Notes under the pieces: model-generated
What the model saw: the letters and a program-made list of their open reading frames with translations, nothing else
What the model was told of the DNA's origin: nothing
Databases searched by the model: none
Part shown: piece after piece, positions 1 through 64,000 of the stretch
Layout: every line of letters begins with the position of its first letter
Position numbering within the stretch: the first letter of the stretch is position 1
Position numbers and translations under genes: made by a program
Assembly (NCBI GenBank): GCA_963764625.1
Contig: CAVXTH010000009.1
Location: 352,001-416,000, forward strand
DNA: 64,000 bases
DNA from: Candidatus Krumholzibacteriota bacterium
GTDB taxonomy: Bacteria; Krumholzibacteriota; Krumholzibacteriia; JAJRXK01
Reading direction: 5' to 3'

Positions 1-2
1 TT

Positions 3-1676
3 CCCTGGGATGAACGAGCAGATCTCTCCTTGCTTCCCTCTCTGGCTGTCGATGGAGTCCAGGTCACGCGCGGAACCGGAAGCGTGCTCGCTCCACCGAA
101 CTCGGTGGCGGGAAGGGTGGAGCTGACCACGCGCACGCAGAGCGCGGCGGGCTCGAAACAGAGCCTGCGCCTGGGTCTCGGTGAGGCGGCTCTTTACCAG
201 GCCTCGGGTCTCGTCTCGTGGGCCAACCACGACTGGGACGCAATGGCGTCGATTGCGCGCGAAAAGCGCGACGGCTTTCTCCTGCCCAAGAGCTACGTCC
301 CGGGATTCAATCAGGCTCCCGATCGCAGAACTCGCACCAACTCCGCCTTCGAGCGAAGTACCGCCCTGATGAAGATCGGGCGCAGTTGGAAGAACGGCAG
401 CCGGCTCACCCTGAACCTGCAGGGATACGATACATCCCGCTCGGTTCCTCCCGAGGATCACATCGCAGATGCCAGGTTCTGGCGCTATCCTCAGGTACAG
501 AGGGGGCTGTTGGGACTCGCCCTGAAGCTCCGCCCTTCGGGGGGCGAACGCTGGCAGGCCGACCTGAACGCTTCGGTGGATCGTTTCCATCAAGAAATCC
601 AGGCTTTTGACGATGCGAATTACGATACGCCGTCGCTCGCGCCCGGGATCGACTACGAAACCGACGACGATGCCACCGGGTTCCTGCGCTTCGAGTTGAG
701 CCGCAGTCTCGGCGAGACCGAACGGATCGCACTGGCCGCCAGCTCCCGCTATTCACGGCACACCGAGAGCCTCGTGTATCAGGGTCCCGAACAACACTTC
801 AGCGAGTGGCTCTCCGGGGCCGCACTCCAGTGGGAGCACCGGTCCGATGGCGGGGTGGGGTTGCGCTTGGGAGCCGGGCTCGACGCCGCGAACACTCCGG
901 AGACCGCCGACAAACCGGCGCGCGCGTCGCAAGCCGCGCCCGCGCTGAGCGTGCGCGCCAGCAAGGAGCTTTCCCCCCGCGCGCAGCTTTACACGGAGCT
1001 CGCCCGGAGGAGCCGTTTCCCCTCGCTGCGCGAACTCTACTCCGGCGCACTGGGGCGCTTCGAACCCAACCTGGACCTTCAGCCCGAGGACCAGAATTCG
1101 GTCGAATTCGGCGGCACCGTACAGGGACGGCGCTGGTCCCTGGCCAGTTCCGCCTTCTTGGACCTCACTCTCGACGGGATCGAACGAGTCAGTCTGCCGG
1201 GCGGGAAATTCATGCGGATCAACGCGCAGAAGCAGAGAGTGCTGGGCTTGGAGTTGGGAGGCACCTGGCGCCCGTACGCCGGCATGAAGCTTCAAGCGCA
1301 TCACTCCTTTCTTCACGCCCGCGCCGAACAGGACGGGTCCTTCGACGCCCGCATCGAAGATAGGCCGAGTTTCTTGAGTTATCTCGAATTGAGTCAGCGC
1401 TGGCGCTGGGGGGGAAGGCTGGCGGCCGAGGCCATCGCCACCGGCGCCCGCTTCAGCCAAGATCTCGATACGGGAGGATTGAAAGAAGTTCCGGCGGAGA
1501 TTCGGTGGAATCTGCGGGCGAGCTGGGAATTCGTCTCCGCCTCTAGCTGGTTCGATTCGACCGAGCTCTATCTGCGGGTCGATAACGTATTCGACACGCT
1601 CCTCTACTCCCAGCTCGGTCTGCCAGACCCGGGAAGAATGCTGCGCGTGGGAATCAACGCGGAATTCGGCGACTGA
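3..1676 (+). CDS. TonB-dependent outer-membrane receptor (5' truncated by the window edge)
   Basis: Frame is open from position 3. Plug-domain end 'DLSLLPSLAVDGVQVTRG...GRVELTT', 'RFPSLRELY...NLDLQPE' motif, C-terminal 'VDNVFDTLLY...PGRMLRVGINAEF'. Confidence 0.9.
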   Translation, partial: PWDERADLSLLPSLAVDGVQVTRGTGSVLAPPNSVAGRVELTTRTQSAAGSKQSLRLGLGEAALYQASGLVSWANHDWDAMASIAREKRDGFLLPKSYVPGFNQAPDRRTRTNSAFERSTALMKIGRSWKNGSRLTLNLQGYDTSRSVPPEDHIADARFWRYPQVQRGLLGLALKLRPSGGERWQADLNASVDRFHQEIQAFDDANYDTPSLAPGIDYETDDDATGFLRFELSRSLGETERIALAASSRYSRHTESLVYQGPEQHFSEWLSGAALQWEHRSDGGVGLRLGAGLDAANTPETADKPARASQAAPALSVRASKELSPRAQLYTELARRSRFPSLRELYSGALGRFEPNLDLQPEDQNSVEFGGTVQGRRWSLASSAFLDLTLDGIERVSLPGGKFMRINAQKQRVLGLELGGTWRPYAGMKLQAHHSFLHARAEQDGSFDARIEDRPSFLSYLELSQRWRWGGRLAAEAIATGARFSQDLDTGGLKEVPAEIRWNLRASWEFVSASSWFDSTELYLRVDNVFDTLLYSQLGLPDPGRMLRVGINAEFGD

Positions 1677-1773
1677 GAGTTTCACGGGCGATATCGCCAG
1701 AAACGCATGGAATGTGTATCCTGAATCTCATCGACTCTCCTTGCGAAACTTCCTTCTGGAAACCGGTTTGAGA

Positions 1774-3147
1774 ATGCAAGAGTGGACACCGAGCTCCTGG
1801 CGGACGAAAAGCGCCATTCAGCAGCCGAGCTATCCCGACTCGGACGAGTTGAAGTCCGTCGTCGAGCAGCTCTCGAAATTACCGCCGCTGGTCACCTCCT
1901 GGGAGATCGAGACGCTGAAGCGCAAGTTGGCCGCGGCGGCCGTGGGTGAAGTCTTTCTGCTCCAGGGCGGCGATTGCGCTGAGAGTTTTGATTCGTGCGC
2001 CGCTGACGTCATCACGGCACAACTCAAGATTCTCTTGCAGATGAGTCTGGTTCTGGTTCACGGCACCAAGAAGAAACTGGTGCGGGTGGGAAGAATCGCC
2101 GGTCAATACGCCAAACCTCGCAGCAGAGACGAGGAGCGGCGCGGAGATCTGAGCTTGCCCGCGTATCGGGGGGATCTGGTCAATCACACGGGCTTCACGC
2201 GAGAAGACCGCACACCTGACCCCAGTCTATTGCTGAGAGGCTACGAACACGCAGCCCTGACTCTGAATTTCATGCGCGCCCTTGCGGAAGGCGGTTTCGC
2301 CGATCTGCACCATCCCGAGTACTGGAAGCTCGACTTCGTGCAGCACTCGGCCTCCAAGGAAAAATACGAGGCCATCGTCGAGTCCATTCGCGACTCGGTG
2401 GCGTTCATGGAAAACGTGCTGGAAACGCGGGTCAACAACATGCGCCGCGCCGAGATCTACACCAGCCACGAGGGTCTCGCGTTGCACTACGAGCAGGCGC
2501 AGACCCGCACCGTGCCACGGCGCGAGGGCTATTACAATCTGGCCACGCACTTTCCCTGGATTGGACTGAGGACCTCCGATCCCGCCGGGGCACACGTGGA
2601 GTATTTCCGTGGCATCCGGAATCCCATTGCGGTGAAAATCGGGGCGCAGACCAGCGACGAGTGGATTAGCCAGTTACTCGAGATTCTCCACCCCGTCGAC
2701 GAACCGGGCCGACTCACCCTCATCCACCGTCTGGGGGTGGAGCACGTCGACGAACACCTTCCTCGCATCATTGAAGCCGTGCGCCGCAGCGGCAAGACAG
2801 TGGTCTGGTGCTGCGATCCCATGCACGGCAACACCGAACGCACGCCCAGCGGGCAGAAGACCCGCCATTTCGAAAAGATCATGGAGGAGACGAAACGAGC
2901 GTTCGCCATCCATGAGAAAATGGGAAGCCATCTGGCCGGGGTTCATCTGGAACTGACGGGAGAAGACGTGACCGAATGCGTGGGCGGCGCTCGCGGCTTG
3001 GCCGAGGCCGATCTCGAGCGGGCGTACCAGAGCACGGTCGATCCGCGACTCAACTACGAGCAGGCGCTGGAGATGGCCATGCTGATGGCTTACGAACTCG
3101 AGGCACCGCCCAAGGGCACACGCGCGGCTCAGGCAAAGAATCCCTGA
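1774..3147 (+). CDS. 3-deoxy-7-phosphoheptulonate (DAHP) synthase, class II
   Basis: Motifs 'LQGGDCAESF', 'GRIAGQYAKPRS', 'CDPMHGNT', 'HLELTG', 'DPRLN'. Start moved to ATG 1774 (MQEWTPSSW). Confidence 0.95.
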   Translation: MQEWTPSSWRTKSAIQQPSYPDSDELKSVVEQLSKLPPLVTSWEIETLKRKLAAAAVGEVFLLQGGDCAESFDSCAADVITAQLKILLQMSLVLVHGTKKKLVRVGRIAGQYAKPRSRDEERRGDLSLPAYRGDLVNHTGFTREDRTPDPSLLLRGYEHAALTLNFMRALAEGGFADLHHPEYWKLDFVQHSASKEKYEAIVESIRDSVAFMENVLETRVNNMRRAEIYTSHEGLALHYEQAQTRTVPRREGYYNLATHFPWIGLRTSDPAGAHVEYFRGIRNPIAVKIGAQTSDEWISQLLEILHPVDEPGRLTLIHRLGVEHVDEHLPRIIEAVRRSGKTVVWCCDPMHGNTERTPSGQKTRHFEKIMEETKRAFAIHEKMGSHLAGVHLELTGEDVTECVGGARGLAEADLERAYQSTVDPRLNYEQALEMAMLMAYELEAPPKGTRAAQAKNP

Positions 3148-3171
3148 GCCGCCTCAGCCGCGGCGGTGGGC

Positions 3172-4488
3172 CTAGCGCTTCACCGCCTTGGCCACCAGCT
3201 CCTTCAGATTCGGACCTCGCGTCGGCTTCAGATCGTAGGTGACTCGAGTATAGGGTTTCTCGATTTTCAAGATGCGGCTGAGGTCGATCGGCGTTCCCAC
3301 GATCACCGCGTCACAGTCGGTGGCGTTGATCGTGGTTTGAAGGTCGCGGACCTGTTCTCCGCTGTATCCCATGGCCGGCAGAAGCACCCCGATCTCCGGA
3401 TACTTCTCGAAAGTCGCGCTGAGCGTCCCCACGGTGTAGGGCCGCGGATCGACCATCTCCTTCACGCCGACCGCCCTGGCCGCGATGACGCCGGCGCCGT
3501 ACTTCATGCCCCCGTGGGTCAGAGTGGGTCCGTCCTCAACGACGAGCACGCGCTTGTTCTTGATGACCGAGGGATCGGCCACCGTCACCGGACTGTCCGC
3601 GTAGATGATCTTCGCGCTCGGGTTGTGTTCCTTCACGCTGGCCTCGACCTTGCTCACGTTTGCGGGGTCAGCCGAGTCCATCTTGTTGAAGATGATGACA
3701 TCGGCCATCTCCATGTTCTCGCGTCCCGGGTAGTAGCTGAGCTCGTGACCCGGACGGTGAGGATCGACGATGGTGATGTGGAGGTCGGGCTTGTAGAAGG
3801 GGGTGTCGTTGTTGCCGCCATCCCACAAAATGACGTCGGCTTCCTTCTCCGCCTCGCGCAGGATGGCCTCGTAGTCTACTCCGGCAAACACCAGAATGCC
3901 GTTGGCGATGTGCGGTTCGTATTCCTCCATCTCCTCGATCGTGCATTCGTGCTTCTTGAGGTCTTCGATGCTCGCGAAGCGCTGCACCGCTTGCTTGGCC
4001 AGATCTCCGTAGGGCATGGGATGACGAATGGCGGCGACTTTCAATCCGAGCTCCTGCAGAGCCTTGCCGATATAGCGAGTCGTCTGGCTCTTGCCGCATC
4101 CCGTGCGCACCGCACACACCGCGATCACCGGCTTCGTGCTCTCGATCATGACCTCTTTGGCGGGCGCGGTCTCGAAGCTCGCGCCGGCCGCCTCCACGAT
4201 CTTGCGCTTGCCGTCGACGTACTCGTAACTCACGTCGCTATAAGCGAAGACGACGTGCTCGACCTTGCGTTGCTTGATGAGCTTCTCGAGATCCGCCTCG
4301 GCTTCGATGGGGATCCCCTCGGGGTATCCGGGTCCCGCGAGAACGGCGGGGTACCGGCGGTCGTCGATGCCGGGAATCTGGGTCGCCGTGAAGGCGACGA
4401 CCTCGAAGGAGTCGTTGCCCCGGTAAAGGGTATTGAAGACGTGAAAATCCTTCCCCGCCGCGCCCATGATCAGCACTCTCTTCGCCAT
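3172..4488 (-). CDS. COG2403 P-loop NTPase, arginine synthetase (ArcE)-like; often annotated cyclic 2,3-diphosphoglycerate synthase/GTPase
   Basis: N-terminus 'LIMGAAGKDFHVFN...VVAFTATQIP', Walker A 'RTGCGKSQT', 'RHPMPYGDL', 'WDGGNND', 'VEDGPTLTHGGM'. GAGG lies upstream of ATG 4488. Confidence 0.85.
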   Translation of the reverse strand: MAKRVLIMGAAGKDFHVFNTLYRGNDSFEVVAFTATQIPGIDDRRYPAVLAGPGYPEGIPIEAEADLEKLIKQRKVEHVVFAYSDVSYEYVDGKRKIVEAAGASFETAPAKEVMIESTKPVIAVCAVRTGCGKSQTTRYIGKALQELGLKVAAIRHPMPYGDLAKQAVQRFASIEDLKKHECTIEEMEEYEPHIANGILVFAGVDYEAILREAEKEADVILWDGGNNDTPFYKPDLHITIVDPHRPGHELSYYPGRENMEMADVIIFNKMDSADPANVSKVEASVKEHNPSAKIIYADSPVTVADPSVIKNKRVLVVEDGPTLTHGGMKYGAGVIAARAVGVKEMVDPRPYTVGTLSATFEKYPEIGVLLPAMGYSGEQVRDLQTTINATDCDAVIVGTPIDLSRILKIEKPYTRVTYDLKPTRGPNLKELVAKAVKR

Positions 4489-4722
4489 GGTCCGACCTCT
4501 CACCATCGGGTTCGGCCGAGCGGGAGAAGACATTCTGAGAGTTCCCCTCGGCGAGAACGCTTCACGCTCCCAGATCCGTCGAATTCTTCCCCCATACTAG
4601 AAAGCCAGGGCGGTAAGTCCAAGGGGGGCTTCCGCGCACCCGAGCTGGCCATGAGCGGCGTCCCCCCGTACTCTCGGCGGGACCTTCCACCGCCCTGGGG
4701 CCCCTGCCAGGAGAACTCTGTC

Positions 4723-5625
4723 GTGCGAATCGGAATCACCGGATCCTCGGGACTTCTGGGCACGGCTCTCGTAAGCCGCCTCACCGGCCTGGACCATGAG
4801 GTCCTCGCGCTCGTAAGGCACAAGCCCCTCCATCCGGGCCAGATCCATTGGGATCCCTCCGCCGGGGCGATTCAGACCCAGGCCCTGGAGGGACTCGACG
4901 CGGTGGTGCATCTGGCGGGAGAGCCGATTGCCTCGGGGCGTTGGACGTCCTCCAAGCGAGCCCGTATCCGCGACAGTCGCGTGGAGGGAACGGGGCTCTT
5001 GGCCCGTGGACTGGCCGGTCTCTCGCGACGGCCACGGATGCTTCTCTGTGCCTCGGCCACCGGCTACTACGGCGAGCGGGGCGACGAAACGTGCGCGGAG
5101 GAAGACCCTCCAGGCCAGGGGTTCTTGGCCGAGACCTGCGCCGCGTGGGAACGCGCGGCGGATCCCGCGCGAGAGGCTGAAATCACCACCCTTTGTTTTC
5201 GAATCGGTATGGTGCTGACGCCCGCGGGCGGAGCGCTCGCGCGCATGCTCCCGTTCTTTCGGCTTGGACTCGGAGGGCCTCTCTCTTCCGGGGACCAGTT
5301 CTGGAGTTGGATAGCCCTGGAGGATCTGGTGAATCTTTTTCTTCACTATCTCACCCGCGAGAGTTCCTCCGGAGCGGTCAACGCGGTCGCCCCGGAGCCG
5401 GCTCGCTCGCGCGAGTTCGCGCGCGAGCTGGGCCGCGTACTGCGGCGCCCCGCGTTCTTGCCGGTGCCACGCTTCGCGTTGAGGCTCGTATTGGGTCCGA
5501 TGACCGACGAGGTACTGCTGTCCAGCACGCGGGCGCTCCCGCTTCGGGCCGTCCGCGAAGGATTCGAGTTCAACTCCCCCAGTTTGGGCGAAGCTCTACG
5601 TCGAGCCCTCGAACCGGCGAGATGA
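4723..5625 (+). CDS. TIGR01777-family NAD-dependent epimerase/oxidoreductase
   Basis: 'ITGSSGLLG' Rossmann motif, 'VHLAGEPI', 'SATGYYG', 'GFLAETCAAWE'. GTG start after AGGAG; the 5' part of the 819-aa ORF is antisense shadow. Confidence 0.9.
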   Translation: MRIGITGSSGLLGTALVSRLTGLDHEVLALVRHKPLHPGQIHWDPSAGAIQTQALEGLDAVVHLAGEPIASGRWTSSKRARIRDSRVEGTGLLARGLAGLSRRPRMLLCASATGYYGERGDETCAEEDPPGQGFLAETCAAWERAADPAREAEITTLCFRIGMVLTPAGGALARMLPFFRLGLGGPLSSGDQFWSWIALEDLVNLFLHYLTRESSSGAVNAVAPEPARSREFARELGRVLRRPAFLPVPRFALRLVLGPMTDEVLLSSTRALPLRAVREGFEFNSPSLGEALRRALEPAR

Positions 5626-5719
5626 GCTTGGGTTCACGCGCCCGCGGGTGTAGAGTACCGCCTGCGTTGACCGGCTCGTGAAGCCAAGGCCCCCCTAGAT
5701 CTCCGGAATTCGTCACCGC

Positions 5720-6499
5720 ATGAACACCCTGCAAGCTCTCGACTTCGCGATCCGGTCCTTCGTGCAGGAATCCGAGCACATGGCTCAGATTCTCTTCGGC
5801 GGATTCCGCTTCATGCGGAACGCCTGGCAGCACCGGGACCGAATCGAAGAGCAGGTGATACGGCTGGGGAGCTCCGCGGGGTGGGTCATGCTCTTGGCCG
5901 GTCTCTTCATCGGTCTCGTGCTGGCCATGGAATGGGGGACCAAGCTGGAGCAATTCGGCGCGAAGCTTCTCATGGGCCGCATCGTGGCGATCGGGGTGAT
6001 TCGAGAGATCGGACCAGTGCTCGCGGGCATCATGATCGCGGCGCGAACCGGATCGATGGTGGCGGCCGAGTTGGGTTCGATGAAGGTCACCGATCAGATC
6101 GACGCGCTCCGCGCTCTCGGAGCCGATCCCATCGAGTATCTGGTAATGCCCCGCCAAATCGCCAGCGTGCTCACTCTCCTCCCCTTGACGCTTTTCTGTG
6201 ATCTCATGGGCGTATTCGGAGGATGGGTGATCGCGGTGACTCTGCTGAACACCTCGAGCTCCTTCTACTGGGACTCAGCCTTGGATACCCTTCTGTTCAA
6301 AGATCTCGCGGTGGGTTTCATCAAGCCCATATTCTTTGGGTGGATCATTGCGTCCATCAGCGCGCACTACGGACTCTACACCCGCGGGGGAGCCGCGGGA
6401 GTGGGAGAGAGCGCGACGAAAGCGGTGGTGGCGTCGACACTTACCGTTCTCGCCACGGATTTCGTGCTCGGCAAACTCATCCTCACCCTCTGGGGCTGA
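5720..6499 (+). CDS. mlaE: MlaE-family ABC transporter permease
   Basis: 'REIGPVL...AARTGS..AAELGSMKVTDQIDALRALG.DP..YLVMPR', 'GGAAGVGESATKAVV'. Confidence 0.93.
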   Translation: MNTLQALDFAIRSFVQESEHMAQILFGGFRFMRNAWQHRDRIEEQVIRLGSSAGWVMLLAGLFIGLVLAMEWGTKLEQFGAKLLMGRIVAIGVIREIGPVLAGIMIAARTGSMVAAELGSMKVTDQIDALRALGADPIEYLVMPRQIASVLTLLPLTLFCDLMGVFGGWVIAVTLLNTSSSFYWDSALDTLLFKDLAVGFIKPIFFGWIIASISAHYGLYTRGGAAGVGESATKAVVASTLTVLATDFVLGKLILTLWG

Positions 6500-6509
6500 A
6501 GAGGAAGGT

Positions 6510-7286
6510 ATGACGGAGCTTCGAGATAGACCCAGACCGGATGAAGAAATCGTCATCGCGATGAAGGGCGTACACTTGTCCTTCACTCGCGACCGCGAAA
6601 TTCTCTCGGGAGTCGATTTCTTCGTGCGGCGCGGGGAAACCAAGGTCGTGCTGGGAGGGAGCGGGGAAGGCAAGAGCACGATCCTCCGCTTGGCTCTCGG
6701 ACTCTTGCGCCCGAACCAGGGCAGCGTGAAAATCTTCGGCGAGGAAATCAGCCACATGAGCGAAGCGGAACTCAAACCGATCCGTCATCGCATCGGAATG
6801 GTGTTTCAGGCAGGAGCGCTCTTCGATTCGATGACGGTGGCCGAAAACGTGGCCTTCTGCACTACTGAAACCCACGGTCTCTCCCTGGAGCAAGCCGAGC
6901 CCTTGGTGCGACAGCGCCTGGAGTACGTTGGACTGGCCGATGCCTACGATCTCATGCCGGCCGAACTCTCCGGAGGTATGACCAAGCGGGCCGCCATCGC
7001 CCGCGCCATGGTCTGTAGCCCCGAAGTCATCCTCTTCGACGAGCCGACGACCGGCGTCGATCCCATCGGGGTGCGACGATTGCTCAAGCTGATGTCTCGC
7101 CTTCGAGACGATTTTCGGGTGACCTCCATCGTCGTCACGCACATTCTGAGCGACGCCAAGCAGATTGCCGATAGCGTGGCCGTGCTGCGAGAGGGTAGAA
7201 TCGTGTTCGATGGCAGTTTTGCCGAACTCATGGCATCCGTGGACCCATTCATCCGCGAGTTCATCGCCCAGCAAGAAGGACTCTGA
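6510..7286 (+). CDS. mlaF: MlaF-family ABC transporter ATP-binding protein
   Basis: Walker A GGSGEGKS, 'FQAGALFDSMTVAENV', LSGGM, 'DEPTTGVDP'. Lies between mlaE and the MCE gene. Confidence 0.92.
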   Translation: MTELRDRPRPDEEIVIAMKGVHLSFTRDREILSGVDFFVRRGETKVVLGGSGEGKSTILRLALGLLRPNQGSVKIFGEEISHMSEAELKPIRHRIGMVFQAGALFDSMTVAENVAFCTTETHGLSLEQAEPLVRQRLEYVGLADAYDLMPAELSGGMTKRAAIARAMVCSPEVILFDEPTTGVDPIGVRRLLKLMSRLRDDFRVTSIVVTHILSDAKQIADSVAVLREGRIVFDGSFAELMASVDPFIREFIAQQEGL

Positions 7287-7289
7287 TTC

Positions 7290-8252
7290 ATGCCGGAACG
7301 GGAACCTCAGGGTTGGCGCAATCTGAAGATGGGAGTGTTCTTTCTGGCCACGACCGCCGTGCTTTTCGCGGCGCTGTTCGTGGTGGGAACCAACGCCCGA
7401 CTCTTCGAGCGCAAATACGAACTGAGATGCTACCTTCCCAACGCGCAACAGCTGGGTAAGGGCTCTATGGTCGCTCTCGCCGGCCTCGAAGTAGGGAAGA
7501 TCAAGGACATCCGCTTCGTGCATCGTGACGACGGCCGGAACATCGAACTCGTTCTGCAACTTCCCCTGAGCCGCCAGCATCAAATCACCGCCAGCTCGGT
7601 GGCGACGATTCGCACGGTTGGTGTGCTGGGAGATCGCTTCGTCGACATTACCGCCGGACAATTGGACGAGAAACCCATTCCTCGCGGCGGCAGGATCACG
7701 ATTCTGGATCCCACCGATTGGCCCGCGACCTTCCAGAAGGCGGCCGGGGCGCTCGACAGCTTCCTCGAGATCGTCAACAAGACCTCCGAAGCCGTCACGA
7801 AACTGAACCAGGGTGAAGGTATCCTGGCCATGCTGCTCAACGATCCAACCACGGCGCAAAACCTACGCGACACCGCATCGAATCTGGCAGAGATCAGCCG
7901 GGGATTGCGGGGGGGAAAGGGAAGTTTGGGTCGCCTCATGAAGGACGACAGCATGGCGCTCCAGCTCCAGGGCGCGATCGCACGCTTCGACTCTCTCGCC
8001 ACCATGGCGACCGACGGCCACGGCCTTCTGCCGCTTCTTTTGAACGACCAAGAGATGGCGGACGGGATGGGGAGGGCGGTGGCCGGGGCCGATACCCTCA
8101 TGAGTCAACTGCGTGGGGAGGGGACGGCCGCGCGTCTGCTCAGAGATGACCAGCTCTACCGCGAGATGCTGGGTAGCATGGAAGAAGTGCACGCCCTGAT
8201 TCAGAAGATCAAGGACCACCCCGAGCGCTACCTCAGTATTTCCTTCTTCTGA
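7290..8252 (+). CDS. mlaD: MCE/MlaD-family protein with long helical C-terminal region
   Basis: N-terminal TM, MCE domain 'LGKGSMVALAGLEVGKI...TVGVLGDRFVDI', repeated 'GxGxLxxLLxD' helices, C-terminal 'IKDHPERYLSISFF'. Confidence 0.9.
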   Translation: MPEREPQGWRNLKMGVFFLATTAVLFAALFVVGTNARLFERKYELRCYLPNAQQLGKGSMVALAGLEVGKIKDIRFVHRDDGRNIELVLQLPLSRQHQITASSVATIRTVGVLGDRFVDITAGQLDEKPIPRGGRITILDPTDWPATFQKAAGALDSFLEIVNKTSEAVTKLNQGEGILAMLLNDPTTAQNLRDTASNLAEISRGLRGGKGSLGRLMKDDSMALQLQGAIARFDSLATMATDGHGLLPLLLNDQEMADGMGRAVAGADTLMSQLRGEGTAARLLRDDQLYREMLGSMEEVHALIQKIKDHPERYLSISFF

Positions 8253-8319
8253 TCCAAGTTTTGCCGCTCAGATGTTGTATCATGGGGACTCGAGCGTTCC
8301 TTTGAGCTGGAGTCTCTTC

Positions 8320-10320
8320 ATGTTTCCTTCGCCTGAATTCGCGCTGAGTGCAAACCGCTGGCTGCACCGGGCTTCTCGCCGGGACCTCTGGCGACGCGCG
8401 GGCTTCGCCCTCTTCGTCGCGCTCCTCGCCCTTGGCGCCAGTCTTACGATCTCGGGGGGTGCGGTGGCCGCTCCGGCTCCGCTCAAGCCCTACGGGCAGC
8501 TGCTCAGTGAGGTGATGGCGTTCCTCTACAGCGACGTGGGAAACGGCGGCATCCGCACCTACGACGACGACCCCGCCGGACTGCCCGCTCCTCCGTATTT
8601 CTACCATTTTGCCATTCAGCACAACAACGACCTCGACAGCCGGCTGAGCGGATATCCGGGCTACCTGAGCATCTCGTATCCGGGTTTCACCACCAGCGTG
8701 GCGGTCGACGCGTTCTTGGATTGGTGGACCTATTCGGGAGATCAGGAAGCGCTGGATCGGGCGGTGACGATGATGGACTGGTTACTGGACCGCCGTACCC
8801 CCGCCACCGACATGTACGGCAACTGGCCCTATTCCACCCAGACCGAGGGCGTCATGGGAGGGGGCTTCGACGGCGAGTCGATCATGAGCGACAAGCCGGC
8901 CATGATAGCTCTGCGCTGCCTGCGTCTGCACCGCATCACCGGGCAGGCGAGGTTTCTCGACGCGGCTCTTCAGATCGCCGATACCTACGTGGCCACCCAA
9001 CTTTCCGGCGGAGTGGAAGACGACGGGCGATGGCCCTTCCGGGTGCGTCCATCCGACGGACTCGTGATCCAGGATTATACCAGCCATCTGATTCCCATCG
9101 TGCGCTTGCTCGAGACTCTCGAAGTCGATCACTCCGGTAACGGCTACGGCGCCGCGGCCGCGAAGGCGATGGCGTGGCTCACCGCCAATCCTCTCGAACC
9201 AACGAGTCCGCAGTACATGCACTGGGAAGGTTTCTACGAGGACGTGCCCCCGGCGGAGATGATCGGCGAGATCGACCACTACAGCGCCGAGGAAACTCTG
9301 GAGTACCTCCTCGACCGCGACGCTCCCGGCGATCTCGACAAGGCGATCGAGATCATGGACTGGTCGACCAACCGCTACCTGGCTCCCTGGAGCATGGAAA
9401 ACGGCTACGACGCCTACGCCCCGGTGGTCCTGGAGTGGGATCACTGGCCCCATTCCACCTATTCTGCCACCGGTCAGTGGGCCTGGATGCAGTTGAGACT
9501 GGACGCGATGACCGCGGGTACTGCCGCGAACGACACCATCTGGCGGAGCCGGGCCATTCTGGCCTTGAATAGCCTGACCTACGGCCAGGGACCGTTTTCC
9601 CCGCCGGGCGGCGACGGCCGGATGCTCACCACCATCCGCGAACTGACCGACCCGACCTTTCTTCCCGAGACCTGGTACGAGCAGAACTTCAACACCGTGA
9701 AGTACATGCTCCAGGCCTTCGGACTCGTACCCGAGCTGGCGCCCGACGACGAGAATCATCTGCTTGCCTACGAAGGCGCACAGCCCACTTCGGTGCAGTA
9801 TTCGACCACCGAAATCACGATCGCCTGGGACGGTCCCGGCGTAGCGCATTTCAAATTGGCCGGCGCCCCTTACGGTGTGCTGCTGAACGATGGTTGGATC
9901 GATCCGGTCGCTCCGGGAGTTCCCCTGGATCGGAGTTGGCGTTACGACGCGAGCACACACGTGCTGGATGTGGCGCACGAAGGCGAGACGGTGCGGATCA
10001 TCCTCACGGCAGGGCCTCTGACCGGGACGCCGCCCGTCCGCAATCCGTTAAGCTTGGGTCCGGCCTATCCCCAACCCTTCAATCCCAGGACGGTCATTCC
10101 CTTTTCACTCGCCAAAGGAGAGTCGATCCGACTCGTGGTGGTCGACCTACACGGACGCCTCGTCAAGGTACTCGCCAGCGGCTTCTGGCCACAGGGCCGA
10201 GCACAGACGAGTTGGGATGGCACGGACAACAGCGGCCTCGCGGTGGGCAGCGGCGTCTATCACGCGGTGCTGAGCACACAGGGGAGCCGCGTCGCGACGC
10301 CCCTGGTGCTGGTGCGCTAG
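8320..10320 (+). CDS. Secreted protein: probable alpha/alpha-toroid domain plus C-terminal FlgD-Ig/T9SS-type sorting domain
   Basis: Signal peptide ending AVA, helical repeats with 'GNWPY' and 'DGRWPF', C-terminal 'AYPQPFNP...DLHGRLV...WDGTDNSG...SGVY...LVLVR'. Start is uncertain. Confidence 0.75.
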   Translation: MFPSPEFALSANRWLHRASRRDLWRRAGFALFVALLALGASLTISGGAVAAPAPLKPYGQLLSEVMAFLYSDVGNGGIRTYDDDPAGLPAPPYFYHFAIQHNNDLDSRLSGYPGYLSISYPGFTTSVAVDAFLDWWTYSGDQEALDRAVTMMDWLLDRRTPATDMYGNWPYSTQTEGVMGGGFDGESIMSDKPAMIALRCLRLHRITGQARFLDAALQIADTYVATQLSGGVEDDGRWPFRVRPSDGLVIQDYTSHLIPIVRLLETLEVDHSGNGYGAAAAKAMAWLTANPLEPTSPQYMHWEGFYEDVPPAEMIGEIDHYSAEETLEYLLDRDAPGDLDKAIEIMDWSTNRYLAPWSMENGYDAYAPVVLEWDHWPHSTYSATGQWAWMQLRLDAMTAGTAANDTIWRSRAILALNSLTYGQGPFSPPGGDGRMLTTIRELTDPTFLPETWYEQNFNTVKYMLQAFGLVPELAPDDENHLLAYEGAQPTSVQYSTTEITIAWDGPGVAHFKLAGAPYGVLLNDGWIDPVAPGVPLDRSWRYDASTHVLDVAHEGETVRIILTAGPLTGTPPVRNPLSLGPAYPQPFNPRTVIPFSLAKGESIRLVVVDLHGRLVKVLASGFWPQGRAQTSWDGTDNSGLAVGSGVYHAVLSTQGSRVATPLVLVR

Positions 10321-10745
10321 CCTTTGACGCTCGCGATTCCGCGACGGGTCAGCCACCTAGGAAGCTGCTCGCGCCGTAGCCAGAGGACGAGCAGGCCGCA
10401 GAGAAAGACCACCCAGGCCATGGAGAAGAGCAGTCCGCCGTCGCGGCCGACGCTGATGCCAAGCACGGTCAGATGCGAGACGATCGCGCCGAGCATCAGC
10501 CCGGTCGCAAGCAGCCCGCCGAAGACGGCCAGGCGCGGACTCAAGAGCAGAAGGACCGCGAGCGCCTCCAGCCCACCGGTCGCAAAGCGTCCCCAGGGCT
10601 CGACGCCCAAACGCGTGAAGAGTGCGACCGCTTCCGGTGCGCCGCTGAACTTGAAGTAGAGGGTCTGCCCCAGGATCGCCACGGCGACGAGCTGAGCGAT
10701 CCAGGAGATCCAGCGCTTGCCGCCGGTGAAAGAACTCTGCCCCAC
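10317..10745 (-). CDS. DoxX-family membrane protein
   Basis: 'QTLYFKFSGAPE..LF..LGVEPWGR..G.LE', 'MLGAIVSHLTVLGI'; four TM segments. Confidence 0.88.
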   Translation of the reverse strand: MGQSSFTGGKRWISWIAQLVAVAILGQTLYFKFSGAPEAVALFTRLGVEPWGRFATGGLEALAVLLLLSPRLAVFGGLLATGLMLGAIVSHLTVLGISVGRDGGLLFSMAWVVFLCGLLVLWLRREQLPRWLTRRGIASVKG

Positions 10746-10865
10746 GGTTTCCTCCCGATTCAGGGACTCTTACCCGGTCGCCGTGACTCGGCGAGGGCTT
10801 CTCTGACGCTCTCCCCTACGGCCAAGAGAACCGCACTGTGACCAGGGCCCCTCTTGGCGCCGGCC

Positions 10866-11805
10866 CTAGGGCCCGGCGTTGCCGGCTTCGCCCCACATCT
10901 TCTCTCCCGCCTCGACGGCGAAGGGAAGGGTGTTTCCCTCGGGGGGAAGGGGACAGGTCGCGTAGCGTGGTGAACACGCAGGGCGGATCGTAGGCCTTGT
11001 TGAAATCCACGACGACCGTTCCGTCTTCCGTGGGAGGATCGATCGAGAGGAAGCGGCCGCCGCCATAGGTGGAAATCTGGTTCGTGGCGTCTCCGAACAC
11101 GAGGAAGAGAGAGTCGGAGGGTTTGCCACTCGCGTGCAGGCGAACCGTCTTTCCCTTCCAGGAGAACACGATCGCGCCGTAAAGGGGTTCCTCGTCGATC
11201 TGCCCCAAGACGTTGGGCGTTTCGAGGACTTTGGGGGGATCATAAGGCTCCCACTTCGCGCGAATGCGCCAGGCGGGATCCACCGGGAATCGATCGATTC
11301 CGTGAAAACTCTGGCGCACCTCGCTGTCGCGGTCCTTGGCCCGGACGAAGTACTCCTCGCCACGCTTGATGAGATAGAAGCTCACGCCACCCCGCACGAC
11401 AATGGTGGGAGAGCCCGAATCATCGCTGCGCAACTCGATCTCTCTCTTCAGCGGTTTCCCCTCGCATTGCAATTCGCTTCCCTGAGAGGGGGTGAAGCGA
11501 AAGCGGTCTCCCTTTCTGTGGATGACTCCGAGAGTTCCGAGATCGGTCTCTGGCAAGCGTAGCTCGCAGCTCGAAGCGGTGCCAATGAAGCTGTCGCCCT
11601 CGGGCAGCGGGAAGAGTCCGACCAGAGTCAGCCAACCGTCGTCGCGTTGCAGGTGTTCGACCCGCCGCGCCTGCCAGGCATCGATCTCCGCCTTGTAGTT
11701 TGAAGCATCGATGCCACTCGAGTCGGCGCTTACGAGTTGCGCCCCGCAGCAGAAGAGGAGACAGAGTGGGAGCAGAGATGCTAGACCAAACGGTTTGACG
11801 GTCAT
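10866..11805 (-). CDS. DUF1684-domain protein, split by a +1 frameshift at ~10965-10968
   Basis: 'GWLTLVGL', 'FGDATN..STYGGGRFL', 'DFNKAYDPPCVFT' continues in another frame as 'YATCPLPPEGNTLPFAVEAGEK', the conserved family C-terminus. Confidence 0.85.
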
Positions 11806-11931
11806 CTTCGACTCCAGTTTTGGCGGCGTGAGCTTCGCGCAACGCTCAGTGTAGCTCCGGAGGGTCGGCGCGTCGAGGCAGGAGCTTCCCGCGCCGAGAA
11901 CCCGGGCCCAGTTTCGGAGCGCACCGCTTCC

Positions 11932-11940
11932 TGCTATCAT
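11932..11940 (+). promoter_or_regulatory. Putative extended -10 promoter element (TGCTATCAT)
   Basis: Matches TGnTAnnnT and lies 31 nt upstream of ATG 11972. Confidence 0.4.
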
Positions 11941-11971
11941 CGAGAGGACGGACTCGAGGAATGGAGACACG

Positions 11972-12607
11972 ATGTCGACCGCTCTCGCCGCATGGAGACG
12001 CCACCGGGTCGACTATCGCTGGCCGGCTCTCGCGGCGCTCGTGCTGGCGAGTCTGATCTTGGCTCTGCTTCCCCGCACCTGGCGGTTCCTCGAGCAACGG
12101 CGTATCGGTGCGCTCGTGCCAGAGCAGAGTCTCGCCCCGTTCTTCGCCGAAGACGAGGGTTTGCAGCTCATCGACGTGCGTCTGCTCCAAGGCGGTGCCG
12201 GCAAAGCGGCGAGCAAGAGCGCGCCCACCGTGGTGCGACCCGAGAGTCCCAAGTCCATCCCCAGGGACGAGTCGGAGGAGCTCGGGACCGGCGAGAACGA
12301 CTACGCTTTCGATCCGACCCACGCCTATCGTCTTGGCCAAGAGCTCCTGAAACCCGATGCCGCCCCCCACCCCCTTGCGCAGCAGTCGATTCCCCTGGCA
12401 TTCGGTTCGATCGTCGATTCGCGAGGGCACTCCGCTCTTGCGCCGCGGGACAGCCAGGTCACGCGAGCCGAGCTCAATTTCGCCCAACTCCAGCGGCAGC
12501 TCTTCTTGAAGAACGCCCCCACCTGGGCGATGGATAAAGCCACCGAACGCGCGCGGGAACTCTACTTGAAAATGCTCATGAGTAATCCTCTACGGGGACC
12601 GCAGTAG
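11972..12607 (+). CDS. Hypothetical protein with N-terminal membrane anchor
   Basis: GGAG RBS, single TM 'WPALAALVLASLILALL'; fills the gap between flanking genes. Confidence 0.65.
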   Translation: MSTALAAWRRHRVDYRWPALAALVLASLILALLPRTWRFLEQRRIGALVPEQSLAPFFAEDEGLQLIDVRLLQGGAGKAASKSAPTVVRPESPKSIPRDESEELGTGENDYAFDPTHAYRLGQELLKPDAAPHPLAQQSIPLAFGSIVDSRGHSALAPRDSQVTRAELNFAQLQRQLFLKNAPTWAMDKATERARELYLKMLMSNPLRGPQ

Positions 12608-13916
12608 GGGGCGCCAAGACCCGAGACATCGGCTTGATGAGCAGCGCGTTTCCGACGAGCCGGCCTCCCAGGTAGGCGATGGCGGCGCAGGTGGCGCCGG
12701 CGAAGCCCAGAAAGTGGATCGAGAGCCAGAGAACCAGGGCGATTCCCAAGAGCTCGGCCGCGGTGGCCAGGCTGATCGGTTCGGTCCGGCGTCCACACAC
12801 CAGGATGGATCGCTGAAAGGACAAAAGTACCGAGAGCGCGGGGAAGAGCACGAGAATCCGGGTGGGGGCTAATGCGAAGGAAATGAGTTCGGGCTCGAGT
12901 CCGCTCAGGGTTCCGTACCAGAATTCGGCGAGCGGGGTCCAGGCGATCAGCAGCATGCCAAAGGTCGTTACCAGTGCGAGCAGCTTTGCGAAGGTCTTCA
13001 AGGGGGCCAGTTGGCGCCAGCGGTCTCCCATGAGTGCGATCACGACGTCTTGAAACGCGAGGGCCGGGGAACGGAAGATGAAGGACAGAGAATTCACCAC
13101 CGGCAACACGGCGAGCGACTCCAGGCTATACGCGGCGTGTCCCATGAAAAACGTGACCACCGGTTGCGCCGCCAGCGAGATGGTGGAGGTCAGGGCCAAG
13201 GGTAAATAGAAGCGGGTGATGTCCAGATAGCCCAGGCCAGGCAGAAGCGGATCGGGTTCCTCGAGGCGGCGCAGCGCCGCGCGCGCCATGAGCCGGCTCG
13301 CGAGCGCTTCCGCGCACACCCCACAGGCCAGGGCGGCGGCTCCGACGACCGCTCCCGGCACCGAGTGCCCAAAGTAGAGAACGAGAGCCACCGTGCTCAT
13401 GGTGAGAAGGCGCACCACGGTACCGTAGGCGACGCGTCGCGTGAACCCACCGCGAATCAACACGCCCTGATAGAGGCGCCGATAGCCGATGGCTGCGGGC
13501 CACGGCAACAGGATCCACAAGGAGGTCCTCGTGAGATGCTGTACCTCCACCGGTAGGTTCATGAGAGTGGCCGTGATCCAGCTAAACAGAGGCGTGGCGA
13601 GCAAGACGATCTGGAAGGCGGTGATCGACACGTTGAGCACGTAAGTGAAACGGCGCAGGCGACGGAAGCTGGGAGCGTCCGCGGCCAGCGCGGTGGCCGC
13701 GCTCATGATCATGATCACGGGAGACTCGATGATGATCGCGAAGGCGTAACTGACCCCATACGCGGCGAGATTGAACTTGGGCTCGATGAGTCTCGCGATG
13801 ATCGCGGCGAGAAAGGGACCCTCCATCGCCATCATCAGCCAGGTGGCGGCCAGGGGCAGCCAGAAGGCGAGAATCTGTCGCTGGCGCAGCCGGTCTTCGT
13901 GAAGGGCTTGGATCAT
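12576..13916 (-). CDS. MATE/MOP-superfamily (ANKH-like) multi-pass membrane transporter
   Basis: About 12 TM segments in two repeats ('FWLPLAATWLMM' and 'FYLPLALTS'), 'YRRLYQGVLIR.G.TR'. Confidence 0.75.
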   Translation of the reverse strand: MIQALHEDRLRQRQILAFWLPLAATWLMMAMEGPFLAAIIARLIEPKFNLAAYGVSYAFAIIIESPVIMIMSAATALAADAPSFRRLRRFTYVLNVSITAFQIVLLATPLFSWITATLMNLPVEVQHLTRTSLWILLPWPAAIGYRRLYQGVLIRGGFTRRVAYGTVVRLLTMSTVALVLYFGHSVPGAVVGAAALACGVCAEALASRLMARAALRRLEEPDPLLPGLGYLDITRFYLPLALTSTISLAAQPVVTFFMGHAAYSLESLAVLPVVNSLSFIFRSPALAFQDVVIALMGDRWRQLAPLKTFAKLLALVTTFGMLLIAWTPLAEFWYGTLSGLEPELISFALAPTRILVLFPALSVLLSFQRSILVCGRRTEPISLATAAELLGIALVLWLSIHFLGFAGATCAAIAYLGGRLVGNALLIKPMSRVLAPPTAVPVEDYS

Positions 13917-14076
13917 CGTCCAGGCATGATAGCGGTTGTCATGCCAAAGGCAATGCGCGCATCGGCTTGCGAGGTGTGGGGGTGTTACCTAAAGTCTTGG
14001 CGCAAGGCGGGGAGAGCTCCGCGGCGCCCGCCCGCTCACCCGCTCGATGAGAATTTGGCTAGGAGAGTACGAAACC

Positions 14077-15975
14077 ATGGCACGATCGAAGTCCGTGAAA
14101 GAGACGCTCGAATTCAAAGCCGACCTGCGCCAGGTCCTCGAGATCATCACTCATTCGTTGTACAGCCACCGTGAGGTCTTCCTGAGGGAGCTCATTTCGA
14201 ATGCGAGCGACGCCTTGGATAAGCTCCGCTTCGAGGCCTTGACCCGGCCCGAGCTACGCGATCAGGACGGCGAGCTCAAAGTTCGCATCTCGGTCGACAA
14301 GGACTCGAAAACTCTGACCGTGAGCGACAATGGAATCGGCATGAGTCGCAGCAGCATCGTGGAGGATCTCGGCACCATCGCGAAAAGCGGCACCCGCAGC
14401 TTCTTGGAGCGGCTGAAAGAGGCCAAGTCGGCTGATCAGCCCGAGCTCATTGGCCAGTTCGGAGTGGGTTTCTATTCGGCGTTCATGGTGGCTAGCGAGA
14501 TCACGGTTCGCTCCCGGCGAGCCGGAGAGAGCGAGGGCGTGGAATGGACCAGCCGTGGTGAGGGTGAATTCACCCTCTCGGACGTCGACAAGCCCGATCC
14601 GGGCACGGAAATCCGGCTTCATCTGCGGGACGACGCGGACGAGTATCTGGAAACGCACCGCCTCATGGGGCTGGTGCGCAAGTACAGCGACTTCATCGAA
14701 CACCCGGTGGTGATGGAGCTCGAAAAGGAGGTCGACGGGGAGAAGAACTTGGTCGAGGAAACGCTCAACAGCGGAAAAGCCATTTGGCTTCGATCTCCCA
14801 AAGATCTCTCCGAGAGCGATTACGCCGAATTCTACAAACAGCTCACCCGGGACTTCCAGGAGCCTCTCTCGACCATCCACTACAGCGCCGAGGGCGTCAT
14901 CGAATTCAAGTCGCTTCTCTTCATCCCCCAATCACCACCCTGGGACCAGCTCTTCGGAGAATCCAGAAGTGGGCTCAGTCTGTACATCCAGCGTGTCTTC
15001 ATCATGGATGATTGCCAGAATCTGCTTCCTGCATACCTGCGCTTCGTGCGCGGCGTGGTTGACAGCGCGGATCTGCCGCTGAACGTTTCGCGCGAACTTC
15101 TGCAGGAGAACGCACTGGTGCACAAAATCCGCAAGAATCTTACCAAGCGAATTCTCAAGAGTTTGGAGGAGATGAAGTCGGATGACCGCGTCAAGTACGA
15201 GAAATTCTTCAAGAACATGGGACCGGTCTTGAAAGAGGGCATCACCCGGGATTTCGAGAATCACGATGCCGTGGCCGAGCTGCTGCTCTTTCAGAGCACG
15301 CGTACCCAACCCGGCGAGACCACCACTCTGGAGCACTACCTCGCCGGCATGCCCGAGGATCAGGAGGCCATCTGGTATCTCATCGGTGAAAATCGCTCTC
15401 AGATCGAAAACGCGCCCTATCTGGAATCCTTCAAGTCCAAGGGGCAAGAGGTGCTGCTTCTGACCGATCCGGTGGATGAGTTTCTGGTTCACTCGCTTCC
15501 CAGCTACAAGGAAAAGCCGCTACGCGCGGTGGACCGCGAGGAGACGGAGACTGAAGAGGTCTCGGAGCTCACGAAGGAAAGCTATCAGGGGGTCCTGGAG
15601 TACCTCGACTCGCGAATCGAGGAAGTCGGTGAAGTCCGTCTCAGTTCGAGATTGCGCGAGAGCGCGTCCTGTCTGGTGGCGGCCGAAGGTGCTCTGGGCT
15701 CGCACATGGAGAGGCTACTGGAGAAGATGGGCCGTGAGGACGAAATGCCCGAGAGCAAGCGAATCCTCGAGTTGAATCCCGAGCACGCCGCGGTGCAGGC
15801 GTTGCGAACGCTCTTCGAGATCGACCGAGAGGATGAACGCACGCTCACGTTCGGGCGCCTGCTCTACGATGAAGCGGTGTTGGCCGAGGGTTCGCGGCCG
15901 AAAGACCCGGCCGCGTTCGCGCAGCGGATCAACGAACTCATCGTGGGCAGCGTGCGAGAATCAGGGCCGAAGTAG
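14077..15975 (+). CDS. htpG: Molecular chaperone HtpG (Hsp90)
   Basis: 'YSHREVFLRELISNASDA', 'DNGIGM', 'IGQFGVGFYSAFMVA', 'DLPLNVSRE'. AGGAG RBS before ATG 14077. Confidence 0.98.
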   Translation: MARSKSVKETLEFKADLRQVLEIITHSLYSHREVFLRELISNASDALDKLRFEALTRPELRDQDGELKVRISVDKDSKTLTVSDNGIGMSRSSIVEDLGTIAKSGTRSFLERLKEAKSADQPELIGQFGVGFYSAFMVASEITVRSRRAGESEGVEWTSRGEGEFTLSDVDKPDPGTEIRLHLRDDADEYLETHRLMGLVRKYSDFIEHPVVMELEKEVDGEKNLVEETLNSGKAIWLRSPKDLSESDYAEFYKQLTRDFQEPLSTIHYSAEGVIEFKSLLFIPQSPPWDQLFGESRSGLSLYIQRVFIMDDCQNLLPAYLRFVRGVVDSADLPLNVSRELLQENALVHKIRKNLTKRILKSLEEMKSDDRVKYEKFFKNMGPVLKEGITRDFENHDAVAELLLFQSTRTQPGETTTLEHYLAGMPEDQEAIWYLIGENRSQIENAPYLESFKSKGQEVLLLTDPVDEFLVHSLPSYKEKPLRAVDREETETEEVSELTKESYQGVLEYLDSRIEEVGEVRLSSRLRESASCLVAAEGALGSHMERLLEKMGREDEMPESKRILELNPEHAAVQALRTLFEIDREDERTLTFGRLLYDEAVLAEGSRPKDPAAFAQRINELIVGSVRESGPK

Positions 15976-18138
15976 CACCGCGGAAACCACGCGACGCTCG
16001 CCCCCGGCTTCCGCGAGCATCCAGAACACTCCCGAGGCTACTCGGCGACCGCGATCGTCTCGGCCATCCCACAAGATCTCATGAGGTCCGGCCGAGAACT
16101 CCTCTCCGGGAAGAGAACGCACGACGCGCCCCCGCACGTCCACCCATCGCATGCGGACTCGCGCCGCCCGACTCAGGTCCAATTCGAAACGAAGTCCGTT
16201 TGCGCTGGGTCCTAACAGGCCCAGGCGCAAGAGCGCTCCCGTCGCCACCGGAGCCGCGACTGCCTGCAGAGCGATCTCGAATCGGCGCGGCCCTCCCTCG
16301 TTCCAGGTGAAATCGCCGTCCGGCTCCTCCGCGCGCACGTGCCACCAGTACTCGCGACCGGGATCGAGTGCGCGTAGGTCGAGAAAGGTGTCCTCGCGTG
16401 CGGGATAGACGACGGCGGAATCGAAGGCGGGAGTTTGGCTCAGCTCGAGCACGTAGTGGAGCGGTTCCCCGTCATACTCGCGGGCGTGATACCAAAAGAG
16501 ACGAAATCCGGTTTCGCCCACCACTCGATCCTGCTCGGGCCAGATCAGATGGAACTTGCCCGGAGGATCGTCGGCCAGGGCTTCCCACTTCGCGGCGTCG
16601 CCCAGCAAGATTTCCCGCGCGGCCACGCTGTCGGCCGGCCCCAGATAAGCTCGCTGCTTGAGGCTGTTCTTCCAGATCGAAGTCAAGCCATCCGCGTTCC
16701 GTCTGGCGGTCGCCAGTGGTACCGGGGCGGCGAGGCCGCGCTCCACGAAAATCGGCGAACTCAGCAGACGGAGACTGTCCTGGGGCGCGAACCAGGTTCC
16801 TCCCTTCGCCACGGCTTCCACGAAGATCGCATCATCGTGGGGAAAGTTCAGGGTGGCGACCAGGTCGAAATCGTTGGCCTTAGAGGGGTCGACGGGGAGG
16901 TCCTCCCAGCGCCCGCTACGGCCGTGAATCGTCACGCGCGCGATCGGAGTCCACGAGACCAGATGGAGCCGCAAGAGGGCGGAATCTGAGGAGAGTTGCA
17001 GCCGATCCCCGAGCATGGCGTCGTCCAGTCGGCACTCGAGGAGCAGCGGACCGTTCGAAGCGTAGCTTCGCTGCGCGCGGACGGCGGAACGCCATTGGCG
17101 ATCGAGGAGAGAATGGGCGGGAGGCGCCGGATTCTCGATGTAGGCGTAGGTGCGCAAAGACCCCACGGGAGGAACCTGGGCCCGGTCGAGAACCGCATCC
17201 GTCTCCCCCAAACTCGCCCAATGGGCTCCCGCCTCCAGGCCGTCGAGCAGGGGCTGCAGGTTCCAGGGCTGAGGAGATCCGTTGCTCCAACTCCCGGTGG
17301 CCACCCCCTCGACCAGCGAACCCATGGCGAGCGATTCCAATTCTCTCGCTTCCCCTGTCTCTGGCCAGCCCAGGGCATAGGTCGAACTTCCCCCGGTATG
17401 AGGGTGCGCGATATAGGCCAGGGGAGGATTCGCGCTCTCCAGGACCTTCTGCAACAGGGGCCAGCCGGGAAGTTCGGGACCGTTCGCCCAGGGATTTCCC
17501 TCCACCGTGACCAAATTTCTCGCCCCCAGAATGACCACGTGTCCCCAAAAGCCACTGCGGAATTCCTCACCCCATACCACCAGGGATCCTCTCTGGTCGA
17601 ACTGGATCGCTCCGCTCGGCGTGTCCAGACGGTTCTCCAACAGGTAGAGGAGATCGAGATCCTCGGCGCGCGCCATTTCCCCGACCTCGTCCATGCTCGG
17701 AATTGAATAGACGCTCGAACCGTCGCCGTGCGTGAGATGAACGTGAGGATCGGCGGAAAACCAACCCCAGTCGTGCGGATCGATAAAGCGCTCCACCTCC
17801 ACCTGTAGCTGGCGATCCTCGTTGAGATCGACGGTGTACTGGCGGGGAATGCGCGACGGTCCACCCAGCACGCACACCCGGTAGCTTCCGGGATCCAAGG
17901 TGAGATCGAGCTGGTCTTCGGCGTACAGATAGGGAGTGCTCGTCTGGTCACGGTGCGTGTGGAGGAAGGAATCGGGAACCCTCAGGGCCGTTCCATCTTC
18001 GGAGAAGATCTGCAGCCGCGCGGCGGCGGGAGCACCGCTTTGCGCGTCACGGAGAACGAGACTCAGGGTAGCCGCGCCAGCGCGGGCACCGCGAACGAGC
18101 AAGAGGCTCAGAACCAAGAGGAGAACGCGGAATTTCAT
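15961..18138 (-). CDS. Secreted CehA/McbA-like (PHP-type) metallohydrolase with C-terminal FlgD-Ig/T9SS-type domain
   Basis: Signal peptide MKFRVLLLV...ARA, 'WFSADPHVH', 'EEFRSGFWGH', 'AHP', an FN3-like segment, C-terminal 'DVRGRVVRSL...WDGRDDRGRRVASGVF'. Confidence 0.75.
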   Translation of the reverse strand: MKFRVLLLVLSLLLVRGARAGAATLSLVLRDAQSGAPAAARLQIFSEDGTALRVPDSFLHTHRDQTSTPYLYAEDQLDLTLDPGSYRVCVLGGPSRIPRQYTVDLNEDRQLQVEVERFIDPHDWGWFSADPHVHLTHGDGSSVYSIPSMDEVGEMARAEDLDLLYLLENRLDTPSGAIQFDQRGSLVVWGEEFRSGFWGHVVILGARNLVTVEGNPWANGPELPGWPLLQKVLESANPPLAYIAHPHTGGSSTYALGWPETGEARELESLAMGSLVEGVATGSWSNGSPQPWNLQPLLDGLEAGAHWASLGETDAVLDRAQVPPVGSLRTYAYIENPAPPAHSLLDRQWRSAVRAQRSYASNGPLLLECRLDDAMLGDRLQLSSDSALLRLHLVSWTPIARVTIHGRSGRWEDLPVDPSKANDFDLVATLNFPHDDAIFVEAVAKGGTWFAPQDSLRLLSSPIFVERGLAAPVPLATARRNADGLTSIWKNSLKQRAYLGPADSVAAREILLGDAAKWEALADDPPGKFHLIWPEQDRVVGETGFRLFWYHAREYDGEPLHYVLELSQTPAFDSAVVYPAREDTFLDLRALDPGREYWWHVRAEEPDGDFTWNEGGPRRFEIALQAVAAPVATGALLRLGLLGPSANGLRFELDLSRAARVRMRWVDVRGRVVRSLPGEEFSAGPHEILWDGRDDRGRRVASGVFWMLAEAGGERRVVSAVLLRP

Positions 18139-18240
18139 GGACCCGTAGTTTCGTCGTCTCGCTCGTGCCCAGAGCTTCACGAGACTGCTCGAGGAAGTAC
18201 GGAGTATGGCACACCCGACCGGAGGTTGGCCAGCCAGCGA

Positions 18241-21009
18241 CTAGAACAGGCGTCTTATGATGGCGTCGCGGAGAGCCTCGAGAGAGGCGGTGTCCAGGTT
18301 TCCGTAGTGCACCGCCGGAGTCTCCTCGGACCGCAAATGCCACCATGACGGTTGGTTCACTGAGAAGAAGGGTTGGAGGAGGCTCACCATCTGCTCGCGT
18401 TCCAGGCCTTCCCGTTTCTGCAAGAGGGTCAACCACTCGCTGAGTTGTTGCGCATCGCGGAGCGCTTTCAGGCGGAGATCCGCCACCACGCGGCCATCGG
18501 ATCTCGAACTCGGCGCCAGAACAAGCGCGGTGCCTGGAAACTCGTCAGGGTCGTACTCGGTCCACGAGTTCTCGTCACCCAGGCTGAGCCAGACCAGCGC
18601 TCCGCGCGCTCCGTCCAACCACGCTCCCAGGACCCAGGCGGCGGTGCCGCTCACCGCCTGATCCTCTTGATTCGCGGCGCCGTAGATCTGCCAACGGAAG
18701 TGAAGCTCGCGCGCGAGCTCGCGACAGCGGCGCACCTGGGCGGCCGTCGTCTGACCGCCGGTGTAGACGATGCGCGCGCGCGAGTCGAGCGCGCCTTCCA
18801 GCCATTCGGGCCGCGAGATGTCGGCGCGCGTCATCCACTGCGCTCGTTGATCCGGATCGAGACCCTCGTCGAAGAGGGAGAGGAAGAAGCTCAGGGCCGA
18901 CCAGTCGGTCCAGTAGAGTGGCTCGTCCGTATTCCACCAGGTGGAGCGGCCCCAGTCCGTGCGGTGCCTCATCTTAGAACCGAAGAAGCAATGGAGCTCG
19001 GTGTCCTTCCACCCCTTGCTCGCGAAGTGCTTTACGAAGGCTCGTTCCACTTCGACAAAATTGTTCGAGTAACTGGGCGCGAAGGCCTGGTCCACCGGCG
19101 GTGCGGTCTCGGGGTGGTCCCACATCCAGCGGAAAGGATCGCCGCGCGTGGGCCAGCGTCCCTGGTAGTGATAGTTCGCGGGGGTGATCACGGTCGGCCA
19201 GGATTCCCAGAAGGGAAGATACAACACCTCGAGCGGCCGGGGGTCTTGGGGGAAGGCGCTGCCATCGAGGAGCGAATCGGCGAGCGCGTCGTACTGGGAC
19301 CAATCGATCGAGGGCGCGGGCCCCTCCTCTTTCAATCGGGGGCTCAGCACCCAGGGAGTGAAGACGCAGCGGTTGTCGCGCGCGAGGCGAAAGTAATCGA
19401 GGGCATCGGGGGGCACCCGATAGGCGTTGAGTTCGATGCGAAAGCCAGGCTCTAAGGGCAAGCTCCAGTTCACGACCTCGATTTGCAGGGGCAGTAACTC
19501 GGTTCCGCCCGGCGTTCGCGTCACGACCAGTGCGCCGCGGTAGATCCCGGGGGCGCTGTCGGGTGGGAGAGTCAATTCGACGAAGAACGAGCGGTTGGAA
19601 AGTCGACGCGGACCGCCCTCGGGCAGCCGCCATGGCACGGCTTCCTCGGATCTCAAGGGCAAGAGATACGAGGGCTGCCACTTGGCATCGGCGCGCTCGA
19701 CGTACCAGAGCGAGGAGAGTCTGAAAAGCGAACTCTGCAGAGTGTCTCCGTTCACCGAGACCAGATCACGCGGCTGGATCGAGACTTCCGAGAGATTCTG
19801 ACTCTTCCCGTTCTGCACCACGAGTTGGAAGGAGAGAGCTTCTCGACGCGCCCCCGCAAGCCACACCTTGCGGCCGTCCCACACCGCGTTGGCGACCCAG
19901 GGTCGCAGGGCATCCTCCCCCGGCCGGTCGAGTCGGAGCGTGGCCGAGGGATCGAGCTTGGCCAGGGCCGGTTGCCCCCACACTGCCGGAGGATTCGAGC
20001 GCCCACTCTCCGCCGGTGGGCGAGAGGGCAGCTCCAGGGGCTGAGGGAGGGCGAGCGCGGAACTCGACCCCATTTCCCACTGCGCTTGCCGCGAGGGGTA
20101 ACCTTCACGGGACACCGCTTGCAGAGCCAGGGTGTGCTCCCGGCGCGGATCGAGCCCGTCCAGGGTGAACACGGTGGAATCACCCCGGGTGGGCCGGGGA
20201 ATCCGCCAGTTTGCCAGGGGCTCGTCATCGAGCCACCCTCGCCAGGCAAAGACGGTGGAGTCCGGTGCGATGGCGACGCGCTCCGCGCCTCCTTCAAGAG
20301 TGGCGCGAGATGGATCGGCGGACAGACTCACTCGCGGAGCCGACGGAGCGGGACCCGACACAAGAGGGCCGCACTCCACTTCCAGCCAGGGCTTTCCCGC
20401 CCACGACTGAACGCTCTGGAAGTAGTAGTTCCGATTGTAGGGCGAACCGCCCTCCATCAACGCCAGGCCATCGCTCACGCCGCAGATCATTGCCGAGACC
20501 AAGGTGAGGGGAAGGTCGACGCTGAGCCAACGGTCCTGATCCTTGTGCACCGCGAGCGTGTGCACCTCGGTGCGGCCCGCTCCCATGGATACGTCGCAGA
20601 ACGAAGACCCGGGCCAGGCCCACGCGGCGTGACTCGGAATGTCGGGCGAGTTCCAGCTCGCGCCATCGCGTCCCGAATAGGCGTGGGTCTCGCTTCCCTC
20701 GGTCCACCGCGCACTGACGGTGGAAACCCGCAGCCACCGGGGCGCCAACTCGTTGCGGCCGCGAAGGTGGAGTCGCGCGCTCAGGAGCTCTCGTCCCCGG
20801 GCCGCGTTCAGGTCGAAGCGGATGGCTGCCAGCTCCTGCACCGACTTCAGCTTGAACACGGGGCTTCCTCCAGCTCCCGTATCGCTCTCGCGCGGGGTAC
20901 TGTGCGCGAGCCAGATGTCAGCCGTGGCCGGCAGATGCAAACGCTCCGCCCGACTTCGCGCGGGTGCGAGGACGAGCAAGAGAGAGATGAAGGGGACGAG
21001 TCGGCGCAC
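18241..21009 (-). CDS. Secreted multidomain protein: DNRLRE-like N-terminus plus GH123/DUF4091-like region (putative glycoside hydrolase)
   Basis: Signal peptide from GTG 21009, 'ADIWL...IRFDL...SARLHL...WTEG...SWN', 'ARREALSFQLVV', 'PPDSAPGIYRG', 'LRLKALRDAQQLSEWL'. Confidence 0.6.
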   Translation of the reverse strand: MRRLVPFISLLLVLAPARSRAERLHLPATADIWLAHSTPRESDTGAGGSPVFKLKSVQELAAIRFDLNAARGRELLSARLHLRGRNELAPRWLRVSTVSARWTEGSETHAYSGRDGASWNSPDIPSHAAWAWPGSSFCDVSMGAGRTEVHTLAVHKDQDRWLSVDLPLTLVSAMICGVSDGLALMEGGSPYNRNYYFQSVQSWAGKPWLEVECGPLVSGPAPSAPRVSLSADPSRATLEGGAERVAIAPDSTVFAWRGWLDDEPLANWRIPRPTRGDSTVFTLDGLDPRREHTLALQAVSREGYPSRQAQWEMGSSSALALPQPLELPSRPPAESGRSNPPAVWGQPALAKLDPSATLRLDRPGEDALRPWVANAVWDGRKVWLAGARREALSFQLVVQNGKSQNLSEVSIQPRDLVSVNGDTLQSSLFRLSSLWYVERADAKWQPSYLLPLRSEEAVPWRLPEGGPRRLSNRSFFVELTLPPDSAPGIYRGALVVTRTPGGTELLPLQIEVVNWSLPLEPGFRIELNAYRVPPDALDYFRLARDNRCVFTPWVLSPRLKEEGPAPSIDWSQYDALADSLLDGSAFPQDPRPLEVLYLPFWESWPTVITPANYHYQGRWPTRGDPFRWMWDHPETAPPVDQAFAPSYSNNFVEVERAFVKHFASKGWKDTELHCFFGSKMRHRTDWGRSTWWNTDEPLYWTDWSALSFFLSLFDEGLDPDQRAQWMTRADISRPEWLEGALDSRARIVYTGGQTTAAQVRRCRELARELHFRWQIYGAANQEDQAVSGTAAWVLGAWLDGARGALVWLSLGDENSWTEYDPDEFPGTALVLAPSSRSDGRVVADLRLKALRDAQQLSEWLTLLQKREGLEREQMVSLLQPFFSVNQPSWWHLRSEETPAVHYGNLDTASLEALRDAIIRRLF

Positions 21010-21132
21010 TGGAGGGCTTCCCGGGATGGAGTTTCCCCCGCATCCAAGCACTTCCCGTCCGCTCCCGCAAGCCTTGCCAAGTCCAAGCAAACGGCGCAGG
21101 ATGGGCGCTCCTTCAGTTTCACGAGGTGTTCG

Positions 21133-22005
21133 ATGACTGCCCGCGTCTACCGGCTCGCGTCCTCAGCTCACTCCTTGGTGCTCGAGGCGGAGGGCCGTTT
21201 CCTCGACCTCAGCGCGTATGCAGCCGAGCGAGGATTTCGCGCCAGTCTGCTGGGTCTGTGCCGGCAGGGCTTCTTCGAGCCGTCGACCCTCGCTGCCGCG
21301 CTGAACGACGACGGGTGGAAGGAACTCTCGCCGCCGCGCGAATCGGCCGGAGAGCTTGAAACGCCACTTTTGTGGCGCGAGGTGGGGAAAATCCTGGCGC
21401 TGGGCAAAAACTTCCGCGCGCACGCGGCCGAGTTCGGCGAAGAGGTTCCCAAAGAGCCGCTCTTCTTCAACAAGCTTCCCGAGCTTCTTCGTCCCCCCTC
21501 CGCCGAGGTCACCGTCCCTTCCTGGTACCGGGAGCGGGTGGATCACGAAGCCGAAGTCGCGGTGGTGATCGGCAAGCAGGGACACGAGGTGACGCTGAAG
21601 GAAGCCATGGATCACGTCGCGGGCTACACCGTTGCCAACGATCTCACCGCGCGAAGCCTGCAGAAGCGCGACCGCGAACTGAAGTTTCCCTGGTTTCGCG
21701 GAAAGAACCTCGATGGCTTCTGCCCCCTGGGGCCCTGTTTCGTGCCGCGCGAGCAGATCGAAATTGAAAACTTGAGGCTCTGCGCCCACGTGAACGGCGA
21801 GCTGCGGCAGGATGCTAATACGCGCGATTGGGTAGTGGACATCCCCCACGCGCTCGCCTACCTGTCGCGCCACCTGACTCTTCATCCCGGTGACCTGGTG
21901 CTCATGGGTACGCCCGAGGGAGTCAGTCCCCTGAACGACGGCGACGAAGTGGTGTGTTCGGTGGAGGGAATCGGCGAGCTGCGCACCACGATCCGGCGGC
22001 CGTAG
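21133..22005 (+). CDS. Fumarylacetoacetate hydrolase family protein
   Basis: 'KILALGKNFRAHAAE', 'PLFFNK', 'DHEAEVAVVIGK', 'NDLTAR', 'GDLVLMGTPEGV'. GAGG RBS. Confidence 0.93.
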   Translation: MTARVYRLASSAHSLVLEAEGRFLDLSAYAAERGFRASLLGLCRQGFFEPSTLAAALNDDGWKELSPPRESAGELETPLLWREVGKILALGKNFRAHAAEFGEEVPKEPLFFNKLPELLRPPSAEVTVPSWYRERVDHEAEVAVVIGKQGHEVTLKEAMDHVAGYTVANDLTARSLQKRDRELKFPWFRGKNLDGFCPLGPCFVPREQIEIENLRLCAHVNGELRQDANTRDWVVDIPHALAYLSRHLTLHPGDLVLMGTPEGVSPLNDGDEVVCSVEGIGELRTTIRRP

Positions 22006-22038
22006 GGTGCTGCTCTCCTCGTCCCGACTCTCGAGGGT

Positions 22039-22549
22039 CTACTGGCCGGGAAAATACTGATCCACCAGCGCAAGAAGATAGTCCCGCAGTTGCGCTGCGG
22101 CTCCGCTCGTGCAGCCGGTGATCTTCACGCTGAACTCGTCGGTTTCGTTGAGCAGGCGCAACACCTCCACCGTATCGCTCGAACTCACGCAGCCCGCGTC
22201 TCCCTGCTTGAAGATCTCGATCATGGAAGCATCGAGGGCGAGGCCCTCGGCCTGGTTCAACTCGCTCGTGCTGACCGTATCGATGGCGGTCACCGCCGAG
22301 GGCTCGTTCAGGGGATTCGCACGGATCTCTCCGCTGAACAGAACTTGTACGAATCCCAGGCAATCGCCGCCGGGCGGGCAGTCGATTCGTCTCCAGCTGA
22401 AGACTGACTCCTTCGCTCTGTGAATCGAAGCCGGGGTCGATCGGTGGAGGAGGGGCGACAGTGTCGTCATGGTGCGAGCAAGCCGCCCCCGCGAACGCGA
22501 GGACCAGAATGGCGAGCCAAAGGCAGTTCCAGTTCCGAGTGCGCATCAT
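22039..22549 (-). CDS. Hypothetical lipoprotein, frameshifted at ~22385-22395
   Basis: Lipobox 'LAFAGAAC' after a GGAAGG RBS. The N-terminal frame (...SLQLE) joins the 22039-22470 ORF (RIDCPPGGDC...YFPGQ). Confidence 0.6.
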
Positions 22550-22571
22550 GCACCTTCCGTGTGCGCAATCC

Positions 22572-24119
22572 TCAGGCCAAGGAGGGCAGGGCATCCTCGA
22601 TGAAGGACCTGAAGCTTCCTGACCCCACGAGAGTCTTGACCGCTTCGATGTCGGGCGAGAAGCGCCGGTCCTTCTCATAATACGGAACTTTCTTCCGCAC
22701 CATCCGCAAGACTTCCCGTAAAGGCTCGGAAGTCTCATGGGGGGCGTGGAATTCGATCCCTTGGCAGGCGGCCAAAAGTTCGATGGCGACGATTCCCGCC
22801 GTATTCTCGGCCATTGGCAGCAGCCGGCGCGCCCCGTGCGTTGCCATGCTCACGTGATCCTCCTGGTTGGCCGAGGTGGGAAGACTGTCGGTCGAGGTGG
22901 GCTGGGCCAAGTGCTTGTTTTCGCTCGCCAGCGCCGCGGCCGTCACGTGCGCGATCATGAAGCCGGAATTCACCCCGCTCTCGTTCACCAGGAACGCGGG
23001 AAGTCCGCTCATCTTCGGATCGGTCAAGAGGGCAATCCGGCGTTCGCTCATCGCTCCCATCTCGGCCAGGGCGAGAGCCAGAGTATCGGCCGCGAAGGCC
23101 ACCGGCTCCGCGTGGAAATTCCCGCCGCTGATGACCTCGCCGCTTTCGGGAAACACCAGGGGGTTGTCGGTCACGGCGTTGGCCTCGCGCTGTAGCTGCG
23201 CGGCGCAGAAGACGAGAAGATCGAGGCAGGCGCCCATGACCTGCGGCTGACAGCGCAGGCTGTAGGGATCCTGGACCCGATCACAATCTCGATGGCTGGC
23301 GTGAATCTGAGAGCCCTGCAGCAGAGTGCGGTAGCACGAAGCGATGGTCGTCTGCCCCTGAAGACCGCGTAGCTCGTGGATGCGCGGATCGAAGGGGGCG
23401 AGACTGGCCTTGGCCGCATCGATGCTCAACGCTCCCGCGACCACCGCCGCGGCCAGATCGTCTTCCGCCGCGAAAAGACCCCTCAGCGCCAGCGCGGTCG
23501 ACACCTGGGTTCCGTTGATGAGGGCCAGCCCTTCCTTGGGAGCCAGTTTCAGCGGAGTCAGACCGGCTCGCACCAGACCTTCGCGTGCCCCCATCTCCTC
23601 TTCCCGCACGCGAACCCGGCCCTCGCCCAGAAGAGTCGCCGCGAGATGGGCCAAAGGAGCGAGATCTCCCGAGGCGCCGACCGAACCCTGCGAGGGGACG
23701 CAGGGTAGAACCTCCGCCGTCAGTAGTGCCATCAACGCACGCACCAGCTCCACCCGTACTCCGCTGTGGCCGCGCGCGAGGCTCGCGATCTTCAGGACCA
23801 AGATGAGACGCACCGTCGCGTCGTCGAGCAGGGGTCCGGTGCCGGCGCTGTGCGAGAGGAGCAGGTTTCTCTGCAGGAGCGCGAGTTCGTCTTTCGGAAT
23901 ACGGGTTTGCGCCAGGAGACCGAAACCCGTGTTGACACCGTACACACTCTGGTCTTCGTTAAGAATCTTCTCGATGGTGGCGCGGGCGGCCTCGATGCGC
24001 TGCAGAGAATCACGGGTCAGTTCGAGGCGCACCGGACCTTCCTGTACGCGGCGAAGATCGCGCAAACTCAGAGTTCCGGCATTCAGAAGAAGTTTCGTCC
24101 CGGAGCTCTCGCGACTCAT
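22572..24119 (-). CDS. hutH: Histidine ammonia-lyase
   Basis: 'YGVNTGFG', 'LLLSH' (His specificity), MIO-forming 'GSVGASGDL', '[12 protein letters not shown]', '[10 protein letters not shown]'. Confidence 0.97.
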
Positions 24120-25459
24120 CGGGAAGCCGCCGCACTGCCCTTGGACTTTCCGCGCGCTTTCTTACTCTCGTAGAGCTGGAAGAGCTCCGCCAGAAGGCGA
24201 GGAACCAGGCGCATGCGCTCGGGGGATTCCACATAGGCGACCCGGAGCTGGGTCGTTCCCGGATTCTCGGCGCCGGGTGCGACTTCGTAGAAGCCGGCCA
24301 TGGGGGCGGTCAAGAGAGTGAAGGACTTGCCATCGATGCGAACCTCGCCTTCTTCGGCACAAAAGAGCGCGAACTCGTGCGCGTCGAACCCGGGCCCCGC
24401 CGCGTCCTTCAGATCGACCACCGAGTAGAGCGCCGCGTCGGGACTGGAGACGATGGCCAGTGGCATGCGCTCTTTCATCTCCTGTGCGAAGTCCTTGAGC
24501 ATGTTGCCATAGTAACGGCGCTGATGAGCAAACCACTCACGCAGTTGATCGTGACTGGTGTGCGCCAGAGCGCCGAAGATCCACTGGCCGATGTGATTGC
24601 TGCAGAGAGCGGCGGTGTTTTCCGCCACCGCTTTGCGATGAAACTCCTCGTTGTCGGTGACGAGCGCGCCGATGCGCAGGCCGCACGCGTTCCACACCTT
24701 GCTGGCGGTCTCGATGCTGATGCGGCGGCCGGAGAGTCCAGGGACTTCGTCTTCACTCAGATGCCACAGGCTGATGGACTTTTCGCCCGTGTAGGAGAGT
24801 TCCCGGTAGGCCTCGTCGCTGATCAACCAGAGATCGTGTTTCACGCACAGTCGCGCGAGCTGGAGCATCGTCTCCCGCGAGTAGAGTTGTCCGGTGGGAT
24901 TGTCGTAGGGAATGACGACCATCCCGGCGGGTTTGTGTTTCGTGATGACGGACTCGATCTCATCCAGAGCGGGCAGCTCGAACCGTCCGCTGCGTTCGAG
25001 TCGGCGCGAGATGGTGACGGTCGCGCGCCCGAGACGGCTGGCGAACGCGCCGTAGTTGGTATACGCGGGATCGATCAAGAGCAGGGGTCGGCCCGTGCTT
25101 CCGGCCGACCCGCACAGGCCCGTGATGACCAATTCCATGGCCTGGCTTCCGCCGTCGGTGATCTGCACATGCAAACCCTTGGTGGGACAAGAGCTGGCCG
25201 CGAGAACGTTCAGAAAAGCTCGCTGTGTCTCGGCCAGTCCCACCGTTGGCGTGTAGCGCACGATGCCTTCGGCGAAGGGGCTGTCCTTCTCTCCGAGTCG
25301 TCTCATTCGATCCACGAGGTCGGGATGCATGGGGAGGGACACGTTGCCGATGGCGACGTTCACTGCTTCACAGTCGCCTCCGCGCTCGGCGAAACGGATG
25401 CTGGCCACCCGAATCGCCGAGGGTTGACGCCTCTTAAAGTGCTCGGAGAGCGTGGGCAT
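24116..25459 (-). CDS. PLP-dependent aminotransferase, class I/II
   Basis: 'PYDNPTG', 'DEAYRE', PLP lysine '[12 protein letters not shown]'. ATGA overlap with hutH. Confidence 0.9.
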
Positions 25460-25535
25460 GATCGTCTCCTGCTCGCGGCTGGAAGTGTGCTCGTTTCAGC
25501 GAGAACTCTCCTTCAAGATAGCCTTACGGCCCACA

Positions 25536-26099
25536 TTAGAAAGGGAAGCCCAGGCCCGCGGTGAGGGTGAAGAACTGCAGGTTATCGATTCCGCTCATGA
25601 ACGCGACATTCATGCGGCCCTCGATCGTGAGATGCACCGCGGGGCCTCCGAAGGCGGTTCCCAGACCCACGCCGCTCGCGAATCCGCTCTTGGAGCCGCC
25701 GCCAGGCAGATTGTAATTGGCGTAGCCCGCGTCCACGCTCAAGAAGAAGGGCGAGGCCTTGGAGTGCGCCTTGAGCCCCAGGGTTCCCTCGAAGTACGAG
25801 CTGCCCGTCTCGCGTCCATTGGACTCGAGTAAGGCCTTGAGGTTTTTGTTCACCACCAGGGGAGAATAGGCCGCGCGCAGGAAGACCCCCAGCAGGGCCA
25901 CCTGCCCCAGCGGATTCACGTCCTGGATGTCGAAGGTCGCGCCGAAGTACGGAGAGGTATCGTTCACGTCCCCGAAACTCGAGAAAGGAAAGAGACCGCC
26001 TGCTTCCACCGCGAGCCGGTTCTGGGCCAGCGCGGGCGCCGCGAGCACGACCAAAACCAATGACACGATCATGATACCCCAGAGGGATCGAGCTTTCAT
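25536..26099 (-). CDS. Small outer-membrane beta-barrel protein
   Basis: AGGAGGT RBS, signal peptide ending ALA, amphipathic strands, C-terminal 'LTAGLGFPF'. Confidence 0.8.
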   Translation of the reverse strand: MKARSLWGIMIVSLVLVVLAAPALAQNRLAVEAGGLFPFSSFGDVNDTSPYFGATFDIQDVNPLGQVALLGVFLRAAYSPLVVNKNLKALLESNGRETGSSYFEGTLGLKAHSKASPFFLSVDAGYANYNLPGGGSKSGFASGVGLGTAFGGPAVHLTIEGRMNVAFMSGIDNLQFFTLTAGLGFPF

Positions 26100-26220
26100 C
26101 GCTACCTCCTGCCTGTCGGGCTGAACCGATTGAATTGGCCAGAGAGTACGGCTCGACCCTTCCATTCTCAAGCTCTCGATCAACTGCGCCAGAGAGCCGA
26201 TTTCTGACGGTTCACGCCCG

Positions 26221-27660
26221 TCACTCCTCTTCTTCGGACTCGTTGAGATCCCGGCCTACCAGGTCACTTGCGCGCGGGGGAAGAAGAGGCGCGAGGTGGG
26301 CGAGTCTCCAGGCGGGGGTCCCCTCGAGCGCGAAATACTCGGGAGATTGAAAGAGGCGATGGATCATCATCCGGCGCATGCCGAGGTTGGGCCGAGAACT
26401 CCAACCCTCGATTTCCTCCGGCGCCCCCTCGCGGTCCGCCACTTCGCGGTAGAGGGTGGCGATGAAGACCCGCCACTTCCGCTCGCAGTCCTGCCAACGT
26501 TCCTCGCTGGCCCAAAGTCGCCCCTGCTCTTGGCAATACGCTTCGTCGAAGCTCTTGGCGGTGTCCTTGGCCACGGCCCGGTGAAAATCGGTGGCGACCC
26601 ACTCTCTCCACTTCCGCTCCCAGCTCGCAACCCACGGCGCGAACGCGGGACTGGAGTCTGCTTGGTCCAAAATCTCGCGGAAGTACACGGCCGAATCCTC
26701 CGCCACGCTGCCCTGGGTCTGCAGGCACTTGCGTTCCAGCGCCCCTTGGTAGCGATAGAGCTCCTGCAGGTACGCTTCGTAGACGAACCCCGGTCCAGTC
26801 CGCAGATGTTCGGTGAGATTCTCCACCGGGGCCTGGGTGATCACGGTGGCCAGGATCGCCATGCTCAGCGCGATGGCGGGGAGGCTGCGCCAACGGCGAT
26901 AACTGAGGGCCCAGACCAACATGGCCAAGAAGGCGAAGAGCATGATCAGGCCGTTGGGCCAGTGGATGAAGGCGAAGAGGCTCGCCGGAACCAGCAGTTG
27001 CGCGCGCGGGCTCGCTCCGATTGCACGCAGCCGCCGCATGGCGAAAACCAGGAACAGACTCAACTGGAGGAACGCGTAGAGCGGATAGCTCAGCAGGGAC
27101 ACCAGAACGCGATGCCAGTGGGGCAGCGCTTGCCAAAGGTGCCGCAGGTCGAAGCGGGTGAGGAGAAGAACGAGCAGAATCCATCCCGCCACCGCGAGGG
27201 CGGTGGGAAGAGCGAGAAATCGCGCCGTCTTCTGAAAGCCACTCGAGCTTCCGGTCAGTTCCCGCCAGCCGTCTTCTTTCAGCATCAGGCCGATCAAGAG
27301 GAGGATGACCAGCGCGAGGACCAGGTAGTGAACGGGTCGGTAGCTAGCCGAGGGGATCCACGCCCATACCAGCAGAAAGATCCCCGGGAACACCAAAAGC
27401 TCCCGCTCGGCGCGCCGAATTGCAGCCCCTTGCGAAGCAGACGCCTTTGTCGTCCCTGGGCTTTCGCGCCGGGCCCGCGACCGGCTCCACGGAACCGCTG
27501 CCGCCACGAACAGGACGAGCCCGGCCGCGATCGCGAGCCCGGGCGAGAGAAGGCCGGCCAGTGGAAAGGGGGCGGCGTGACGCAATCCCACGGTTTGATA
27601 CCGAAGGCCGGTGCTGAGGAGGATCACTCCCAGGCTGAAGAGAAGAGCTTGCCAGGGCAT
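26221..27660 (-). CDS. CPBP/Abi-like intramembrane protease fused to a soluble DUF4214-like C-terminal domain
   Basis: Multiple TMs, 'YAFLQL', 'LFAFIHWPN', 'RSLPAIALSM'; C-terminal 'LYREVADREG..EIEGW' and 'LFQSPEYF'. Confidence 0.6.
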   Translation of the reverse strand: MPWQALLFSLGVILLSTGLRYQTVGLRHAAPFPLAGLLSPGLAIAAGLVLFVAAAVPWSRSRARRESPGTTKASASQGAAIRRAERELLVFPGIFLLVWAWIPSASYRPVHYLVLALVILLLIGLMLKEDGWRELTGSSSGFQKTARFLALPTALAVAGWILLVLLLTRFDLRHLWQALPHWHRVLVSLLSYPLYAFLQLSLFLVFAMRRLRAIGASPRAQLLVPASLFAFIHWPNGLIMLFAFLAMLVWALSYRRWRSLPAIALSMAILATVITQAPVENLTEHLRTGPGFVYEAYLQELYRYQGALERKCLQTQGSVAEDSAVYFREILDQADSSPAFAPWVASWERKWREWVATDFHRAVAKDTAKSFDEAYCQEQGRLWASEERWQDCERKWRVFIATLYREVADREGAPEEIEGWSSRPNLGMRRMMIHRLFQSPEYFALEGTPAWRLAHLAPLLPPRASDLVGRDLNESEEEE

Positions 27661-27780
27661 AGGGGTTGGCGCGGGAGTGGGGACAACGCGAATTGCAGCT
27701 TCCGCTCACGGATTTGCCTTGTCAAGCCGCCAGACATTGCGCGAAGTCGCAGAAACGATAGATTTTTTGCGACCTTCCCA

Positions 27781-27813
27781 GCTCAGGAGGTGCCCATTGA
27801 TGCTATCCTGAGC
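27781..27813 (+). promoter_or_regulatory. Inverted repeat GCTCAGGA-N17-TCCTGAGC overlapping an extended -10 (TGCTATCCT) upstream of ahcY
   Basis: Perfect 8-bp inverted repeat read directly; function inferred. Confidence 0.4.
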
Positions 27814-27866
27814 ATTCCCCGCGCATTCATCCGCGCTTGAACACCGAGAGTTCGAACGGAGACCCC

Positions 27867-29327
27867 ATGACGACGACCCCTACCTCGACCCGTCTGGGCC
27901 ACAAAGTGGCCGACCTCACTCTGCACGAGAGTGGGCGCAAAGAGATTCGCCTGGCGGAGCACGAGATGCCCGGCCTGATGGCTGTGCGGAAGCGCTACGC
28001 GCAAGACAAGCCGCTCAAAGGCGCCAAGATCATGGGGAGTCTCCACATGACGGTGCAGACCGCAGTGCTCATCGAGACCCTTAGGGAGCTCGGCGCGGAC
28101 ATCCGTTGGGCCAGCTGCAACATCTTCTCGACGCAGGACCAGGCTGCGGCCGCGGTCGTGGTGGGTCCCAATGGCAGCGTGGAAGCGCCGGCCGGGGTCC
28201 CGGTATTCGCCTGGAAGGGAGAGAGCCTGCCCGAGTACTGGTGGTGCACGTCGGAGGCGCTGCTGTGGCCGGACGGAAGTGGGCCCGATCTCATCGTGGA
28301 CGACGGGGGCGACGCCACCCTGATGGTCACCAAGGGAGCCCGGTTCGAGCGCGAAGGGAAGATTCCTCAGTTCGATCCCAAGAACGACAGCGAAGAGTGG
28401 GATGCGTTCTTGAGCGCACTTCGCGAGAGCGCGAAGAACCATCCCTCCCGCTGGGTCGAGGTGGAAAAGAACATTCGCGGGGTGAGTGAGGAGACCACCA
28501 CCGGAGTCCACCGTCTCTACCAGATGGCCAAGGCGGGCGAGCTGCCGTTCGCCGCGATGAACGTGAACGACTCGGTCACAAAGAGCAAATTCGACAACAT
28601 CTACGGCTGCCGGCACAGTCTGCCCGACGGAATCATGCGCGCCACCGACGTGATGCTGGGTGGAAAGGTCGCGGTCGTGGCCGGCTTCGGAGAGGTCGGC
28701 AAGGGCTGCGCACAGGCCCTGCGCGGGCAAGGTTGCCGCGTCATCATCACCGAAATCGATCCCATCTGCGCGCTTCAGGCGGCGATGGAGGGCTATGAAG
28801 TCAAGACCATGGACGAAGTGGTCGAGTCCGCGGACATCTTCATCACATCCACCGGAAACTTCGACATCGTCACCGCGGAGCACATGTCCCGCATGAAGGA
28901 CAAGGCCATCGTGGGGAACATCGGCCACTTCGACAACGAGATCGACATGGCCGGTCTCAAGAAGATCTCCGGAGTGAAGCGGGTGAACATCAAGCCCCAG
29001 TACGACGAATGGGTCTTCCCCGACGGTCACAGCGTTCTCATTCTGGCCGAAGGCCGCCTGCTGAATCTGGGTTGTGCCACCGGCCACCCGAGCTTCGTGA
29101 TGTCCGCGTCCTTCACCAACCAGGTCCTGGCGCAGCTCGAGCTGTGGAAGAGCTACGAGAGCTACGGCAAGAGCGTCCACGTGCTGCCCAAGAAGCTCGA
29201 CGAAGAGGTCGCGCGCTTGCACCTGGATCATCTGGGAGTGAAGCTCACGCGCATGAGCGAAGCGCAGTCGAAATATCTGGGAATTCCGGTGGATGGCCCC
29301 TACAAGCCCGATCATTACCGCTACTGA
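27867..29327 (+). CDS. ahcY: Adenosylhomocysteinase
   Basis: 'EMPGLM', '[15 protein letters not shown]', 'SCNIFSTQD', 'EETTTGV', 'KSKFDN.YGCR', C-terminal '[10 protein letters not shown]'. Confidence 0.98.
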
Positions 29328-29377
29328 TAAGTGCGGTGGGGTGGGGGGTCTTCGGGCGGCGCGGTCACGCCGAGTAC

Positions 29378-30202
29378 TCACGCGCGGGGTGGTTCCTCCG
29401 CGTAGGATTCCTGTACCACACTTCCATTCTCCAGACAGACGGCGCTGAGGGATTCCCCCCACACGCAGCCGGAGTCGAGGCACCAGGCGTCCTCGCGCAG
29501 CATCAGACCCAGACGGGCCCAGTGGCCGAAGAGAACCCTCTGCCCTGAGGTGCGGCGCTCTTTTGCCAGGAACCAGGCCCGCGTGCCGCTTGGCTTCTCC
29601 GAGGGACTTCCGGTGAAGGATTCCACCATCTCGCCCGCGGCGTTGACGAGACGGAGGTGGGTAGCAATCCGCAGGAAGGACGCCTGTGCACGAAGCTCGG
29701 GTGAAGGGTCGCTTCCCGGCTGGGGAGAGTCGTCTTTCGTCAGGGCCAAGAGGGAGGCGGCATCCGGGCCCTTCAGGGTCGTCGCGCAGGTGGTGGCCCG
29801 CTCGAGCGCAAAGGACGCGGTCCAGGCGGGCAAAAGGCCGGCGTGGACCAGGAGGCACCCGCTCTCTCGGTCGTGCACCAGGAGCGGGCGCGCCCGCATC
29901 CACTCCAGGATCTCCGCCCGATCCGGGGCGTCGAGTACTGCCGATAGGGCGTTGGGACGCGAGAATCCCGGCACTCTCCACCCCGCTCCCAAAAGCTGCA
30001 AATCGTGGTTTCCCAACACGCAGGTCAGATCTGGACCCTGTTGCATCGCCCAGCGCACCACTCCCAGGGAGTCGGGTCCGCGGTTGACCAGATCACCCGT
30101 CAGGAGCAGACGATCCCGCCCGGGTCGAGCGTCGAGCTTCGCCACGAGGCGCTGGAGGGTACGAGAACATCCGTGAATGTCGCCGATGAGGTAGCTGGCC
30201 AT
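29378..30202 (-). CDS. apaH: Symmetrical bis(5'-nucleosyl)-tetraphosphatase
   Basis: 'GDIHG', 'GDLVNRGPDS', 'LGNHD', 'VHAG', 'FGHWA', 'LDSGCVWG'. Confidence 0.93.
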   Translation of the reverse strand: MASYLIGDIHGCSRTLQRLVAKLDARPGRDRLLLTGDLVNRGPDSLGVVRWAMQQGPDLTCVLGNHDLQLLGAGWRVPGFSRPNALSAVLDAPDRAEILEWMRARPLLVHDRESGCLLVHAGLLPAWTASFALERATTCATTLKGPDAASLLALTKDDSPQPGSDPSPELRAQASFLRIATHLRLVNAAGEMVESFTGSPSEKPSGTRAWFLAKERRTSGQRVLFGHWARLGLMLREDAWCLDSGCVWGESLSAVCLENGSVVQESYAEEPPRA

Positions 30203-30361
30203 GGTGGAGTAGCTTGGGGGGACTCGGGCCACAAGGCAAGATTGCCTTGGGTTTTTCGCGCGATTCATTAGCATGTACACCTCGACATTCGCGAAGTCTC
30301 GGTTTGCTGCTCGTCAGCGCAGTTCACCCCCTGAGGGGGTGCTATCCACAGGAGGAGCTCG

Positions 30362-31042
30362 ATGCGTCGTCCAATCGCCTTCGTCGCGATCGTTGTTTTC
30401 GCTGTTTTTTCATGTTTTTTCGCGGGCTGCAATCAGAACACCAAGGATCCCAACGCGAAGGACCAGGCTTCGGTGCAGAAGCAGGCGCCGGTGCAGGGCG
30501 ATGAGCAACTCCCGGCCGGCCACCCGCCCATCGAGGGCATGACGCCCCAGGCCTCAGGCGGCAAGTCGCCCACCGTCATCGCGGGGGTGTCCTACACCGT
30601 TCCCGGAGAGTGGGTCGACGGAGGGGCTTCCGGGATGCGCGCGGCCCAGTTCCAGCTGCCCCCGGTGGGCGCGGACAAGGCTCCGGCGGAAGTCACCGCG
30701 TTCTACTTCGGACCCAAGAGTGGCGGGGGCGTCGACGCCAACATCGCGCGCTGGATCGGCCAGATGACCGAGCCCGATGGGAGCAGCTCCGCCGATAAGG
30801 CCAAGCGCGAGAACCTCGAGGTGGACGGAATGCCGCTCCACATCGTCTCCGTCGACGGTACCTACAACGCGGGCAGTATGAGTTCCGATGCCGGCCCTCA
30901 CGAGGGGTATCGCATGGTGGGCGCCATCGTGGAGGGTCCTGAGGGCAGCGTGTTCTTCAAGCTGGTCGGTCCGAAGCAGACGGCGAGCGAAATGGAAGCT
31001 GGCCTGCGGGCCCTGGTGAAGAGCTTCAAGAAGCAGGGCTGA
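30362..31042 (+). CDS. Conserved hypothetical lipoprotein with LPxGHPP motif
   Basis: AGGAGG RBS, lipobox 'FAGC', 'LPAGHPPI', 'GGVDANIARWIGQ', 'PEGSVFFKLVGP'. Confidence 0.8.
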   Translation: MRRPIAFVAIVVFAVFSCFFAGCNQNTKDPNAKDQASVQKQAPVQGDEQLPAGHPPIEGMTPQASGGKSPTVIAGVSYTVPGEWVDGGASGMRAAQFQLPPVGADKAPAEVTAFYFGPKSGGGVDANIARWIGQMTEPDGSSSADKAKRENLEVDGMPLHIVSVDGTYNAGSMSSDAGPHEGYRMVGAIVEGPEGSVFFKLVGPKQTASEMEAGLRALVKSFKKQG

Positions 31043-31049
31043 GAAAGCT

Positions 31050-32723
<1,674 letters not shown>

Positions 32724-32940
32724 GCTCAGCGCACCAGGACGAGACGCCGGGTATCCAGGGAATCGGCCGCGGTGGCTAGGGCGGTCAAGAGCAACAAGGG
32801 GACCTCGTTCATGGGGACTCCAGAAGCGAGACGGAAGTGAGGGCACTGGTCACAGAGTATAGGACAATTTCAGCCCTGCCGGGGGGGAAGACCTGCACCC
32901 TCGGGTAAGGAGATTCGCTCCCATCCAGTGGGTAAAGAAC

Positions 32941-34053
32941 TCAGACCGGTTGGGAGATGAGTGTCTTGCCGCTCTCGGGATCGAAGAAATGAGCGCGGCT
33001 CAGATTCAAGAGCAGCGGAACCTCCTGCTCGACGGAGATTTCAATCGTGGAGGGAATGCGGCTGGTGGCTGTCACGCCCTCTAGATTCCAGTAGAGTAGA
33101 GTCTCGCTTCCCAGGGGTTCGATGACCTCGACAGTGGCTCTGATCTCGGCGCAGAACGGGAGTGAAACGGCCGAGTCTGCCATTGGCGCGTCTTCAGCCC
33201 TGAGCCCCAGAATCAGTTTGCGCCGGCACAATCGTGCCAGTGCCTCAGGAATCGAGCCGCGGAGTTTCATCTGCCGCTCGCCAATCCGCAGAATGCCCCC
33301 TTCCTCTGTGCTCAGTTCCGCGGGCCAGAAGTTCATCCGAGGCGTCCCGACGAAACTGGCCACGAATCGGTTGGCGGGATGATTGTAGAGCGCCATTGGA
33401 GTTTCCACCTGCTGTACGATCCCATCATTGATGACCACGATCCGGGTTCCCATGGTCATGGCTTCCACCTGATCGTGCGTAACGTAGAGCATGGTTGCGC
33501 CCAGCTTGTGGTGGAGGCGCGAGATCTCCGTTCTCATTTCGGCCCGCATGTCGGGATCGAGATTGCTGAGCGGTTCATCGAAGAGGAAGACTTTGGGTTC
33601 TCTGACGATGGCCCGTCCTACCGCCACGCGCTGACGCTGACCTCCGCTGAGCTCTCCTGGCCTCCGCTTCAGAAGCGGTTCGATTCCCAGCACGTGCGCG
33701 GCCCGTCGTACGCTGGTCTGGATCTCCTCGCGGGGAACCTTTCTGATGCGCAGCCCGAGAGCCATGTTGTCAAAAACGCTCATGTGGGGGTAGAGCGCGT
33801 AGTTCTGGAAAACCATCGCGATGTCACGTTCACGCGGTGGCACTTGGTTGACGATTTTATCGTCGATGCGAATCGTTCCCTCGGTTACGTCCTCGAGACC
33901 GGCCACCATGCGTAGCAGCGTCGACTTTCCGCAGCCCGAGGGACCGACCAGCACCAGAAACTCCTGATCGTGCACGACGAACGAAGCATCACGCACGGCC
34001 TTGATGGTGCCCGCGTAGGTCTTGGACACGTTTTCGATCGAGACCTGAGCCAT
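32941..34053 (-). CDS. Sugar ABC transporter ATP-binding subunit (MalK/MsmX/UgpC type), orphan
   Basis: 'GPSGCGKST', 'FQNYALYPHM', 'LSGGQRQRVA', 'HDQVEAMT', C-terminal TOBE 'VIEPLGSE'. Confidence 0.93.
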   Translation of the reverse strand: MAQVSIENVSKTYAGTIKAVRDASFVVHDQEFLVLVGPSGCGKSTLLRMVAGLEDVTEGTIRIDDKIVNQVPPRERDIAMVFQNYALYPHMSVFDNMALGLRIRKVPREEIQTSVRRAAHVLGIEPLLKRRPGELSGGQRQRVAVGRAIVREPKVFLFDEPLSNLDPDMRAEMRTEISRLHHKLGATMLYVTHDQVEAMTMGTRIVVINDGIVQQVETPMALYNHPANRFVASFVGTPRMNFWPAELSTEEGGILRIGERQMKLRGSIPEALARLCRRKLILGLRAEDAPMADSAVSLPFCAEIRATVEVIEPLGSETLLYWNLEGVTATSRIPSTIEISVEQEVPLLLNLSRAHFFDPESGKTLISQPV

Positions 34054-34312
34054 GGGGACCCTCCACGTAAACCGACCAGAGGCCGAGTCTAGGCAGCTCG
34101 CGCCGCTTTCGTCAACGCACCAGGGTCAAATTCACCGTTTCGGTCCGCGATGTGGTGGATCGGCAAGAACAGTCGAATGACTGCCGGATGCTGGCATCTT
34201 ACCACATTGCTGGGCGGAGAGAAGAACGGTGGAATTCTCGCGCGGGTTCGGTGAGACTGCAACCAGGCCTTGTTTCAAACCGCGAATCTGTGCCCGGAAG
34301 GGAGGAGAACGC

Positions 34313-34723
34313 ATGGACCGGATCGTAGTCGCAGGAAGAGAGTATCGCTACGCCACGCGCTTCGAACGGTGGCTCGGTCAGTTTCTCGACGGGGTGATCT
34401 ACTCGGCGCTCGTCCTCATTCCGATCCTGCTCTTGAGCGCCATTTTGGGGGACATGATGGCGGTTTTGATTGGGTCCCTCCCCGCGCTGTTCTATCTTCT
34501 GTTCCAGGATGGCTTGCCCGACGGCCAGAGCCTGGGCAAGAAGGGCGTGAATTCCCGCGTGATCAACGCCACCACCGGCGTGCCTTGCAACTTCGGCGAG
34601 TCGTTCGTGCGCAACATTTCGCTTCTGGTTCTCACGTGGATCGACTGGGTCTTCATTTTCGGAGAGCGACGTCAACGTCTGGGCGACAAGCTCGCCAACA
34701 CGGTGGTGGTGAAAGCGGACTGA
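34313..34723 (+). CDS. RDD-family membrane protein
   Basis: GGAGG RBS, 'RW...LD', 'GQSLGKK', 'RQRLGDKLANTVVV'. Confidence 0.9.
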   Translation: MDRIVVAGREYRYATRFERWLGQFLDGVIYSALVLIPILLLSAILGDMMAVLIGSLPALFYLLFQDGLPDGQSLGKKGVNSRVINATTGVPCNFGESFVRNISLLVLTWIDWVFIFGERRQRLGDKLANTVVVKAD

Positions 34724-34868
34724 GACCCGCTCTGGAGGATTTCAGATCCCTGCGCCTCAAATCGCGGCCAGGGTGTTCTTCAATTCCATAAGATCGGTGA
34801 GGACCCGAGCGCCGCTCCACACCCTGATCGAAATTTCCGCGCTCTACCAAGCCGTGCAGTGAAGGATC

Positions 34869-36344
34869 ATGTACGAGGTTCCCACCGTCAGAGTCCAGGC
34901 ACTCAATGCGATTTCCCCGCGTCCGGATGGCGAGTTCGTTCTCTACTGGATGGTCGCCCAGCGACGCCTGGGATGGAACTTCGCCTTGCAGAGGGCCGTC
35001 GCGCTCGCCGCGGAGATGCGGCGGCCCCTGCTCATCCTCGAAGCTCTTCGCGTGGAGTACCCGTGGGCTTCCGACCGGCACCATGCCTTCATCTTGGAGG
35101 GCATGCTCGAGCACGACGGACGTCTGCGAAACAGTGGAATCGGCTACTACGCCTATCTCGAGAGCGCGCCCAGAGCCGGCTCGGGTCTGCTGGCCGCCCT
35201 GGCCGCGCGCGCGGTCTGTGTCGTGACCGATGACCATCCCGGGTTCTTCTTTCCTCGCATGCGCCAGCGCGCGGCGCAAACGATCGGGTGCGCCATGGAG
35301 GCGGTGGATTCCTGCGGAATCATGCCCGTAGCGCAGCCTCAGCGCGCCTTCCCGAGCGCGCATTCCTTTCGGCGTCATCTCCAGCGTGAACTGCACGGGC
35401 CCTTGCGCGAGTTTCCAGAGCCGGACCCGCTCCGCGGCGCCAACGGTCTTCGCTTTGCCTCGGATCTGAAGGAGATCGAGGCTCGCTGGCCCCGTCTGCG
35501 GCCCGGAGACTCCATTGGTTCGCTGCTCGCGTCACTTCCCATCGACCATGCCGTGACCCGGATCAAAGGCCGCTGGGGCGGGAGCAAAGCCGCGCGCTGC
35601 GCGCTCGAGGAGTTTGTCGAAACGAGGCTCGCTGGCTACGCGCGCGATCACAATCAGCCCCAGCAGCACGCGAGCAGCGAGCTCTCGGCCCATCTGCACT
35701 ACGGGCACATCTCGAGTCACGAGGTCTTTACTGCACTAGCCGAGCGCGAAGGGTGGAACTTCTCCCGCGTTTGTGGAGACTGCACTGGAGCCAGGAGAGG
35801 TTGGTGGGGCATGTCGGAGGGCGCGGAGGCGTTCCTCGATCAACTCCTCAGCTGGAGAGAGCTCGGTTTCAACGCGGCTCGCTTCCTCGAAGACTACCGC
35901 GAGTTCGACTCGCTTCCCAGCTGGGCGAAAACCACTCTATTCGAACACGAGAATGACCCGCGGCCCCATACCTATTCCCTGGAAGAATTCGAGGAAGCGC
36001 GCACACACGATCCCCTCTGGAATGCGGCGCAGACCCAACTCGTGCGCGAAGGAGTGATTCACAACTACTTGCGGATGCTCTGGGGTAAGAAGATCCTTCA
36101 CTGGAGCGCCAGCCCCCGCGAAGCACTCGCGACGATGGTGCAACTCAACAACAAGTATGCTCTAGATGGGCGTGATCCGAATTCCTACAGCGGCATCTTC
36201 TGGGTGCTGGGCCGTTACGACCGGGCCTGGGGACCACAGCGGCCAGTCTTCGGCAAGATCCGCTACATGAGCTGCGAGAACACAGCCCGGAAACTCCGGG
36301 TGAAAGGATACGTCGAACGCCATGGGAGCCAGACTTTGGTGTAA
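34869..36344 (+). CDS. Deoxyribodipyrimidine photolyase (class II CPD-like)
   Basis: 'VLYWM...R..WNFAL', 'SELSAHLHYGHIS', 'THDPLWNAAQ', 'YLRMLWGKK', 'DGRDPNSY'. Confidence 0.9.
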   Translation: MYEVPTVRVQALNAISPRPDGEFVLYWMVAQRRLGWNFALQRAVALAAEMRRPLLILEALRVEYPWASDRHHAFILEGMLEHDGRLRNSGIGYYAYLESAPRAGSGLLAALAARAVCVVTDDHPGFFFPRMRQRAAQTIGCAMEAVDSCGIMPVAQPQRAFPSAHSFRRHLQRELHGPLREFPEPDPLRGANGLRFASDLKEIEARWPRLRPGDSIGSLLASLPIDHAVTRIKGRWGGSKAARCALEEFVETRLAGYARDHNQPQQHASSELSAHLHYGHISSHEVFTALAEREGWNFSRVCGDCTGARRGWWGMSEGAEAFLDQLLSWRELGFNAARFLEDYREFDSLPSWAKTTLFEHENDPRPHTYSLEEFEEARTHDPLWNAAQTQLVREGVIHNYLRMLWGKKILHWSASPREALATMVQLNNKYALDGRDPNSYSGIFWVLGRYDRAWGPQRPVFGKIRYMSCENTARKLRVKGYVERHGSQTLV

Positions 36345-36356
36345 GGGAGTGCCTCT

Positions 36357-36929
36357 GTGACTCGGTACGGGAGAGTTTTCCTCGCCCTCGGCTTGCTGTC
36401 CACCGCGGCCGGTGGCGCCCGTGGAGGGTCGAGCCCCACGCTGGCTCCCCGAGTGGTGGATCACCTGGATCTGCTGCGCTATGTGGGACGGTGGTACGAG
36501 ATCGCCCGGATTCCCAACCGATTCCAAAGGGACTGTGCGTCGAACACCACGGCGGACTACCGACGGTTGGCTGACGATCGCATCGAGGTGACGAACCGCT
36601 GCCGCACCCGCGACGGCAAGTTCCTCACGGCCCGCGGGGTGGCGCGGATCGCCAGCGGAGACAACCCGGCGCGGCTCGAGGTGAGCTTCGTGAAGATTCT
36701 GGGCCAGCAGCTTTTTTGGGGGGACTACTGGGTGATCGGTTTGGGAGAGAACTACGAGTGGGCCATCGTTGGCCACCCGCAGCGCAAGTACGGCTGGATC
36801 CTCGCGAGCAAACCCCGGCTCGACGAGACGACTCTGCGCTTGATCCGCGCGCAGTTGATCGACCAGGGCTACGACCCCAATCGGTTCGTCACCACGCCGC
36901 AAAGTCAGGATGCGGAGCCAGGCTACTGA
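36357..36929 (+). CDS. blc: Lipocalin (Blc family)
   Basis: 'DLLRYVGRWYEIAR', 'GDYWVI', 'YGWILA'; signal peptide. Confidence 0.9.
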   Translation: MTRYGRVFLALGLLSTAAGGARGGSSPTLAPRVVDHLDLLRYVGRWYEIARIPNRFQRDCASNTTADYRRLADDRIEVTNRCRTRDGKFLTARGVARIASGDNPARLEVSFVKILGQQLFWGDYWVIGLGENYEWAIVGHPQRKYGWILASKPRLDETTLRLIRAQLIDQGYDPNRFVTTPQSQDAEPGY

Positions 36930-36977
36930 GTTTGCCGGCAGCCTCCTTCACACTCGCCGCGGAAGTCGTCCCTACGA

Positions 36978-39863
36978 TCAGCGAATCAGCGTGAGCTTCT
37001 GCACCATGGTGCGGTCGGCCCCGCCTCCTCGCACCTGCAGACGCGCGAAGTACTCGCCGTTCGCCAGCGGGCGGCCTCTCTCGTCGCGACCATCGAACTG
37101 AACCAAGTGCTGGCCGGCTTCCATGGAAGTGCGCACGACCTGGCGCACCCGCCGTCCTCTCACGTCGTAGAGATCGATCTGCACGCCAGCCCTGCGAGGG
37201 AGCGCGAACGAGAATACGGTCGAACCACCGGTAGGATTGGGTCGTGGCGGCGCGAAGGAAAGTAGGGTGGGCAAGCCCGAATCCCCCACCGCGGTGACGA
37301 CAGCGCTCTCACACTGCCAGCAATTCGTACGTCCCGGATCTCCGCCCACCATGGGCCATTTTCGATCGGGGAGCGATTGCGGGGGATGGTTCACGTCCCA
37401 TACCGAGAGCAAGCTGTCACTGAGCACCACGATCTCGTTGCTCGAATCATCGTCGATGTCACCGACGGCCGAACCGAGCTGTGTGGGCCGGGCGATGGGT
37501 TTGGGCCAGCCTCCCACGCCAAAGCCGGTGTTGGTCCAGGCCCAGCCTTGTTGCATGCTCGAGTTGGCGATGTTCGCGCTCGCGGTGTTGATGAGCGATT
37601 CGATCACCGGATCGGAGTAGGTCCCCCCAGCCCCGCCGGAGGTGCCTTTCGGATAGAGGCTCTGCAGCGCGCCTCCGTTGAGCGCCTCGTACATCTGTCC
37701 CGCCGCGCAGAAGGTGATCTCCGGAGGGGACGTTCCGATGAGTTGTCCCGCCGCGACGCGGGTCACGAAGCTGCCGGTACCCGTGTCGATACTCCAGGGG
37801 TTGTTACCCGCGCTGTCATACGCGTGGACGAGACCGTTTACGGTGGGGACCAGGATCTCGCGCATGCCATCCAGATCCATGTCTGCGAGGGTCACCGGCC
37901 CCGAAATGGAATACAGGGTGACGTCGTGAGACCACCCGATCGATTGGGTGTCGGGATGGAGCAGGTACAGCCAATCGTTCGCCTCCACCACCAGATCCGG
38001 CTGATCGTCTCCGTCCACGTCGCCGATCGAGGGCGGCTCGGTGATCACGCGGGAAAGCGGGATCTTGGCCTGGAGAACTCCGCGATAGTTCAGCACGTAG
38101 ACCCCGTTGCCACTGCAGGCCACGATCGAGCGCGGGTAGGGGGCCAGGACCGCCCCGATCGCCACGTAGGTATCTGCGTGCATGAGGGTGTCGTAGGGGA
38201 AACCGGGCATGACGACTCCATTGGGATCGAAGGCCCAGATCTGGCCGTCTGTGTTGCCCACCACGATGGCCGGCAGCCCGTCTCCGTTCAGGTCGCCAAT
38301 GGCCACCTGACCGGCATCCGGGATGTCTCCCACGTCCTGCGGCCACCCCCCGTATTCCAGACCCGAGGGATTCAAGGCGTGTACCCTGCCCTGGGTGTCG
38401 CTGTAGACGATTGCGTGGGGAGCATTCGTCCCCAGATACGCGATCGCGGGCGGCGTCGCCGGCACGTGGTCGAGGGCGACCGGGAAGCCGGGCTCCAGAT
38501 TGGGATGGCCGGGATCGGTGAACCAGGTGGCGTCGAACCTCAGAGTCTGATCCGAATCCAGGGGCCCGCAGAGGTACACCGAGGGAACCCACGCCACCGC
38601 GAACGCCCCGGGTAGCATCGGGTCCGCGGTCAGTCCAGGGGCGGCCACTCCCCAGATCGGGTCGGCGGGTGAGAAACACAAGACCGGCCCCGGTACGCCG
38701 GTCGAAGGGTCGACGTCGAGGACGATCGGCTGCTCTTCACAGCTCAGCGAGTTGCCGTTGTTGTCGTAGCGGCCGGTGACGTACAGATGGGCCCCGGTGG
38801 GATCGAAGAAGAGGCGGAACATTTCCTCCTCTTCGGGGAAGCTCGTGGTGTCGGCGGTGGCCCAGGTCGAACCTCCGTCCGCGCTGTGCTTCAAGAGTGC
38901 ATTGCCGCCAAAGCTGTTGCGCAGATAGAGAATGTACACGTCGGATCCGCTGGGCGACGCTGCAATGCCGTTCATCCAGGAATCGACGGTGCCCGTGGAC
39001 AGGGTGTGGGCGACCTGGGATGACCAATCGGACAGCCCCGAGTTCGCGTAATTGGCGGCGTACATGGTCCGGGCCGAATTGTTGATGCAGCTGGGGCCAA
39101 TACAATTGTCGCCGTAGTCGAAGGCGAGCTGAACGCGATCGTTGCCGCCAAACGCGATGTGAGGATTGAGATAGTAGTCAGGGCTCGCGACCGAGTCAAA
39201 GGTCAGGGCATAACTCGCCTCCCAGCTATCTCCCTTGTCCGTCGATCGGGCAAAGTAGAGGTTTTGTTGATTGCTGGCCGGAGTTCCCGTCGCCACCGCG
39301 TAGAGGTAGTAGTCGCCGTACGAGGAGACGTCGGAGGCAAGGTCCCCATCATTGAAGTCGTACCCGCTGAGGGCGAAGGGCGTGGTCACGGTCCAGACCG
39401 GGGTGGAGCTGTTGGGGCTCGTCCACGCGTGGCGAACGACCGAATCGCTGCCGTCGGCGAACGTGACCACATAGAGTATGTGCAGCCGTACTTGCGTTCC
39501 CTCGGCCAGGAGGAAGCGAAGCTGCGCCGTCCGTTCGCCGCTCGCCTTGGGCAGGGTGGACCAGAGTTCCCAGGTGGTGCCGTTGTCGAGGCTCCGGTAG
39601 ATGGTGGTGGTGCGTTCGATGGTGGGGGTGTAGGCGATGTTGGAGAGGGCGCAGAAGAGTTTCCCGTCGCTCGTCTTGACGAGTTCGGGATCGCCGACAT
39701 TGCCACTGAGATCCTGCACGATGATGGCGTCATCGCCCCCCACCAGTGGCGCGAAGGCGAAGGCCGCGGTGACGGTGAACCACAGCGTGAGGAAGAGAGC
39801 TACCAGGAAGCTGAGGCGCGAAGTGGGCGAAGCGGGAGAGAGAACGTAAGGGCGTGAGACCAT
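36978..39863 (-). CDS. Large secreted protein: BNR/Asp-box propeller, FG-GAP propeller and FlgD-Ig/T9SS-type C-terminal domain
   Basis: Asp-boxes 'SLDNGTTW', 'STDKGDSW', 'SADGGSTW'; 'GDLNGDG', 'GDVDGDD', 'ADMDLDG', 'GDIDDDS'; C-terminal 'PNP...YDVRGRRV...FDGRDERG...GEYF...KLTLIR'. Confidence 0.85.
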   Translation of the reverse strand: MVSRPYVLSPASPTSRLSFLVALFLTLWFTVTAAFAFAPLVGGDDAIIVQDLSGNVGDPELVKTSDGKLFCALSNIAYTPTIERTTTIYRSLDNGTTWELWSTLPKASGERTAQLRFLLAEGTQVRLHILYVVTFADGSDSVVRHAWTSPNSSTPVWTVTTPFALSGYDFNDGDLASDVSSYGDYYLYAVATGTPASNQQNLYFARSTDKGDSWEASYALTFDSVASPDYYLNPHIAFGGNDRVQLAFDYGDNCIGPSCINNSARTMYAANYANSGLSDWSSQVAHTLSTGTVDSWMNGIAASPSGSDVYILYLRNSFGGNALLKHSADGGSTWATADTTSFPEEEEMFRLFFDPTGAHLYVTGRYDNNGNSLSCEEQPIVLDVDPSTGVPGPVLCFSPADPIWGVAAPGLTADPMLPGAFAVAWVPSVYLCGPLDSDQTLRFDATWFTDPGHPNLEPGFPVALDHVPATPPAIAYLGTNAPHAIVYSDTQGRVHALNPSGLEYGGWPQDVGDIPDAGQVAIGDLNGDGLPAIVVGNTDGQIWAFDPNGVVMPGFPYDTLMHADTYVAIGAVLAPYPRSIVACSGNGVYVLNYRGVLQAKIPLSRVITEPPSIGDVDGDDQPDLVVEANDWLYLLHPDTQSIGWSHDVTLYSISGPVTLADMDLDGMREILVPTVNGLVHAYDSAGNNPWSIDTGTGSFVTRVAAGQLIGTSPPEITFCAAGQMYEALNGGALQSLYPKGTSGGAGGTYSDPVIESLINTASANIANSSMQQGWAWTNTGFGVGGWPKPIARPTQLGSAVGDIDDDSSNEIVVLSDSLLSVWDVNHPPQSLPDRKWPMVGGDPGRTNCWQCESAVVTAVGDSGLPTLLSFAPPRPNPTGGSTVFSFALPRRAGVQIDLYDVRGRRVRQVVRTSMEAGQHLVQFDGRDERGRPLANGEYFARLQVRGGGADRTMVQKLTLIR

Positions 39864-40050
39864 GGGATCCCTCCGTATACGGGCCAGCACCGAGACGGGT
39901 CCGCCCGAGCCCTAGGGCTCCGGCGGCGGAGGGGGATCCTCATCGGGGTGTGGCTTCCAGTATGCCACGGCCTCGAGGTGTTACGCCAGCGCGCGGAGCG
40001 TTCCCGCCCCGCGCGCTGGTCTCGGCCTCATCTCGTGGTTTGCTCGCGTC

Positions 40051-41838
40051 CTAGCGGGTTGCCGGCTTGGCAGCCGCGTCCGGGATGTCGTACCCTGGCA
40101 GGGCCAGCCCCAGGAGGTAATTCTGGGTCCAGCTCCAGTTCCCCGAGGCGTCCTCCTCACGATCGCGTTCCCACACCTTCCCGATTCCCGGTGCGTACCA
40201 GAGGGTGTCCGCGCCCGACTGGACGGTGTCCATGCCATCCATCATCGCGAAGTCGAGGGTCCACTTCCAACAGTCGTACCACAAAATCTGCTGTAGGACG
40301 ATGCGCTTGGAGGAGTTAGGCCAGCTTCGCTGCTGCTTCAGCGTGAAGCCGGGAGCCAGGGGCAGGTCTTCCTGTCCCACCAGCTGCGCCGCATAGTTGA
40401 TCTGAACCGTGGCGCTGTCGTTGGAGGCGGTCGTGGTTCCACTCCAGCTCTGGGCGCTCAGAGGCAGTTTGAGCCAATCCACCGGCGGGTTCAACGTGGT
40501 CTCGAGGAGCACGCCTGCGTCGTACTCGGTGAACCCCATGAGCTTGATGGCGCTACCGGTGCGGCTCAGGATGTCCCAGCCGTTCTCTGTCTGGAACGCG
40601 TCGTCATAGCTCACCCGATCCCAGGTGGTCGAATTCTCACGCCGCAAGCTCTCGTAGGTACCGTAGAACTCCGGGCCCATCTGTCCCGAGCCCTGGTCGT
40701 AGTAGCGGATGCTCTGGAAGAGGAACTTGAAGCCGTCGACGAAGGGGTAGTAGTCGACGTCCCCGCTCACGGTGAGCGAGAGATCCAGCCCCTGAGTATT
40801 CGAGTTGCCCGCCATGTCCGTAAAATGGTCGAAGGTCGCGCGTAGAGGCAGACCACTGGGCATGGGGGTGGGAAGCGGCACCGTGAAGACGGTAAAGTTC
40901 TCCGACCACTGCGGTTGTTGATTCGACGAATTCACCAGGAGAAGGAGCTGAGCCCCGATGACCGAAGGATCGAAGTCGTTCGGATCGATCGGTTCGTCGA
41001 AGGTGAAGCGAATGAAGGAGGTGGTGGGGGGAATCGTCGAGCCATTGGCGGGCTCCATCGACAACAGACTCGGCGCGGTGGTGTCCCCCGTAGAGCCGGT
41101 CTCGAACTCGATGACGGCCTGCGTGGTGAGAGTGCGTCCATCGTCGGCCTGTGCCGTCACGGGGATCGTCACGCGAATCGTCGCGTTGGCGGGCAGGGGG
41201 GGATTGAAGCTCAGAGTGATCCAGTTGTCCTGACCCGATGCGACCTGAAACGCCAGATCCACGAGTCCGCCCGGCGGATTGGGAAGCACCTGTTGCACCG
41301 AGATCTCGCTGGTGAGCGAGGAGACGTTCATCCGGGTGGAAAAGAGCAGGGTCAGCTGTGAGTTGGTGTTCACTCCGGTGGCCTGATCGGCGGGGAGGCT
41401 GCTCAGGAAGAGCACTGAACTCGTCTGCGTCCAGAAACTCCAGGAGTAGGCAGTCCCCAGCGTTCCACCGCTGGCGCTCTTGATGCCCGCATCGAGGGTC
41501 ACCATCACCTGTTCCCCCTGGGTCCAGCTCGTATGCTCCACTTCGATGACGTCGTTCGCGGGTCGATTGACCTGGGTGACGGTCGCCGAGCCGAGGCCGA
41601 TGAGGCCACTCAAGTCTTGGGTGGCGTCGAGGGGCTGATCGAAAGTGACGCGCACCGGCTGCATGGGATCCACGGAGGCATCCAGATCACTGGGTTGCAC
41701 GGTCACCACATGGGGTGCGACCGGAGTAGTCGACGGCCCGGTGCTGCTGTTGCTGCAGCCGGCCTGCCAGAACAGAGCGCTGCCCAGCAGCAGCATGAGT
41801 GCGAACGGGACACCCTTCCGGATGTGCGTGGTCTTCAT
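40051..41838 (-). CDS. Lipoprotein with three Ig-like (Big_5/SbsA-type) domains
   Basis: GAGGAG RBS, lipobox 'QAGC', repeats 'VRVTFDQPLD', 'LTLLFSTRMN', 'IRFTFDEPIDP'; 'DTTAP'; C-terminal 'WYAPGIGKV'. Confidence 0.82.
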   Translation of the reverse strand: MKTTHIRKGVPFALMLLLGSALFWQAGCSNSSTGPSTTPVAPHVVTVQPSDLDASVDPMQPVRVTFDQPLDATQDLSGLIGLGSATVTQVNRPANDVIEVEHTSWTQGEQVMVTLDAGIKSASGGTLGTAYSWSFWTQTSSVLFLSSLPADQATGVNTNSQLTLLFSTRMNVSSLTSEISVQQVLPNPPGGLVDLAFQVASGQDNWITLSFNPPLPANATIRVTIPVTAQADDGRTLTTQAVIEFETGSTGDTTAPSLLSMEPANGSTIPPTTSFIRFTFDEPIDPNDFDPSVIGAQLLLLVNSSNQQPQWSENFTVFTVPLPTPMPSGLPLRATFDHFTDMAGNSNTQGLDLSLTVSGDVDYYPFVDGFKFLFQSIRYYDQGSGQMGPEFYGTYESLRRENSTTWDRVSYDDAFQTENGWDILSRTGSAIKLMGFTEYDAGVLLETTLNPPVDWLKLPLSAQSWSGTTTASNDSATVQINYAAQLVGQEDLPLAPGFTLKQQRSWPNSSKRIVLQQILWYDCWKWTLDFAMMDGMDTVQSGADTLWYAPGIGKVWERDREEDASGNWSWTQNYLLGLALPGYDIPDAAAKPATR

Positions 41839-41968
41839 GACAGCTCCTCTCGTCTCAGAAATAGGGGGCGGGACCCTATGAGTTATCACCTTGGCCAAGA
41901 GCCCTAGCACCTACTGCGCTCGCAGCCAAGCGAAAGTCTGGTCCCGCACGGCACGCGGTCTCAGGGTA

Positions 41969-41993
41969 CGCGAGGAGGTGACATTTCCTCGCG
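41969..41993. terminator. Hairpin immediately downstream of the D-cysteine desulfhydrase gene
   Basis: CGCGAGGA...TCCTCGCG inverted repeat; no U-tract. Confidence 0.35.
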
Positions 41994-41994
41994 C

Positions 41995-42999
41995 TCAGAG
42001 GGGCAGAAGCTCGGCCGCGCGCTGAAAGAGGGTGGGGAGGCCTCCGGTATGCCAGAACACCAGCGTCTGGTCGCGGTGAAACACGCCCTTTCGGATCAGA
42101 GCGATCAATCCTTTCATGGCGCGTCCGGTATACACCGGATCGAGCGCCACCCCTTCCATGCTGGCCATAAGGCGCAGGGCCTCGCGCTCTCCTTCTCCGA
42201 TGACGCCGTAGCCAGCGCCGTGAAACTCGCCCGAATAGTGGATGTCCCTCGAGCTGAGACTCGAATCACTTCCCAACAGCTCGGCCGCGCCGTGTGCGAT
42301 GGAAACTATCTGTTGCTTGAACTCCTCGGGGCTTCCCTCCTCCGGATCGATTCCGATGCCGAAGGGTGTCACCCCGGGCGCGTACCAGTGCAGACCCTGC
42401 GCCAGTCCGGCATGCGTTCCACCCGAACTGGAGGCGAAGACCACGTGGCTGGGGTGTTCGTCCTTCTCCTCCAACTGCCGCGCCAGCTCGCGGGCCGCGT
42501 TCACGAATCCCAGGGCACCGAGGGGATTCGATCCGCCGTAGGGAACCAGGTAGGGATGCGCACCTTCGGCTTTCAGGCGGGCTGCGATCGCGGGAATGTC
42601 CTCGCCTTTGCGATGCTCTCCGCAGAAATGCGGCGTCGCACCACAGAGTAGATCGAGAAGGAGATTTCCCTCGGGGACGGCCGGCGCCTTACCGGCCAAC
42701 ACCAGGTGACAGGCCAGACCACAGACCGCCGCGGCCGCCGCGGTTTGACGGCTGTGGTTGGATTGCTGGGCTCCTCCGGTGATGACGGTGTCACAGCCGC
42801 GCGCCAAGGCCTCGGCCAGCAGGAACTCGAGCTTGCGAACTTTGTTTCCCCCGAAGGCGAGACCGATCAGATCGTCGCGCTTGATCAAGAGGCGCGGCCC
42901 CCCGAGCATCTGGCTCAGACGTGGCGCTTCGACCAAGGGAGTGGGGAGCTGGGCGAAGCACTGGCGGGGAATCGCATCCCAGCCGGCCTTGGAACTCAT
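41995..42999 (-). CDS. dcyD: D-cysteine desulfhydrase (ACC deaminase family)
   Basis: 'KRDDL..GGNKVRKLEF', 'QSNH', 'DPVYTG' and 'HTGG' (Thr/Thr rather than the Glu/Leu of ACC deaminase). Confidence 0.88.
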   Translation of the reverse strand: MSSKAGWDAIPRQCFAQLPTPLVEAPRLSQMLGGPRLLIKRDDLIGLAFGGNKVRKLEFLLAEALARGCDTVITGGAQQSNHSRQTAAAAAVCGLACHLVLAGKAPAVPEGNLLLDLLCGATPHFCGEHRKGEDIPAIAARLKAEGAHPYLVPYGGSNPLGALGFVNAARELARQLEEKDEHPSHVVFASSSGGTHAGLAQGLHWYAPGVTPFGIGIDPEEGSPEEFKQQIVSIAHGAAELLGSDSSLSSRDIHYSGEFHGAGYGVIGEGEREALRLMASMEGVALDPVYTGRAMKGLIALIRKGVFHRDQTLVFWHTGGLPTLFQRAAELLPL

Positions 43000-43168
43000 G
43001 GACTTCTCCTGGGTACACGCAGAGGGAAGCAGACGAAAGTGCTGACAGGGAGGCACGTTCCGTGCAAGATTCGGAACGAACGTCCACTCACCATGGACGG
43101 ACACTTCCCCGTCGGACCTCGAAATCCCTGTGGGGGTCCCAGTCGTCCTCTCCGCACCGGAGTCCACG

Positions 43169-44698
43169 ATGTTCCTACGGCCCTCTCATCCCACTTCTTG
43201 TAGTCCATGGCTTGCATTCTGCGCTCTCGTTCTCGGGTGTGCGGTTTCCGTCCCTTCGGTGGCCGTCGCGGACCCGGTCGGCGACGACGAGGTCAAATAC
43301 CCTCACGGGGAATTCCGGGAAGCCTGCGAGCTCTGCCATAGCGCCAACGACTGGCAGCAGGCGCGGATCTCCAAGGACTTCGATCACGGCGCGTACGGAT
43401 TTCCCCTGGAGGGAGCGCACGCGAAGACCGACTGCATACTCTGCCACAAGACCCTCGAGTTCAAGGCGATGAACACAGACTGTTCGTCCTGTCACCAGGA
43501 TGCCCATCAGGGTGAATTTGGGAGCGACTGTTCCGAGTGTCACGGAACCCGGACCTTTCTCGATCGAAGCGAACAGATTTCGAATCACCGGCAGACCCAG
43601 TTCCCACTGAGTGGAGTTCACTCGACTCTGGATTGCCAGCAGTGCCACCGGGCCCAGAGCGGTGGATTGCAGTTGGTGAACACTCCCACCGACTGCTATG
43701 CGTGCCACGAGAGCGAGTTCGTTTCGACCCAGTCCCCCAGTCACACCCAAGGGGGATTCTCCACCGAATGTACCGATTGTCACGGCACCGTGAGTTGGAG
43801 CGGCGGCAACCTGAATGGCAGTCACGATTTCTTTCCTCTGCGGGGAGGCCACGCCGGGCTCGAGTGCGCGCAGTGTCACACCACGGGACAGTTCGCCGCG
43901 ATCGACCGGAACTGCGTGGCTTGCCACCAGGCCGATTACGACGGAACGACCGACCCGGTCCACACCTCGGCCGGATTCTCGACCGAGTGTGAAACGTGTC
44001 ACAGCATCAACGGCTGGGACGGAGCTTCGTTCGATCACTCACAGACTTCGTTTCCGCTCACCGGCGCGCACCGGGCGGTGGCGTGCCTCGATTGTCATAC
44101 CGGGAGCCAGTTCTCGGGAACACGCTCGGAGTGTGATGCCTGTCACCAAGCCGATTTCGAGGCCGCGGTCGACCCCAATCACGTCGCGGGGGGCTTCCCG
44201 GTGGAGTGTGAGACCTGTCACGACACCAATGCTTGGGAGGGCGCGAGCTTCGACCACTCGGCGACCTCCTTCCCTCTGACCGGAGCCCACGCCACGACCG
44301 ATTGCGCGCAGTGCCACGTGAACAACGTCTTCACGGGAACCAGCACTCGGTGCTACGACTGTCACCGCAGCGACTACGACGCGACGAACGATCCGGCTCA
44401 CGCGGGAGCGGGATTCGGAACCGATTGTGAGATCTGCCACACTACCTCAACCTGGTCGGGGGCCCAGTTCGATCACGACGGTGAGTTCTTCCCGATCTAC
44501 TCCGGAACCCATCGCGGCCGGTGGGACACCTGCCAGGAATGTCACACCAATGCTTCGAATTACGCCGTTTTCGATTGCCTGAGCTGCCATCCGCACGACG
44601 ACAAGGCAAACACCGACTCGCAGCACCGAGGGCGCAATGGCTACGTCTACGAGAGCAATGCCTGCTACGACTGCCATCCCCGAGGACGCAGTGAATGA
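43169..44698 (+). CDS. Multiheme c-type cytochrome, 19 CxxCH motifs in tandem triheme repeats
   Basis: Signal peptide ending AVA; 19 CxxCH counted; repeat unit FDH..T.FPL.G.H...CxxCH...CxxCH...P.H..GF...CxxCH...W. Confidence 0.95.
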   Translation: MFLRPSHPTSCSPWLAFCALVLGCAVSVPSVAVADPVGDDEVKYPHGEFREACELCHSANDWQQARISKDFDHGAYGFPLEGAHAKTDCILCHKTLEFKAMNTDCSSCHQDAHQGEFGSDCSECHGTRTFLDRSEQISNHRQTQFPLSGVHSTLDCQQCHRAQSGGLQLVNTPTDCYACHESEFVSTQSPSHTQGGFSTECTDCHGTVSWSGGNLNGSHDFFPLRGGHAGLECAQCHTTGQFAAIDRNCVACHQADYDGTTDPVHTSAGFSTECETCHSINGWDGASFDHSQTSFPLTGAHRAVACLDCHTGSQFSGTRSECDACHQADFEAAVDPNHVAGGFPVECETCHDTNAWEGASFDHSATSFPLTGAHATTDCAQCHVNNVFTGTSTRCYDCHRSDYDATNDPAHAGAGFGTDCEICHTTSTWSGAQFDHDGEFFPIYSGTHRGRWDTCQECHTNASNYAVFDCLSCHPHDDKANTDSQHRGRNGYVYESNACYDCHPRGRSE

Positions 44699-46324
44699 TC
44701 CGAGTTCTTCTCATCACCCTGTGTTTGCTCTCCGCCGGCACCGCAAGCGCGGAAACGGTATCGTCCGCGAAGGATGATGCCAGTGCCCAGAGCCTTTCCT
44801 CTCGCGCGACCGCGGCCATCACCTATCTGACCACCTCTACGGTCTACGTGAGTGCCGGCCGCAAAAACAAGCTGAGCGAGGGATCGCGCCTCTCGGTGAT
44901 CCGTGCGGACAGTGTCGTGGGGACGATCGAGGTGATCAACCTCTCGTCGGATCGCGCCTCCTGCAAGATCCTGGAATCCAGCGGGCCCTTCTTGGTGGGC
45001 GACCAGGTGGGCTGGAACGCGGAAGACGAAGGTGGGGTGCCAACGCCGCTTCAGCTCGCGCCACCGGGAAGCACGAGGCTCGAGTCGGGTCGAAGCTCGA
45101 CTGGAAGCACGCAAAGCTGGCTGCGCGAGAACGGGATTCGTGGCCGGATCAGCGGACGCTATCTCACGGTACGGGACCGATCGGGTACGGGTCAGAATCT
45201 CTCGCAGCCCGCTCTCGACGCACGGCTCGAGGGTCGACAGATCGGGGGATCGGACTGGGACCTGTCCTTGGACGTGCGAGCCAGACGCACCTTTCGTGAG
45301 GAGGCCAACGGCACGAACTCGCAGGAAGGTCGCTCGCGGGTGTATCGGGCGAATCTCTCCTGGAAACCACTGGACTCACGGGTTTCGTTGATGATGGGTC
45401 GCCAGTATTCACCCGAACTCTCGTCCCTCGGCATTTTCGACGGGGCATCCTTCGTGCTGCATTTCTCGCAGTGGAGCATGGGGCTCTTGTCCGGAAGCCA
45501 GCCCGATCCCGTCAGCTTCGGCTACTCAGGAGAGATCCGCGAACACGGTCTCTTCGTGCAGAGATACTCGGCCCAGGGCAGCAAACGCAGATTGAGCGTC
45601 ACCATGGGCGCGATCGGTTCCTACGTGCACGGGGAGATCAACCGCGAGTACTTGGCGTTCCAGACCCACTACACTTCCGGCGCCGTATCTGCCTATCTGA
45701 GCCAAGACGTCGACTACAATCGTGGCTGGAAACGTGAGATGGAGGGGCAAACGTTTCTCCCTGAACAACACCTATGCAAGTCTGCGGGTCCGTGCCGCCG
45801 AGCAAACGACGCTTGCGGCCGGGTTCGACAACCGGCGCAACGTTCGACTCTACCGCGACTACATTTCGCCGGAAGTCGAGTTCGACGATACCTACCGGCA
45901 GGGAGCATGGACGGGAGTCACGCAACGATTTGCCAAGAGGTATCGACTCGGAGCGAGAGTCAAGCGGTCGACCGGAGGCACTTCGGGAAACACCATTACC
46001 TACACTCTGAATGGATCGGTTCAGTGGCGCGTGAACTTGCAGGGGCGGACTTCGCGCTTCGACAACGATCTGCTCATCGGTTGGATCCACTCGGGATCGG
46101 CCAGCGTGCAAGTGAGTCCGAAGATGAGGCTGGAGATCGGAGGGGGGTTGCGCACGCAGACGGGCAAGAGCGTCCCTACCGGAGGCGATCGCCTCAGTTG
46201 GACGAACGCTTTGGCCGACTACTCGCTGGGACGGCAGTGGTACGCATCGCTCTCGTTCGAGCGCTCACACGAAGGTGATCAGGCCAACGACCAGATCTTC
46301 TCGATGTTGAGCTATCGCTTCTGA
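44695..46324 (+). CDS. Outer-membrane beta-barrel protein (putative cytochrome-associated porin), +1 frameshift at ~45744-45756
   Basis: ATGA overlap with the cytochrome gene, signal peptide, amphipathic strands. The 3' frame continues 'FSLNNTYASLRVR' to a terminal 'LSYRF'. Confidence 0.8.
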
Positions 46325-46393
46325 GACGTATCTTCCCATCGATAGCCCACCCCATGAGGCCCGGCGGCTCTCCGCTTGCGCGCCGTCCCCAGA

Positions 46394-47632
46394 TCACTCG
46401 TCCGCCATCAGGAAGCGAAGCAGCTTGGGGAGTCGCTGTGCCCAGTCGCGCTCTCGATGACGGTGCCCTTCCGCTTCGATACTGAGCAAGTCCTTTTCCG
46501 GGATCATCCCGTCTTCGCGCAGAATCCGATCCATGGTGCGCAGGGTGGCGATGGAGTCCTCCACCTCGTCATGGTTCTTGTCCTGCGAGCCTGAAATTTC
46601 GCGGGTTCCCATGTCCTGGTAGAAGCGTCGTGTCCGCGGGCGACCGGCTTCACGGGCAAATTGGAGGATGCGCCCTTGCGCCCACCAGTACGAAGGGGAC
46701 ACCGCCGCCACTCCGCCGCCAAAGACATCGCCGTGAGTGAAGGCCGCGTAGGCCGAGATCAACCCCCCCAGGGAAGATCCCGCCATGTAGGTGTGCGCGG
46801 CCCCGGGGAGAGTGCGAAAGTGGCGGTCGATGGAGGGCTTGAGCGTGTCGGCGACAGCGCGCAGGTAGCGCTCGCCTCCTCCGCCGGAATTCCATTCGAG
46901 GTCACGCCACGGGGTGTATTCCTCGATGCGCGCGGGGCCCCCGTTCTCGATGCCCACCACGATGAGTGGCGGGATCTCGCCGGCTCCGATCATGCGCTCG
47001 AGCGTTTCGTCCACCTGCCATTCTCCCGCGTACGAGCGCTCCTTGTCGAAGAGGTTCTGTCCATCGTGCATGTAGAGGACAGGGTAGCGCCGATCACCGT
47101 CTTCATAGCCGGGCGGCAAATAGACCCAGCAGCGACGGCCGTGCAGAAATGAAGTCTCCACGAAGGCCTCGACGTTCCCTGTGATCGTCGAGAGATCGGT
47201 ATCCGCCCACCGGGCCACGCTCAGCTCGTAGCTCGTGCCCTCCTGCGGTCGCAGTCGCCGCGCGTCGAGGGGAGAGCCATCGGCTCGCACTTCCACCGCA
47301 TCCCAAGTGCCACGACAGAAGAGGAAATGCAGGAGCAATCCGGCGGGGGAGGCGAGCGTCACTTGCCATCTTCCGTCTGGGCGTGGCTGAAGGCGGAACT
47401 TCGGGTTGTCCGGGCGCCACCCGTCGTGATCGGTGGAGAGGAAGACCGTCTCGCCGTTGGGAATGGTGTCCGGGAGTGCCACGACGAGGGTGAAGTGGAC
47501 CAACGCCTCGCCTTCTCGTGGCGCGGCGCGGACGGTCCCCGCGACGCACGCAAGAGCGAGCAGAGCCCAGAGGACCGCGGATGGGATGCGCCCGGCAAGG
47601 GAGAAGGAGTGCGGGGGCCAAAGAAGGCGCAA
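46394..47632 (-). CDS. Secreted alpha/beta-hydrolase (putative esterase) with N-terminal CBM20-like domain
   Basis: 'YPVLYMHDGQNLF', nucleophile elbow 'AGSSLGG', N-terminal 'W.P....L......W' and 'RGTWDAVE'. Confidence 0.85.
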   Translation of the reverse strand: MRLLWPPHSFSLAGRIPSAVLWALLALACVAGTVRAAPREGEALVHFTLVVALPDTIPNGETVFLSTDHDGWRPDNPKFRLQPRPDGRWQVTLASPAGLLLHFLFCRGTWDAVEVRADGSPLDARRLRPQEGTSYELSVARWADTDLSTITGNVEAFVETSFLHGRRCWVYLPPGYEDGDRRYPVLYMHDGQNLFDKERSYAGEWQVDETLERMIGAGEIPPLIVVGIENGGPARIEEYTPWRDLEWNSGGGGERYLRAVADTLKPSIDRHFRTLPGAAHTYMAGSSLGGLISAYAAFTHGDVFGGGVAAVSPSYWWAQGRILQFAREAGRPRTRRFYQDMGTREISGSQDKNHDEVEDSIATLRTMDRILREDGMIPEKDLLSIEAEGHRHRERDWAQRLPKLLRFLMADE

Positions 47633-47752
47633 GGGGTGCTCCAGGATTGACTGACGGGTTTCGTTTCCAGATGCGCTACGGCTTCAACATGATCATACTA
47701 TCTCCGTGGCGCGAGGATTGTTACCGCCGATGAGAACGGGGCAGCGGCTCTC

Positions 47753-48448
47753 ATGATCTCAATTCGCGATTTGGAGTTTCACTATCCGCGGGGCGATTTC
47801 CGCCTGAGGATCCCTGAGTTCCAAGTGGAGAGCGGCGAATCAGTGGCCGTCATCGGTCCCAGCGGCACCGGCAAGACCACTCTCTTGAACCTCATCGGTG
47901 GAATCGTGATCGCATCCTTGGGGAGAGTCGTGAACCGCGGCACCGATTTGAGCGTCCTGAACGATGCGCAGAGAAGAACGTTTCGTATTCAGAACATCGG
48001 TCTCGTCTTTCAAGAGTTCGAACTCCTAGAGTACCTGACCGTTCTGGACAACATCCTGCTTCCGTATCGGATCCATCCGGCGCTGCAACTGAGTTCATTG
48101 GTAGAGCGGCGGGCCAGGGAACTCGCCGAGGAAGTGGGAATTTCCCACGATCTGCGCCGCTACGTGGACCAGCTTTCCCAGGGCGAAAGGCAGCGCGTGG
48201 CCATCTGCCGGGCTCTCTTGCCCGGTCCCAGCTTGATTCTCGCCGACGAGCCCACGGGCAACCTGGATCCGCGCAACAAGGGCCGTGTCCTGGACATTCT
48301 CTTCGCGTACGTGAAACGCGAGGAAGCCACTCTGATCACGGTGACGCACGATCACGATTTGCTCGGACGCTTCGAGAGAGTCGTCGATTTCAGCCGCTTT
48401 CACGCGGAGATGGACCCCCCTCTCAGTTCGGGGGATCCGGCAGCATGA
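47753..48448 (+). CDS. ABC ATP-binding protein (LolD/MacB type)
   Basis: 'GPSGTGKTT', '[10 protein letters not shown]', '[10 protein letters not shown]', 'ADEPTGNLD'. Confidence 0.92.
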
Positions 48449-49626
48449 AAGAGGTGCTCTATCTCGCCTGGCGTTACTTGAGCTACCACCGCGTCAAGAC
48501 CGTTATCCTCACGACATCGATCACGCTCATCCTCTTTCTCCCGGTGGGGCTGCGCGTCTTGGCGAACCAGGGCCGGTCCGAGCTCATTGCGCGCGCGCGC
48601 GTCACCCCGCTCTTGTTAGGGGGAAAGGGCAGCCCTTTGGAGCTGACCCTGAACTCCCTCTACTTCGAATCGGACGTGCCGGACGCAATGCGCTACGGCG
48701 AAATCGCGCGGGTGGATTCCTCGGGCCTGGCCCGGCCGATTCCGCTCTACACGCGGTTTCGCTGTCGGGGCTTTCCCATCGTGGGAACGACTCTCGATTA
48801 TTTCGAGTGCCGTGGTTTGCGTCTCTCGAAGGGGCGCACTCTGGCGCTTCTGGGAGAGTGCGTGCTGGGCGCGGAAGCGGCCAGGAAACTCGGCGTCTCC
48901 ATCGGTGACCCTGTGGTTTCCTCGACGGAAAACGTGTTCGATCTCGCCGGAGTCTATCCCTTGAAAATGAGCGTCGTGGGCATTTTGCGGCGCAGCTACA
49001 CCCCCGACGACCGGGCCATCTTCACCGATCTCAAGACTACATGGGTCATCGCGGGTATTGGTCACGGCCACCAGGACCTCAGCCAGCCCGGCGCCGGATC
49101 CCAGATCTTGAAGAAGGAGGGAAACACGGTCATCGCGAACTCCTCCGTGAAGCAGTACAACGAGGTCACCCGCGAAAACCTGGCGTCCTTCCATTTCCAC
49201 GGTAAGCCGGAGGACTTTCCTGTCACGGCTGCGATCATCTTTCCCAAGGACGAGAAGGCTTCCACCTTGCTTCGCGGGCGCTACCTCTCTCCGCAGGAGA
49301 GAGTGCAACTCGTCAGCCCGGTCGAAGTCATGAACGGTTTGCTCGCCACCATCTTCACGCTGCAGAGTTACCTGATCGCGGCGGTTCTCGTCATTGGGCT
49401 CGCCACTCTGGCGACGGCAATCCTCGTGTTCATGCTCTCGTTGCGACTCCGCCGGCGCGAGATCGCCACCATGATGAAGATCGGCGGTTCGAGGGGCCGC
49501 GTGTTCGCTGTGCTCGTATCGGAGATCGCGATGGTCTTGGCGGTGAGCGTGCTCTTGGCCACCGGACTGACCCTCGTGACGGCGCACTTTGGCTCGGCGA
49601 TCATTCGGAGCCTGATTCTGTCCTGA
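48445..49626 (+). CDS. FtsX/MacB-type ABC permease with His motifs
   Basis: 'LAWRYL', large periplasmic loop with 'GHGH' and 'FHFH', 'RRREIATM..IG'; four TMs. Confidence 0.88.
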   Translation: MKEVLYLAWRYLSYHRVKTVILTTSITLILFLPVGLRVLANQGRSELIARARVTPLLLGGKGSPLELTLNSLYFESDVPDAMRYGEIARVDSSGLARPIPLYTRFRCRGFPIVGTTLDYFECRGLRLSKGRTLALLGECVLGAEAARKLGVSIGDPVVSSTENVFDLAGVYPLKMSVVGILRRSYTPDDRAIFTDLKTTWVIAGIGHGHQDLSQPGAGSQILKKEGNTVIANSSVKQYNEVTRENLASFHFHGKPEDFPVTAAIIFPKDEKASTLLRGRYLSPQERVQLVSPVEVMNGLLATIFTLQSYLIAAVLVIGLATLATAILVFMLSLRLRRREIATMMKIGGSRGRVFAVLVSEIAMVLAVSVLLATGLTLVTAHFGSAIIRSLILS

Positions 49627-49643
49627 AGCCGGAGGAATTCGCC

Positions 49644-50612
49644 ATGTCCAGGTCTAGGATGTTCAGCGCTTTAGGCGGACGCCGCGTTCTGTCGGGAGTG
49701 GCTCTGCTGTTGGCGGCGCTTCTCAGCCAGGCGTGCGGGCAGGAAGGCGCCGCCCAACACGAAGAGACGCGGGCAAGGCGAGCCATCCGCCGACCGACGG
49801 TGTACACCGTCAACTACCCCCTGGACTACTTCGCGCGGCGTATCGGCGGAGAGAGCGTCGAGGTGGTGTTTCCCGCTCCCGCAGAGCTCGACCCGGCCTT
49901 TTGGCTGCCCTCACCCGAGGAGATCCTGAGCTTCCAGAAAGCCGATCTCATCCTCTTGAACGGGGCGGACTACGCCAAGTGGGTGAAGCTGGCGACCCTG
50001 CCTCCGGAGAAACTGGTCGACACCTCGGCCGCTTTTCAGGACAGCTTCATCGTGATTCAAAACGCGATGACTCACAGCCATGGGCCTTCGGGGAAGCACT
50101 CTCACGCGGGTACGGTCTTCACCACCTGGATCGACTTCACGCAGGCGGGCGCGCAGGCCCAAGCCGTCTACGAGGCCTTTCTCGCAGGTGGACTGGCGGA
50201 CAGTTTGACCCTCCGGCGCAACTTCGAGGCGCTGCGCGAAGACCTTCGGGCCCTGGACGATTCGCTTCTGGCCCTCACGCGCGGACAGAGGAAGCTGCCG
50301 CTCCTCGCGTCGCACCCCATCTACCAGTACTTCGCGCGTCGCTACGCCCCGAATTTGGTCAGCGTGACCTGGGAACCCGGCGAGGCGCCCAGCGAGGCGC
50401 AGTGGGAGGACCTGAGCAGTCTGCAAAAGGAACACGGGGCGGCATGGATGATCTGGGAAGGGGAGCCTCTGCCCGCAAGCAGGAAGAGGCTCTCGCAGAT
50501 GGGCATCCACAGCGTGGTCTTTGACCCCTGCGCGAACCGTCCCCCAACGGGAGACTTTCTGGACATCATGCGGCAGAACCTACAGGATCTGCGGGCGATC
50601 TACCGGAACTGA
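49644..50612 (+). CDS. Metal ABC substrate-binding lipoprotein (ZnuA/TroA cluster A-I)
   Basis: Lipobox 'SQAC', 'DPAFWLPSP', 'ADLILLNG', His loop 'THSHGPSGKHSHAG', 'YQYFARRY'. Confidence 0.88.
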   Translation: MSRSRMFSALGGRRVLSGVALLLAALLSQACGQEGAAQHEETRARRAIRRPTVYTVNYPLDYFARRIGGESVEVVFPAPAELDPAFWLPSPEEILSFQKADLILLNGADYAKWVKLATLPPEKLVDTSAAFQDSFIVIQNAMTHSHGPSGKHSHAGTVFTTWIDFTQAGAQAQAVYEAFLAGGLADSLTLRRNFEALREDLRALDDSLLALTRGQRKLPLLASHPIYQYFARRYAPNLVSVTWEPGEAPSEAQWEDLSSLQKEHGAAWMIWEGEPLPASRKRLSQMGIHSVVFDPCANRPPTGDFLDIMRQNLQDLRAIYRN

Positions 50613-51283
50613 TCCGACTGCGGCTCGCTCGAATCCTCGTCCCGGGTGAAGAATTCCAAGGCCGTGGCGAGGGCGGATTCGGCGGCCAGGACGGGCGCAT
50701 AGAGAGCCCCGTCCAGCGAACGGCTCACCGTGGCCTCGCTCACCCTCCGACGGCGCGCGACTTCCGTGCGGCGCGCGTACTGGCGGGCCAGCACGATCGT
50801 CTCCCGCTGCTTCGGCTTCCATCGCCCCCGTACCGCTCCGAGGAGTTGCAAGAGGCCGTTCACCACGGTCTCCGGCTCGGGGGCCAGTCCGCGGCATAGG
50901 GCCCAGGCTTTCTCTTTCTTGGCCGCATCCAGAGCCTGGCGCGCGCGCTCGAAGCACAGGCCCTCCATCCCGTGGACGCGTGCGCGCGCTTGGCCGCGCA
51001 GCGGCCCCCATCCCAAGCCGAAGCGGAGGGGGTTTTCAGGGGCCTCCGCCTCGAGGCCGGTCACCAGTTCACAGAACCCCCAGGGCTGACGGAGCAGAGC
51101 CAGGAAACGGCCCTCGTCGATGAACTCCAGGGGGGTGCGCAGGTGCCTCCTCTGGATCCGCGTGAGTTCCGCCAGGGCGCGCTCCAGGGAAGGGCGGGCG
51201 GACGCCCGCTCGGGCGAGCCTGCTTTTGAGGCCGGCTCTCCCAGGAGGGCGAGGTAGCTGCGGTCCGTTGCGTCCAGTGTCAT
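50600..51283 (-). CDS. SatD-family protein (cyclase-like N-terminus plus C-terminal HTH), apparently degenerate
   Basis: 'LRFGLGWG', 'MEGLCFERARQAL', 'WKPKQRE', HTH 'TEVARRRRVSEATVSRSL'. Confidence 0.75.
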   Translation of the reverse strand: MTLDATDRSYLALLGEPASKAGSPERASARPSLERALAELTRIQRRHLRTPLEFIDEGRFLALLRQPWGFCELVTGLEAEAPENPLRFGLGWGPLRGQARARVHGMEGLCFERARQALDAAKKEKAWALCRGLAPEPETVVNGLLQLLGAVRGRWKPKQRETIVLARQYARRTEVARRRRVSEATVSRSLDGALYAPVLAAESALATALEFFTRDEDSSEPQSDQFR

Positions 51284-51400
51284 AAACTTAGTATAAAAAG
51301 CTATCGCTCAAGGAGAGCAAGAGAGATTTTATGTTTTCTAAAAATAGTAAATATTTTATAGATAGTATAAAAAGACTAATTATAATATCTAAACTCTCTG
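51284..51400. promoter_or_regulatory. AT-rich divergent promoter island with 12-bp direct repeat TAGTATAAAAAG (51289-51300, 51363-51374)
   Basis: 28/117 G+C (~24%). Palindromic ATTATAAT at 51379-51386; minus-strand TATACT 6 nt before the satD ATG. Confidence 0.65.
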
Positions 51401-51558
51401 ATGGTCCCGCCGAACGCACCCGCGGGGCTACGGCAGATCCTCGAGCTGAGTCTTGCGCGCGCCCAGCGCCCGGATATGGTGTGGGCTTCCCGCGGTCACT
51501 TCCGGGCGCGGCGATCGCTCGCTCGCGCCGCTTCGGGCAGTCCTGCCGGAGGTCATCG

Positions 51559-52149
51559 ATGCCAACTGTCTTCGCCTGGGAGTTCCTGGTCTTTCCGCTC
51601 GTGGGGGCGGTGATCGGACTGATCACCAACGACATCGCGATCAGGATGCTCTTTCATCCGCATGCTGCCAAGAGGGTGGGACCCTGGCGCCTGCCCTTCA
51701 CTCCGGGGCTGATTCCGGCGCAGCGCGAGACCATCGCCCGCAACATCGCCGAGACCTTCGAAACCAAACTTCTGTCGACGCGAGAGATCCACTCGTTCTT
51801 CACCGGGGAGGACGTGCGCCGCAAGGTCGAAGGCAAGGTCGGCGAGATGCTGCGGAGCCTGGGCCCGCTCGCATCGATGGCGCAGGGCTTCAAACCCATG
51901 ATCGTCGAAAAGCTCCTGCGTGGACTGGAGGAGATGGCCGAGGAGGCGATCGAGCAAGACGGCGGCTTCGACGTCGCCCGCCGCATCGAGAACCGGATCA
52001 ACGAAATGGACATCGCCGCGCTGGAAGAACTCATCCTGGGCTTTTCTCGCAAGCAGTTCCACTACATCACGCTCTTCGGAGGTGTCCTGGGGTTCGTGAT
52101 CGGCTTACTGCAGGCGATTCTCAGTGTCGCGCTTCGGGGAGCGGCCTGA
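51559..52149 (+). CDS. DUF445-family membrane protein
   Basis: GGAGG RBS, 'GAVIGLITNDIAIRMLFHP', 'TPGLIP', 'ITLFGGVLGFVIGLLQ'. Confidence 0.88.
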   Translation: MPTVFAWEFLVFPLVGAVIGLITNDIAIRMLFHPHAAKRVGPWRLPFTPGLIPAQRETIARNIAETFETKLLSTREIHSFFTGEDVRRKVEGKVGEMLRSLGPLASMAQGFKPMIVEKLLRGLEEMAEEAIEQDGGFDVARRIENRINEMDIAALEELILGFSRKQFHYITLFGGVLGFVIGLLQAILSVALRGAA

Positions 52150-52208
52150 ACCGCCAAGTCGTCGACTTCGGATGCGGAGCTCCGTCAACTCCAAGCCCGC
52201 GAGTGCAC

Positions 52209-53939
52209 CTAGGCGCCGCGACCGATTCCCACCTGGTGCAAGAGGCCCCGGGGACCCTGGCGAAACAGCGAACCCAGCAGCAGCGCGACGAAGAGCACGA
52301 CTCCCGCTTTCTGCCACCAATGATAGCTGTACGCCTGGCTGCCCAGTTCGGGCACGCTTGCGGCGAGTCCTGGCACCAAGTTCGCCAGCCACCCCAGCAG
52401 GATGCTGCTCACCGGAACCGTGAGCATGAGGATCCACACCGCCTGCCTGCGGTGTACTCCCTTGATGGCGCCGTAGGTCGTGACGTTCGTGGCGGGACCG
52501 GTGAGCAGAAAGGCCAAAACGGCGCCCACCGAAGCCCCCTTGGCTAGGAAGATCGTGGCGATGGGCGTGGCGCCCGAAGCACATACGTAGAAAGGAGTCG
52601 CGATCAGGCCGAAGATGGGCACCTGGATCAGGTCGGGGATCAGGGCGATCAACCCGTTTCGCAGAATCGGTTCGATGAGGCCGGCCACCAGAATCCCGAC
52701 CAACACCCAGGGACCCAGATCGTCGAAGAGCTCGCGCGCGCCAAAATCGAGAGCTCCTTTGAGGTCGTTGCGGGGGGGCAAGGTGGCGGGATCTTCGGAT
52801 TCGGCAGCTTCGGAGGAGGGCATGAGTCTTCCCGCCACGAGCCCGGCGACCAAGGCCACGAGAAACGCCGCGATGAGCCGTACGATGGTGACGGGGGTGC
52901 CCAACAGGGGGATGGAAATGAGAATCGAGTCGAATCCCAATTCTGGAGTCGCCACCAGGAACGCGGTCGCGGCGGCCGCGGGAACTCCCCGCGCGTGCAG
53001 GCTACGGTAGAGTGGTACCACTCCGCACGAACAGATGGGCAGAGGAATTCCGAAGAGGATTCCCTTGAGCGCGCTCGAGGCCTCGGTGCTTCCCTTCAAC
53101 AGCTGTTTCAGTGAGCGCGCGGGAACCATGGTCATGAAACCCGCGCCGACAAAGCCCAGCACGACCGCGTACGAACTCTCCATGAAGAGATAGCCCATGT
53201 TGGAGAAGCCGCGCTGGAGCACCGGGGGAACCGTGTCGGGCAGGAGAAAGAAGATCAAGAGCGCCAGCACGGTGCCACTCGCTGCCCAAGCGGGGCTGAC
53301 CCGGGCTTCACCGTGTTCGGACTGATGACGATGATCCATGACCACGTGGAGGAGTCCACCGGCGAGCAAAGAGAAAATGATTCCCGAGACCGGTCCCACG
53401 CTCAGAGGGAGCAGGAAGCTGCTCAGAGCGTGCCCGACGAAAGTGGCGCCCGCGATGGCGGCCAGGATGGCCAGCGCGACCTTCGAGCCCAATTGCGGCC
53501 TGACCGACCACCAGATCAACAACCCCACCGGCACGCGATGGAGCAGAATCGCCAGAGGTAGGCTCCAGCCCTCGGTGAGATGCTGGTGCATGCCCTGTTG
53601 ATTGGCGGCCAGCGCCGCTCCGTCGAGCGAGGCATGCAGCACGAGTCCGATGACCGCCAGCCAGAGGATCGAGGAGGATTCGTCGGACTCGTGCCGGTGC
53701 AGCTTCCGCTCGGCGTAGAGCGGGAGAAATGCCCCGATCGCCGCGAAGAGAATGCACCAGGCGCCGATGCTGTCTCGCGCGTAGGGTAGAAGATGGAGAA
53801 GCGCCAAGCCCCCGACCATCACCAGGATGAAGCCGTCGAGCAGCGCATGGAGTTGGGAACGCCGCTGCAGGACACCCGCGATGAGAGGGCCGAAGGACAG
53901 GGCCACGGCCGAGAGAATCAGTGCACTGTGTGCGTCCAT
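52209..53939 (-). CDS. Metal permease: ZIP-like N-terminus fused to DUF318/ArsP (SO_0444-like) domain
   Basis: 'LHASLDG', 'LHRVPVGL', His-rich loops; 'GIPLPICSCGVVP', 'AFLVATP', 'YVCASGATP', 'LLTGPATN'. Confidence 0.82.
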   Translation of the reverse strand: MDAHSALILSAVALSFGPLIAGVLQRRSQLHALLDGFILVMVGGLALLHLLPYARDSIGAWCILFAAIGAFLPLYAERKLHRHESDESSSILWLAVIGLVLHASLDGAALAANQQGMHQHLTEGWSLPLAILLHRVPVGLLIWWSVRPQLGSKVALAILAAIAGATFVGHALSSFLLPLSVGPVSGIIFSLLAGGLLHVVMDHRHQSEHGEARVSPAWAASGTVLALLIFFLLPDTVPPVLQRGFSNMGYLFMESSYAVVLGFVGAGFMTMVPARSLKQLLKGSTEASSALKGILFGIPLPICSCGVVPLYRSLHARGVPAAAATAFLVATPELGFDSILISIPLLGTPVTIVRLIAAFLVALVAGLVAGRLMPSSEAAESEDPATLPPRNDLKGALDFGARELFDDLGPWVLVGILVAGLIEPILRNGLIALIPDLIQVPIFGLIATPFYVCASGATPIATIFLAKGASVGAVLAFLLTGPATNVTTYGAIKGVHRRQAVWILMLTVPVSSILLGWLANLVPGLAASVPELGSQAYSYHWWQKAGVVLFVALLLGSLFRQGPRGLLHQVGIGRGA

Positions 53940-54168
53940 GGGTCCCTCGAGCGCCTCAGAGAATGAAACCGAATCGAGGGATCAAGACTAGGTTCAGCCG
54001 CGCGATTTCTCAAGTTCGCGCGTCCTCAGCCGCCCGGCGCGAGGGGCGGCGCCATGCCCGATGCGACCGTGAGACCCCGGTGGCCTGTCCGAATCCGGCG
54101 GCCAGTGCTAGATTCGAGAAGTTCGCCCGTTGGGGGCGATGCACCCGTTTCCTGGAGGTCCGCCGTCA

Positions 54169-55311
54169 ATGCGCTGCGTTTCTGCAATCGTTCTTCTACT
54201 CCTCGTGCCCCTTCTGAGCTCGGTGGCAGGCCTTAGCCTCGCGCAGGATGCCACGGATGAGGTGAAAGCTCCGAGCGCCAATTCGGTCGAGGAGGCCACG
54301 GCGCCAGATGGCATGTACGCGGTGTTTCATACGGATCTCGGGGTCATCGTCTGCAAACTCTTCTTCCAACGGGCCCCTCTGACCGTAGCGAATTTCGTGG
54401 GCCTCGCTGAAGGAACCCGAGAGACCATCGATCCCGTGACCAGGGAAACGGTGAAGAAGCCCTTTTACGACGGACTGCTCTTCCACCGGGTAGTGGGGGG
54501 TCTTTTGATCCAATGTGGCGATCCCACCGGGCATGGCACGGGGGGACCAGGCTACCGCTTTCGCGACGAATTCGATCCGGGCCTCCGTCACGATCGTCCC
54601 GGCGTACTCTCGATGGCCAACAGCGGGCCGAATACGAACGGCAGCCAGTTCTTCATCACCGAAACGAGGGTTCTGTCCTTCGACCGAAAGTACAGTGTCT
54701 TCGGGCGGGTCGTGCTGGGATTGGACGTCGTGTCCGCGATTTCTTCGGTTCCCACCGATCAAGAGCAACCCAAAGAGGATGTTCATCTGCGGACTCTCGA
54801 AATCGTGCGCCGGGGAAAGGAAGCGCAGAACTTCGATGCCGAGGCGGTCTTTGCGCACCTCAAGGATCTCGATGCGGCCCAACTTGCGCAGCTGCATTCC
54901 AAGCAATTTCACCAGAAAGTCGATCCGCTGCGCAAGAGGGCTCGCGAGCAGGAGGATGGCAGCCGGGTGGTCAAGACGCGTAAAGGAAGTGGGCTCCAAC
55001 CGCACGAAGGGGAGTCGATCGTCACGAACTACGTCTGCTACTTGCCCGATGGAAGTCAGGTGGAATCGACCTACCGGGATGAAACTCCGAAGGTCCTCGT
55101 CGCGGGCAGGCCGCGCAGGGGACTCGATTGGGAGCGGAACTTCCTGGACATGAAAGTGGGAGAAGAGCGCTGGGTGTTCTTGCCCGCGAAGCTCGCGTTC
55201 GGTAACCGTGGAATTCCGGGGGTCGTTCCCCCGGGCACTCCCCTCATTTTCCAACTCGAACTGGTCTCGATCGGAAGTGATGTCCCTCCGAGTGATCCGC
55301 AAGCCGAGTGA
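54169..55311 (+). CDS. Secreted peptidyl-prolyl isomerase, cyclophilin-FKBP fusion
   Basis: 'APLTVANFVGLAEG', 'FYDGLLFHRV', 'MANSGPNTNGSQFFIT'; FKBP 'MKVGE...PAKLAFG.RG..VPP...LIFQLEL'. Confidence 0.92.
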   Translation: MRCVSAIVLLLLVPLLSSVAGLSLAQDATDEVKAPSANSVEEATAPDGMYAVFHTDLGVIVCKLFFQRAPLTVANFVGLAEGTRETIDPVTRETVKKPFYDGLLFHRVVGGLLIQCGDPTGHGTGGPGYRFRDEFDPGLRHDRPGVLSMANSGPNTNGSQFFITETRVLSFDRKYSVFGRVVLGLDVVSAISSVPTDQEQPKEDVHLRTLEIVRRGKEAQNFDAEAVFAHLKDLDAAQLAQLHSKQFHQKVDPLRKRAREQEDGSRVVKTRKGSGLQPHEGESIVTNYVCYLPDGSQVESTYRDETPKVLVAGRPRRGLDWERNFLDMKVGEERWVFLPAKLAFGNRGIPGVVPPGTPLIFQLELVSIGSDVPPSDPQAE

Positions 55312-55552
55312 GGCAGCCGCCCCGGAGGGAAGGAAATGTGTCCGGCACCCACGGCGATCTCGCAAAATCGCTTGCCCTCAGAGCTCAATTGAGTTATTTC
55401 CGGCACTTACAGAGCACGGGTCGCAATGGGACCCATCTCCATCACGGTGCCACGCACCAAGGGTGGGACTTCCCTCGGACTCGTTGTCGATCGTGAAGGA
55501 TCGGTGTGATGCCGGTACCTCGTTTGACAATCAAAACCCAAGGAGGCCCACT

Positions 55553-55816
55553 GTGGCCAAGAAGAAGACTGCCGCCAAGAGGAAGCCCGCCGCGAAGAAA
55601 ACCACGAGAAAGAAGGCTGCGGCCAAGAAGTCCGCCATGGAGATGCTGCTCGTGGGAAGCAAGACCAAGGTTGCGCTCAAGAAGTACGGGGTCAACGTAG
55701 CTGGAGACGCCCTGGATGGTCTCAACGGTGTGCTCTACTGGTACGTCGAGCAGGCTGCCAAGCGCGCCAAGGCGAATGGCCGCAAGACGGTGCGTGCCCA
55801 CGATTTCACGGTGTGA
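55553..55816 (+). CDS. Bacterial histone-fold protein with Lys/Ala-rich N-terminal tail (87 aa)
   Basis: AAGGAGG RBS plus GTG. Core 'LLVGSKTKVALKKYGVNVAGDALDGL...AAKRAKANGRKTVRAHDF' matches the prokaryotic histone pattern (RKTVxxxD). Confidence 0.88.
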   Translation: MAKKKTAAKRKPAAKKTTRKKAAAKKSAMEMLLVGSKTKVALKKYGVNVAGDALDGLNGVLYWYVEQAAKRAKANGRKTVRAHDFTV

Positions 55817-55890
55817 TGTAGAAAGCCCCAAGCTTGTTCGCCGCGACGCGAGCGCCTTCCCCTTGGCACATCCCGTCGCAGCGAAACACA

Positions 55891-55918
55891 AGAGGCCGTT
55901 CCTGAGGGAGCGGCCTCT
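55891..55918. terminator. Stem-loop between the convergent histone and membrane-protein genes
   Basis: AGAGGCCGTTCC-TGAG-GGAGCGGCCTCT, 12-bp stem with one G-U pair. Confidence 0.65.
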
Positions 55919-55942
55919 GCGCTTATGGAATCATCGCGGTCC

Positions 55943-56629
55943 TCACTTCAGGAGTCCCGCTTCGCTGAATTGCGGCAACCCTCCGTGCATTAAAAACCAG
56001 ATGAGGTAGAGCAAGAGCGCGAGCAGATACCCCGATGCGAAGAAGACGGACATCGCGTCCCGCTTGCGTCTTTTCCACTTCGCTCCAATCCATGTCACGA
56101 TCGATAGTGCGGCGAGAATTCCAAGCGCCGGCGTTTGCCCTTCCACCGTGACGGCGAAAAAGCTGAAACCGTAGGGCACTCCGCTCACGGCGCACGCGAA
56201 GGGTGAGACCCTCGCGTTCCCCACTGGTCCCCGCAGGAGGATGAGCGAGAGCGAGATGATCGCGCAGTGCCAGATGATGTGACTCAGATGTTCGTCCAGG
56301 AAGTAGTCGAGGCGCCACGCGGGAGTGGCCCCTTGGGGGTCGATGAGATGTCCCAGCGCGTTCGCGGCCAAATGAAGCGAGTGTCCTTCGATCCAGGCGG
56401 CCGAGAGAACCAGGAACAGAATCATCTTGGGCCAGCCCGGCCATCCGCCGTGACGGTGCCACAGGAGCAAAGCGTAGAGTGGCAAGAGTACGAGGGGGGT
56501 GAGGAGATCGAGGAGATCTCCCACGCGCAACAGACCCTCCGGCGGGGCGGAGTGCACCAAATACGCCGGGCTCAACAGGAAAAGAGTGAAGCTGATGGAG
56601 AACAGGATGAGACTGCTAGAGAGTTTCAC
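55943..56629 (-). CDS. Hypothetical multi-pass membrane protein with clustered His residues
   Basis: About seven TM segments; 'EGHSLHLAAN', 'DEHLSHIIWH'. Confidence 0.7.
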   Translation of the reverse strand: MKLSSSLILFSISFTLFLLSPAYLVHSAPPEGLLRVGDLLDLLTPLVLLPLYALLLWHRHGGWPGWPKMILFLVLSAAWIEGHSLHLAANALGHLIDPQGATPAWRLDYFLDEHLSHIIWHCAIISLSLILLRGPVGNARVSPFACAVSGVPYGFSFFAVTVEGQTPALGILAALSIVTWIGAKWKRRKRDAMSVFFASGYLLALLLYLIWFLMHGGLPQFSEAGLLK

Positions 56630-56767
56630 GACCGCTTCCTCGGCTGTGGGCAGTCGAGCATGCCGTCACGTGGAGTTTCGCGCAAGCGCCGGCTCGTCTT
56701 GCTCACGGAGAGGGAAAGATTTACGCTTCGCGCCGAGCTCTTTTCGAAAGCCGAGGGATCATTCTTC

Positions 56768-59395
56768 ATGCGACTCTTCCACCTCCGATCGCTGGTGCTC
56801 ACTCTCATCGGTCTTCTTCTCGTCTTCATCGCGACGAGTCCGGCGCGGGCCGCCAAGCTCGACGGGCTTCCCGACTATGCCTCGGAGTCGAGCTGGCTTC
56901 TGAGTCCGCCGGGGATGGCCTCCAGTTTGGCGGCGGGGCTCTTCAATCCCGCGGCGTTCGGCGTCGCGCCCCAACCCGGTCTCTACTTCGGTTGGCGTAG
57001 CAACGACGAGCTGCCGGTGAGTCCGCTGCATCAGCCGCTTCTTTTGAAATCGAACGACCTGGCCGCAGTGGTCTCCTTACCGCTCCTGAGCTTCGCTTAC
57101 CGACGCTTCGACTTCGAGGGAGCGGCCTCGGGTTCCCCGCTGCTCCAGGGGATCAGCGCCGACCGTCCCACTGTGAACGAATATTCCCTCGCCTTCAGCG
57201 GAGGCGATCGCTCGCATGCTCTCGGCCTTTCCTACTCCTGGTCGGGCGGAGACCGCGAAGCGATGCCGCGTCACCGTCGCCTCAGCGCCGGAATGATCGA
57301 GCGGAGGAGATTTCTCTCGTGGGGGCTCAATGGGGATTGGGATGTGGAGAACGGAGACCTCGCCGGTCAGACCGATCTGGGGATTCGGCCTTTCGGAGCG
57401 TCTTGGACTCTCTTCGGTGAGCTCAGCGCGCGCCCCGATGATTCCGACCGCGTCGGCTGGAGGGGCGGTTTCGGTCTGGAGAGTCAATTCGTGCCCGGCC
57501 TGCGTGCCAGCGTACGCTACCGGGACGGCGGTACCTTCGGGCTGGGACTCGCGCTCGTCTTCGGAGGCGGAACGCGGGCCAGTTCGATCACGCAGCTCAA
57601 TTCGGATCGCGTCGTGCAAAGAGTCAGTTCGATCCAACTCGGATCGGTGGTCGATGCGCCACTCGATTTGCATCCCGGGAAGCGCAGCCGCGGCTCCACC
57701 GTCGAATTGTCTCTGAAGGGGCCGATGCCCTATCGCCACTATCGTTTCTTTGACGATCGTCAGACTCTTCTAGCCACCCTGTCGCGCATTTCCGCCTGGG
57801 CCGACGATCCGCAGGTGAAGCGTCTGGTTCTGAATCTCTCCGGAATGCGCATCAGCGGCGCGATGCTCTGGGAGCTGCGGCAACAATTGGACGGGTTCCG
57901 CGCGCGCGGGAAAACCGTCGTGGTCTACGCCGACCGCCTGACGCTCTTGGGAACGATGCTGGCGAGCGGCGCGGACGAGGTCTGGCTCGATCCTCAGGGA
58001 GATCTGGATCTGCGCGGACTCAGCTGGGGGAGGACCTACTATCGCAACGCGCTCAAGAAACTGGGTCTCGGCGTCGACGCCTGGCGCTACTTCTCTTACA
58101 AGTCGGCCTTCGAGGTGCTCTCCCGCAGCTCCCAGAGTGAGGCGGATTCCCTGCAACGGCAGGTACTCATCGACGACTACTACGAGGAGGCGCGGGCCGA
58201 GATCTGTTCGGCGCGCGGCCTGAGCCCCGAAGACTTCGACCACATCGTCGACACGCGCGGATATCTGCCCGCGCGCGAGGCCCTGACTCTGCACCTGGTC
58301 GACAAGGTGGGAAGCTACGAGGAGGCGCGGAAGGGCAAGAAGGAAGGGGACGACTCCAGCTTTGCCGCGAAGGGGCGAGAGAGCCACCTGGCCAAGGCGC
58401 CTTCGATCGACGGGCTCTTGGGCGATCCTCGCTTCAGGCGAGCCGAATGGGGTGAGCCGGCCAAGATCGCCGTTCTCTACGCCATCGGCGAGTGCGCGAT
58501 GGACACCGGAATCGAGGGACGTCGATTGAGCGCCGAGATCAAGCGGGCGCGCGAAAACCCCGAGATCAAGGCGGTGGTGCTGCGGGTCGACTCGCCGGGA
58601 GGAGATCCGCTTCCCAGCGACATGGTCGCCCGCGAGATGCTCGAGACGATGAAAGTGAAGCCGGTCGTCGTCAGCCAGGGCAACGTCGCCGCGTCGGGTG
58701 GGTACTGGATCAGCATGTACTGCGATTCACTTGTCGCCTCTCCCTTCACCCTCACCGGCAGCATCGGGGTCATCGGAGGCTGGATCTACGATCGCGGGTT
58801 CTCTCAAAAAATCGGCTTCGACTACAGCCAGGTGCAGCGAGGAGCCCACGCCGACATGGGGGGGGGCATCCGCCTTCCCTTCCTTCAGGTCACGGTGCCG
58901 CACCGTCCCCTGGACGAGGAAGAGCACCGACGCGTGGAGAAGATCATCCGCGGGATGTACGGCGACTTCGTGGCCCAGGTGGCCAAGGGAAGGGGGCTGA
59001 GCGAGGCGCACGTGGATTCGGTGGGGCAGGGGCGGGTGTGGAGTGGAACCCGCGGCAAGGAAAACGGGCTCGTCGACGAGATCGGTGGGTTGTGGCACGC
59101 GCTGCAGATCGCCAAGACCTTGGCTCACCTCCCCGATGGACGCGCGGTGGAGCTGGCGGAGGGACCGCAGCTCGGGACCTTCAACTGGGACGCTCTCAAG
59201 CCGAAGTTTCTGTCGTCTCCGGTGGAAGAGGGAATCGCGTTCGATCCGCTCTCCGGCGCTCCGCGGCAGCGCTTGGGCCCCTGGATGGGGCTGAGTGAGG
59301 AAGAGCTGCGATTCCTGTGCGCCGTGTTCCGCGAGCCGGGACGGCCGGTGTTGCGCGCCGATCCCATCGAGATCCACGACGGCGGGACTCCCTAG
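56768..59395 (+). CDS. sppA: SppA (S49) protease with N-terminal FadL/PorV-like beta-barrel domain
   Basis: Signal peptide, 'LFNPAAFG' plus strand-rich N-terminus, 'YKSAFE', 'LRVDSPGG', 'AASGGYWI', 'TGSIGVI', 'QGRVWSG'. Confidence 0.85.
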   Translation: MRLFHLRSLVLTLIGLLLVFIATSPARAAKLDGLPDYASESSWLLSPPGMASSLAAGLFNPAAFGVAPQPGLYFGWRSNDELPVSPLHQPLLLKSNDLAAVVSLPLLSFAYRRFDFEGAASGSPLLQGISADRPTVNEYSLAFSGGDRSHALGLSYSWSGGDREAMPRHRRLSAGMIERRRFLSWGLNGDWDVENGDLAGQTDLGIRPFGASWTLFGELSARPDDSDRVGWRGGFGLESQFVPGLRASVRYRDGGTFGLGLALVFGGGTRASSITQLNSDRVVQRVSSIQLGSVVDAPLDLHPGKRSRGSTVELSLKGPMPYRHYRFFDDRQTLLATLSRISAWADDPQVKRLVLNLSGMRISGAMLWELRQQLDGFRARGKTVVVYADRLTLLGTMLASGADEVWLDPQGDLDLRGLSWGRTYYRNALKKLGLGVDAWRYFSYKSAFEVLSRSSQSEADSLQRQVLIDDYYEEARAEICSARGLSPEDFDHIVDTRGYLPAREALTLHLVDKVGSYEEARKGKKEGDDSSFAAKGRESHLAKAPSIDGLLGDPRFRRAEWGEPAKIAVLYAIGECAMDTGIEGRRLSAEIKRARENPEIKAVVLRVDSPGGDPLPSDMVAREMLETMKVKPVVVSQGNVAASGGYWISMYCDSLVASPFTLTGSIGVIGGWIYDRGFSQKIGFDYSQVQRGAHADMGGGIRLPFLQVTVPHRPLDEEEHRRVEKIIRGMYGDFVAQVAKGRGLSEAHVDSVGQGRVWSGTRGKENGLVDEIGGLWHALQIAKTLAHLPDGRAVELAEGPQLGTFNWDALKPKFLSSPVEEGIAFDPLSGAPRQRLGPWMGLSEEELRFLCAVFREPGRPVLRADPIEIHDGGTP

Positions 59396-59492
59396 TCCGG
59401 GACCGGAGCGAGCCACGCTCGCTGGATCGAGGCCGAACGGCGCGAAATTAGTAGACTGTGACTGCATTTTCCCTCGCAGGAAGGTCGCCACC

Positions 59493-60746
59493 GTGTCCTC
59501 GCGCCGTCCATCCTCCGGTCTCTCTTTCCTCGACCTCGTTGCGTGCCTCTTGCTGGGCGCTGTTCTGACCTTCGGCTCGCTCGGGGGGTGTGGCGGCGCC
59601 GACTCTCCCGCCGCGCCACCGCCGACCAAGAGCTACGAGTACGAGCTTCAGAGAGTCTATCCGGCGGTGGCCTTCGAGAATCCCGTCGATTTGAGCTGGG
59701 CCAACGACCACAGCGGACGCCTCTTCGTGGTGGAGAAACGGGGCAGAATTTTGGCCCTCGATCCCGCCGATTCGCTCCACGCCAGCGTCTTTCTGGACAT
59801 CTCCGACAGCGTCTACAGTCAGTCGGCCGAGATGGGGCTCTTGGGCTTGGCCTTTCGCCCCGACTTCGCGACCTCTCGCTGGTTTTACGGCTACTACACC
59901 GTCTCGGACGCATCGGGCTATCACAGCCGCCTCTCTCGCTTCACGGCGGCCGCTGACGGACTCAGCGCGCCTCCCTCCAGCGAAGTCGTACTCCGGCAGT
60001 TCGACGAGCCCTACGTCAATCACAACGGTGGTGGGATGTGCTTCGGCCAGGGAACCCAACTCTACCTGGGTGTGGGCGACGGCGGCTATGGGGGAGACCC
60101 GACGAATTCAGCCCAGGATCGTTCGCGGTATCTCGGCAAGATTCTGCGGCTCGACGTGGGCAGCAACGAGACCACGCCACCCTACTACGCGATCCCCTCG
60201 GACAACCCCTTTCGCGGCAACTCGCAGGGCTTCAAGGAGGAGATCTTTGCCTACGGATTGCGCAACCCGTGGCGCATCTCCTTCGACGATGCGACGGGGG
60301 AGTTGTGGGCGGGGGAAGTGGGACAGGCTCAGTGGGAGGAAGTCGACCGTATCATGGCGGGCGGCAACTACGGCTGGGATTGCCGCGAGGGAGCCCATGA
60401 CTATCTGGGGCCTCCCGACGGCCCCTCGCCGGTGTGCTCCTCGGCCGGTCCCTTCCTCGACCCCCTCTACGAGTACCCGCACACCGAAGGCAACACCGCG
60501 ATCACGGGAGGCTACGTGGTGCGTGGCCCCGGCTTGAGCTCGCTGCAGGGTCGCTATGTGTTCGGTGACTATTCCTCGGGGCGCATCTGGGCCGTGAGCC
60601 ATGACGGCAGCGAAGTGCAGAAGCTCCTCGACGCGTCGTTTCCGATCTCTTCGTTCGGAGTGGACGAGAACGGCGCCCTCTACGTGGTGGAATACGCGAC
60701 CCAGGGCGGAATCTACCGCCTGGTGGAAAAAGAGACCACGCCCTGA
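59493..60746 (+). CDS. PQQ-dependent sugar dehydrogenase (GSDH family) lipoprotein
   Basis: Lipobox 'LGGC', 'EMGLLGLAF.PDF', 'NHNGG', 'GKILRLDV', 'YGLRNPWR'. Start GTG 59493 is approximate. Confidence 0.9.
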   Translation: MSSRRPSSGLSFLDLVACLLLGAVLTFGSLGGCGGADSPAAPPPTKSYEYELQRVYPAVAFENPVDLSWANDHSGRLFVVEKRGRILALDPADSLHASVFLDISDSVYSQSAEMGLLGLAFRPDFATSRWFYGYYTVSDASGYHSRLSRFTAAADGLSAPPSSEVVLRQFDEPYVNHNGGGMCFGQGTQLYLGVGDGGYGGDPTNSAQDRSRYLGKILRLDVGSNETTPPYYAIPSDNPFRGNSQGFKEEIFAYGLRNPWRISFDDATGELWAGEVGQAQWEEVDRIMAGGNYGWDCREGAHDYLGPPDGPSPVCSSAGPFLDPLYEYPHTEGNTAITGGYVVRGPGLSSLQGRYVFGDYSSGRIWAVSHDGSEVQKLLDASFPISSFGVDENGALYVVEYATQGGIYRLVEKETTP

Positions 60747-60769
60747 ACCGCCTCCGCCTGGCGCGAATC

Positions 60770-61495
60770 TCAGCGCCGGCGGCCCATGATGCGCAGCAGC
60801 GCCAGGAAGAGGTTGATGAAGTCGAGATAGAGCTGGAGGGCGCCGTAGACCGCTAACTTCGATCCCGCGCGTCCATGGGCTCGACCCGATTCGTGCACCC
60901 GCAAGAGGCGCTGGGTGTCGTAGGCGGTCAGTCCGGTGAAGATCAACACCGCCAGATACGAGATCGCCATCGTCAGATTGTCGCTGTGCAGGAAGAAATT
61001 CACCACCGACGCCACGATGATGCCGATGAGGCCCATGAAGAGAAACGATCCCCAGTTGGAGAGATCGCGCTTGGTGGTCATCCCGTAGAAGCTGACCGCG
61101 CCGAAGGTGCCGGCGGTGATGAAGAAGACCGAGGCGATACTGGCGCCGGTGTAGACCAGAAAGAGGGTGGAGAAGGTGACCCCGGTCAGCGCGGAATAGA
61201 GGAGGAAGATCCCCGCCGCCGCTTCGAAGGACAGCCGCTGAAACGCGGCGGCTAGGACGATCACCGCGCCCAGTTGCAGGCCGATGAGTAGCAGGAAGCG
61301 CCCCTGTCCTCCCACGAGCTGGTTCATGAGGTCCGGGTTCTGGATCATTCCCCAGGCGGTGAGGGCGGTCACCACCAGGCCCGCGCACATCCAGCCGTAG
61401 ACCTGGCTCAAGAACGAGGTGCGCGCCTCCACGCTGCTGTGGCTCAAGACGCGCTGGCGCTCCTGTAGGTCGAACGATGGGGATCCGTTCATCAT
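60770..61495 (-). CDS. Bax inhibitor-1/YccA-family membrane protein
   Basis: 'VYGWM..GL', 'YGMTTKRDLS', 'TAYDTQRL', 'GALQLYLDFINLF'. Confidence 0.93.
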   Translation of the reverse strand: MMNGSPSFDLQERQRVLSHSSVEARTSFLSQVYGWMCAGLVVTALTAWGMIQNPDLMNQLVGGQGRFLLLIGLQLGAVIVLAAAFQRLSFEAAAGIFLLYSALTGVTFSTLFLVYTGASIASVFFITAGTFGAVSFYGMTTKRDLSNWGSFLFMGLIGIIVASVVNFFLHSDNLTMAISYLAVLIFTGLTAYDTQRLLRVHESGRAHGRAGSKLAVYGALQLYLDFINLFLALLRIMGRRR

Positions 61496-61730
61496 GACTT
61501 CCCGTCTCGGGTGGGTTTGAAGATTCCCGTAGTGCCTGAAACGCGCCACGGGCCTGAGTGTTCCCGAGTCTAGAACAGATTCTGTGGTGCACAAGCCCTG
61601 GACGCGCAAGGCACGGGCGGCCTTCGCCTTGCCGGCCTCGCCCTTTTGGCCTAGCTAGTGGGGGACTGAAATCGGTTTTCAATTCCGGGCGTCCGCGGCA
61701 TTTTCCCGGCGTCCCCAAGGAGTGATTTGC

Positions 61731-62156
61731 ATGCCGTACGATCCGCAGCTCGTGGCTCCCATGCGCGAGGAGCTCACCCGTCTCGGAGTTCAGGAATTGA
61801 CCACTGCCGCCGCAGTGGACGAGTGGATGGCTCAGAAAGAGAGCCCCGGGCTCCTCATCATCAACAGCGTCTGCGGATGCGCCGCCGGCCAAGCCCGGCC
61901 CGCCATCGCCCTGGCCATGCAGCACCCTTCGCGGCCCGCTCGCGTCGCGACCGTCTTCGCCGGACAGGACCTGGAGGCCACCGCGAAGGCGCGCTCCCAC
62001 TTTGCCGAATTCCCGCCTTCGAGCCCCAGCATGGTGATGTTCAAGGACGGCGAAATCGTGCACTTCCTGCCCCGGCACCGCATCGAGAGCCGGAACGCGC
62101 AGGAGATCGCGCAAGAGCTGGTCGAGGCGTTCCAGAAGCACTCCGTAGCCGCCTAG
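61731..62156 (+). CDS. BrxA/BrxB-family bacilliredoxin
   Basis: 'MPY...VAPMREELT', 'NSVCGCAAG.ARP', 'TVFAGQD.EAT', 'PPSSPS'. Confidence 0.93.
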   Translation: MPYDPQLVAPMREELTRLGVQELTTAAAVDEWMAQKESPGLLIINSVCGCAAGQARPAIALAMQHPSRPARVATVFAGQDLEATAKARSHFAEFPPSSPSMVMFKDGEIVHFLPRHRIESRNAQEIAQELVEAFQKHSVAA

Positions 62157-62179
62157 CCGCTAATCCTTCGGGAGTCATT

Positions 62180-62461
62180 GTGGGCACCTTCCACCACGAC
62201 AAAGGCGAACTGCACGGAATCACCGTGGTGGTCGACACCGATGGCCCGGAGCTCTTCGTGGGACGCTGTGACATCGCCACCGCGAAGGAAGTCGTGCTCC
62301 TGGACGTCGAGGTCCACGTCGAGGGGCAAAGCGCCGACAGCCGCGACGCCTATCTCAAGCGGGTGGCGATGGTGGGGCAACGCAGCGAGCTCCCGCGCGT
62401 GGTCATTCCCAGAGACCGGGTCGTCTCCCTGCGGCGACTGGCTTCACTCGAGATTGGCTAG
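62180..62461 (+). CDS. Small hypothetical protein, possibly Sm/LSm-like beta fold
   Basis: GGAG RBS plus GTG; 'MGTFHHDKGELHGITVVVDT...FVGRC...VVLLDVEVH...VIPRDRVVSLRRL'. Confidence 0.7.
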   Translation: MGTFHHDKGELHGITVVVDTDGPELFVGRCDIATAKEVVLLDVEVHVEGQSADSRDAYLKRVAMVGQRSELPRVVIPRDRVVSLRRLASLEIG

Positions 62462-62517
62462 GGACCCGCGCTCTCCCCGGCAGGGGAGCGCGGCAGGAAG
62501 GCGAGGCCGGGTCACAG

Positions 62518-62546
62518 AAAAGGCGGAGCCGCACTCGGCCCCGCCC
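62518..62546 (-). terminator. Rho-independent terminator of ahpC
   Basis: Minus strand GGCGGGGCCG-AGTG-CGGCTCCGCC followed by TTTTT. Confidence 0.7.
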
Positions 62547-62572
62547 AGGAAGAATGAATTTCGAGTCGTCTC

Positions 62573-63160
62573 TCAGTGGCTGCTGAGATACTCCGCCATG
62601 CCCTCCGAACTCGCCGTCATCGTATCTTTGCCCTCATCCCAGCCGGCCGGGCATACCTCGCCCTCGTGGCTGGTGACGTATTGGAAGGCCTTCAGCAAGC
62701 GGAGCGCTTCTTTCGCGCTGCGACCCACCGAAAGATTGTTGACCGTTTCCTGCATCACGGTGCCATCGGGGCTGATGAGGAAGAGGCCGCGCAGCGCAAC
62801 CCCCGAACTCTCCAGCAGCACCCCGTAATTGGCGGCCGTCGACTTCGTGACGTCCGCGAGAAGGGGATAGTCGAGGCTTCCGCCTAGTGCGCCATCCTCG
62901 GACTTTCCGTCCACCCAAGCCTTGTGGACAAACTTGCTGTCGATGGAGACTCCGAAAAGCGCGCAATTCAACTTGCGAAACTCCGGGGCCATCTTGCTGA
63001 ACTCGAGAACTTCCGTGGGACACACGAAAGTGAAGTCGAGGGGGTAGTACAGCAGGTAGACCCACTTGCCCCGGTAATCACTGAGCTTGAAGGTCTCGAA
63101 GTTCTTGTTGAAGTAGCCCTCGAGAGTGAAATCCGGGGCTTGCTTGCCGACCAGGGACAT
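62573..63160 (-). CDS. ahpC: 2-Cys peroxiredoxin (AhpC/Prx1)
   Basis: 'YPLDFTFVCPTE' and 'EVCPAGW'; AGGAGG RBS. Confidence 0.95.
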   Translation of the reverse strand: MSLVGKQAPDFTLEGYFNKNFETFKLSDYRGKWVYLLYYPLDFTFVCPTEVLEFSKMAPEFRKLNCALFGVSIDSKFVHKAWVDGKSEDGALGGSLDYPLLADVTKSTAANYGVLLESSGVALRGLFLISPDGTVMQETVNNLSVGRSAKEALRLLKAFQYVTSHEGEVCPAGWDEGKDTMTASSEGMAEYLSSH

Positions 63161-63404
63161 ACATGCATCCTCCTGTGAGTACCGTCTAGGAGCGGTGGCA
63201 TCGGCCAGGGTAAGGACGATTCACCGGACCCGCAAGGCTTCCAGCAATCGAACTCCACCAGTAGAAGAGCTTGTCACACCTCGGTTCATTTGCCACATTC
63301 TTCGGTGAGCTCTTCGGGACGGGAGTGCGACGCTCGTTTGGAGCGCAACCCGACCGTGCTTAGAGATCCACGCTCTGCTTTCTTCTCCAGGATATGGAGA
63401 CGAG

Positions 63405-64000
63405 ATGATGGACACTGCCCTCTCGGTTCACCGGTTCCACTTCGCCTTCACCGTTACCTACCACTATCTCTTTCCCCAGCTCACCATGGGATTGGCGTTG
63501 CTCATCTTTCTCATGAAGAGTCTGGCACTCAAGACCGGAAACGAAGAGTGGAATCGCGCCGCGCGTTTTTGGATTCGACTTTTCGCCATCAACTTCGCCA
63601 TGGGAGTGGTGACCGGAATTCCTCTGGAATTCCAATTTGGCACCAACTGGTCGCGATTCTCGGTTTTCGCCGGCGGTGTCATTGGACAGAGTCTCGCCAT
63701 GGAAGGGGTCTTCGCCTTCTTCCTCGAGTCGAGCTTTCTCGGAGTTCTACTCTTCGGCGAAAAGAAGTTCGGGCCGCGAGGACATTGGGTCGCTTCGCTG
63801 CTGGTCTTCGTCGGTTCGTGGCTCTCGGGTTATTTCATCGTCATCACCGACGCGTGGATGCAGTATCCACAGGGCTATCAGTTGCTAAAGAGCGGCGGCG
63901 TCGCCCTCACCAGTTTGGGACAATTCCTCCTGAATCCCTGGGGGCTCTGGCAGTTCCTCCACACCATGATGGGGACGACGGTCACCGCCGCAGTGTTCGT
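63405..64000 (+). CDS. cydA: Cytochrome bd ubiquinol oxidase subunit I (3' truncated by the window edge)
   Basis: Translated by hand: MMDTALSVHRFHFAFTVTYHYLFPQLTMG...FAMGVVTGIPLEFQFGTNW...AMEGVFAFFLES. Confidence 0.95.
   Translation, partial: MMDTALSVHRFHFAFTVTYHYLFPQLTMGLALLIFLMKSLALKTGNEEWNRAARFWIRLFAINFAMGVVTGIPLEFQFGTNWSRFSVFAGGVIGQSLAMEGVFAFFLESSFLGVLLFGEKKFGPRGHWVASLLVFVGSWLSGYFIVITDAWMQYPQGYQLLKSGGVALTSLGQFLLNPWGLWQFLHTMMGTTVTAAVF

Follow-up and report, generated by a model that had tools for sequence, protein, structure and literature searches.

The closest described counterparts of the locus analyzed here are putative porin-cytochrome conduits of the PCC3 type. Leptothrix cholodnii PCC3 has cytochromes of 24 and 22 hemes and a 22-segment porin, and the 22 strands that we modeled fall within the published range (He et al. 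2017, PMC5566968; Hoover et al. 2023, PMC9900912). In the Burkholderiales, the cluster order is a 24-heme cytochrome, a 49-heme cytochrome, and a porin (Arbour et al. 2020, PMC7399161); the larger cytochrome shows CxxCH-domain indels, and an OmbB model once matched a PCC3-type porin (PMC7399161). Pairs of WxxxHx13H motifs together with SGxxG form the membrane-protein signature of PCC3 and PCC4 (PMC5566968), and the 21-27-heme periplasmic cytochromes of PCC3 have been proposed to span the periplasm (PMC9900912). A porin beside large cytochromes is a known idea, and look-alike clusters have already appeared in surveys.

Here, we examined two coupled genes for a 19-heme cytochrome and a beta-barrel. 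They would constitute the outer-membrane module of a PCC3-like electron conduit, with the cytochrome plugged in the barrel and its repeats directed outward, a reading to which we assign a probability of about two thirds.

Gene layout and sequence of the cytochrome-barrel pair

The window, that is, the whole 64-kb stretch of DNA that was analyzed, contains the following features at and around the locus.

41995..42999, minus strand: PLP-dependent PALP-family enzyme, divergently transcribed, left boundary outside the unit
43169..44698, plus strand: 19-heme c-type cytochrome, 509 aa (ORF call, CxxCH count, 99%-identical relative P0119)
43169..43270, plus strand: probable Sec signal peptide, residues 1-34 (read by eye from the sequence)
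43373..43702, plus strand: N-terminal module, residues 69-178, hemes 2-6, predicted to lie in the barrel lumen from periplasm to outside (complex model)
43811..44464, plus strand: three canonical 73-aa triheme repeats, residues 215-432 (CxxCH spacing 16/25/32, repeat alignment)
44465..44695, plus strand: conserved C-terminal triheme cap, residues 433-509 (alignment of relatives)
44695..44698, plus strand: ATGA stop/start overlap coupling the cytochrome and barrel genes (ATG 44695-44697, TGA 44696-44698)
44695..46324, plus strand: outer-membrane beta-barrel gene, 542 aa when intact, with a +1 frameshift here (comparison with intact relative P0002)
44806..45015, plus strand: N-terminal FlgT_C/TsaP-like beta domain, residues 38-107, presumed periplasmic (model, profile matches)
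45136..46321, plus strand: 22-strand plug-less beta-barrel, residues 148-541, ending in Phe (DSSP of model, strand amphipathicity, fold searches)
45751..45760, plus strand: frameshift, a single additional base within or beside a short run of T (frame matches, GC3)
46394..47632, minus strand: esterase-family protein, convergent, right boundary outside the unit

This layout bears out an earlier note on this DNA, which had described a signal-peptide protein with 19 CxxCH motifs, an ATGA overlap with a strand-rich protein of about 542 aa (after frameshift repair) ending in Phe, and flanking genes on the opposite strand. The translated cytochrome holds exactly 19 CxxCH motifs (residues 53, 89, 105, 121, 156, 176, 201, 233, 249, 274, 306, 322, 347, 379, 395, 420, 455, 470, and 499), about one per 25 aa, and its mature part contains 20 non-motif histidines against 19 hemes. 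Only two other stop-to-stop frames longer than 60 aa in the window bear CxxCH, with one motif each. The protein is built of one N-terminal heme and six triheme blocks; the 73-aa repeat differs in copy number across the family, and the C-terminal cap is 59% identical to its counterpart in Emticicia oligotrophica. A lipobox-like pattern was seen in 1 of 55 leader regions of relatives, and the family does not appear lipoprotein-like; the window copy carries VLGC and might be lipidated.

Structure-based searches with the cytochrome returned little. A PDB sequence search gave no match at E<=0.01, Foldseek with the heme-less model none at E<=0.001, and a second fold search a best Z of 2.1, while the Atlas search recovered generic c7/c3 clusters with low recognition. 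Because the model has a pTM of 0.42 and little secondary structure, these nulls are no sign of a new fold, and a straight wire is likewise unsupported by the model.

For the barrel gene, the frame from 44695 aligned with residues 1-354 of P0002 at 97.7% identity, and the +1 frame with residues 351-542 at 95.3%, the latter closing with YRF at 46321 and a stop at 46322-46324. The GC3 signal changes frame where the homology breaks. Intact 542-aa homologues exist (P0002 and P0003), and since P0002 is 98% identical to the window barrel, the break is probably an assembly error. A terminal Phe is present in 100 of 106 homologues.

The barrel family, heme counts, and gene neighborhoods

The barrel model (pLDDT 87.8) has 22 strands by DSSP with very short loops, and it folds as an outer-membrane barrel, as the earlier note had supposed. 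Its best fold-search matches were outer-membrane barrels (4epa, Z 18.4, rmsd 4.9, 345 residues aligned), with MtrB (6r2q_B) at Z 15.3, rmsd 5.2, and 334 aligned; the top Foldseek matches were usher pores with TM <0.5. We rejected the ranking of ushers and TonB receptors as a functional clue, as the fold matches were to generic barrels only. The barrel width was estimated geometrically, with assumed shear numbers, at about 40 A versus 48 A for MtrB. FlgT_C profiles matched 12 of 30 barrel members at E<=0.1 (best 6e-4, under the curated cut-off), and TsaP matched the family at E 5e-4. No Pfam or NCBIfam family was assigned to the barrel, and all 30 clusters returned by an Atlas search were hypothetical, without a common Pfam family. 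The family is large, with 2,042 representatives at 50% clustering and E<=1e-10, and 983 at E<=1e-30.

The cytochrome gene lies directly upstream of the barrel gene in 72 of 80 GTDB loci, and 7 of the other 8 were uninformative; at locus L050, no cytochrome was found within the 819 upstream bases. The pair is conserved; the earlier note had overlooked that it belongs to a larger cluster. Among 41 loci with 10 kb of upstream sequence, 35 had all five cluster genes inside the fetched region, the additional three encoding a membrane protein with the PCC3/PCC4 signature, an Fe-S/FAD NAD(P)H oxidoreductase, and a cytochrome of fixed size (20/23 hemes), the gene for which was present in 37 of the 41. 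Two WxxxHx13H motifs and SGxxG were found in 42/42 neighboring membrane proteins of relatives, and in that of Emticicia as well. None of these three feeder genes occurs within the 64-kb window, nor do cytochrome-maturation genes, and a promoter and terminator scan of the locus yielded nothing useful.

Hosts of the family belong to Krumholzibacteriota, Gemmatimonadota, Acidobacteriota, Eisenbacteria, and Bacteroidota, and a search for longer homologues returned no Proteobacteria among matches carrying an organism name. Plasmid searches with the barrel and cytochrome found solely Emticicia oligotrophica, in which the gene order is the same and the barrel scores 150 bits against the profile, whereas those with the inner module led to clusters in Proteobacteria that have no porin and lie near metal-handling genes. 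That two-gene units such as ours form a single lineage was rejected: a FastTree reconstruction (L001 and L047 left out) required 5 changes for 6 rows, a number as low in 92 of 500 shuffles.

Heme counts separated the two cytochromes of the cluster. The barrel-adjacent one followed a 3n+1 rule in 52 of 53 complete loci (counted by CX2-4CH; range 13-58 hemes, one fragment apart), while the other had 20 or 23 hemes in 43 of 46. T/S/A/G content (0.38 versus 0.35, respectively) barely distinguished them. Across the whole family, the barrel-adjacent cytochrome ranges from 13 to about 100 hemes, and the length of the putative wire would be set by repeat number. A literature search found no experiment on any family member.

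Modeled complex, possible roles, and significance

When the cytochrome was folded heme-free with the intact relative P0002 as the barrel, the complex scored 0.66, while the best of three controls reached 0.00; the mark set for this score separates solved complexes (116 of 157 reach it) from mismatched pairs (2 of 215). Runs shared at least 69% of contacts, with partner pLDDT of at least 75, although porin-cytochrome complexes with known structures, such as MtrAB, may have been learned by the predictor and may account for part of this score. Contacts involved 16 of the 22 strands, where they mostly fell on every other residue, and the contacting residues scored higher in conservation than the remaining barrel positions (0.65 versus 0.53, p 1e-4). 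Modeled contacts placed cytochrome residues ~115-129 at the periplasm-side strand ends and 141-171 at the extracellular ends and loops, such that residues 69-178 (hemes 2-6) are predicted to lie in and at the barrel, running from the periplasm to the outside, and about 13 of the 19 hemes would be outside the cell. A charge fit between a basic lumen and an acidic cytochrome was considered and rejected; P0002 has 20 K/R versus 14 D/E at lumen positions, but the family mean is near even (18.9 versus 17.9).

Binding of the two proteins, as the earlier note had proposed, thus agrees with the model, but its suggestion that the 19 hemes span the periplasm as well as the outer membrane does not. Because the model puts N-terminal hemes in the lumen and the repeats on the extracellular side, the cytochrome is probably an outward wire, and in relatives the task of spanning the periplasm would more likely fall to the separate cytochrome of fixed length, with 20/23 hemes. 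The barrel would be inserted in the outer membrane, and the cytochrome, after export to the periplasm, would receive its 19 hemes, probably with bis-His ligation throughout. Its conserved N-terminal module would lodge in the lumen, leaving some 1-2 hemes on the periplasmic side, and the triheme repeats and C-terminal cap would extend beyond the modeled interface as a wire outside the cell. On the inner side, the cluster seen in relatives suggests a path through the Fe-S/FAD NAD(P)H oxidoreductase, a probable diheme-b membrane protein, and the 20/23-heme periplasmic cytochrome. The pair in the window stands alone, and would need a feeder or another periplasmic carrier from elsewhere in the genome. 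Outside the cell, electrons might be exchanged in either direction with a metal oxide, humics, or another cell. As the window lacks the feeder genes, extracellular electron transfer in this organism is something that we infer rather than claim.

Three other readings were weighed. The 19-heme chain might instead run from near the inner membrane across the periplasm into the barrel as a stand-alone, MtrAB-like two-component conduit, in keeping with the non-lipoprotein leader of the family, the recurrence of two-gene units outside one clade, and the spanning role proposed for the periplasmic cytochromes of PCC3. We regard this as highly improbable, because the modeled contact path would put the long C-terminal part outside, a range of 13-100 hemes fits a fixed periplasmic width poorly, and relatives own a second cytochrome of fixed length. 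It is also improbable that the unit is a decaying remnant, with its feeder genes lost and a real frameshift in the barrel. The frameshift itself and 64 kb without feeder genes would fit decay, as would the greater divergence of the barrel (13 of 541 positions differing from P0002) than of the cytochrome (3 of 479 differing from P0119). Yet, the intact 98% barrel and 99% cytochrome share a listed longest contig of 16,161 bases and are therefore probably neighbors in a near-identical strain, no stop codon interrupts the frames flanking the break, and of the barrel differences 8 are window-derived substitutions, mostly conservative or common in the family, while 5 arose in P0002. Furthermore, the closest GTDB relative (L003) also has a two-gene unit, and the assemblies holding two-gene loci L004 and L016 each carry a second locus with feeder genes.

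A job other than respiration for the same structure is unlikely. It could be that of an NAD(P)H-driven surface reductase that works like a split ferric reductase and serves metal uptake, detoxification, or redox disposal, or of an electron store, or the barrel could be only an export pore for a released cytochrome. Many of the carriers live heterotrophically and are not known to respire metals, which counts in favor of this reading. The membrane protein has ferric-reductase-type Hx13H pairs (PMC5566968) and travels with the Fe-S/FAD oxidoreductase, and porin-less relatives of the inner module lie near metal-handling genes on proteobacterial plasmids. The usher pores atop the Foldseek results could also be read this way, but they are generic barrel matches; moreover, 13-100 hemes would be a large investment for assimilation, and the conserved module that contacts the barrel is predicted to bind there firmly, not to slip through the pore.

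Returning to the outward-wire reading, the locus contributes a well-defined barrel family that is very large and has no name so far, the strict rule of 3n+1 hemes for its modular partner cytochrome, and a geometry open to testing, with a single chain passing through the membrane and continuing as the external wire. If true, predicted PCC3-type systems gain a structural model, and a role is assigned to the very large cytochromes reported from wastewater and soil bacteria. The whole cluster is plasmid-borne in Emticicia oligotrophica DSM 17448, a carrier available in culture. The claim is weaker for the present genome, whose assembly has a frameshifted barrel and whose feeder genes are either missing or located beyond the window. 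More tentatively, the cytochrome is possibly a single-chain, self-threading nanowire, its N-terminal hemes plugging a narrow 22-strand barrel and 1 to ~30 identical triheme modules lying outside, with the full cluster fed from cytoplasmic NAD(P)H via the Fe-S flavoprotein, the diheme-b membrane protein, and the fixed periplasmic wire. Assuming 8-10 A per heme, such a nanowire would reach from ~10 nm to near 100 nm depending on repeat number. Together with the full cluster, it would form a complete trans-envelope conduit, common among heterotrophic phyla that are not counted as electroactive. It would also account for the giant orphan cytochromes seen in Bacteroidota and Acidobacteriota, and would suggest how PCC3 is built.

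Comparison with described conduits

MtrAB, MtoAB, and PioAB likewise place a multiheme c-type cytochrome in an outer-membrane barrel encoded by an adjacent gene, but their cytochromes are decaheme, in contrast to 19 hemes in triheme repeats here, and MtrB has 26 strands rather than 22. The cytochrome scored 29.8 bits against TIGR03508 (DmsE/MtrA family; cut-off 192.2), 0 of 30 barrel members matched an MtrB/PioB-type Pfam or NCBIfam model at E<=0.1, and the barrel profile recovered no MtrB chain from the PDB at E<=1, consistent with the non-Mtr conduit that the earlier note had suggested. Here, a single chain would combine the roles of MtrA and MtrC. The Geobacter OmaB-OmbB-OmcB and Ext systems have octa- or dodecaheme partners as opposed to 19 hemes, and a lone, weak ExtJ match was seen in 1 of 30 barrel members (E 0.005). 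TonB-dependent receptors are also large, 22-stranded barrels; relative to these and to fimbrial ushers, the present barrel has no plug in the model, very short loops, identity of at most ~14%, and no assigned Pfam family, and no Pfam TonB model matched any of 30 members. A real TonB-dependent receptor is encoded elsewhere in the window, at 3-1676 (Pfam match 3.6e-20).

Several published but uncharacterized look-alikes can be matched to this family by lengths, heme counts, and order only. In an MHCscan table, Ignavibacterium album NC_017464.1_794-796 encodes, in order, 20 hemes, 16 hemes, and a 542-aa heme-less product, and Paludibaculum fermentans has adjacent 37- and 23-heme genes (PMC11475568). 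There, look-alike clusters are labeled DFE_0449/0448, and the FeGenie label DFE_0449 falls on both a 24-heme L. ochracea protein and the I. album proteins (PMC11475568). 'Group 1' PCCs of ghost-rock MAGs combine a large cytochrome, a ~20-strand porin, and a ferredoxin-NADP reductase (PMC13264449), and Saprospiraceae cytochromes exceed 100 hemes (PMC11495043). The available portions of the texts on these four systems contain no mention of the 3n+1 rule, the barrel family, or the orientation.

The five-gene, PCC3-like architecture is already in print (PMC5566968, PMC7399161). PCC3 and the relatives of our pair share a component set of WxxxHx13H membrane protein, fixed-size and variable repeat-rich cytochromes, and barrel, at ~25 aa per heme in both. 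The window has only two of the cluster genes: the variable, repeat-rich, heme-dense counterpart of the 'extracellular' cytochrome and the barrel gene, which in PCC3 adjoins cytochrome genes; the 21-27-heme periplasmic cytochrome and the inner-membrane protein with two WX3HX13H and SGXXG are absent from it. The systems differ in hosts (Proteobacteria versus five other phyla), in the fixed cytochrome (21/24/27 versus 20/23 hemes), and in the porin, most of those in PCC3 having more segments (up to 42) than the ~540-aa, 22-strand barrel here. Unlike in PCC3, an Fe-S/FAD oxidoreductase is usually present in this family's clusters, and our model would fill the lumen with the 'extracellular' cytochrome instead of the periplasmic one. 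Our verdict is that the pair is most likely a PCC3-like porin-cytochrome outer module, not an Mtr one, likened to PCC3 on the basis of its architecture.

Features of the two-gene unit

A two-gene unit in the window probably forms the outer part of an electron conduit that crosses the cell envelope (probability roughly 0.68). Its genes are as follows:

43169-44698, + strand: 19-heme cytochrome ORF, 509 aa, 19 CxxCH motifs
44695-46324, + strand: overlapping barrel gene

The earlier note described a signal-peptide cytochrome with 19 CxxCH motifs, overlapping by ATGA with a frameshift-repaired partner of about 542 aa and flanked by genes on the opposite strand, and these points held. Specifically, 19 motifs were counted in the ORF, the cytochrome stop and barrel start share ATGA, the barrel gene changes to the +1 frame near codon 354 and keeps it up to the stop at 46324, and both neighbours are on the minus strand. 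Elsewhere in the window, among stop-to-stop frames >60 aa, CxxCH occurred in two other frames, one motif each.

The mature cytochrome offers 20 spare His for its 19 hemes, with one heme per 25 residues, so its composition would suit an all bis-His electron wire, not an enzyme. Its single N-terminal heme is followed by two special triheme blocks, then three canonical 73-aa repeats and, last, a triheme cap. Heme numbers of 3n+1 were found in 52/53 complete barrel-adjacent cytochromes of GTDB loci by CX2-4CH count (47/53 by CxxCH only), ranging from 13 to 58 hemes, one frameshift fragment aside. They were also present in 85/91 homologues of similar length with both caps (strict count, among 120 matches listed) and in 72/84 longer ones with both caps (strict count, again among 120 matches listed), the latter, drawn from P0372-P0491 and sharing the end caps, with as many as 100 hemes over roughly 2,400 aa. 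Named long homologues among the matches listed came from Bacteroidota, Ignavibacteria, Saprospiraceae, Lewinellaceae, Eisenbacteria, and Acidobacteriota. Sequence and fold searches returned no solved relative of the cytochrome, and its model, folded without hemes (pLDDT 76.9, pTM 0.42), leaves the overall shape unfixed.

Other window genes included a ZnuA-type metal ABC transporter set (47753-50612, + strand) and an ArsP_1-family permease (52209-53939, - strand), both within 8 kb of the pair on its 3′ side and not conserved beside its relatives. Three secreted-looking proteins (8272-10320, 15961-18180, and 36978-39890) end in a FlgD Ig-like domain, a trait often seen in Krumholzibacteriota, Eisenbacteria, and related phyla, and are consistent with the barrel tree. 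Additionally, a putative photolyase-family ORF of 491 aa, with no Pfam match at 1e-5, is followed by a lipocalin gene (34869-36929, + strand), and cytochrome bd oxidase subunit I starts at the window end (63405-64000, + strand), which suggests a microaerobic or facultative host.

Genomic context of barrel relatives

Our genome scan found 181 barrel loci, the best 80 of which were kept for counts and came from Gemmatimonadota, Acidobacteriota, Krumholzibacteriota, Eisenbacteria, Latescibacterota, and Binatota. The pair was conserved, with a cytochrome directly 5′ of the barrel in 72 of these best 80; among the other eight, six had too little upstream sequence, L042 had an assembly gap, and L050 was a true or mis-assembled exception. 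When 10 kb upstream was available (n=41), 35 loci had five genes in the fetched region, two lacked the oxidoreductase only, three had the pair alone, and one was L042. The usual order was a membrane protein (two WxxxHx13H motifs plus SGxxG in 42/42), an Fe-S/FAD NAD(P)H oxidoreductase (TrxR/FNR-like with a 4Fe-4S domain), a second cytochrome (20 or 23 hemes in 43/46), the 3n+1 cytochrome, and the barrel. The first three genes were sometimes inverted or moved (L054, L038, L056), while the last two stayed together. Octaheme cytochrome genes were located 3′ of several barrel loci (L005:4882-6285, L022:12116-13486, L052:14264-15553, L053:2217-3506, L067:19283-21088), and two of these cytochromes look HAO-like from their sequences. 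In one cluster the barrel and its adjacent cytochrome each occurred twice, in tandem (L074:2022-11500).

The same five genes follow ccsA on the Emticicia oligotrophica plasmid pEMTOL02, with 23 and 40 hemes and a 538-aa barrel (150 bits). The plasmid is 100 kb long, and its host is a cultured Bacteroidota strain. This complete cluster (L081:3414-15998), which brings its own heme-attachment gene (ccsA), is a sign that the five-gene set can be plasmid-borne, and offers a ready test system.

Within the 64-kb window, genes for the membrane protein, oxidoreductase, and 20/23-heme cytochrome were not found, leaving the last two cluster genes only. The window barrel was placed sister to that of L003, a Krumholzibacteriota locus that is likewise a 19-heme two-gene unit, and both nest among Krumholzibacteriota and Latescibacterota (FastTree support 100 and 98), which makes a Krumholzibacteriota-like host probable. 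A single clade of two-gene units was rejected (five changes for six rows on the barrel tree). For two such units, L004 and L016, the same assemblies also hold a locus with the feeder genes, which suggests that they are satellite copies; no second feeder-bearing locus was found for L003 or L078 among the best 80 of 181 kept.

Modelled barrel, orientation, and alternatives

The AlphaFold2 barrel model, from a 96-sequence alignment led by P0002, an intact 542-aa homologue, had a mean pLDDT of 87.8 and pTM of 0.72. It predicted 22 strands between residues 148 and 541, most with alternating hydrophobic faces, joined by a low-confidence linker to a small beta domain at residues 38-107. A C-terminal Phe was present in 100/106 homologues. 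Neither Pfam nor NCBIfam gave a barrel family match in the 30 of 96 aligned members scanned; the N-terminal domain matched FlgT_C weakly in 12/30, and TsaP at E 5e-4. Four of the 14 longer or distant barrel proteins scanned had an extra, N-terminal AMIN domain, possibly for peptidoglycan anchoring; barrels with this domain include L003:9473-11040, P0261, P0262, and P0265, and an Atlas search returned a 948-aa AMIN-bearing look-alike cluster (score 0.89). The family has 3,480, 2,042, and 983 representatives at E<=1e-3, 1e-10, and 1e-30, respectively, the first of which may include unrelated barrels. Structural neighbours were generic outer-membrane barrels, such as FyuA (Z 18.4, rmsd 4.9, 345 aligned), with MtrB at rank 19 (Z 15.3, rmsd 5.2, 334 aligned); Foldseek ranked usher pores top, at TM below 0.5. 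By a geometric estimate using assumed shear numbers, the lumen is narrower than that of MtrB (about 40 vs 48 A).

Modelling P0002 (36-542) with the window cytochrome (42-509), without hemes, gave a score of 0.66 versus 0.00 for the best of three controls, supporting binding. This mark was reached by 116/157 solved complexes and 2/215 mismatched pairs, a benchmark that applies roughly because our own alignments were used. Contact agreement between runs was at least 69% and partner pLDDT at least 75. Memory of MtrAB-type complexes may lie behind the score; no PDB sequence relative of either protein was found. Contacts involved 16/22 strands, mostly at alternating positions. Conservation was higher at the contact sites than elsewhere in the barrel (0.65 vs 0.53, p 1e-4), a difference not independent of the model input. 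Confident contacts on the cytochrome side were confined to residues 69-178, plus 208.

The C-terminal Phe of outer-membrane barrels marks the periplasmic end. On this basis, the best pairs place cytochrome residues 118-129 at periplasmic halves of strands 11, 21, and 22, and residues 141-153 at extracellular halves of strands 1, 2, and 17-20, while residue 171 contacts the long extracellular loop at 401. This order supports a chain passing outward with about 13 hemes outside the cell, which does not bear out the earlier proposal that the 19-heme chain may span the periplasm and outer membrane. The outward orientation also agrees with a barrel-adjacent cytochrome that varies in length and a second one that is fixed, and we consider it highly improbable that the wire instead faces the periplasm. 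That the pair is a decayed remnant in this genome, as its frameshift might indicate, is very unlikely too: P0002 is intact and matches the two parts of the window barrel at 97.7% and 95.3%, P0119 is 99% identical to the window cytochrome, and the two, both recorded with a longest contig of 16,161 bases, are probably neighbours in a near-identical strain; the window lies on a contig of 1.13 Mb. Since, moreover, the extra base is located at a short T run, and the substitutions (eight window-derived, five P0002-derived) are mostly conservative or common within the family, an assembly error appears likelier than a pseudogene.

The same structure could serve non-respiratory surface reduction, storage, or release, a rather unlikely role that would be compatible with a conduit. 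In its favour, porin-less relatives of the inner module (L082:5073-8850 and L083:3387-7171: 2Fe-2S redox protein, membrane protein, short cytochrome, DUF1622) occur on plasmids of Proteobacteria, close to genes for heavy-metal transport or copper binding; their layout matches clusters in Table S6 of He et al. (PMC5566968). Under the conduit interpretation, the cytochrome would ligate its hemes and be exported, and the heme-loaded chain might be threaded C-terminus first and arrested at its N-terminal module. Electrons would presumably run from NAD(P)H or quinone via a diheme-b protein, the 20/23-heme wire, and the 3n+1 wire to the outside. More tentatively, the cytochrome may be a modular nanowire built from a single chain and supplied by NAD(P)H, with a wide distribution among heterotrophic phyla.

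Comparison with known systems

Mtr identity was rejected for the window unit. The porin-cytochrome cluster type PCC3 comprises a porin, a periplasmic cytochrome (median 21 hemes), an extracellular one rich in repeats (median 34), and a membrane protein with WX3HX13H/SGXXG motifs; L. cholodnii is listed with a 22-segment porin and cytochromes of 24 and 22 hemes (He et al. 2017, PMC5566968). Other papers describe a porin of 20-24 segments preceded by 24- and 49-heme genes, the larger of which shows domain indels (Arbour et al. 2020, PMC7399161); 21/24/27 and 10-35 hemes, with long linear models (Hoover et al. 2023, PMC9900912); consecutive 20-heme, 16-heme, and 542-aa genes in I. album and 37- and 23-heme genes in P. 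fermentans (Garber et al. 2024, PMC11475568); and 11 clusters with a large cytochrome, a ~20-strand porin, and often ferredoxin-NADP reductase (2026 karst study, PMC13264449). Further reports include undescribed >100-heme cytochromes in Bacteroidota (PMC11495043), and unnamed Bacteroidetes porin-cytochrome clusters and iron-cycling potential in Krumholzibacteria (PMC6344600, PMC8258643, 10.1101/2020.09.22.307553). PCC3 function is untested, according to a 2025 preprint (10.1101/2025.02.27.639646). In the literature covered, which left out most subscription journals and some figures and tables, no paper was found that defines this family of barrels, states the 3n+1 rule, or gives the orientation.

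The window unit cannot be filed as PCC3, since two defining genes of that type are absent from the window and the likeness is drawn from published descriptions. By analogy, it would work like the outer half of PCC3, and look-alike clusters are already catalogued. The pair is thus a real feature, and a further form of a known system type.

What the first reader, a model, noticed from the sequence alone, without database searches (positions are those of the whole stretch)
55553..55816. Bacterial histone with a eukaryote-like basic N-terminal tail
Seen: an 87-aa ORF hidden at the end of a longer spurious ORF, with a strong AAGGAGG RBS, a 240-bp upstream gap and a downstream hairpin, so it looks monocistronic. 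Residues 1-28 (MAKKKTAAKRKPAAKKTTRKKAAAKKSA) hold 11 Lys, 2 Arg and no acidic residue. Known: residues 29-87 follow the short bacterial histone fold of the Bdellovibrio Bd0055/face-to-face type (SKxK in alpha1, 'AKANGRKTV..HD' in L2-alpha3), and Bd0055 has no such tail. Inference: an abundant chromatin protein whose tail could be acetylated or methylated, or could bridge or condense DNA, in an uncultured bacterial lineage.
Basis: partly seen in the sequence, partly recalled or inferred. Interest (0 to 1): 0.85.

Follow-up and report, generated by a model that had tools for sequence, protein, structure and literature searches.

The report
Tailed face-to-face bacterial histone gene
This is a real gene for a small bacterial histone of the tetramer-forming "face-to-face" type that carries a lysine-rich floppy N-terminal tail, a combination already noted in the literature for many bacteria but never tested at the bench.

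Summary
Window 55553-55816 (+) is an 87-codon ORF with a GTG start (not ATG). AAGGAGG lies 6 nt upstream, the gap to the upstream gene is 241 nt, and a 12-bp hairpin lies 75 nt downstream. Residues 29-87 are an alpha3-truncated histone fold. The best solved relative is the Leptospira tetrameric face-to-face (FtF) histone HLp (E 2.9e-10, TM 0.96), ahead of Bdellovibrio HBb/Bd0055 (E 2.3e-4). All five FtF signature residues and the five main HLp DNA-binding residues are present. A four-copy model reproduces the HLp tetramer interface.

Residues 1-28 (11 K, 2 R, no acidic residue) are predicted disordered. The tail is very probably translated: in 27 of 33 long-tailed relatives a strong Shine-Dalgarno site sits before the MAKK start.

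Among the best 80 of 447 species genomes with a relative, 33 carry long Lys-rich tails. Schwab et al. 2024 already state that most bacterial FtF histones have positively charged tails, so this is a new member of a known kind, in a Krumholzibacteriota-labelled lineage.

Abundance, tail modification and DNA condensation remain untested. Side findings are a tail-less paralogue, tail growth by 18-nt repeats, and a conserved 5' leader.

The parts
55365..55552 (+). Conserved non-coding 5' leader, probably promoter plus 5' UTR, upstream of the histone gene
   Evidence: It aligns in 5 distinct genomes with fixed 121-123 nt spacing between two anchor blocks. Over the aligned part from 55414, divergence is 7-23%, against 30-35% at third codon positions of the core. 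Single-base indels show it is not coding. Contigs from RNA libraries of four runs cover it together with the CDS start. The proposed secondary structure is not statistically supported.
55540..55546 (+). Shine-Dalgarno site AAGGAGG, 6 nt before the GTG start
   Evidence: The same motif at the same spacing occurs in L003, L004, L005 and L008.
55553..55816 (+). Histone gene: 87 codons plus TGA, GTG start
55553..55636 (+). Lysine-rich N-terminal tail, residues 1-28 (11 K, 2 R, 9 A, 3 T, no D/E; net +13; pI 12)
   Evidence: One search gives the composition. pLDDT is 45-64, with no secondary structure. 116 of the 120 listed homologues have such a tail (that ranking is biased by the tail in the query).
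55556..55599 (+). Imperfect 18-nt (6-codon) tandem repeat inside the tail-coding part
   Evidence: TRF finds 2.4 copies with 80% matches. Relative L087 has a further 18-nt repeat (2.3 copies, 95% matches), which accounts for its 8-residue-longer tail.
55637..55813 (+). Histone-fold core, residues 29-87: alpha1 35-43, alpha2 51-74, one-turn alpha3 82-84
   Evidence: AF2 pLDDT is 88-96. Foldseek: HLp 9qt1_A TM 0.96, rmsd 0.7 A, 46% identity; HBb TM 0.87-0.91; HTkC TM 0.89. phmmer: HLp E 2.9e-10.
55891..55918 (+). 12-pair hairpin between the histone gene and the convergent downstream gene (which ends at 55943)
   Evidence: It has no U-tract and is not called as an intrinsic terminator.

Best explanation
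The gene encodes a small nucleoid protein with two parts.

The core (residues 29-87) is an alpha3-truncated histone fold of the face-to-face (FtF) class. By analogy with Leptospira HLp, it should form a handshake dimer, and two dimers should then close into a torus-shaped tetramer. The contacts would use the C-terminal end of alpha2, loop L2 and the short alpha3 (R71, N75, R77, D84, F85). The tetramer should bind DNA without sequence preference around its rim (S36, K37, K39, K43, R81), wrapping roughly 60 bp.

The tail (residues 1-28) is a disordered run of about 13 positive charges. It leaves the fold just N-terminal of alpha1, next to the S36/K37 DNA contact. A tetramer would therefore carry four tails and about +52 of extra charge.

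The most likely role of the tail is electrostatic: raising affinity, neutralising wrapped or neighbouring DNA, and promoting bridging or condensation. Tail length changes in evolution by in-frame 18-nt repeat gain and loss.

Shown here: the gene, the fold, the family signature, the predicted tetramer interface, the predicted disorder, and the start-site evidence. Inferred: DNA wrapping, the tail's role, and any regulation.
For: Fold and family:
- phmmer against PDB gives HLp (9qt0) E 2.9e-10, HBb (8cmp/8fvx) about 2.5e-4 and HTkC (9f2c) 7e-3.
- The AF2 core has pLDDT 88-96.
- The top Foldseek hits are HLp (TM 0.95-0.96, rmsd 0.7-0.8 A), then HBb, then HTkC.

FtF signature:
- The FtF logo positions R48, N52, R54, T56 and D61 (PMC11390915 section 7) correspond to R71, N75, R77, T79 and D84.
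- HLp tetramer residues R49, N53, R55, D62 and F63 (PMC12701072 section 7) correspond to R71, N75, R77, D84 and F85 in the ungapped alignment.
- The five residues that give 52% of HLp's DNA-binding energy (R59, K21, K15, S14, K17; PMC12701072 section 10) are all kept, as R81, K43, K37, S36 and K39.

Tetramer model (four copies of residues 29-87):
- Score 0.93, against 0.01 for the best of 3 controls.
- That mark was reached by 20 of 30 proteins solved as pairs and 1 of 23 solved as single chains. The counts hold only roughly here, because four copies and my own alignment were used.
- The runs agree in at least 98% of contacts, and the partner's pLDDT is at least 95.
- The scored copy touches its dimer mate. 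It also touches a second copy through residues 67, 70-71, 74-75, 81, 83-84 and 86-87, which is the HLp tetramer surface.
- Similar complexes are already solved, so the pass may be memory: it shows likeness, not binding.

Tail is translated:
- AAGGAGG lies 6 nt before the GTG.
- Among 33 long-tailed relatives, a 5-nt or longer SD match precedes the tail start in 27, a 4-nt match in 4, and none in 2. An internal Met has such a match in 1 (L025 was removed by eye as a mis-called start).
- 117 of the 120 listed homologues begin with an MAKK-type N-terminus.
- Tail indels are in frame.

RNA-library contigs: one contig from each of four runs (four studies) spans the leader, the start codon and the tail. 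They cover 55447-55664, 55420-55600, 55436-55654 and 55352-55813.
Against: - There is no protein-level evidence for this gene or its tail.
- RNA-library contigs may contain DNA, and they cannot show transcript ends or expression levels.
- Two HLp interface positions differ: S52 corresponds to A74 and T61 to H83.
- The protein has K78 (an RKT motif). Schwab et al. describe that as typical of nucleosomal and bacterial-dimer histones rather than FtF.
- The structure and complex predictions could be recalled from HLp/HTkC entries.
- The genome also encodes three HU/IHF-family proteins and a second histone, so this protein need not be the main nucleoid organiser.
- Hu et al. 2025 concluded that the annotated N-terminal extension of Leptospira HLp is not translated, so predicted 'tails' on bacterial histones can be annotation artefacts.
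Confidence: 0.8

Rival explanations
1. Translation starts at Met29 or Met31. The Lys-rich stretch would then be an untranslated, purine-rich leader that happens to stay open.
For: ATG codons exist at residues 29 and 31. Hu et al. argued exactly this for the annotated long form of Leptospira HLp (PMC12701072 section 7). In one search the genus-level relatives L003 and L005 show a 4-nt AAGG 5 nt before their internal ATG. Nine of the 34 loci the script classed as long-tailed, which include the later-reclassified L025, have a 4-nt match before an internal start.
Against: In the window no SD match precedes either internal ATG, while a 7-nt AAGGAGG precedes the GTG. The strong SD lies before the tail start in 27 of 33 long-tailed relatives, against 1 with a 5-nt or longer match before an internal start. 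The frame stays open and Lys-rich, with only in-frame indels, across phyla. The MAKK N-terminus is shared even by short-tailed relatives.
Confidence: 0.05
2. It works like Bdellovibrio HBb/Bd0055: a dimer that bends or coats DNA without forming a wrapping tetramer.
For: HBb is a significant sequence and fold match (E 2.3e-4, TM 0.87-0.91). The RKT motif with K78 is shared with bacterial dimers. Two HLp interface residues are substituted.
Against: The match to HLp is much closer (E 2.9e-10, 46% against 35-36% identity). The R and N that bacterial dimers lack are present. A dimer-of-dimers interface at the HLp surface is predicted with low expected error (it may be memory).
Confidence: 0.1
3. 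The tail is mainly a regulated signalling platform, with reversible Lys acetylation or methylation as on eukaryotic histone tails, rather than a constitutive polycation.
For: The tail has 11 lysines. The genome holds three Hist_deacetyl-family genes and two near-identical SET-domain genes. SET matched only 1 of 14 control genomes.
Against: SET was found in 0 of the 6 other family-f1 genomes, 5 of which carry the tailed histone. It was found in 13 of the 74 genomes of other families, so it does not co-occur with the tail. The deacetylase family is common: 9 of 14 controls. No SIR2 was found, in a genome that is 96% complete. There is no conserved tail motif that a reader or writer could recognise beyond the MAKK start. 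No modifier gene lies next to the histone.
Confidence: 0.1
4. It is not a DNA-packaging protein at all. It would be a small basic RNA-binding or ribosome-associated protein that reuses a histone fold.
For: Lys/Ala-rich tails also occur on ribosomal and RNA-binding proteins (general knowledge, not tested here). No functional data exist for this clade.
Against: All five main DNA-contact residues of HLp are conserved. HLp and HBb both bind DNA experimentally (abstract of PMC12701072). The gene is not in a ribosomal or translation operon.
Confidence: 0.03

Closest known systems
HLp, the tetrameric face-to-face histone of Leptospira perolatii (PDB 9QT0/9QT1/9QT2; Hu et al. 2025, PMC12701072)
   Same: Same alpha3-truncated histone fold (TM 0.96, 46% identity). 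The tetramer residues R49, N53, R55, D62 and F63 and the DNA-binding residues S14, K15, K17, K21 and R59 are all conserved. The predicted tetramer uses the same surface.
   Different: HLp's authentic form is 63 residues with a short, non-basic, disordered N-terminus. The window's protein adds a tail of about 28 residues and +13 charge. S52 corresponds to A74, T61 to H83 and K54 to G76. Leptospira lacks HU, whereas this genome has three HU/IHF genes.
Bacterial FtF histones with positively charged tails, as catalogued by Schwab et al. 2024 (PMC11390915)
   Same: This is the class the protein belongs to. [quoted passage not shown]
   Different: The paper lists Spirochaetota, Planctomycetota, Bdellovibrionota and Myxococcota as the main phyla. 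Here the gene is in a Krumholzibacteriota-labelled lineage. Close relatives also carry record titles naming Acidobacteriota, Elusimicrobiota and Nitrospirota. The figures that show the tails are supplementary (Figs 13, 19, 20) and I could not see them.
HBb / Bd0055, the 'bacterial dimer' histone of Bdellovibrio bacteriovorus (PDB 8CMP, 8FVX, 9EZZ)
   Same: Short alpha3-truncated fold, the S-K motif in alpha1, RKT in L2 and the RD clamp.
   Different: HBb lacks the R and N of the FtF dimer-dimer interface and is a dimer. It has no basic tail. Similarity is lower: E 2.3e-4, 35-36% identity.
HTkC, the archaeal FtF histone of Thermococcus kodakarensis (PDB 9F2C)
   Same: Same fold and torus tetramer class (TM 0.89). 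It is the best solved match for the window genome's second, tail-less histone (E 1.6e-6).
   Different: It is archaeal and has no tail. Archaeal FtF histones generally lack tails.
Eukaryotic core-histone tails and Asgard histone tails
   Same: N-terminal, disordered and rich in lysine.
   Different: No H3/H4-type sequence motif is present. The composition is K/A/T/P with short repeats. Length varies from 14 to 41 residues among relatives and changes by 18-nt repeats. No modification is known.

Membership tests
Face-to-face (FtF) alpha3 histones | Histone fold with shortened alpha2 and one-turn alpha3 | tested here: met
   The AF2 model has helices 35-43, 51-74 and 82-84, with core pLDDT 88-96. 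Foldseek gives TM 0.95-0.96 to HLp and 0.89 to HTkC.
Face-to-face (FtF) alpha3 histones | Conserved C-terminal residues at FtF HMM-logo positions 48, 52, 54, 56 and 61 (R, N, R, T, D) | tested here: met
   R71, N75, R77, T79 and D84 have the same spacing of +4, +2, +2, +5 (definition read in PMC11390915 section 7). They align to HLp R49, N53, R55 and D62.
Face-to-face (FtF) alpha3 histones | Torus-shaped homotetramer formed by two dimers through alpha2 C-terminus, L2 and alpha3 (the class is defined by this predicted tetramer) | tested here: met
   The four-copy model scores 0.93, against 0.01 for the best of 3 controls. That mark was reached by 20 of 30 solved pairs and 1 of 23 single chains (rough here). 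Contact agreement is at least 98% and partner pLDDT at least 95. The second interface uses residues 67, 70-71, 74-75, 81, 83-84 and 86-87. This is a prediction only and may be memory of HLp/HTkC.
Face-to-face (FtF) alpha3 histones | Non-specific DNA binding and wrapping of about 50-60 bp | not testable with these tools
   Only the conservation of HLp's DNA-contact residues could be checked.
Bacterial dimer histones (HBb/Bd0055 type) | Absence of the FtF interface residues R48 and N52, and no confident oligomer beyond the dimer | tested here: not met
   R71 and N75 are present. A dimer-dimer interface is predicted. HBb is the weaker match.
Pfam DUF1931 (PF09123) | Score at or above the family's gathering cut-off | tested here: not met
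   There is no DUF1931 hit for this protein even at E <= 10. The paralogue scores 21.6 bits against a cut-off of 21.8. NCBI and PDB nevertheless label relatives 'DUF1931 domain-containing protein'.
Nucleosomal histones (archaeal HMf type / eukaryotic; NCBIfam NF043032) | Profile match above cut-off and a full-length alpha3 used for a four-helix-bundle tetramer | tested here: not met
   NF043032 scores 15.5 bits against a cut-off of 50. No Pfam histone family was listed. TM to HMfA and nucleosome chains is 0.4-0.6.
Eukaryote-type histone tails | Disordered basic N-terminal extension | tested here: met
   pLDDT is 45-64 with no secondary structure. Net charge is +13 over 28 residues.
Eukaryote-type histone tails | Regulated post-translational modification by dedicated writers, erasers and readers | not testable with these tools
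   Only gene co-occurrence could be checked. SET does not co-occur with the tailed histone.

The most novel reading that the evidence does not exclude
One family of a Krumholzibacteriota-labelled lineage may run a two-histone chromatin system.

A tail-less FtF histone is shared with most of the phylum. A second, tailed FtF histone is nearly identical to those of unrelated phyla and so was perhaps acquired by transfer. The two could mix in tetramers carrying 0 to 4 polycationic tails, which would give graded DNA compaction in the way a core histone fused to a built-in linker-histone-like tail might.

Tail length would be tuned by 18-nt repeat gain and loss. Synthesis of the tailed histone would be held in check by a conserved 5' leader that can pair with its own Shine-Dalgarno site (autogenous translational control).
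Probability: 0.12. Interest if true: 0.6.

Novelty: new member of a known kind. Interest (0 to 1): 0.35.

Why it matters
Bacterial histones became an experimental topic only in 2023-2025. The two solved examples, HBb and HLp, both lack a basic tail. Two of the papers read here still state that bacterial or prokaryotic histones mostly or generally lack long N-terminal tails.

This locus is a clean, well-supported example of the tailed form:
- Its start site is backed by a strong ribosome-binding site.
- It has a tail-less paralogue in the same genome.
- It has close tail-less and short-tailed relatives elsewhere.

That makes a natural comparison set for asking what a polycationic tail adds to a histone tetramer in a cell without a nucleus. 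It does not overturn anything, because the existence of such tails is already in print.

Tried and rejected
Family libraries. Pfam gave only sub-threshold tail-driven hits: DUF3175 E 0.083 and DUF6465 E 2. NCBIfam gave nothing above cut-off. The ESM Atlas returned only 'hypothetical protein' clusters without Pfam families.

Promoter and terminator scans. The region 55200-56100 gave 0 sigma-70-like sites. It gave one terminator-like site on the minus strand at 56060-56048, which is unrelated to this gene.

Rfam on 55250-56000. The only row is a sub-threshold b55 match: 22.2 bits against a gathering score of 70, E 0.29.

Leader RNA structure.
- RNAalifold proposes a fold that pairs about 55464-55473 with the SD.
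- The single-sequence fold has z = -1.23, and 26 of 200 shuffles fold as well.
- Covariation is no better than shuffles, at 120 of 500.
- nhmmer over all 191 loci held found only the five distinct genomes already known: 8 locus rows, of which L001 is the window's own stretch, L086 and L087 repeat L003 and L004, and L121 scores the same as L005.
- I therefore claim the conservation, not the structure.

Metagenome scan for more close relatives. It returned 71 loci, of which only one (L121) is close.

Modifier co-occurrence.
- SET is in the window's genome (two copies 2.9 kb apart).
- It is in 0 of the 6 other f1 genomes, so I dropped it as a dedicated tail methyltransferase.
- SIR2 was not found, in a genome that is 96% complete.
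- Hist_deacetyl has 3 genes but is a common family.

Tree of 89 core sequences. It uses 57 columns, and 47 of 79 inner branches are unresolved. It shows only that tail classes cluster (12 changes for 'long' against 26.4 in shuffles, 0 of 500 as low) and that phyla are intermixed. I make no claim about donor, direction or number of gains.

Read laying. Bins 55200-55334 and 55902-56000 had no cover in the four runs. That proves nothing about transcript ends. Depths cannot rank expression, so 'abundant' remains untested.

Schwab et al.'s Supplementary Figs 13, 19 and 20, which show the bacterial tails, may already contain close relatives of this protein.

In-print check. My statement that the tails have not been studied experimentally rests on two searches and on the passages read. 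Subscription journals, for example the 2025 TIBS review cited, were not searchable.
Full report
WHAT IS THERE

Window 55553-55816 (+) is an 87-codon ORF ending in TGA. The first codon is GTG. AAGGAGG lies at 55540-55546, 6 nt upstream.

The ORF is the tail end of a mechanical 202-aa ORF that starts at 55208. The upstream part of that longer frame is not coding:
- The alignment to relatives L004 and L008 needs two separate single-base indels in it.
- Its substitutions show no clear third-position excess: 6 of 14, 5 of 10, 14 of 30 and 15 of 32.
- In the histone core the figures are 17 of 25, 17 of 25, 18 of 30 and 20 of 36.

Neighbouring genes:
- The upstream same-strand gene (54130-55311) is a cyclophilin-FKBP prolyl isomerase, 241 nt away.
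- The downstream gene (55943-56629, minus strand) is a convergent membrane protein.
- An S49 peptidase gene follows.

A 12-pair hairpin lies at 55891-55918. The region's fold has z = -3.47, and 0 of 200 shuffles fold as well. It has no U-run and is not called as a terminator.

THE CORE IS A FACE-TO-FACE HISTONE

Sequence and fold matches:
- phmmer against all PDB chains lists 7 sequences at E <= 10.
- The best is Leptospira perolatii HLp (9qt0, E 2.9e-10, query 24-85, no gaps).
- Next come Bdellovibrio HBb/Bd0055 (8cmp 2.3e-4, 8fvx 2.6e-4) and the archaeal FtF histone HTkC (9f2c, 7.1e-3).
- An AlphaFold2 model built on 29 relatives has pLDDT 88-96 over residues 31-87, with helices 35-43, 51-74 and 82-84.
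- Foldseek ranks HLp first (TM 0.95-0.96 on the target, rmsd 0.7-0.8 A, 46% identity), then HBb (0.87-0.91, 35-36%), then HTkC (0.88-0.89).
- Nucleosomal histones come far behind, at TM 0.4-0.6.

Signature residues:
- Schwab et al. 2024 define FtF histones by their predicted torus tetramer and by conserved logo positions R48, N52, R54, T56 and D61. They say bacterial-dimer histones lack R48 and N52 (PMC11390915, section 7 and passages).
- The window's protein has R71, N75, R77, T79 and D84 at exactly that spacing.
- In the HLp crystal structure the tetramer is held by R49, S52 and N53 against F63, T61 and R55 (PMC12701072 section 7).
- In the ungapped alignment these positions are R71, A74, N75, F85, H83 and R77, so four of the six are identical.
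- The five residues that supply 52% of HLp's DNA-binding energy (R59, K21, K15, S14, K17) are all kept, as R81, K43, K37, S36 and K39.

Tetramer model (four copies of residues 29-87):
- Score 0.93, against 0.01 for the best of three controls.
- That mark was reached by 20 of 30 proteins solved as pairs and 1 of 23 solved as single chains. The counts hold only roughly here, because four copies and my own alignment were used.
- The runs agree in at least 98% of contacts, and the partner's pLDDT is at least 95.
- The scored copy touches its dimer mate. It also touches a second copy through residues 67, 70-71, 74-75, 81, 83-84 and 86-87, which is the HLp tetramer surface.
- HLp and HTkC tetramers are solved, so this pass may be memory: it shows likeness, not binding.

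The core therefore belongs with HLp/HTkC, not with Bd0055.

THE TAIL IS REAL AND VERY PROBABLY TRANSLATED

Residues 1-28 hold 11 K, 2 R, 9 A, 3 T, 1 P, 1 S and the initiator Met, with no acidic residue. The net charge is +13, against +5 for the core. The tail is modelled without structure, with pLDDT 45-64.

Start-site evidence:
- In the window, the only SD match before any in-frame start is the 7-nt one before the GTG. No match precedes Met29 or Met31.
- I examined the 80 best of the 447 species genomes that encode a relative.
- A script classed 34 of them as long-tailed: 14 aa or more before the conserved core, with at least 5 K or R. One (L025) is a mis-called start, which I reclassified by eye, leaving 33.
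- The remaining loci are 28 short basic tails (MAKKME-type, under 14 aa), 18 short non-basic and 1 other (L016).
- Among the 33, a 5-nt or longer match to AAGGAGGT lies 3-12 nt before the tail start in 27, a 4-nt match in 4, and none in 2 (L018, L058).
- A 5-nt or longer match precedes an internal start in 1 (L064).
- Tails run from 14 to 41 residues.

Wider protein search:
- Of the 120 listed proteins out of 1913 hits, 116 have such a tail and 117 begin with an MAKK-type N-terminus.
- That ranking is biased, because the query itself carried the tail.

How tail length changes:
- The tail-coding DNA is an imperfect 18-nt repeat (55556-55599, 2.4 copies).
- A same-genus relative has a further 18-nt repeat (2.3 copies, 95% matches), which makes its tail 8 residues longer.
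- Tail length therefore changes by in-frame repeat gain and loss.

Substitution pattern and RNA libraries:
- Third-position bias in the tail is intermediate: 5 of 11, 7 of 14, 8 of 18 and 10 of 24. This fits a composition-constrained, fast-evolving coding region.
- One contig from each of four metatranscriptome-labelled runs (four studies) spans the leader, the start codon and the tail. They cover 55447-55664 (4 differences), 55420-55600 (3), 55436-55654 (6) and 55352-55813 (33).
- Such libraries can hold DNA, so this is weak support for expression.

WHERE IT SITS IN BIOLOGY

Lineage:
- The window's genome is 3.57 Mb in 9 contigs and 96% complete.
- Locus L003 comes from a record titled Candidatus Krumholzibacteriota bacterium. 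It has the same tail and core sequences as L086 and the same leader score. L086 was cut from G052, which genome-search runs the same genus as the window.
- The lineage therefore carries that label.

Distribution in the phylum (81 genomes sampled):
- 48 have a match at E <= 0.001.
- Matches at E <= 1e-28 occur only in the window's own family f1, in 5 of its 6 other genomes.
- The remaining matches (E 3e-9 to 1e-3) are to a different, tail-less histone of about 53-56 aa.

The second histone:
- The window's genome has that gene too (G000:C6; L002 1504-1674; 56 aa, with AGGAGG 9 nt upstream).
- Its best solved match is HTkC (E 1.6e-6).
- Family f1 therefore has two FtF-type histones, one tailed and one not.

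Spread across phyla:
- The tailed type is 70-89% identical in its core to genes in records titled Planctomycetota, Acidobacteriota, Elusimicrobiota, Bdellovibrionota, Myxococcota and Nitrospirota.
- Phyla are intermixed in a poorly resolved tree.
- Long tails by phylum label among the 80:
  - Krumholzibacteriota: 5 of 5
  - Planctomycetota: 9 of 18
  - Acidobacteriota: 7 of 14
  - Bdellovibrionota: 3 of 10
  - Myxococcota: 2 of 6
  - Nitrospirota: 2 of 2
  - Pseudomonadota: 1 of 2
  - Elusimicrobiota: 0 of 17
  - Unnamed records: 4 of 6
- This pattern is compatible with horizontal spread or with extreme conservation plus loss. I did not test which.

Other nucleoid proteins: the genome also has three HU/IHF-family genes over the Pfam cut-off, unlike Leptospira.

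HOW IT MOST LIKELY WORKS

Inferred from HLp (abstract and sections 7, 9 and 10 of PMC12701072): handshake dimers close into a tetramer that binds DNA non-specifically and wraps about 60 bp, with a bridging mode also possible.

Each tail leaves the fold a few residues before S36/K37, the 'paired ends of helices' DNA contact. Four tails would add about +52 charge at the rim. The simplest role is electrostatic: higher affinity, neutralisation of wrapped or neighbouring duplexes, and bridging or condensation.

A regulatory, modification-based role is possible but has no support here:
- SET-domain genes are present in this genome (two near-identical copies 2.9 kb apart).
- They occur in 0 of the 6 other f1 genomes and in 13 of the 74 genomes of other families.
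- Deacetylase-family genes are common everywhere.
- SIR2 was not found.

WHAT IS KNOWN

- Schwab et al. [quoted passage not shown] The figures are supplementary and could not be seen.
- Hocher et al. 2023 say that most bacterial singlets lack long tails. Hu et al. [quoted passage not shown]
- Hu et al. also argue that the annotated extension of Leptospira HLp is not translated. This is why the SD check above matters.
- Two literature searches found no experimental study of a bacterial histone tail.
- JGI already names several relatives 'histone H3/H4', and NCBI names some 'DUF1931 domain-containing protein'. Pfam and NCBIfam models do not reach their cut-offs on this protein.

VERDICT

This is a new member of a known kind, of moderate interest as a clean experimental entry point to bacterial histone tails.

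Noticed in passing
window 55365-55552 (+): About 190 nt upstream of the histone gene are conserved in five distinct genomes (window, L003, L005, L004, L008), with fixed spacing of blocks. Over the aligned part from 55414, divergence is 7-23%, against 30-35% at third codon positions of the core. The 3' UTR does not align. RNAalifold pairs about 55464-55473 with the Shine-Dalgarno site, but neither the shuffle z-score (-1.23) nor covariation (120 of 500 shuffles as high) supports the fold. It could be a promoter plus a regulatory leader.
   Followed up: partly
G000:C6, locus L002 1504-1674 (+): A second, tail-less 56-aa histone gene lies in the same genome, with AGGAGG 9 nt upstream and HTkC as its best solved match (E 1.6e-6). 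This paralogue type accounts for the weaker histone matches outside family f1 in the sampled phylum. The tailed type is confined to family f1.
   Followed up: partly
proteins P0006 and P0122-P0270: By my count, 29 of the 150 listed cluster representatives match the query in two stretches and are about 117-150 aa long. They are doublet (pseudodimer) versions of this same histone type, mostly without a basic tail (for example P0006, 122 aa).
   Followed up: no
G000:C2:70553-70840 and 73454-73741 (locus L120 4386-4973 and 7287-8144, minus strand): Two near-identical SET-domain genes lie 2.9 kb apart, within a 300-nt exact direct repeat. SET matched only 1 of 14 control genomes and 14 of 81 genomes of the phylum, none of them among the 6 other genomes of the window's own family.
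   Followed up: partly
window 55556-55599; L087 1482-1550: The tail-coding DNA is built from 18-nt (6-codon) tandem repeats. A same-genus relative carries an extra, 95%-matching pair of units that lengthens its tail by 8 residues.
   Followed up: yes
window 55555-55640, runs X1-X4: Short RNA-library contigs from other organisms match only the Lys-codon repeat. One has depth 56 and matches it twice within a single 117-nt contig. One loose end shows an AAGGAGG and an ATG directly before a core. Related tailed and tail-less histone messages therefore seem to be present in salt-marsh and sediment RNA libraries.
   Followed up: no
window 54130-55311 (+): The upstream gene is a fusion of a cyclophilin-type and an FKBP-type prolyl isomerase domain (Pfam E 6.9e-41 and 2.3e-13), preceded by what looks by eye like a signal-peptide-like N-terminus.
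   Followed up: no
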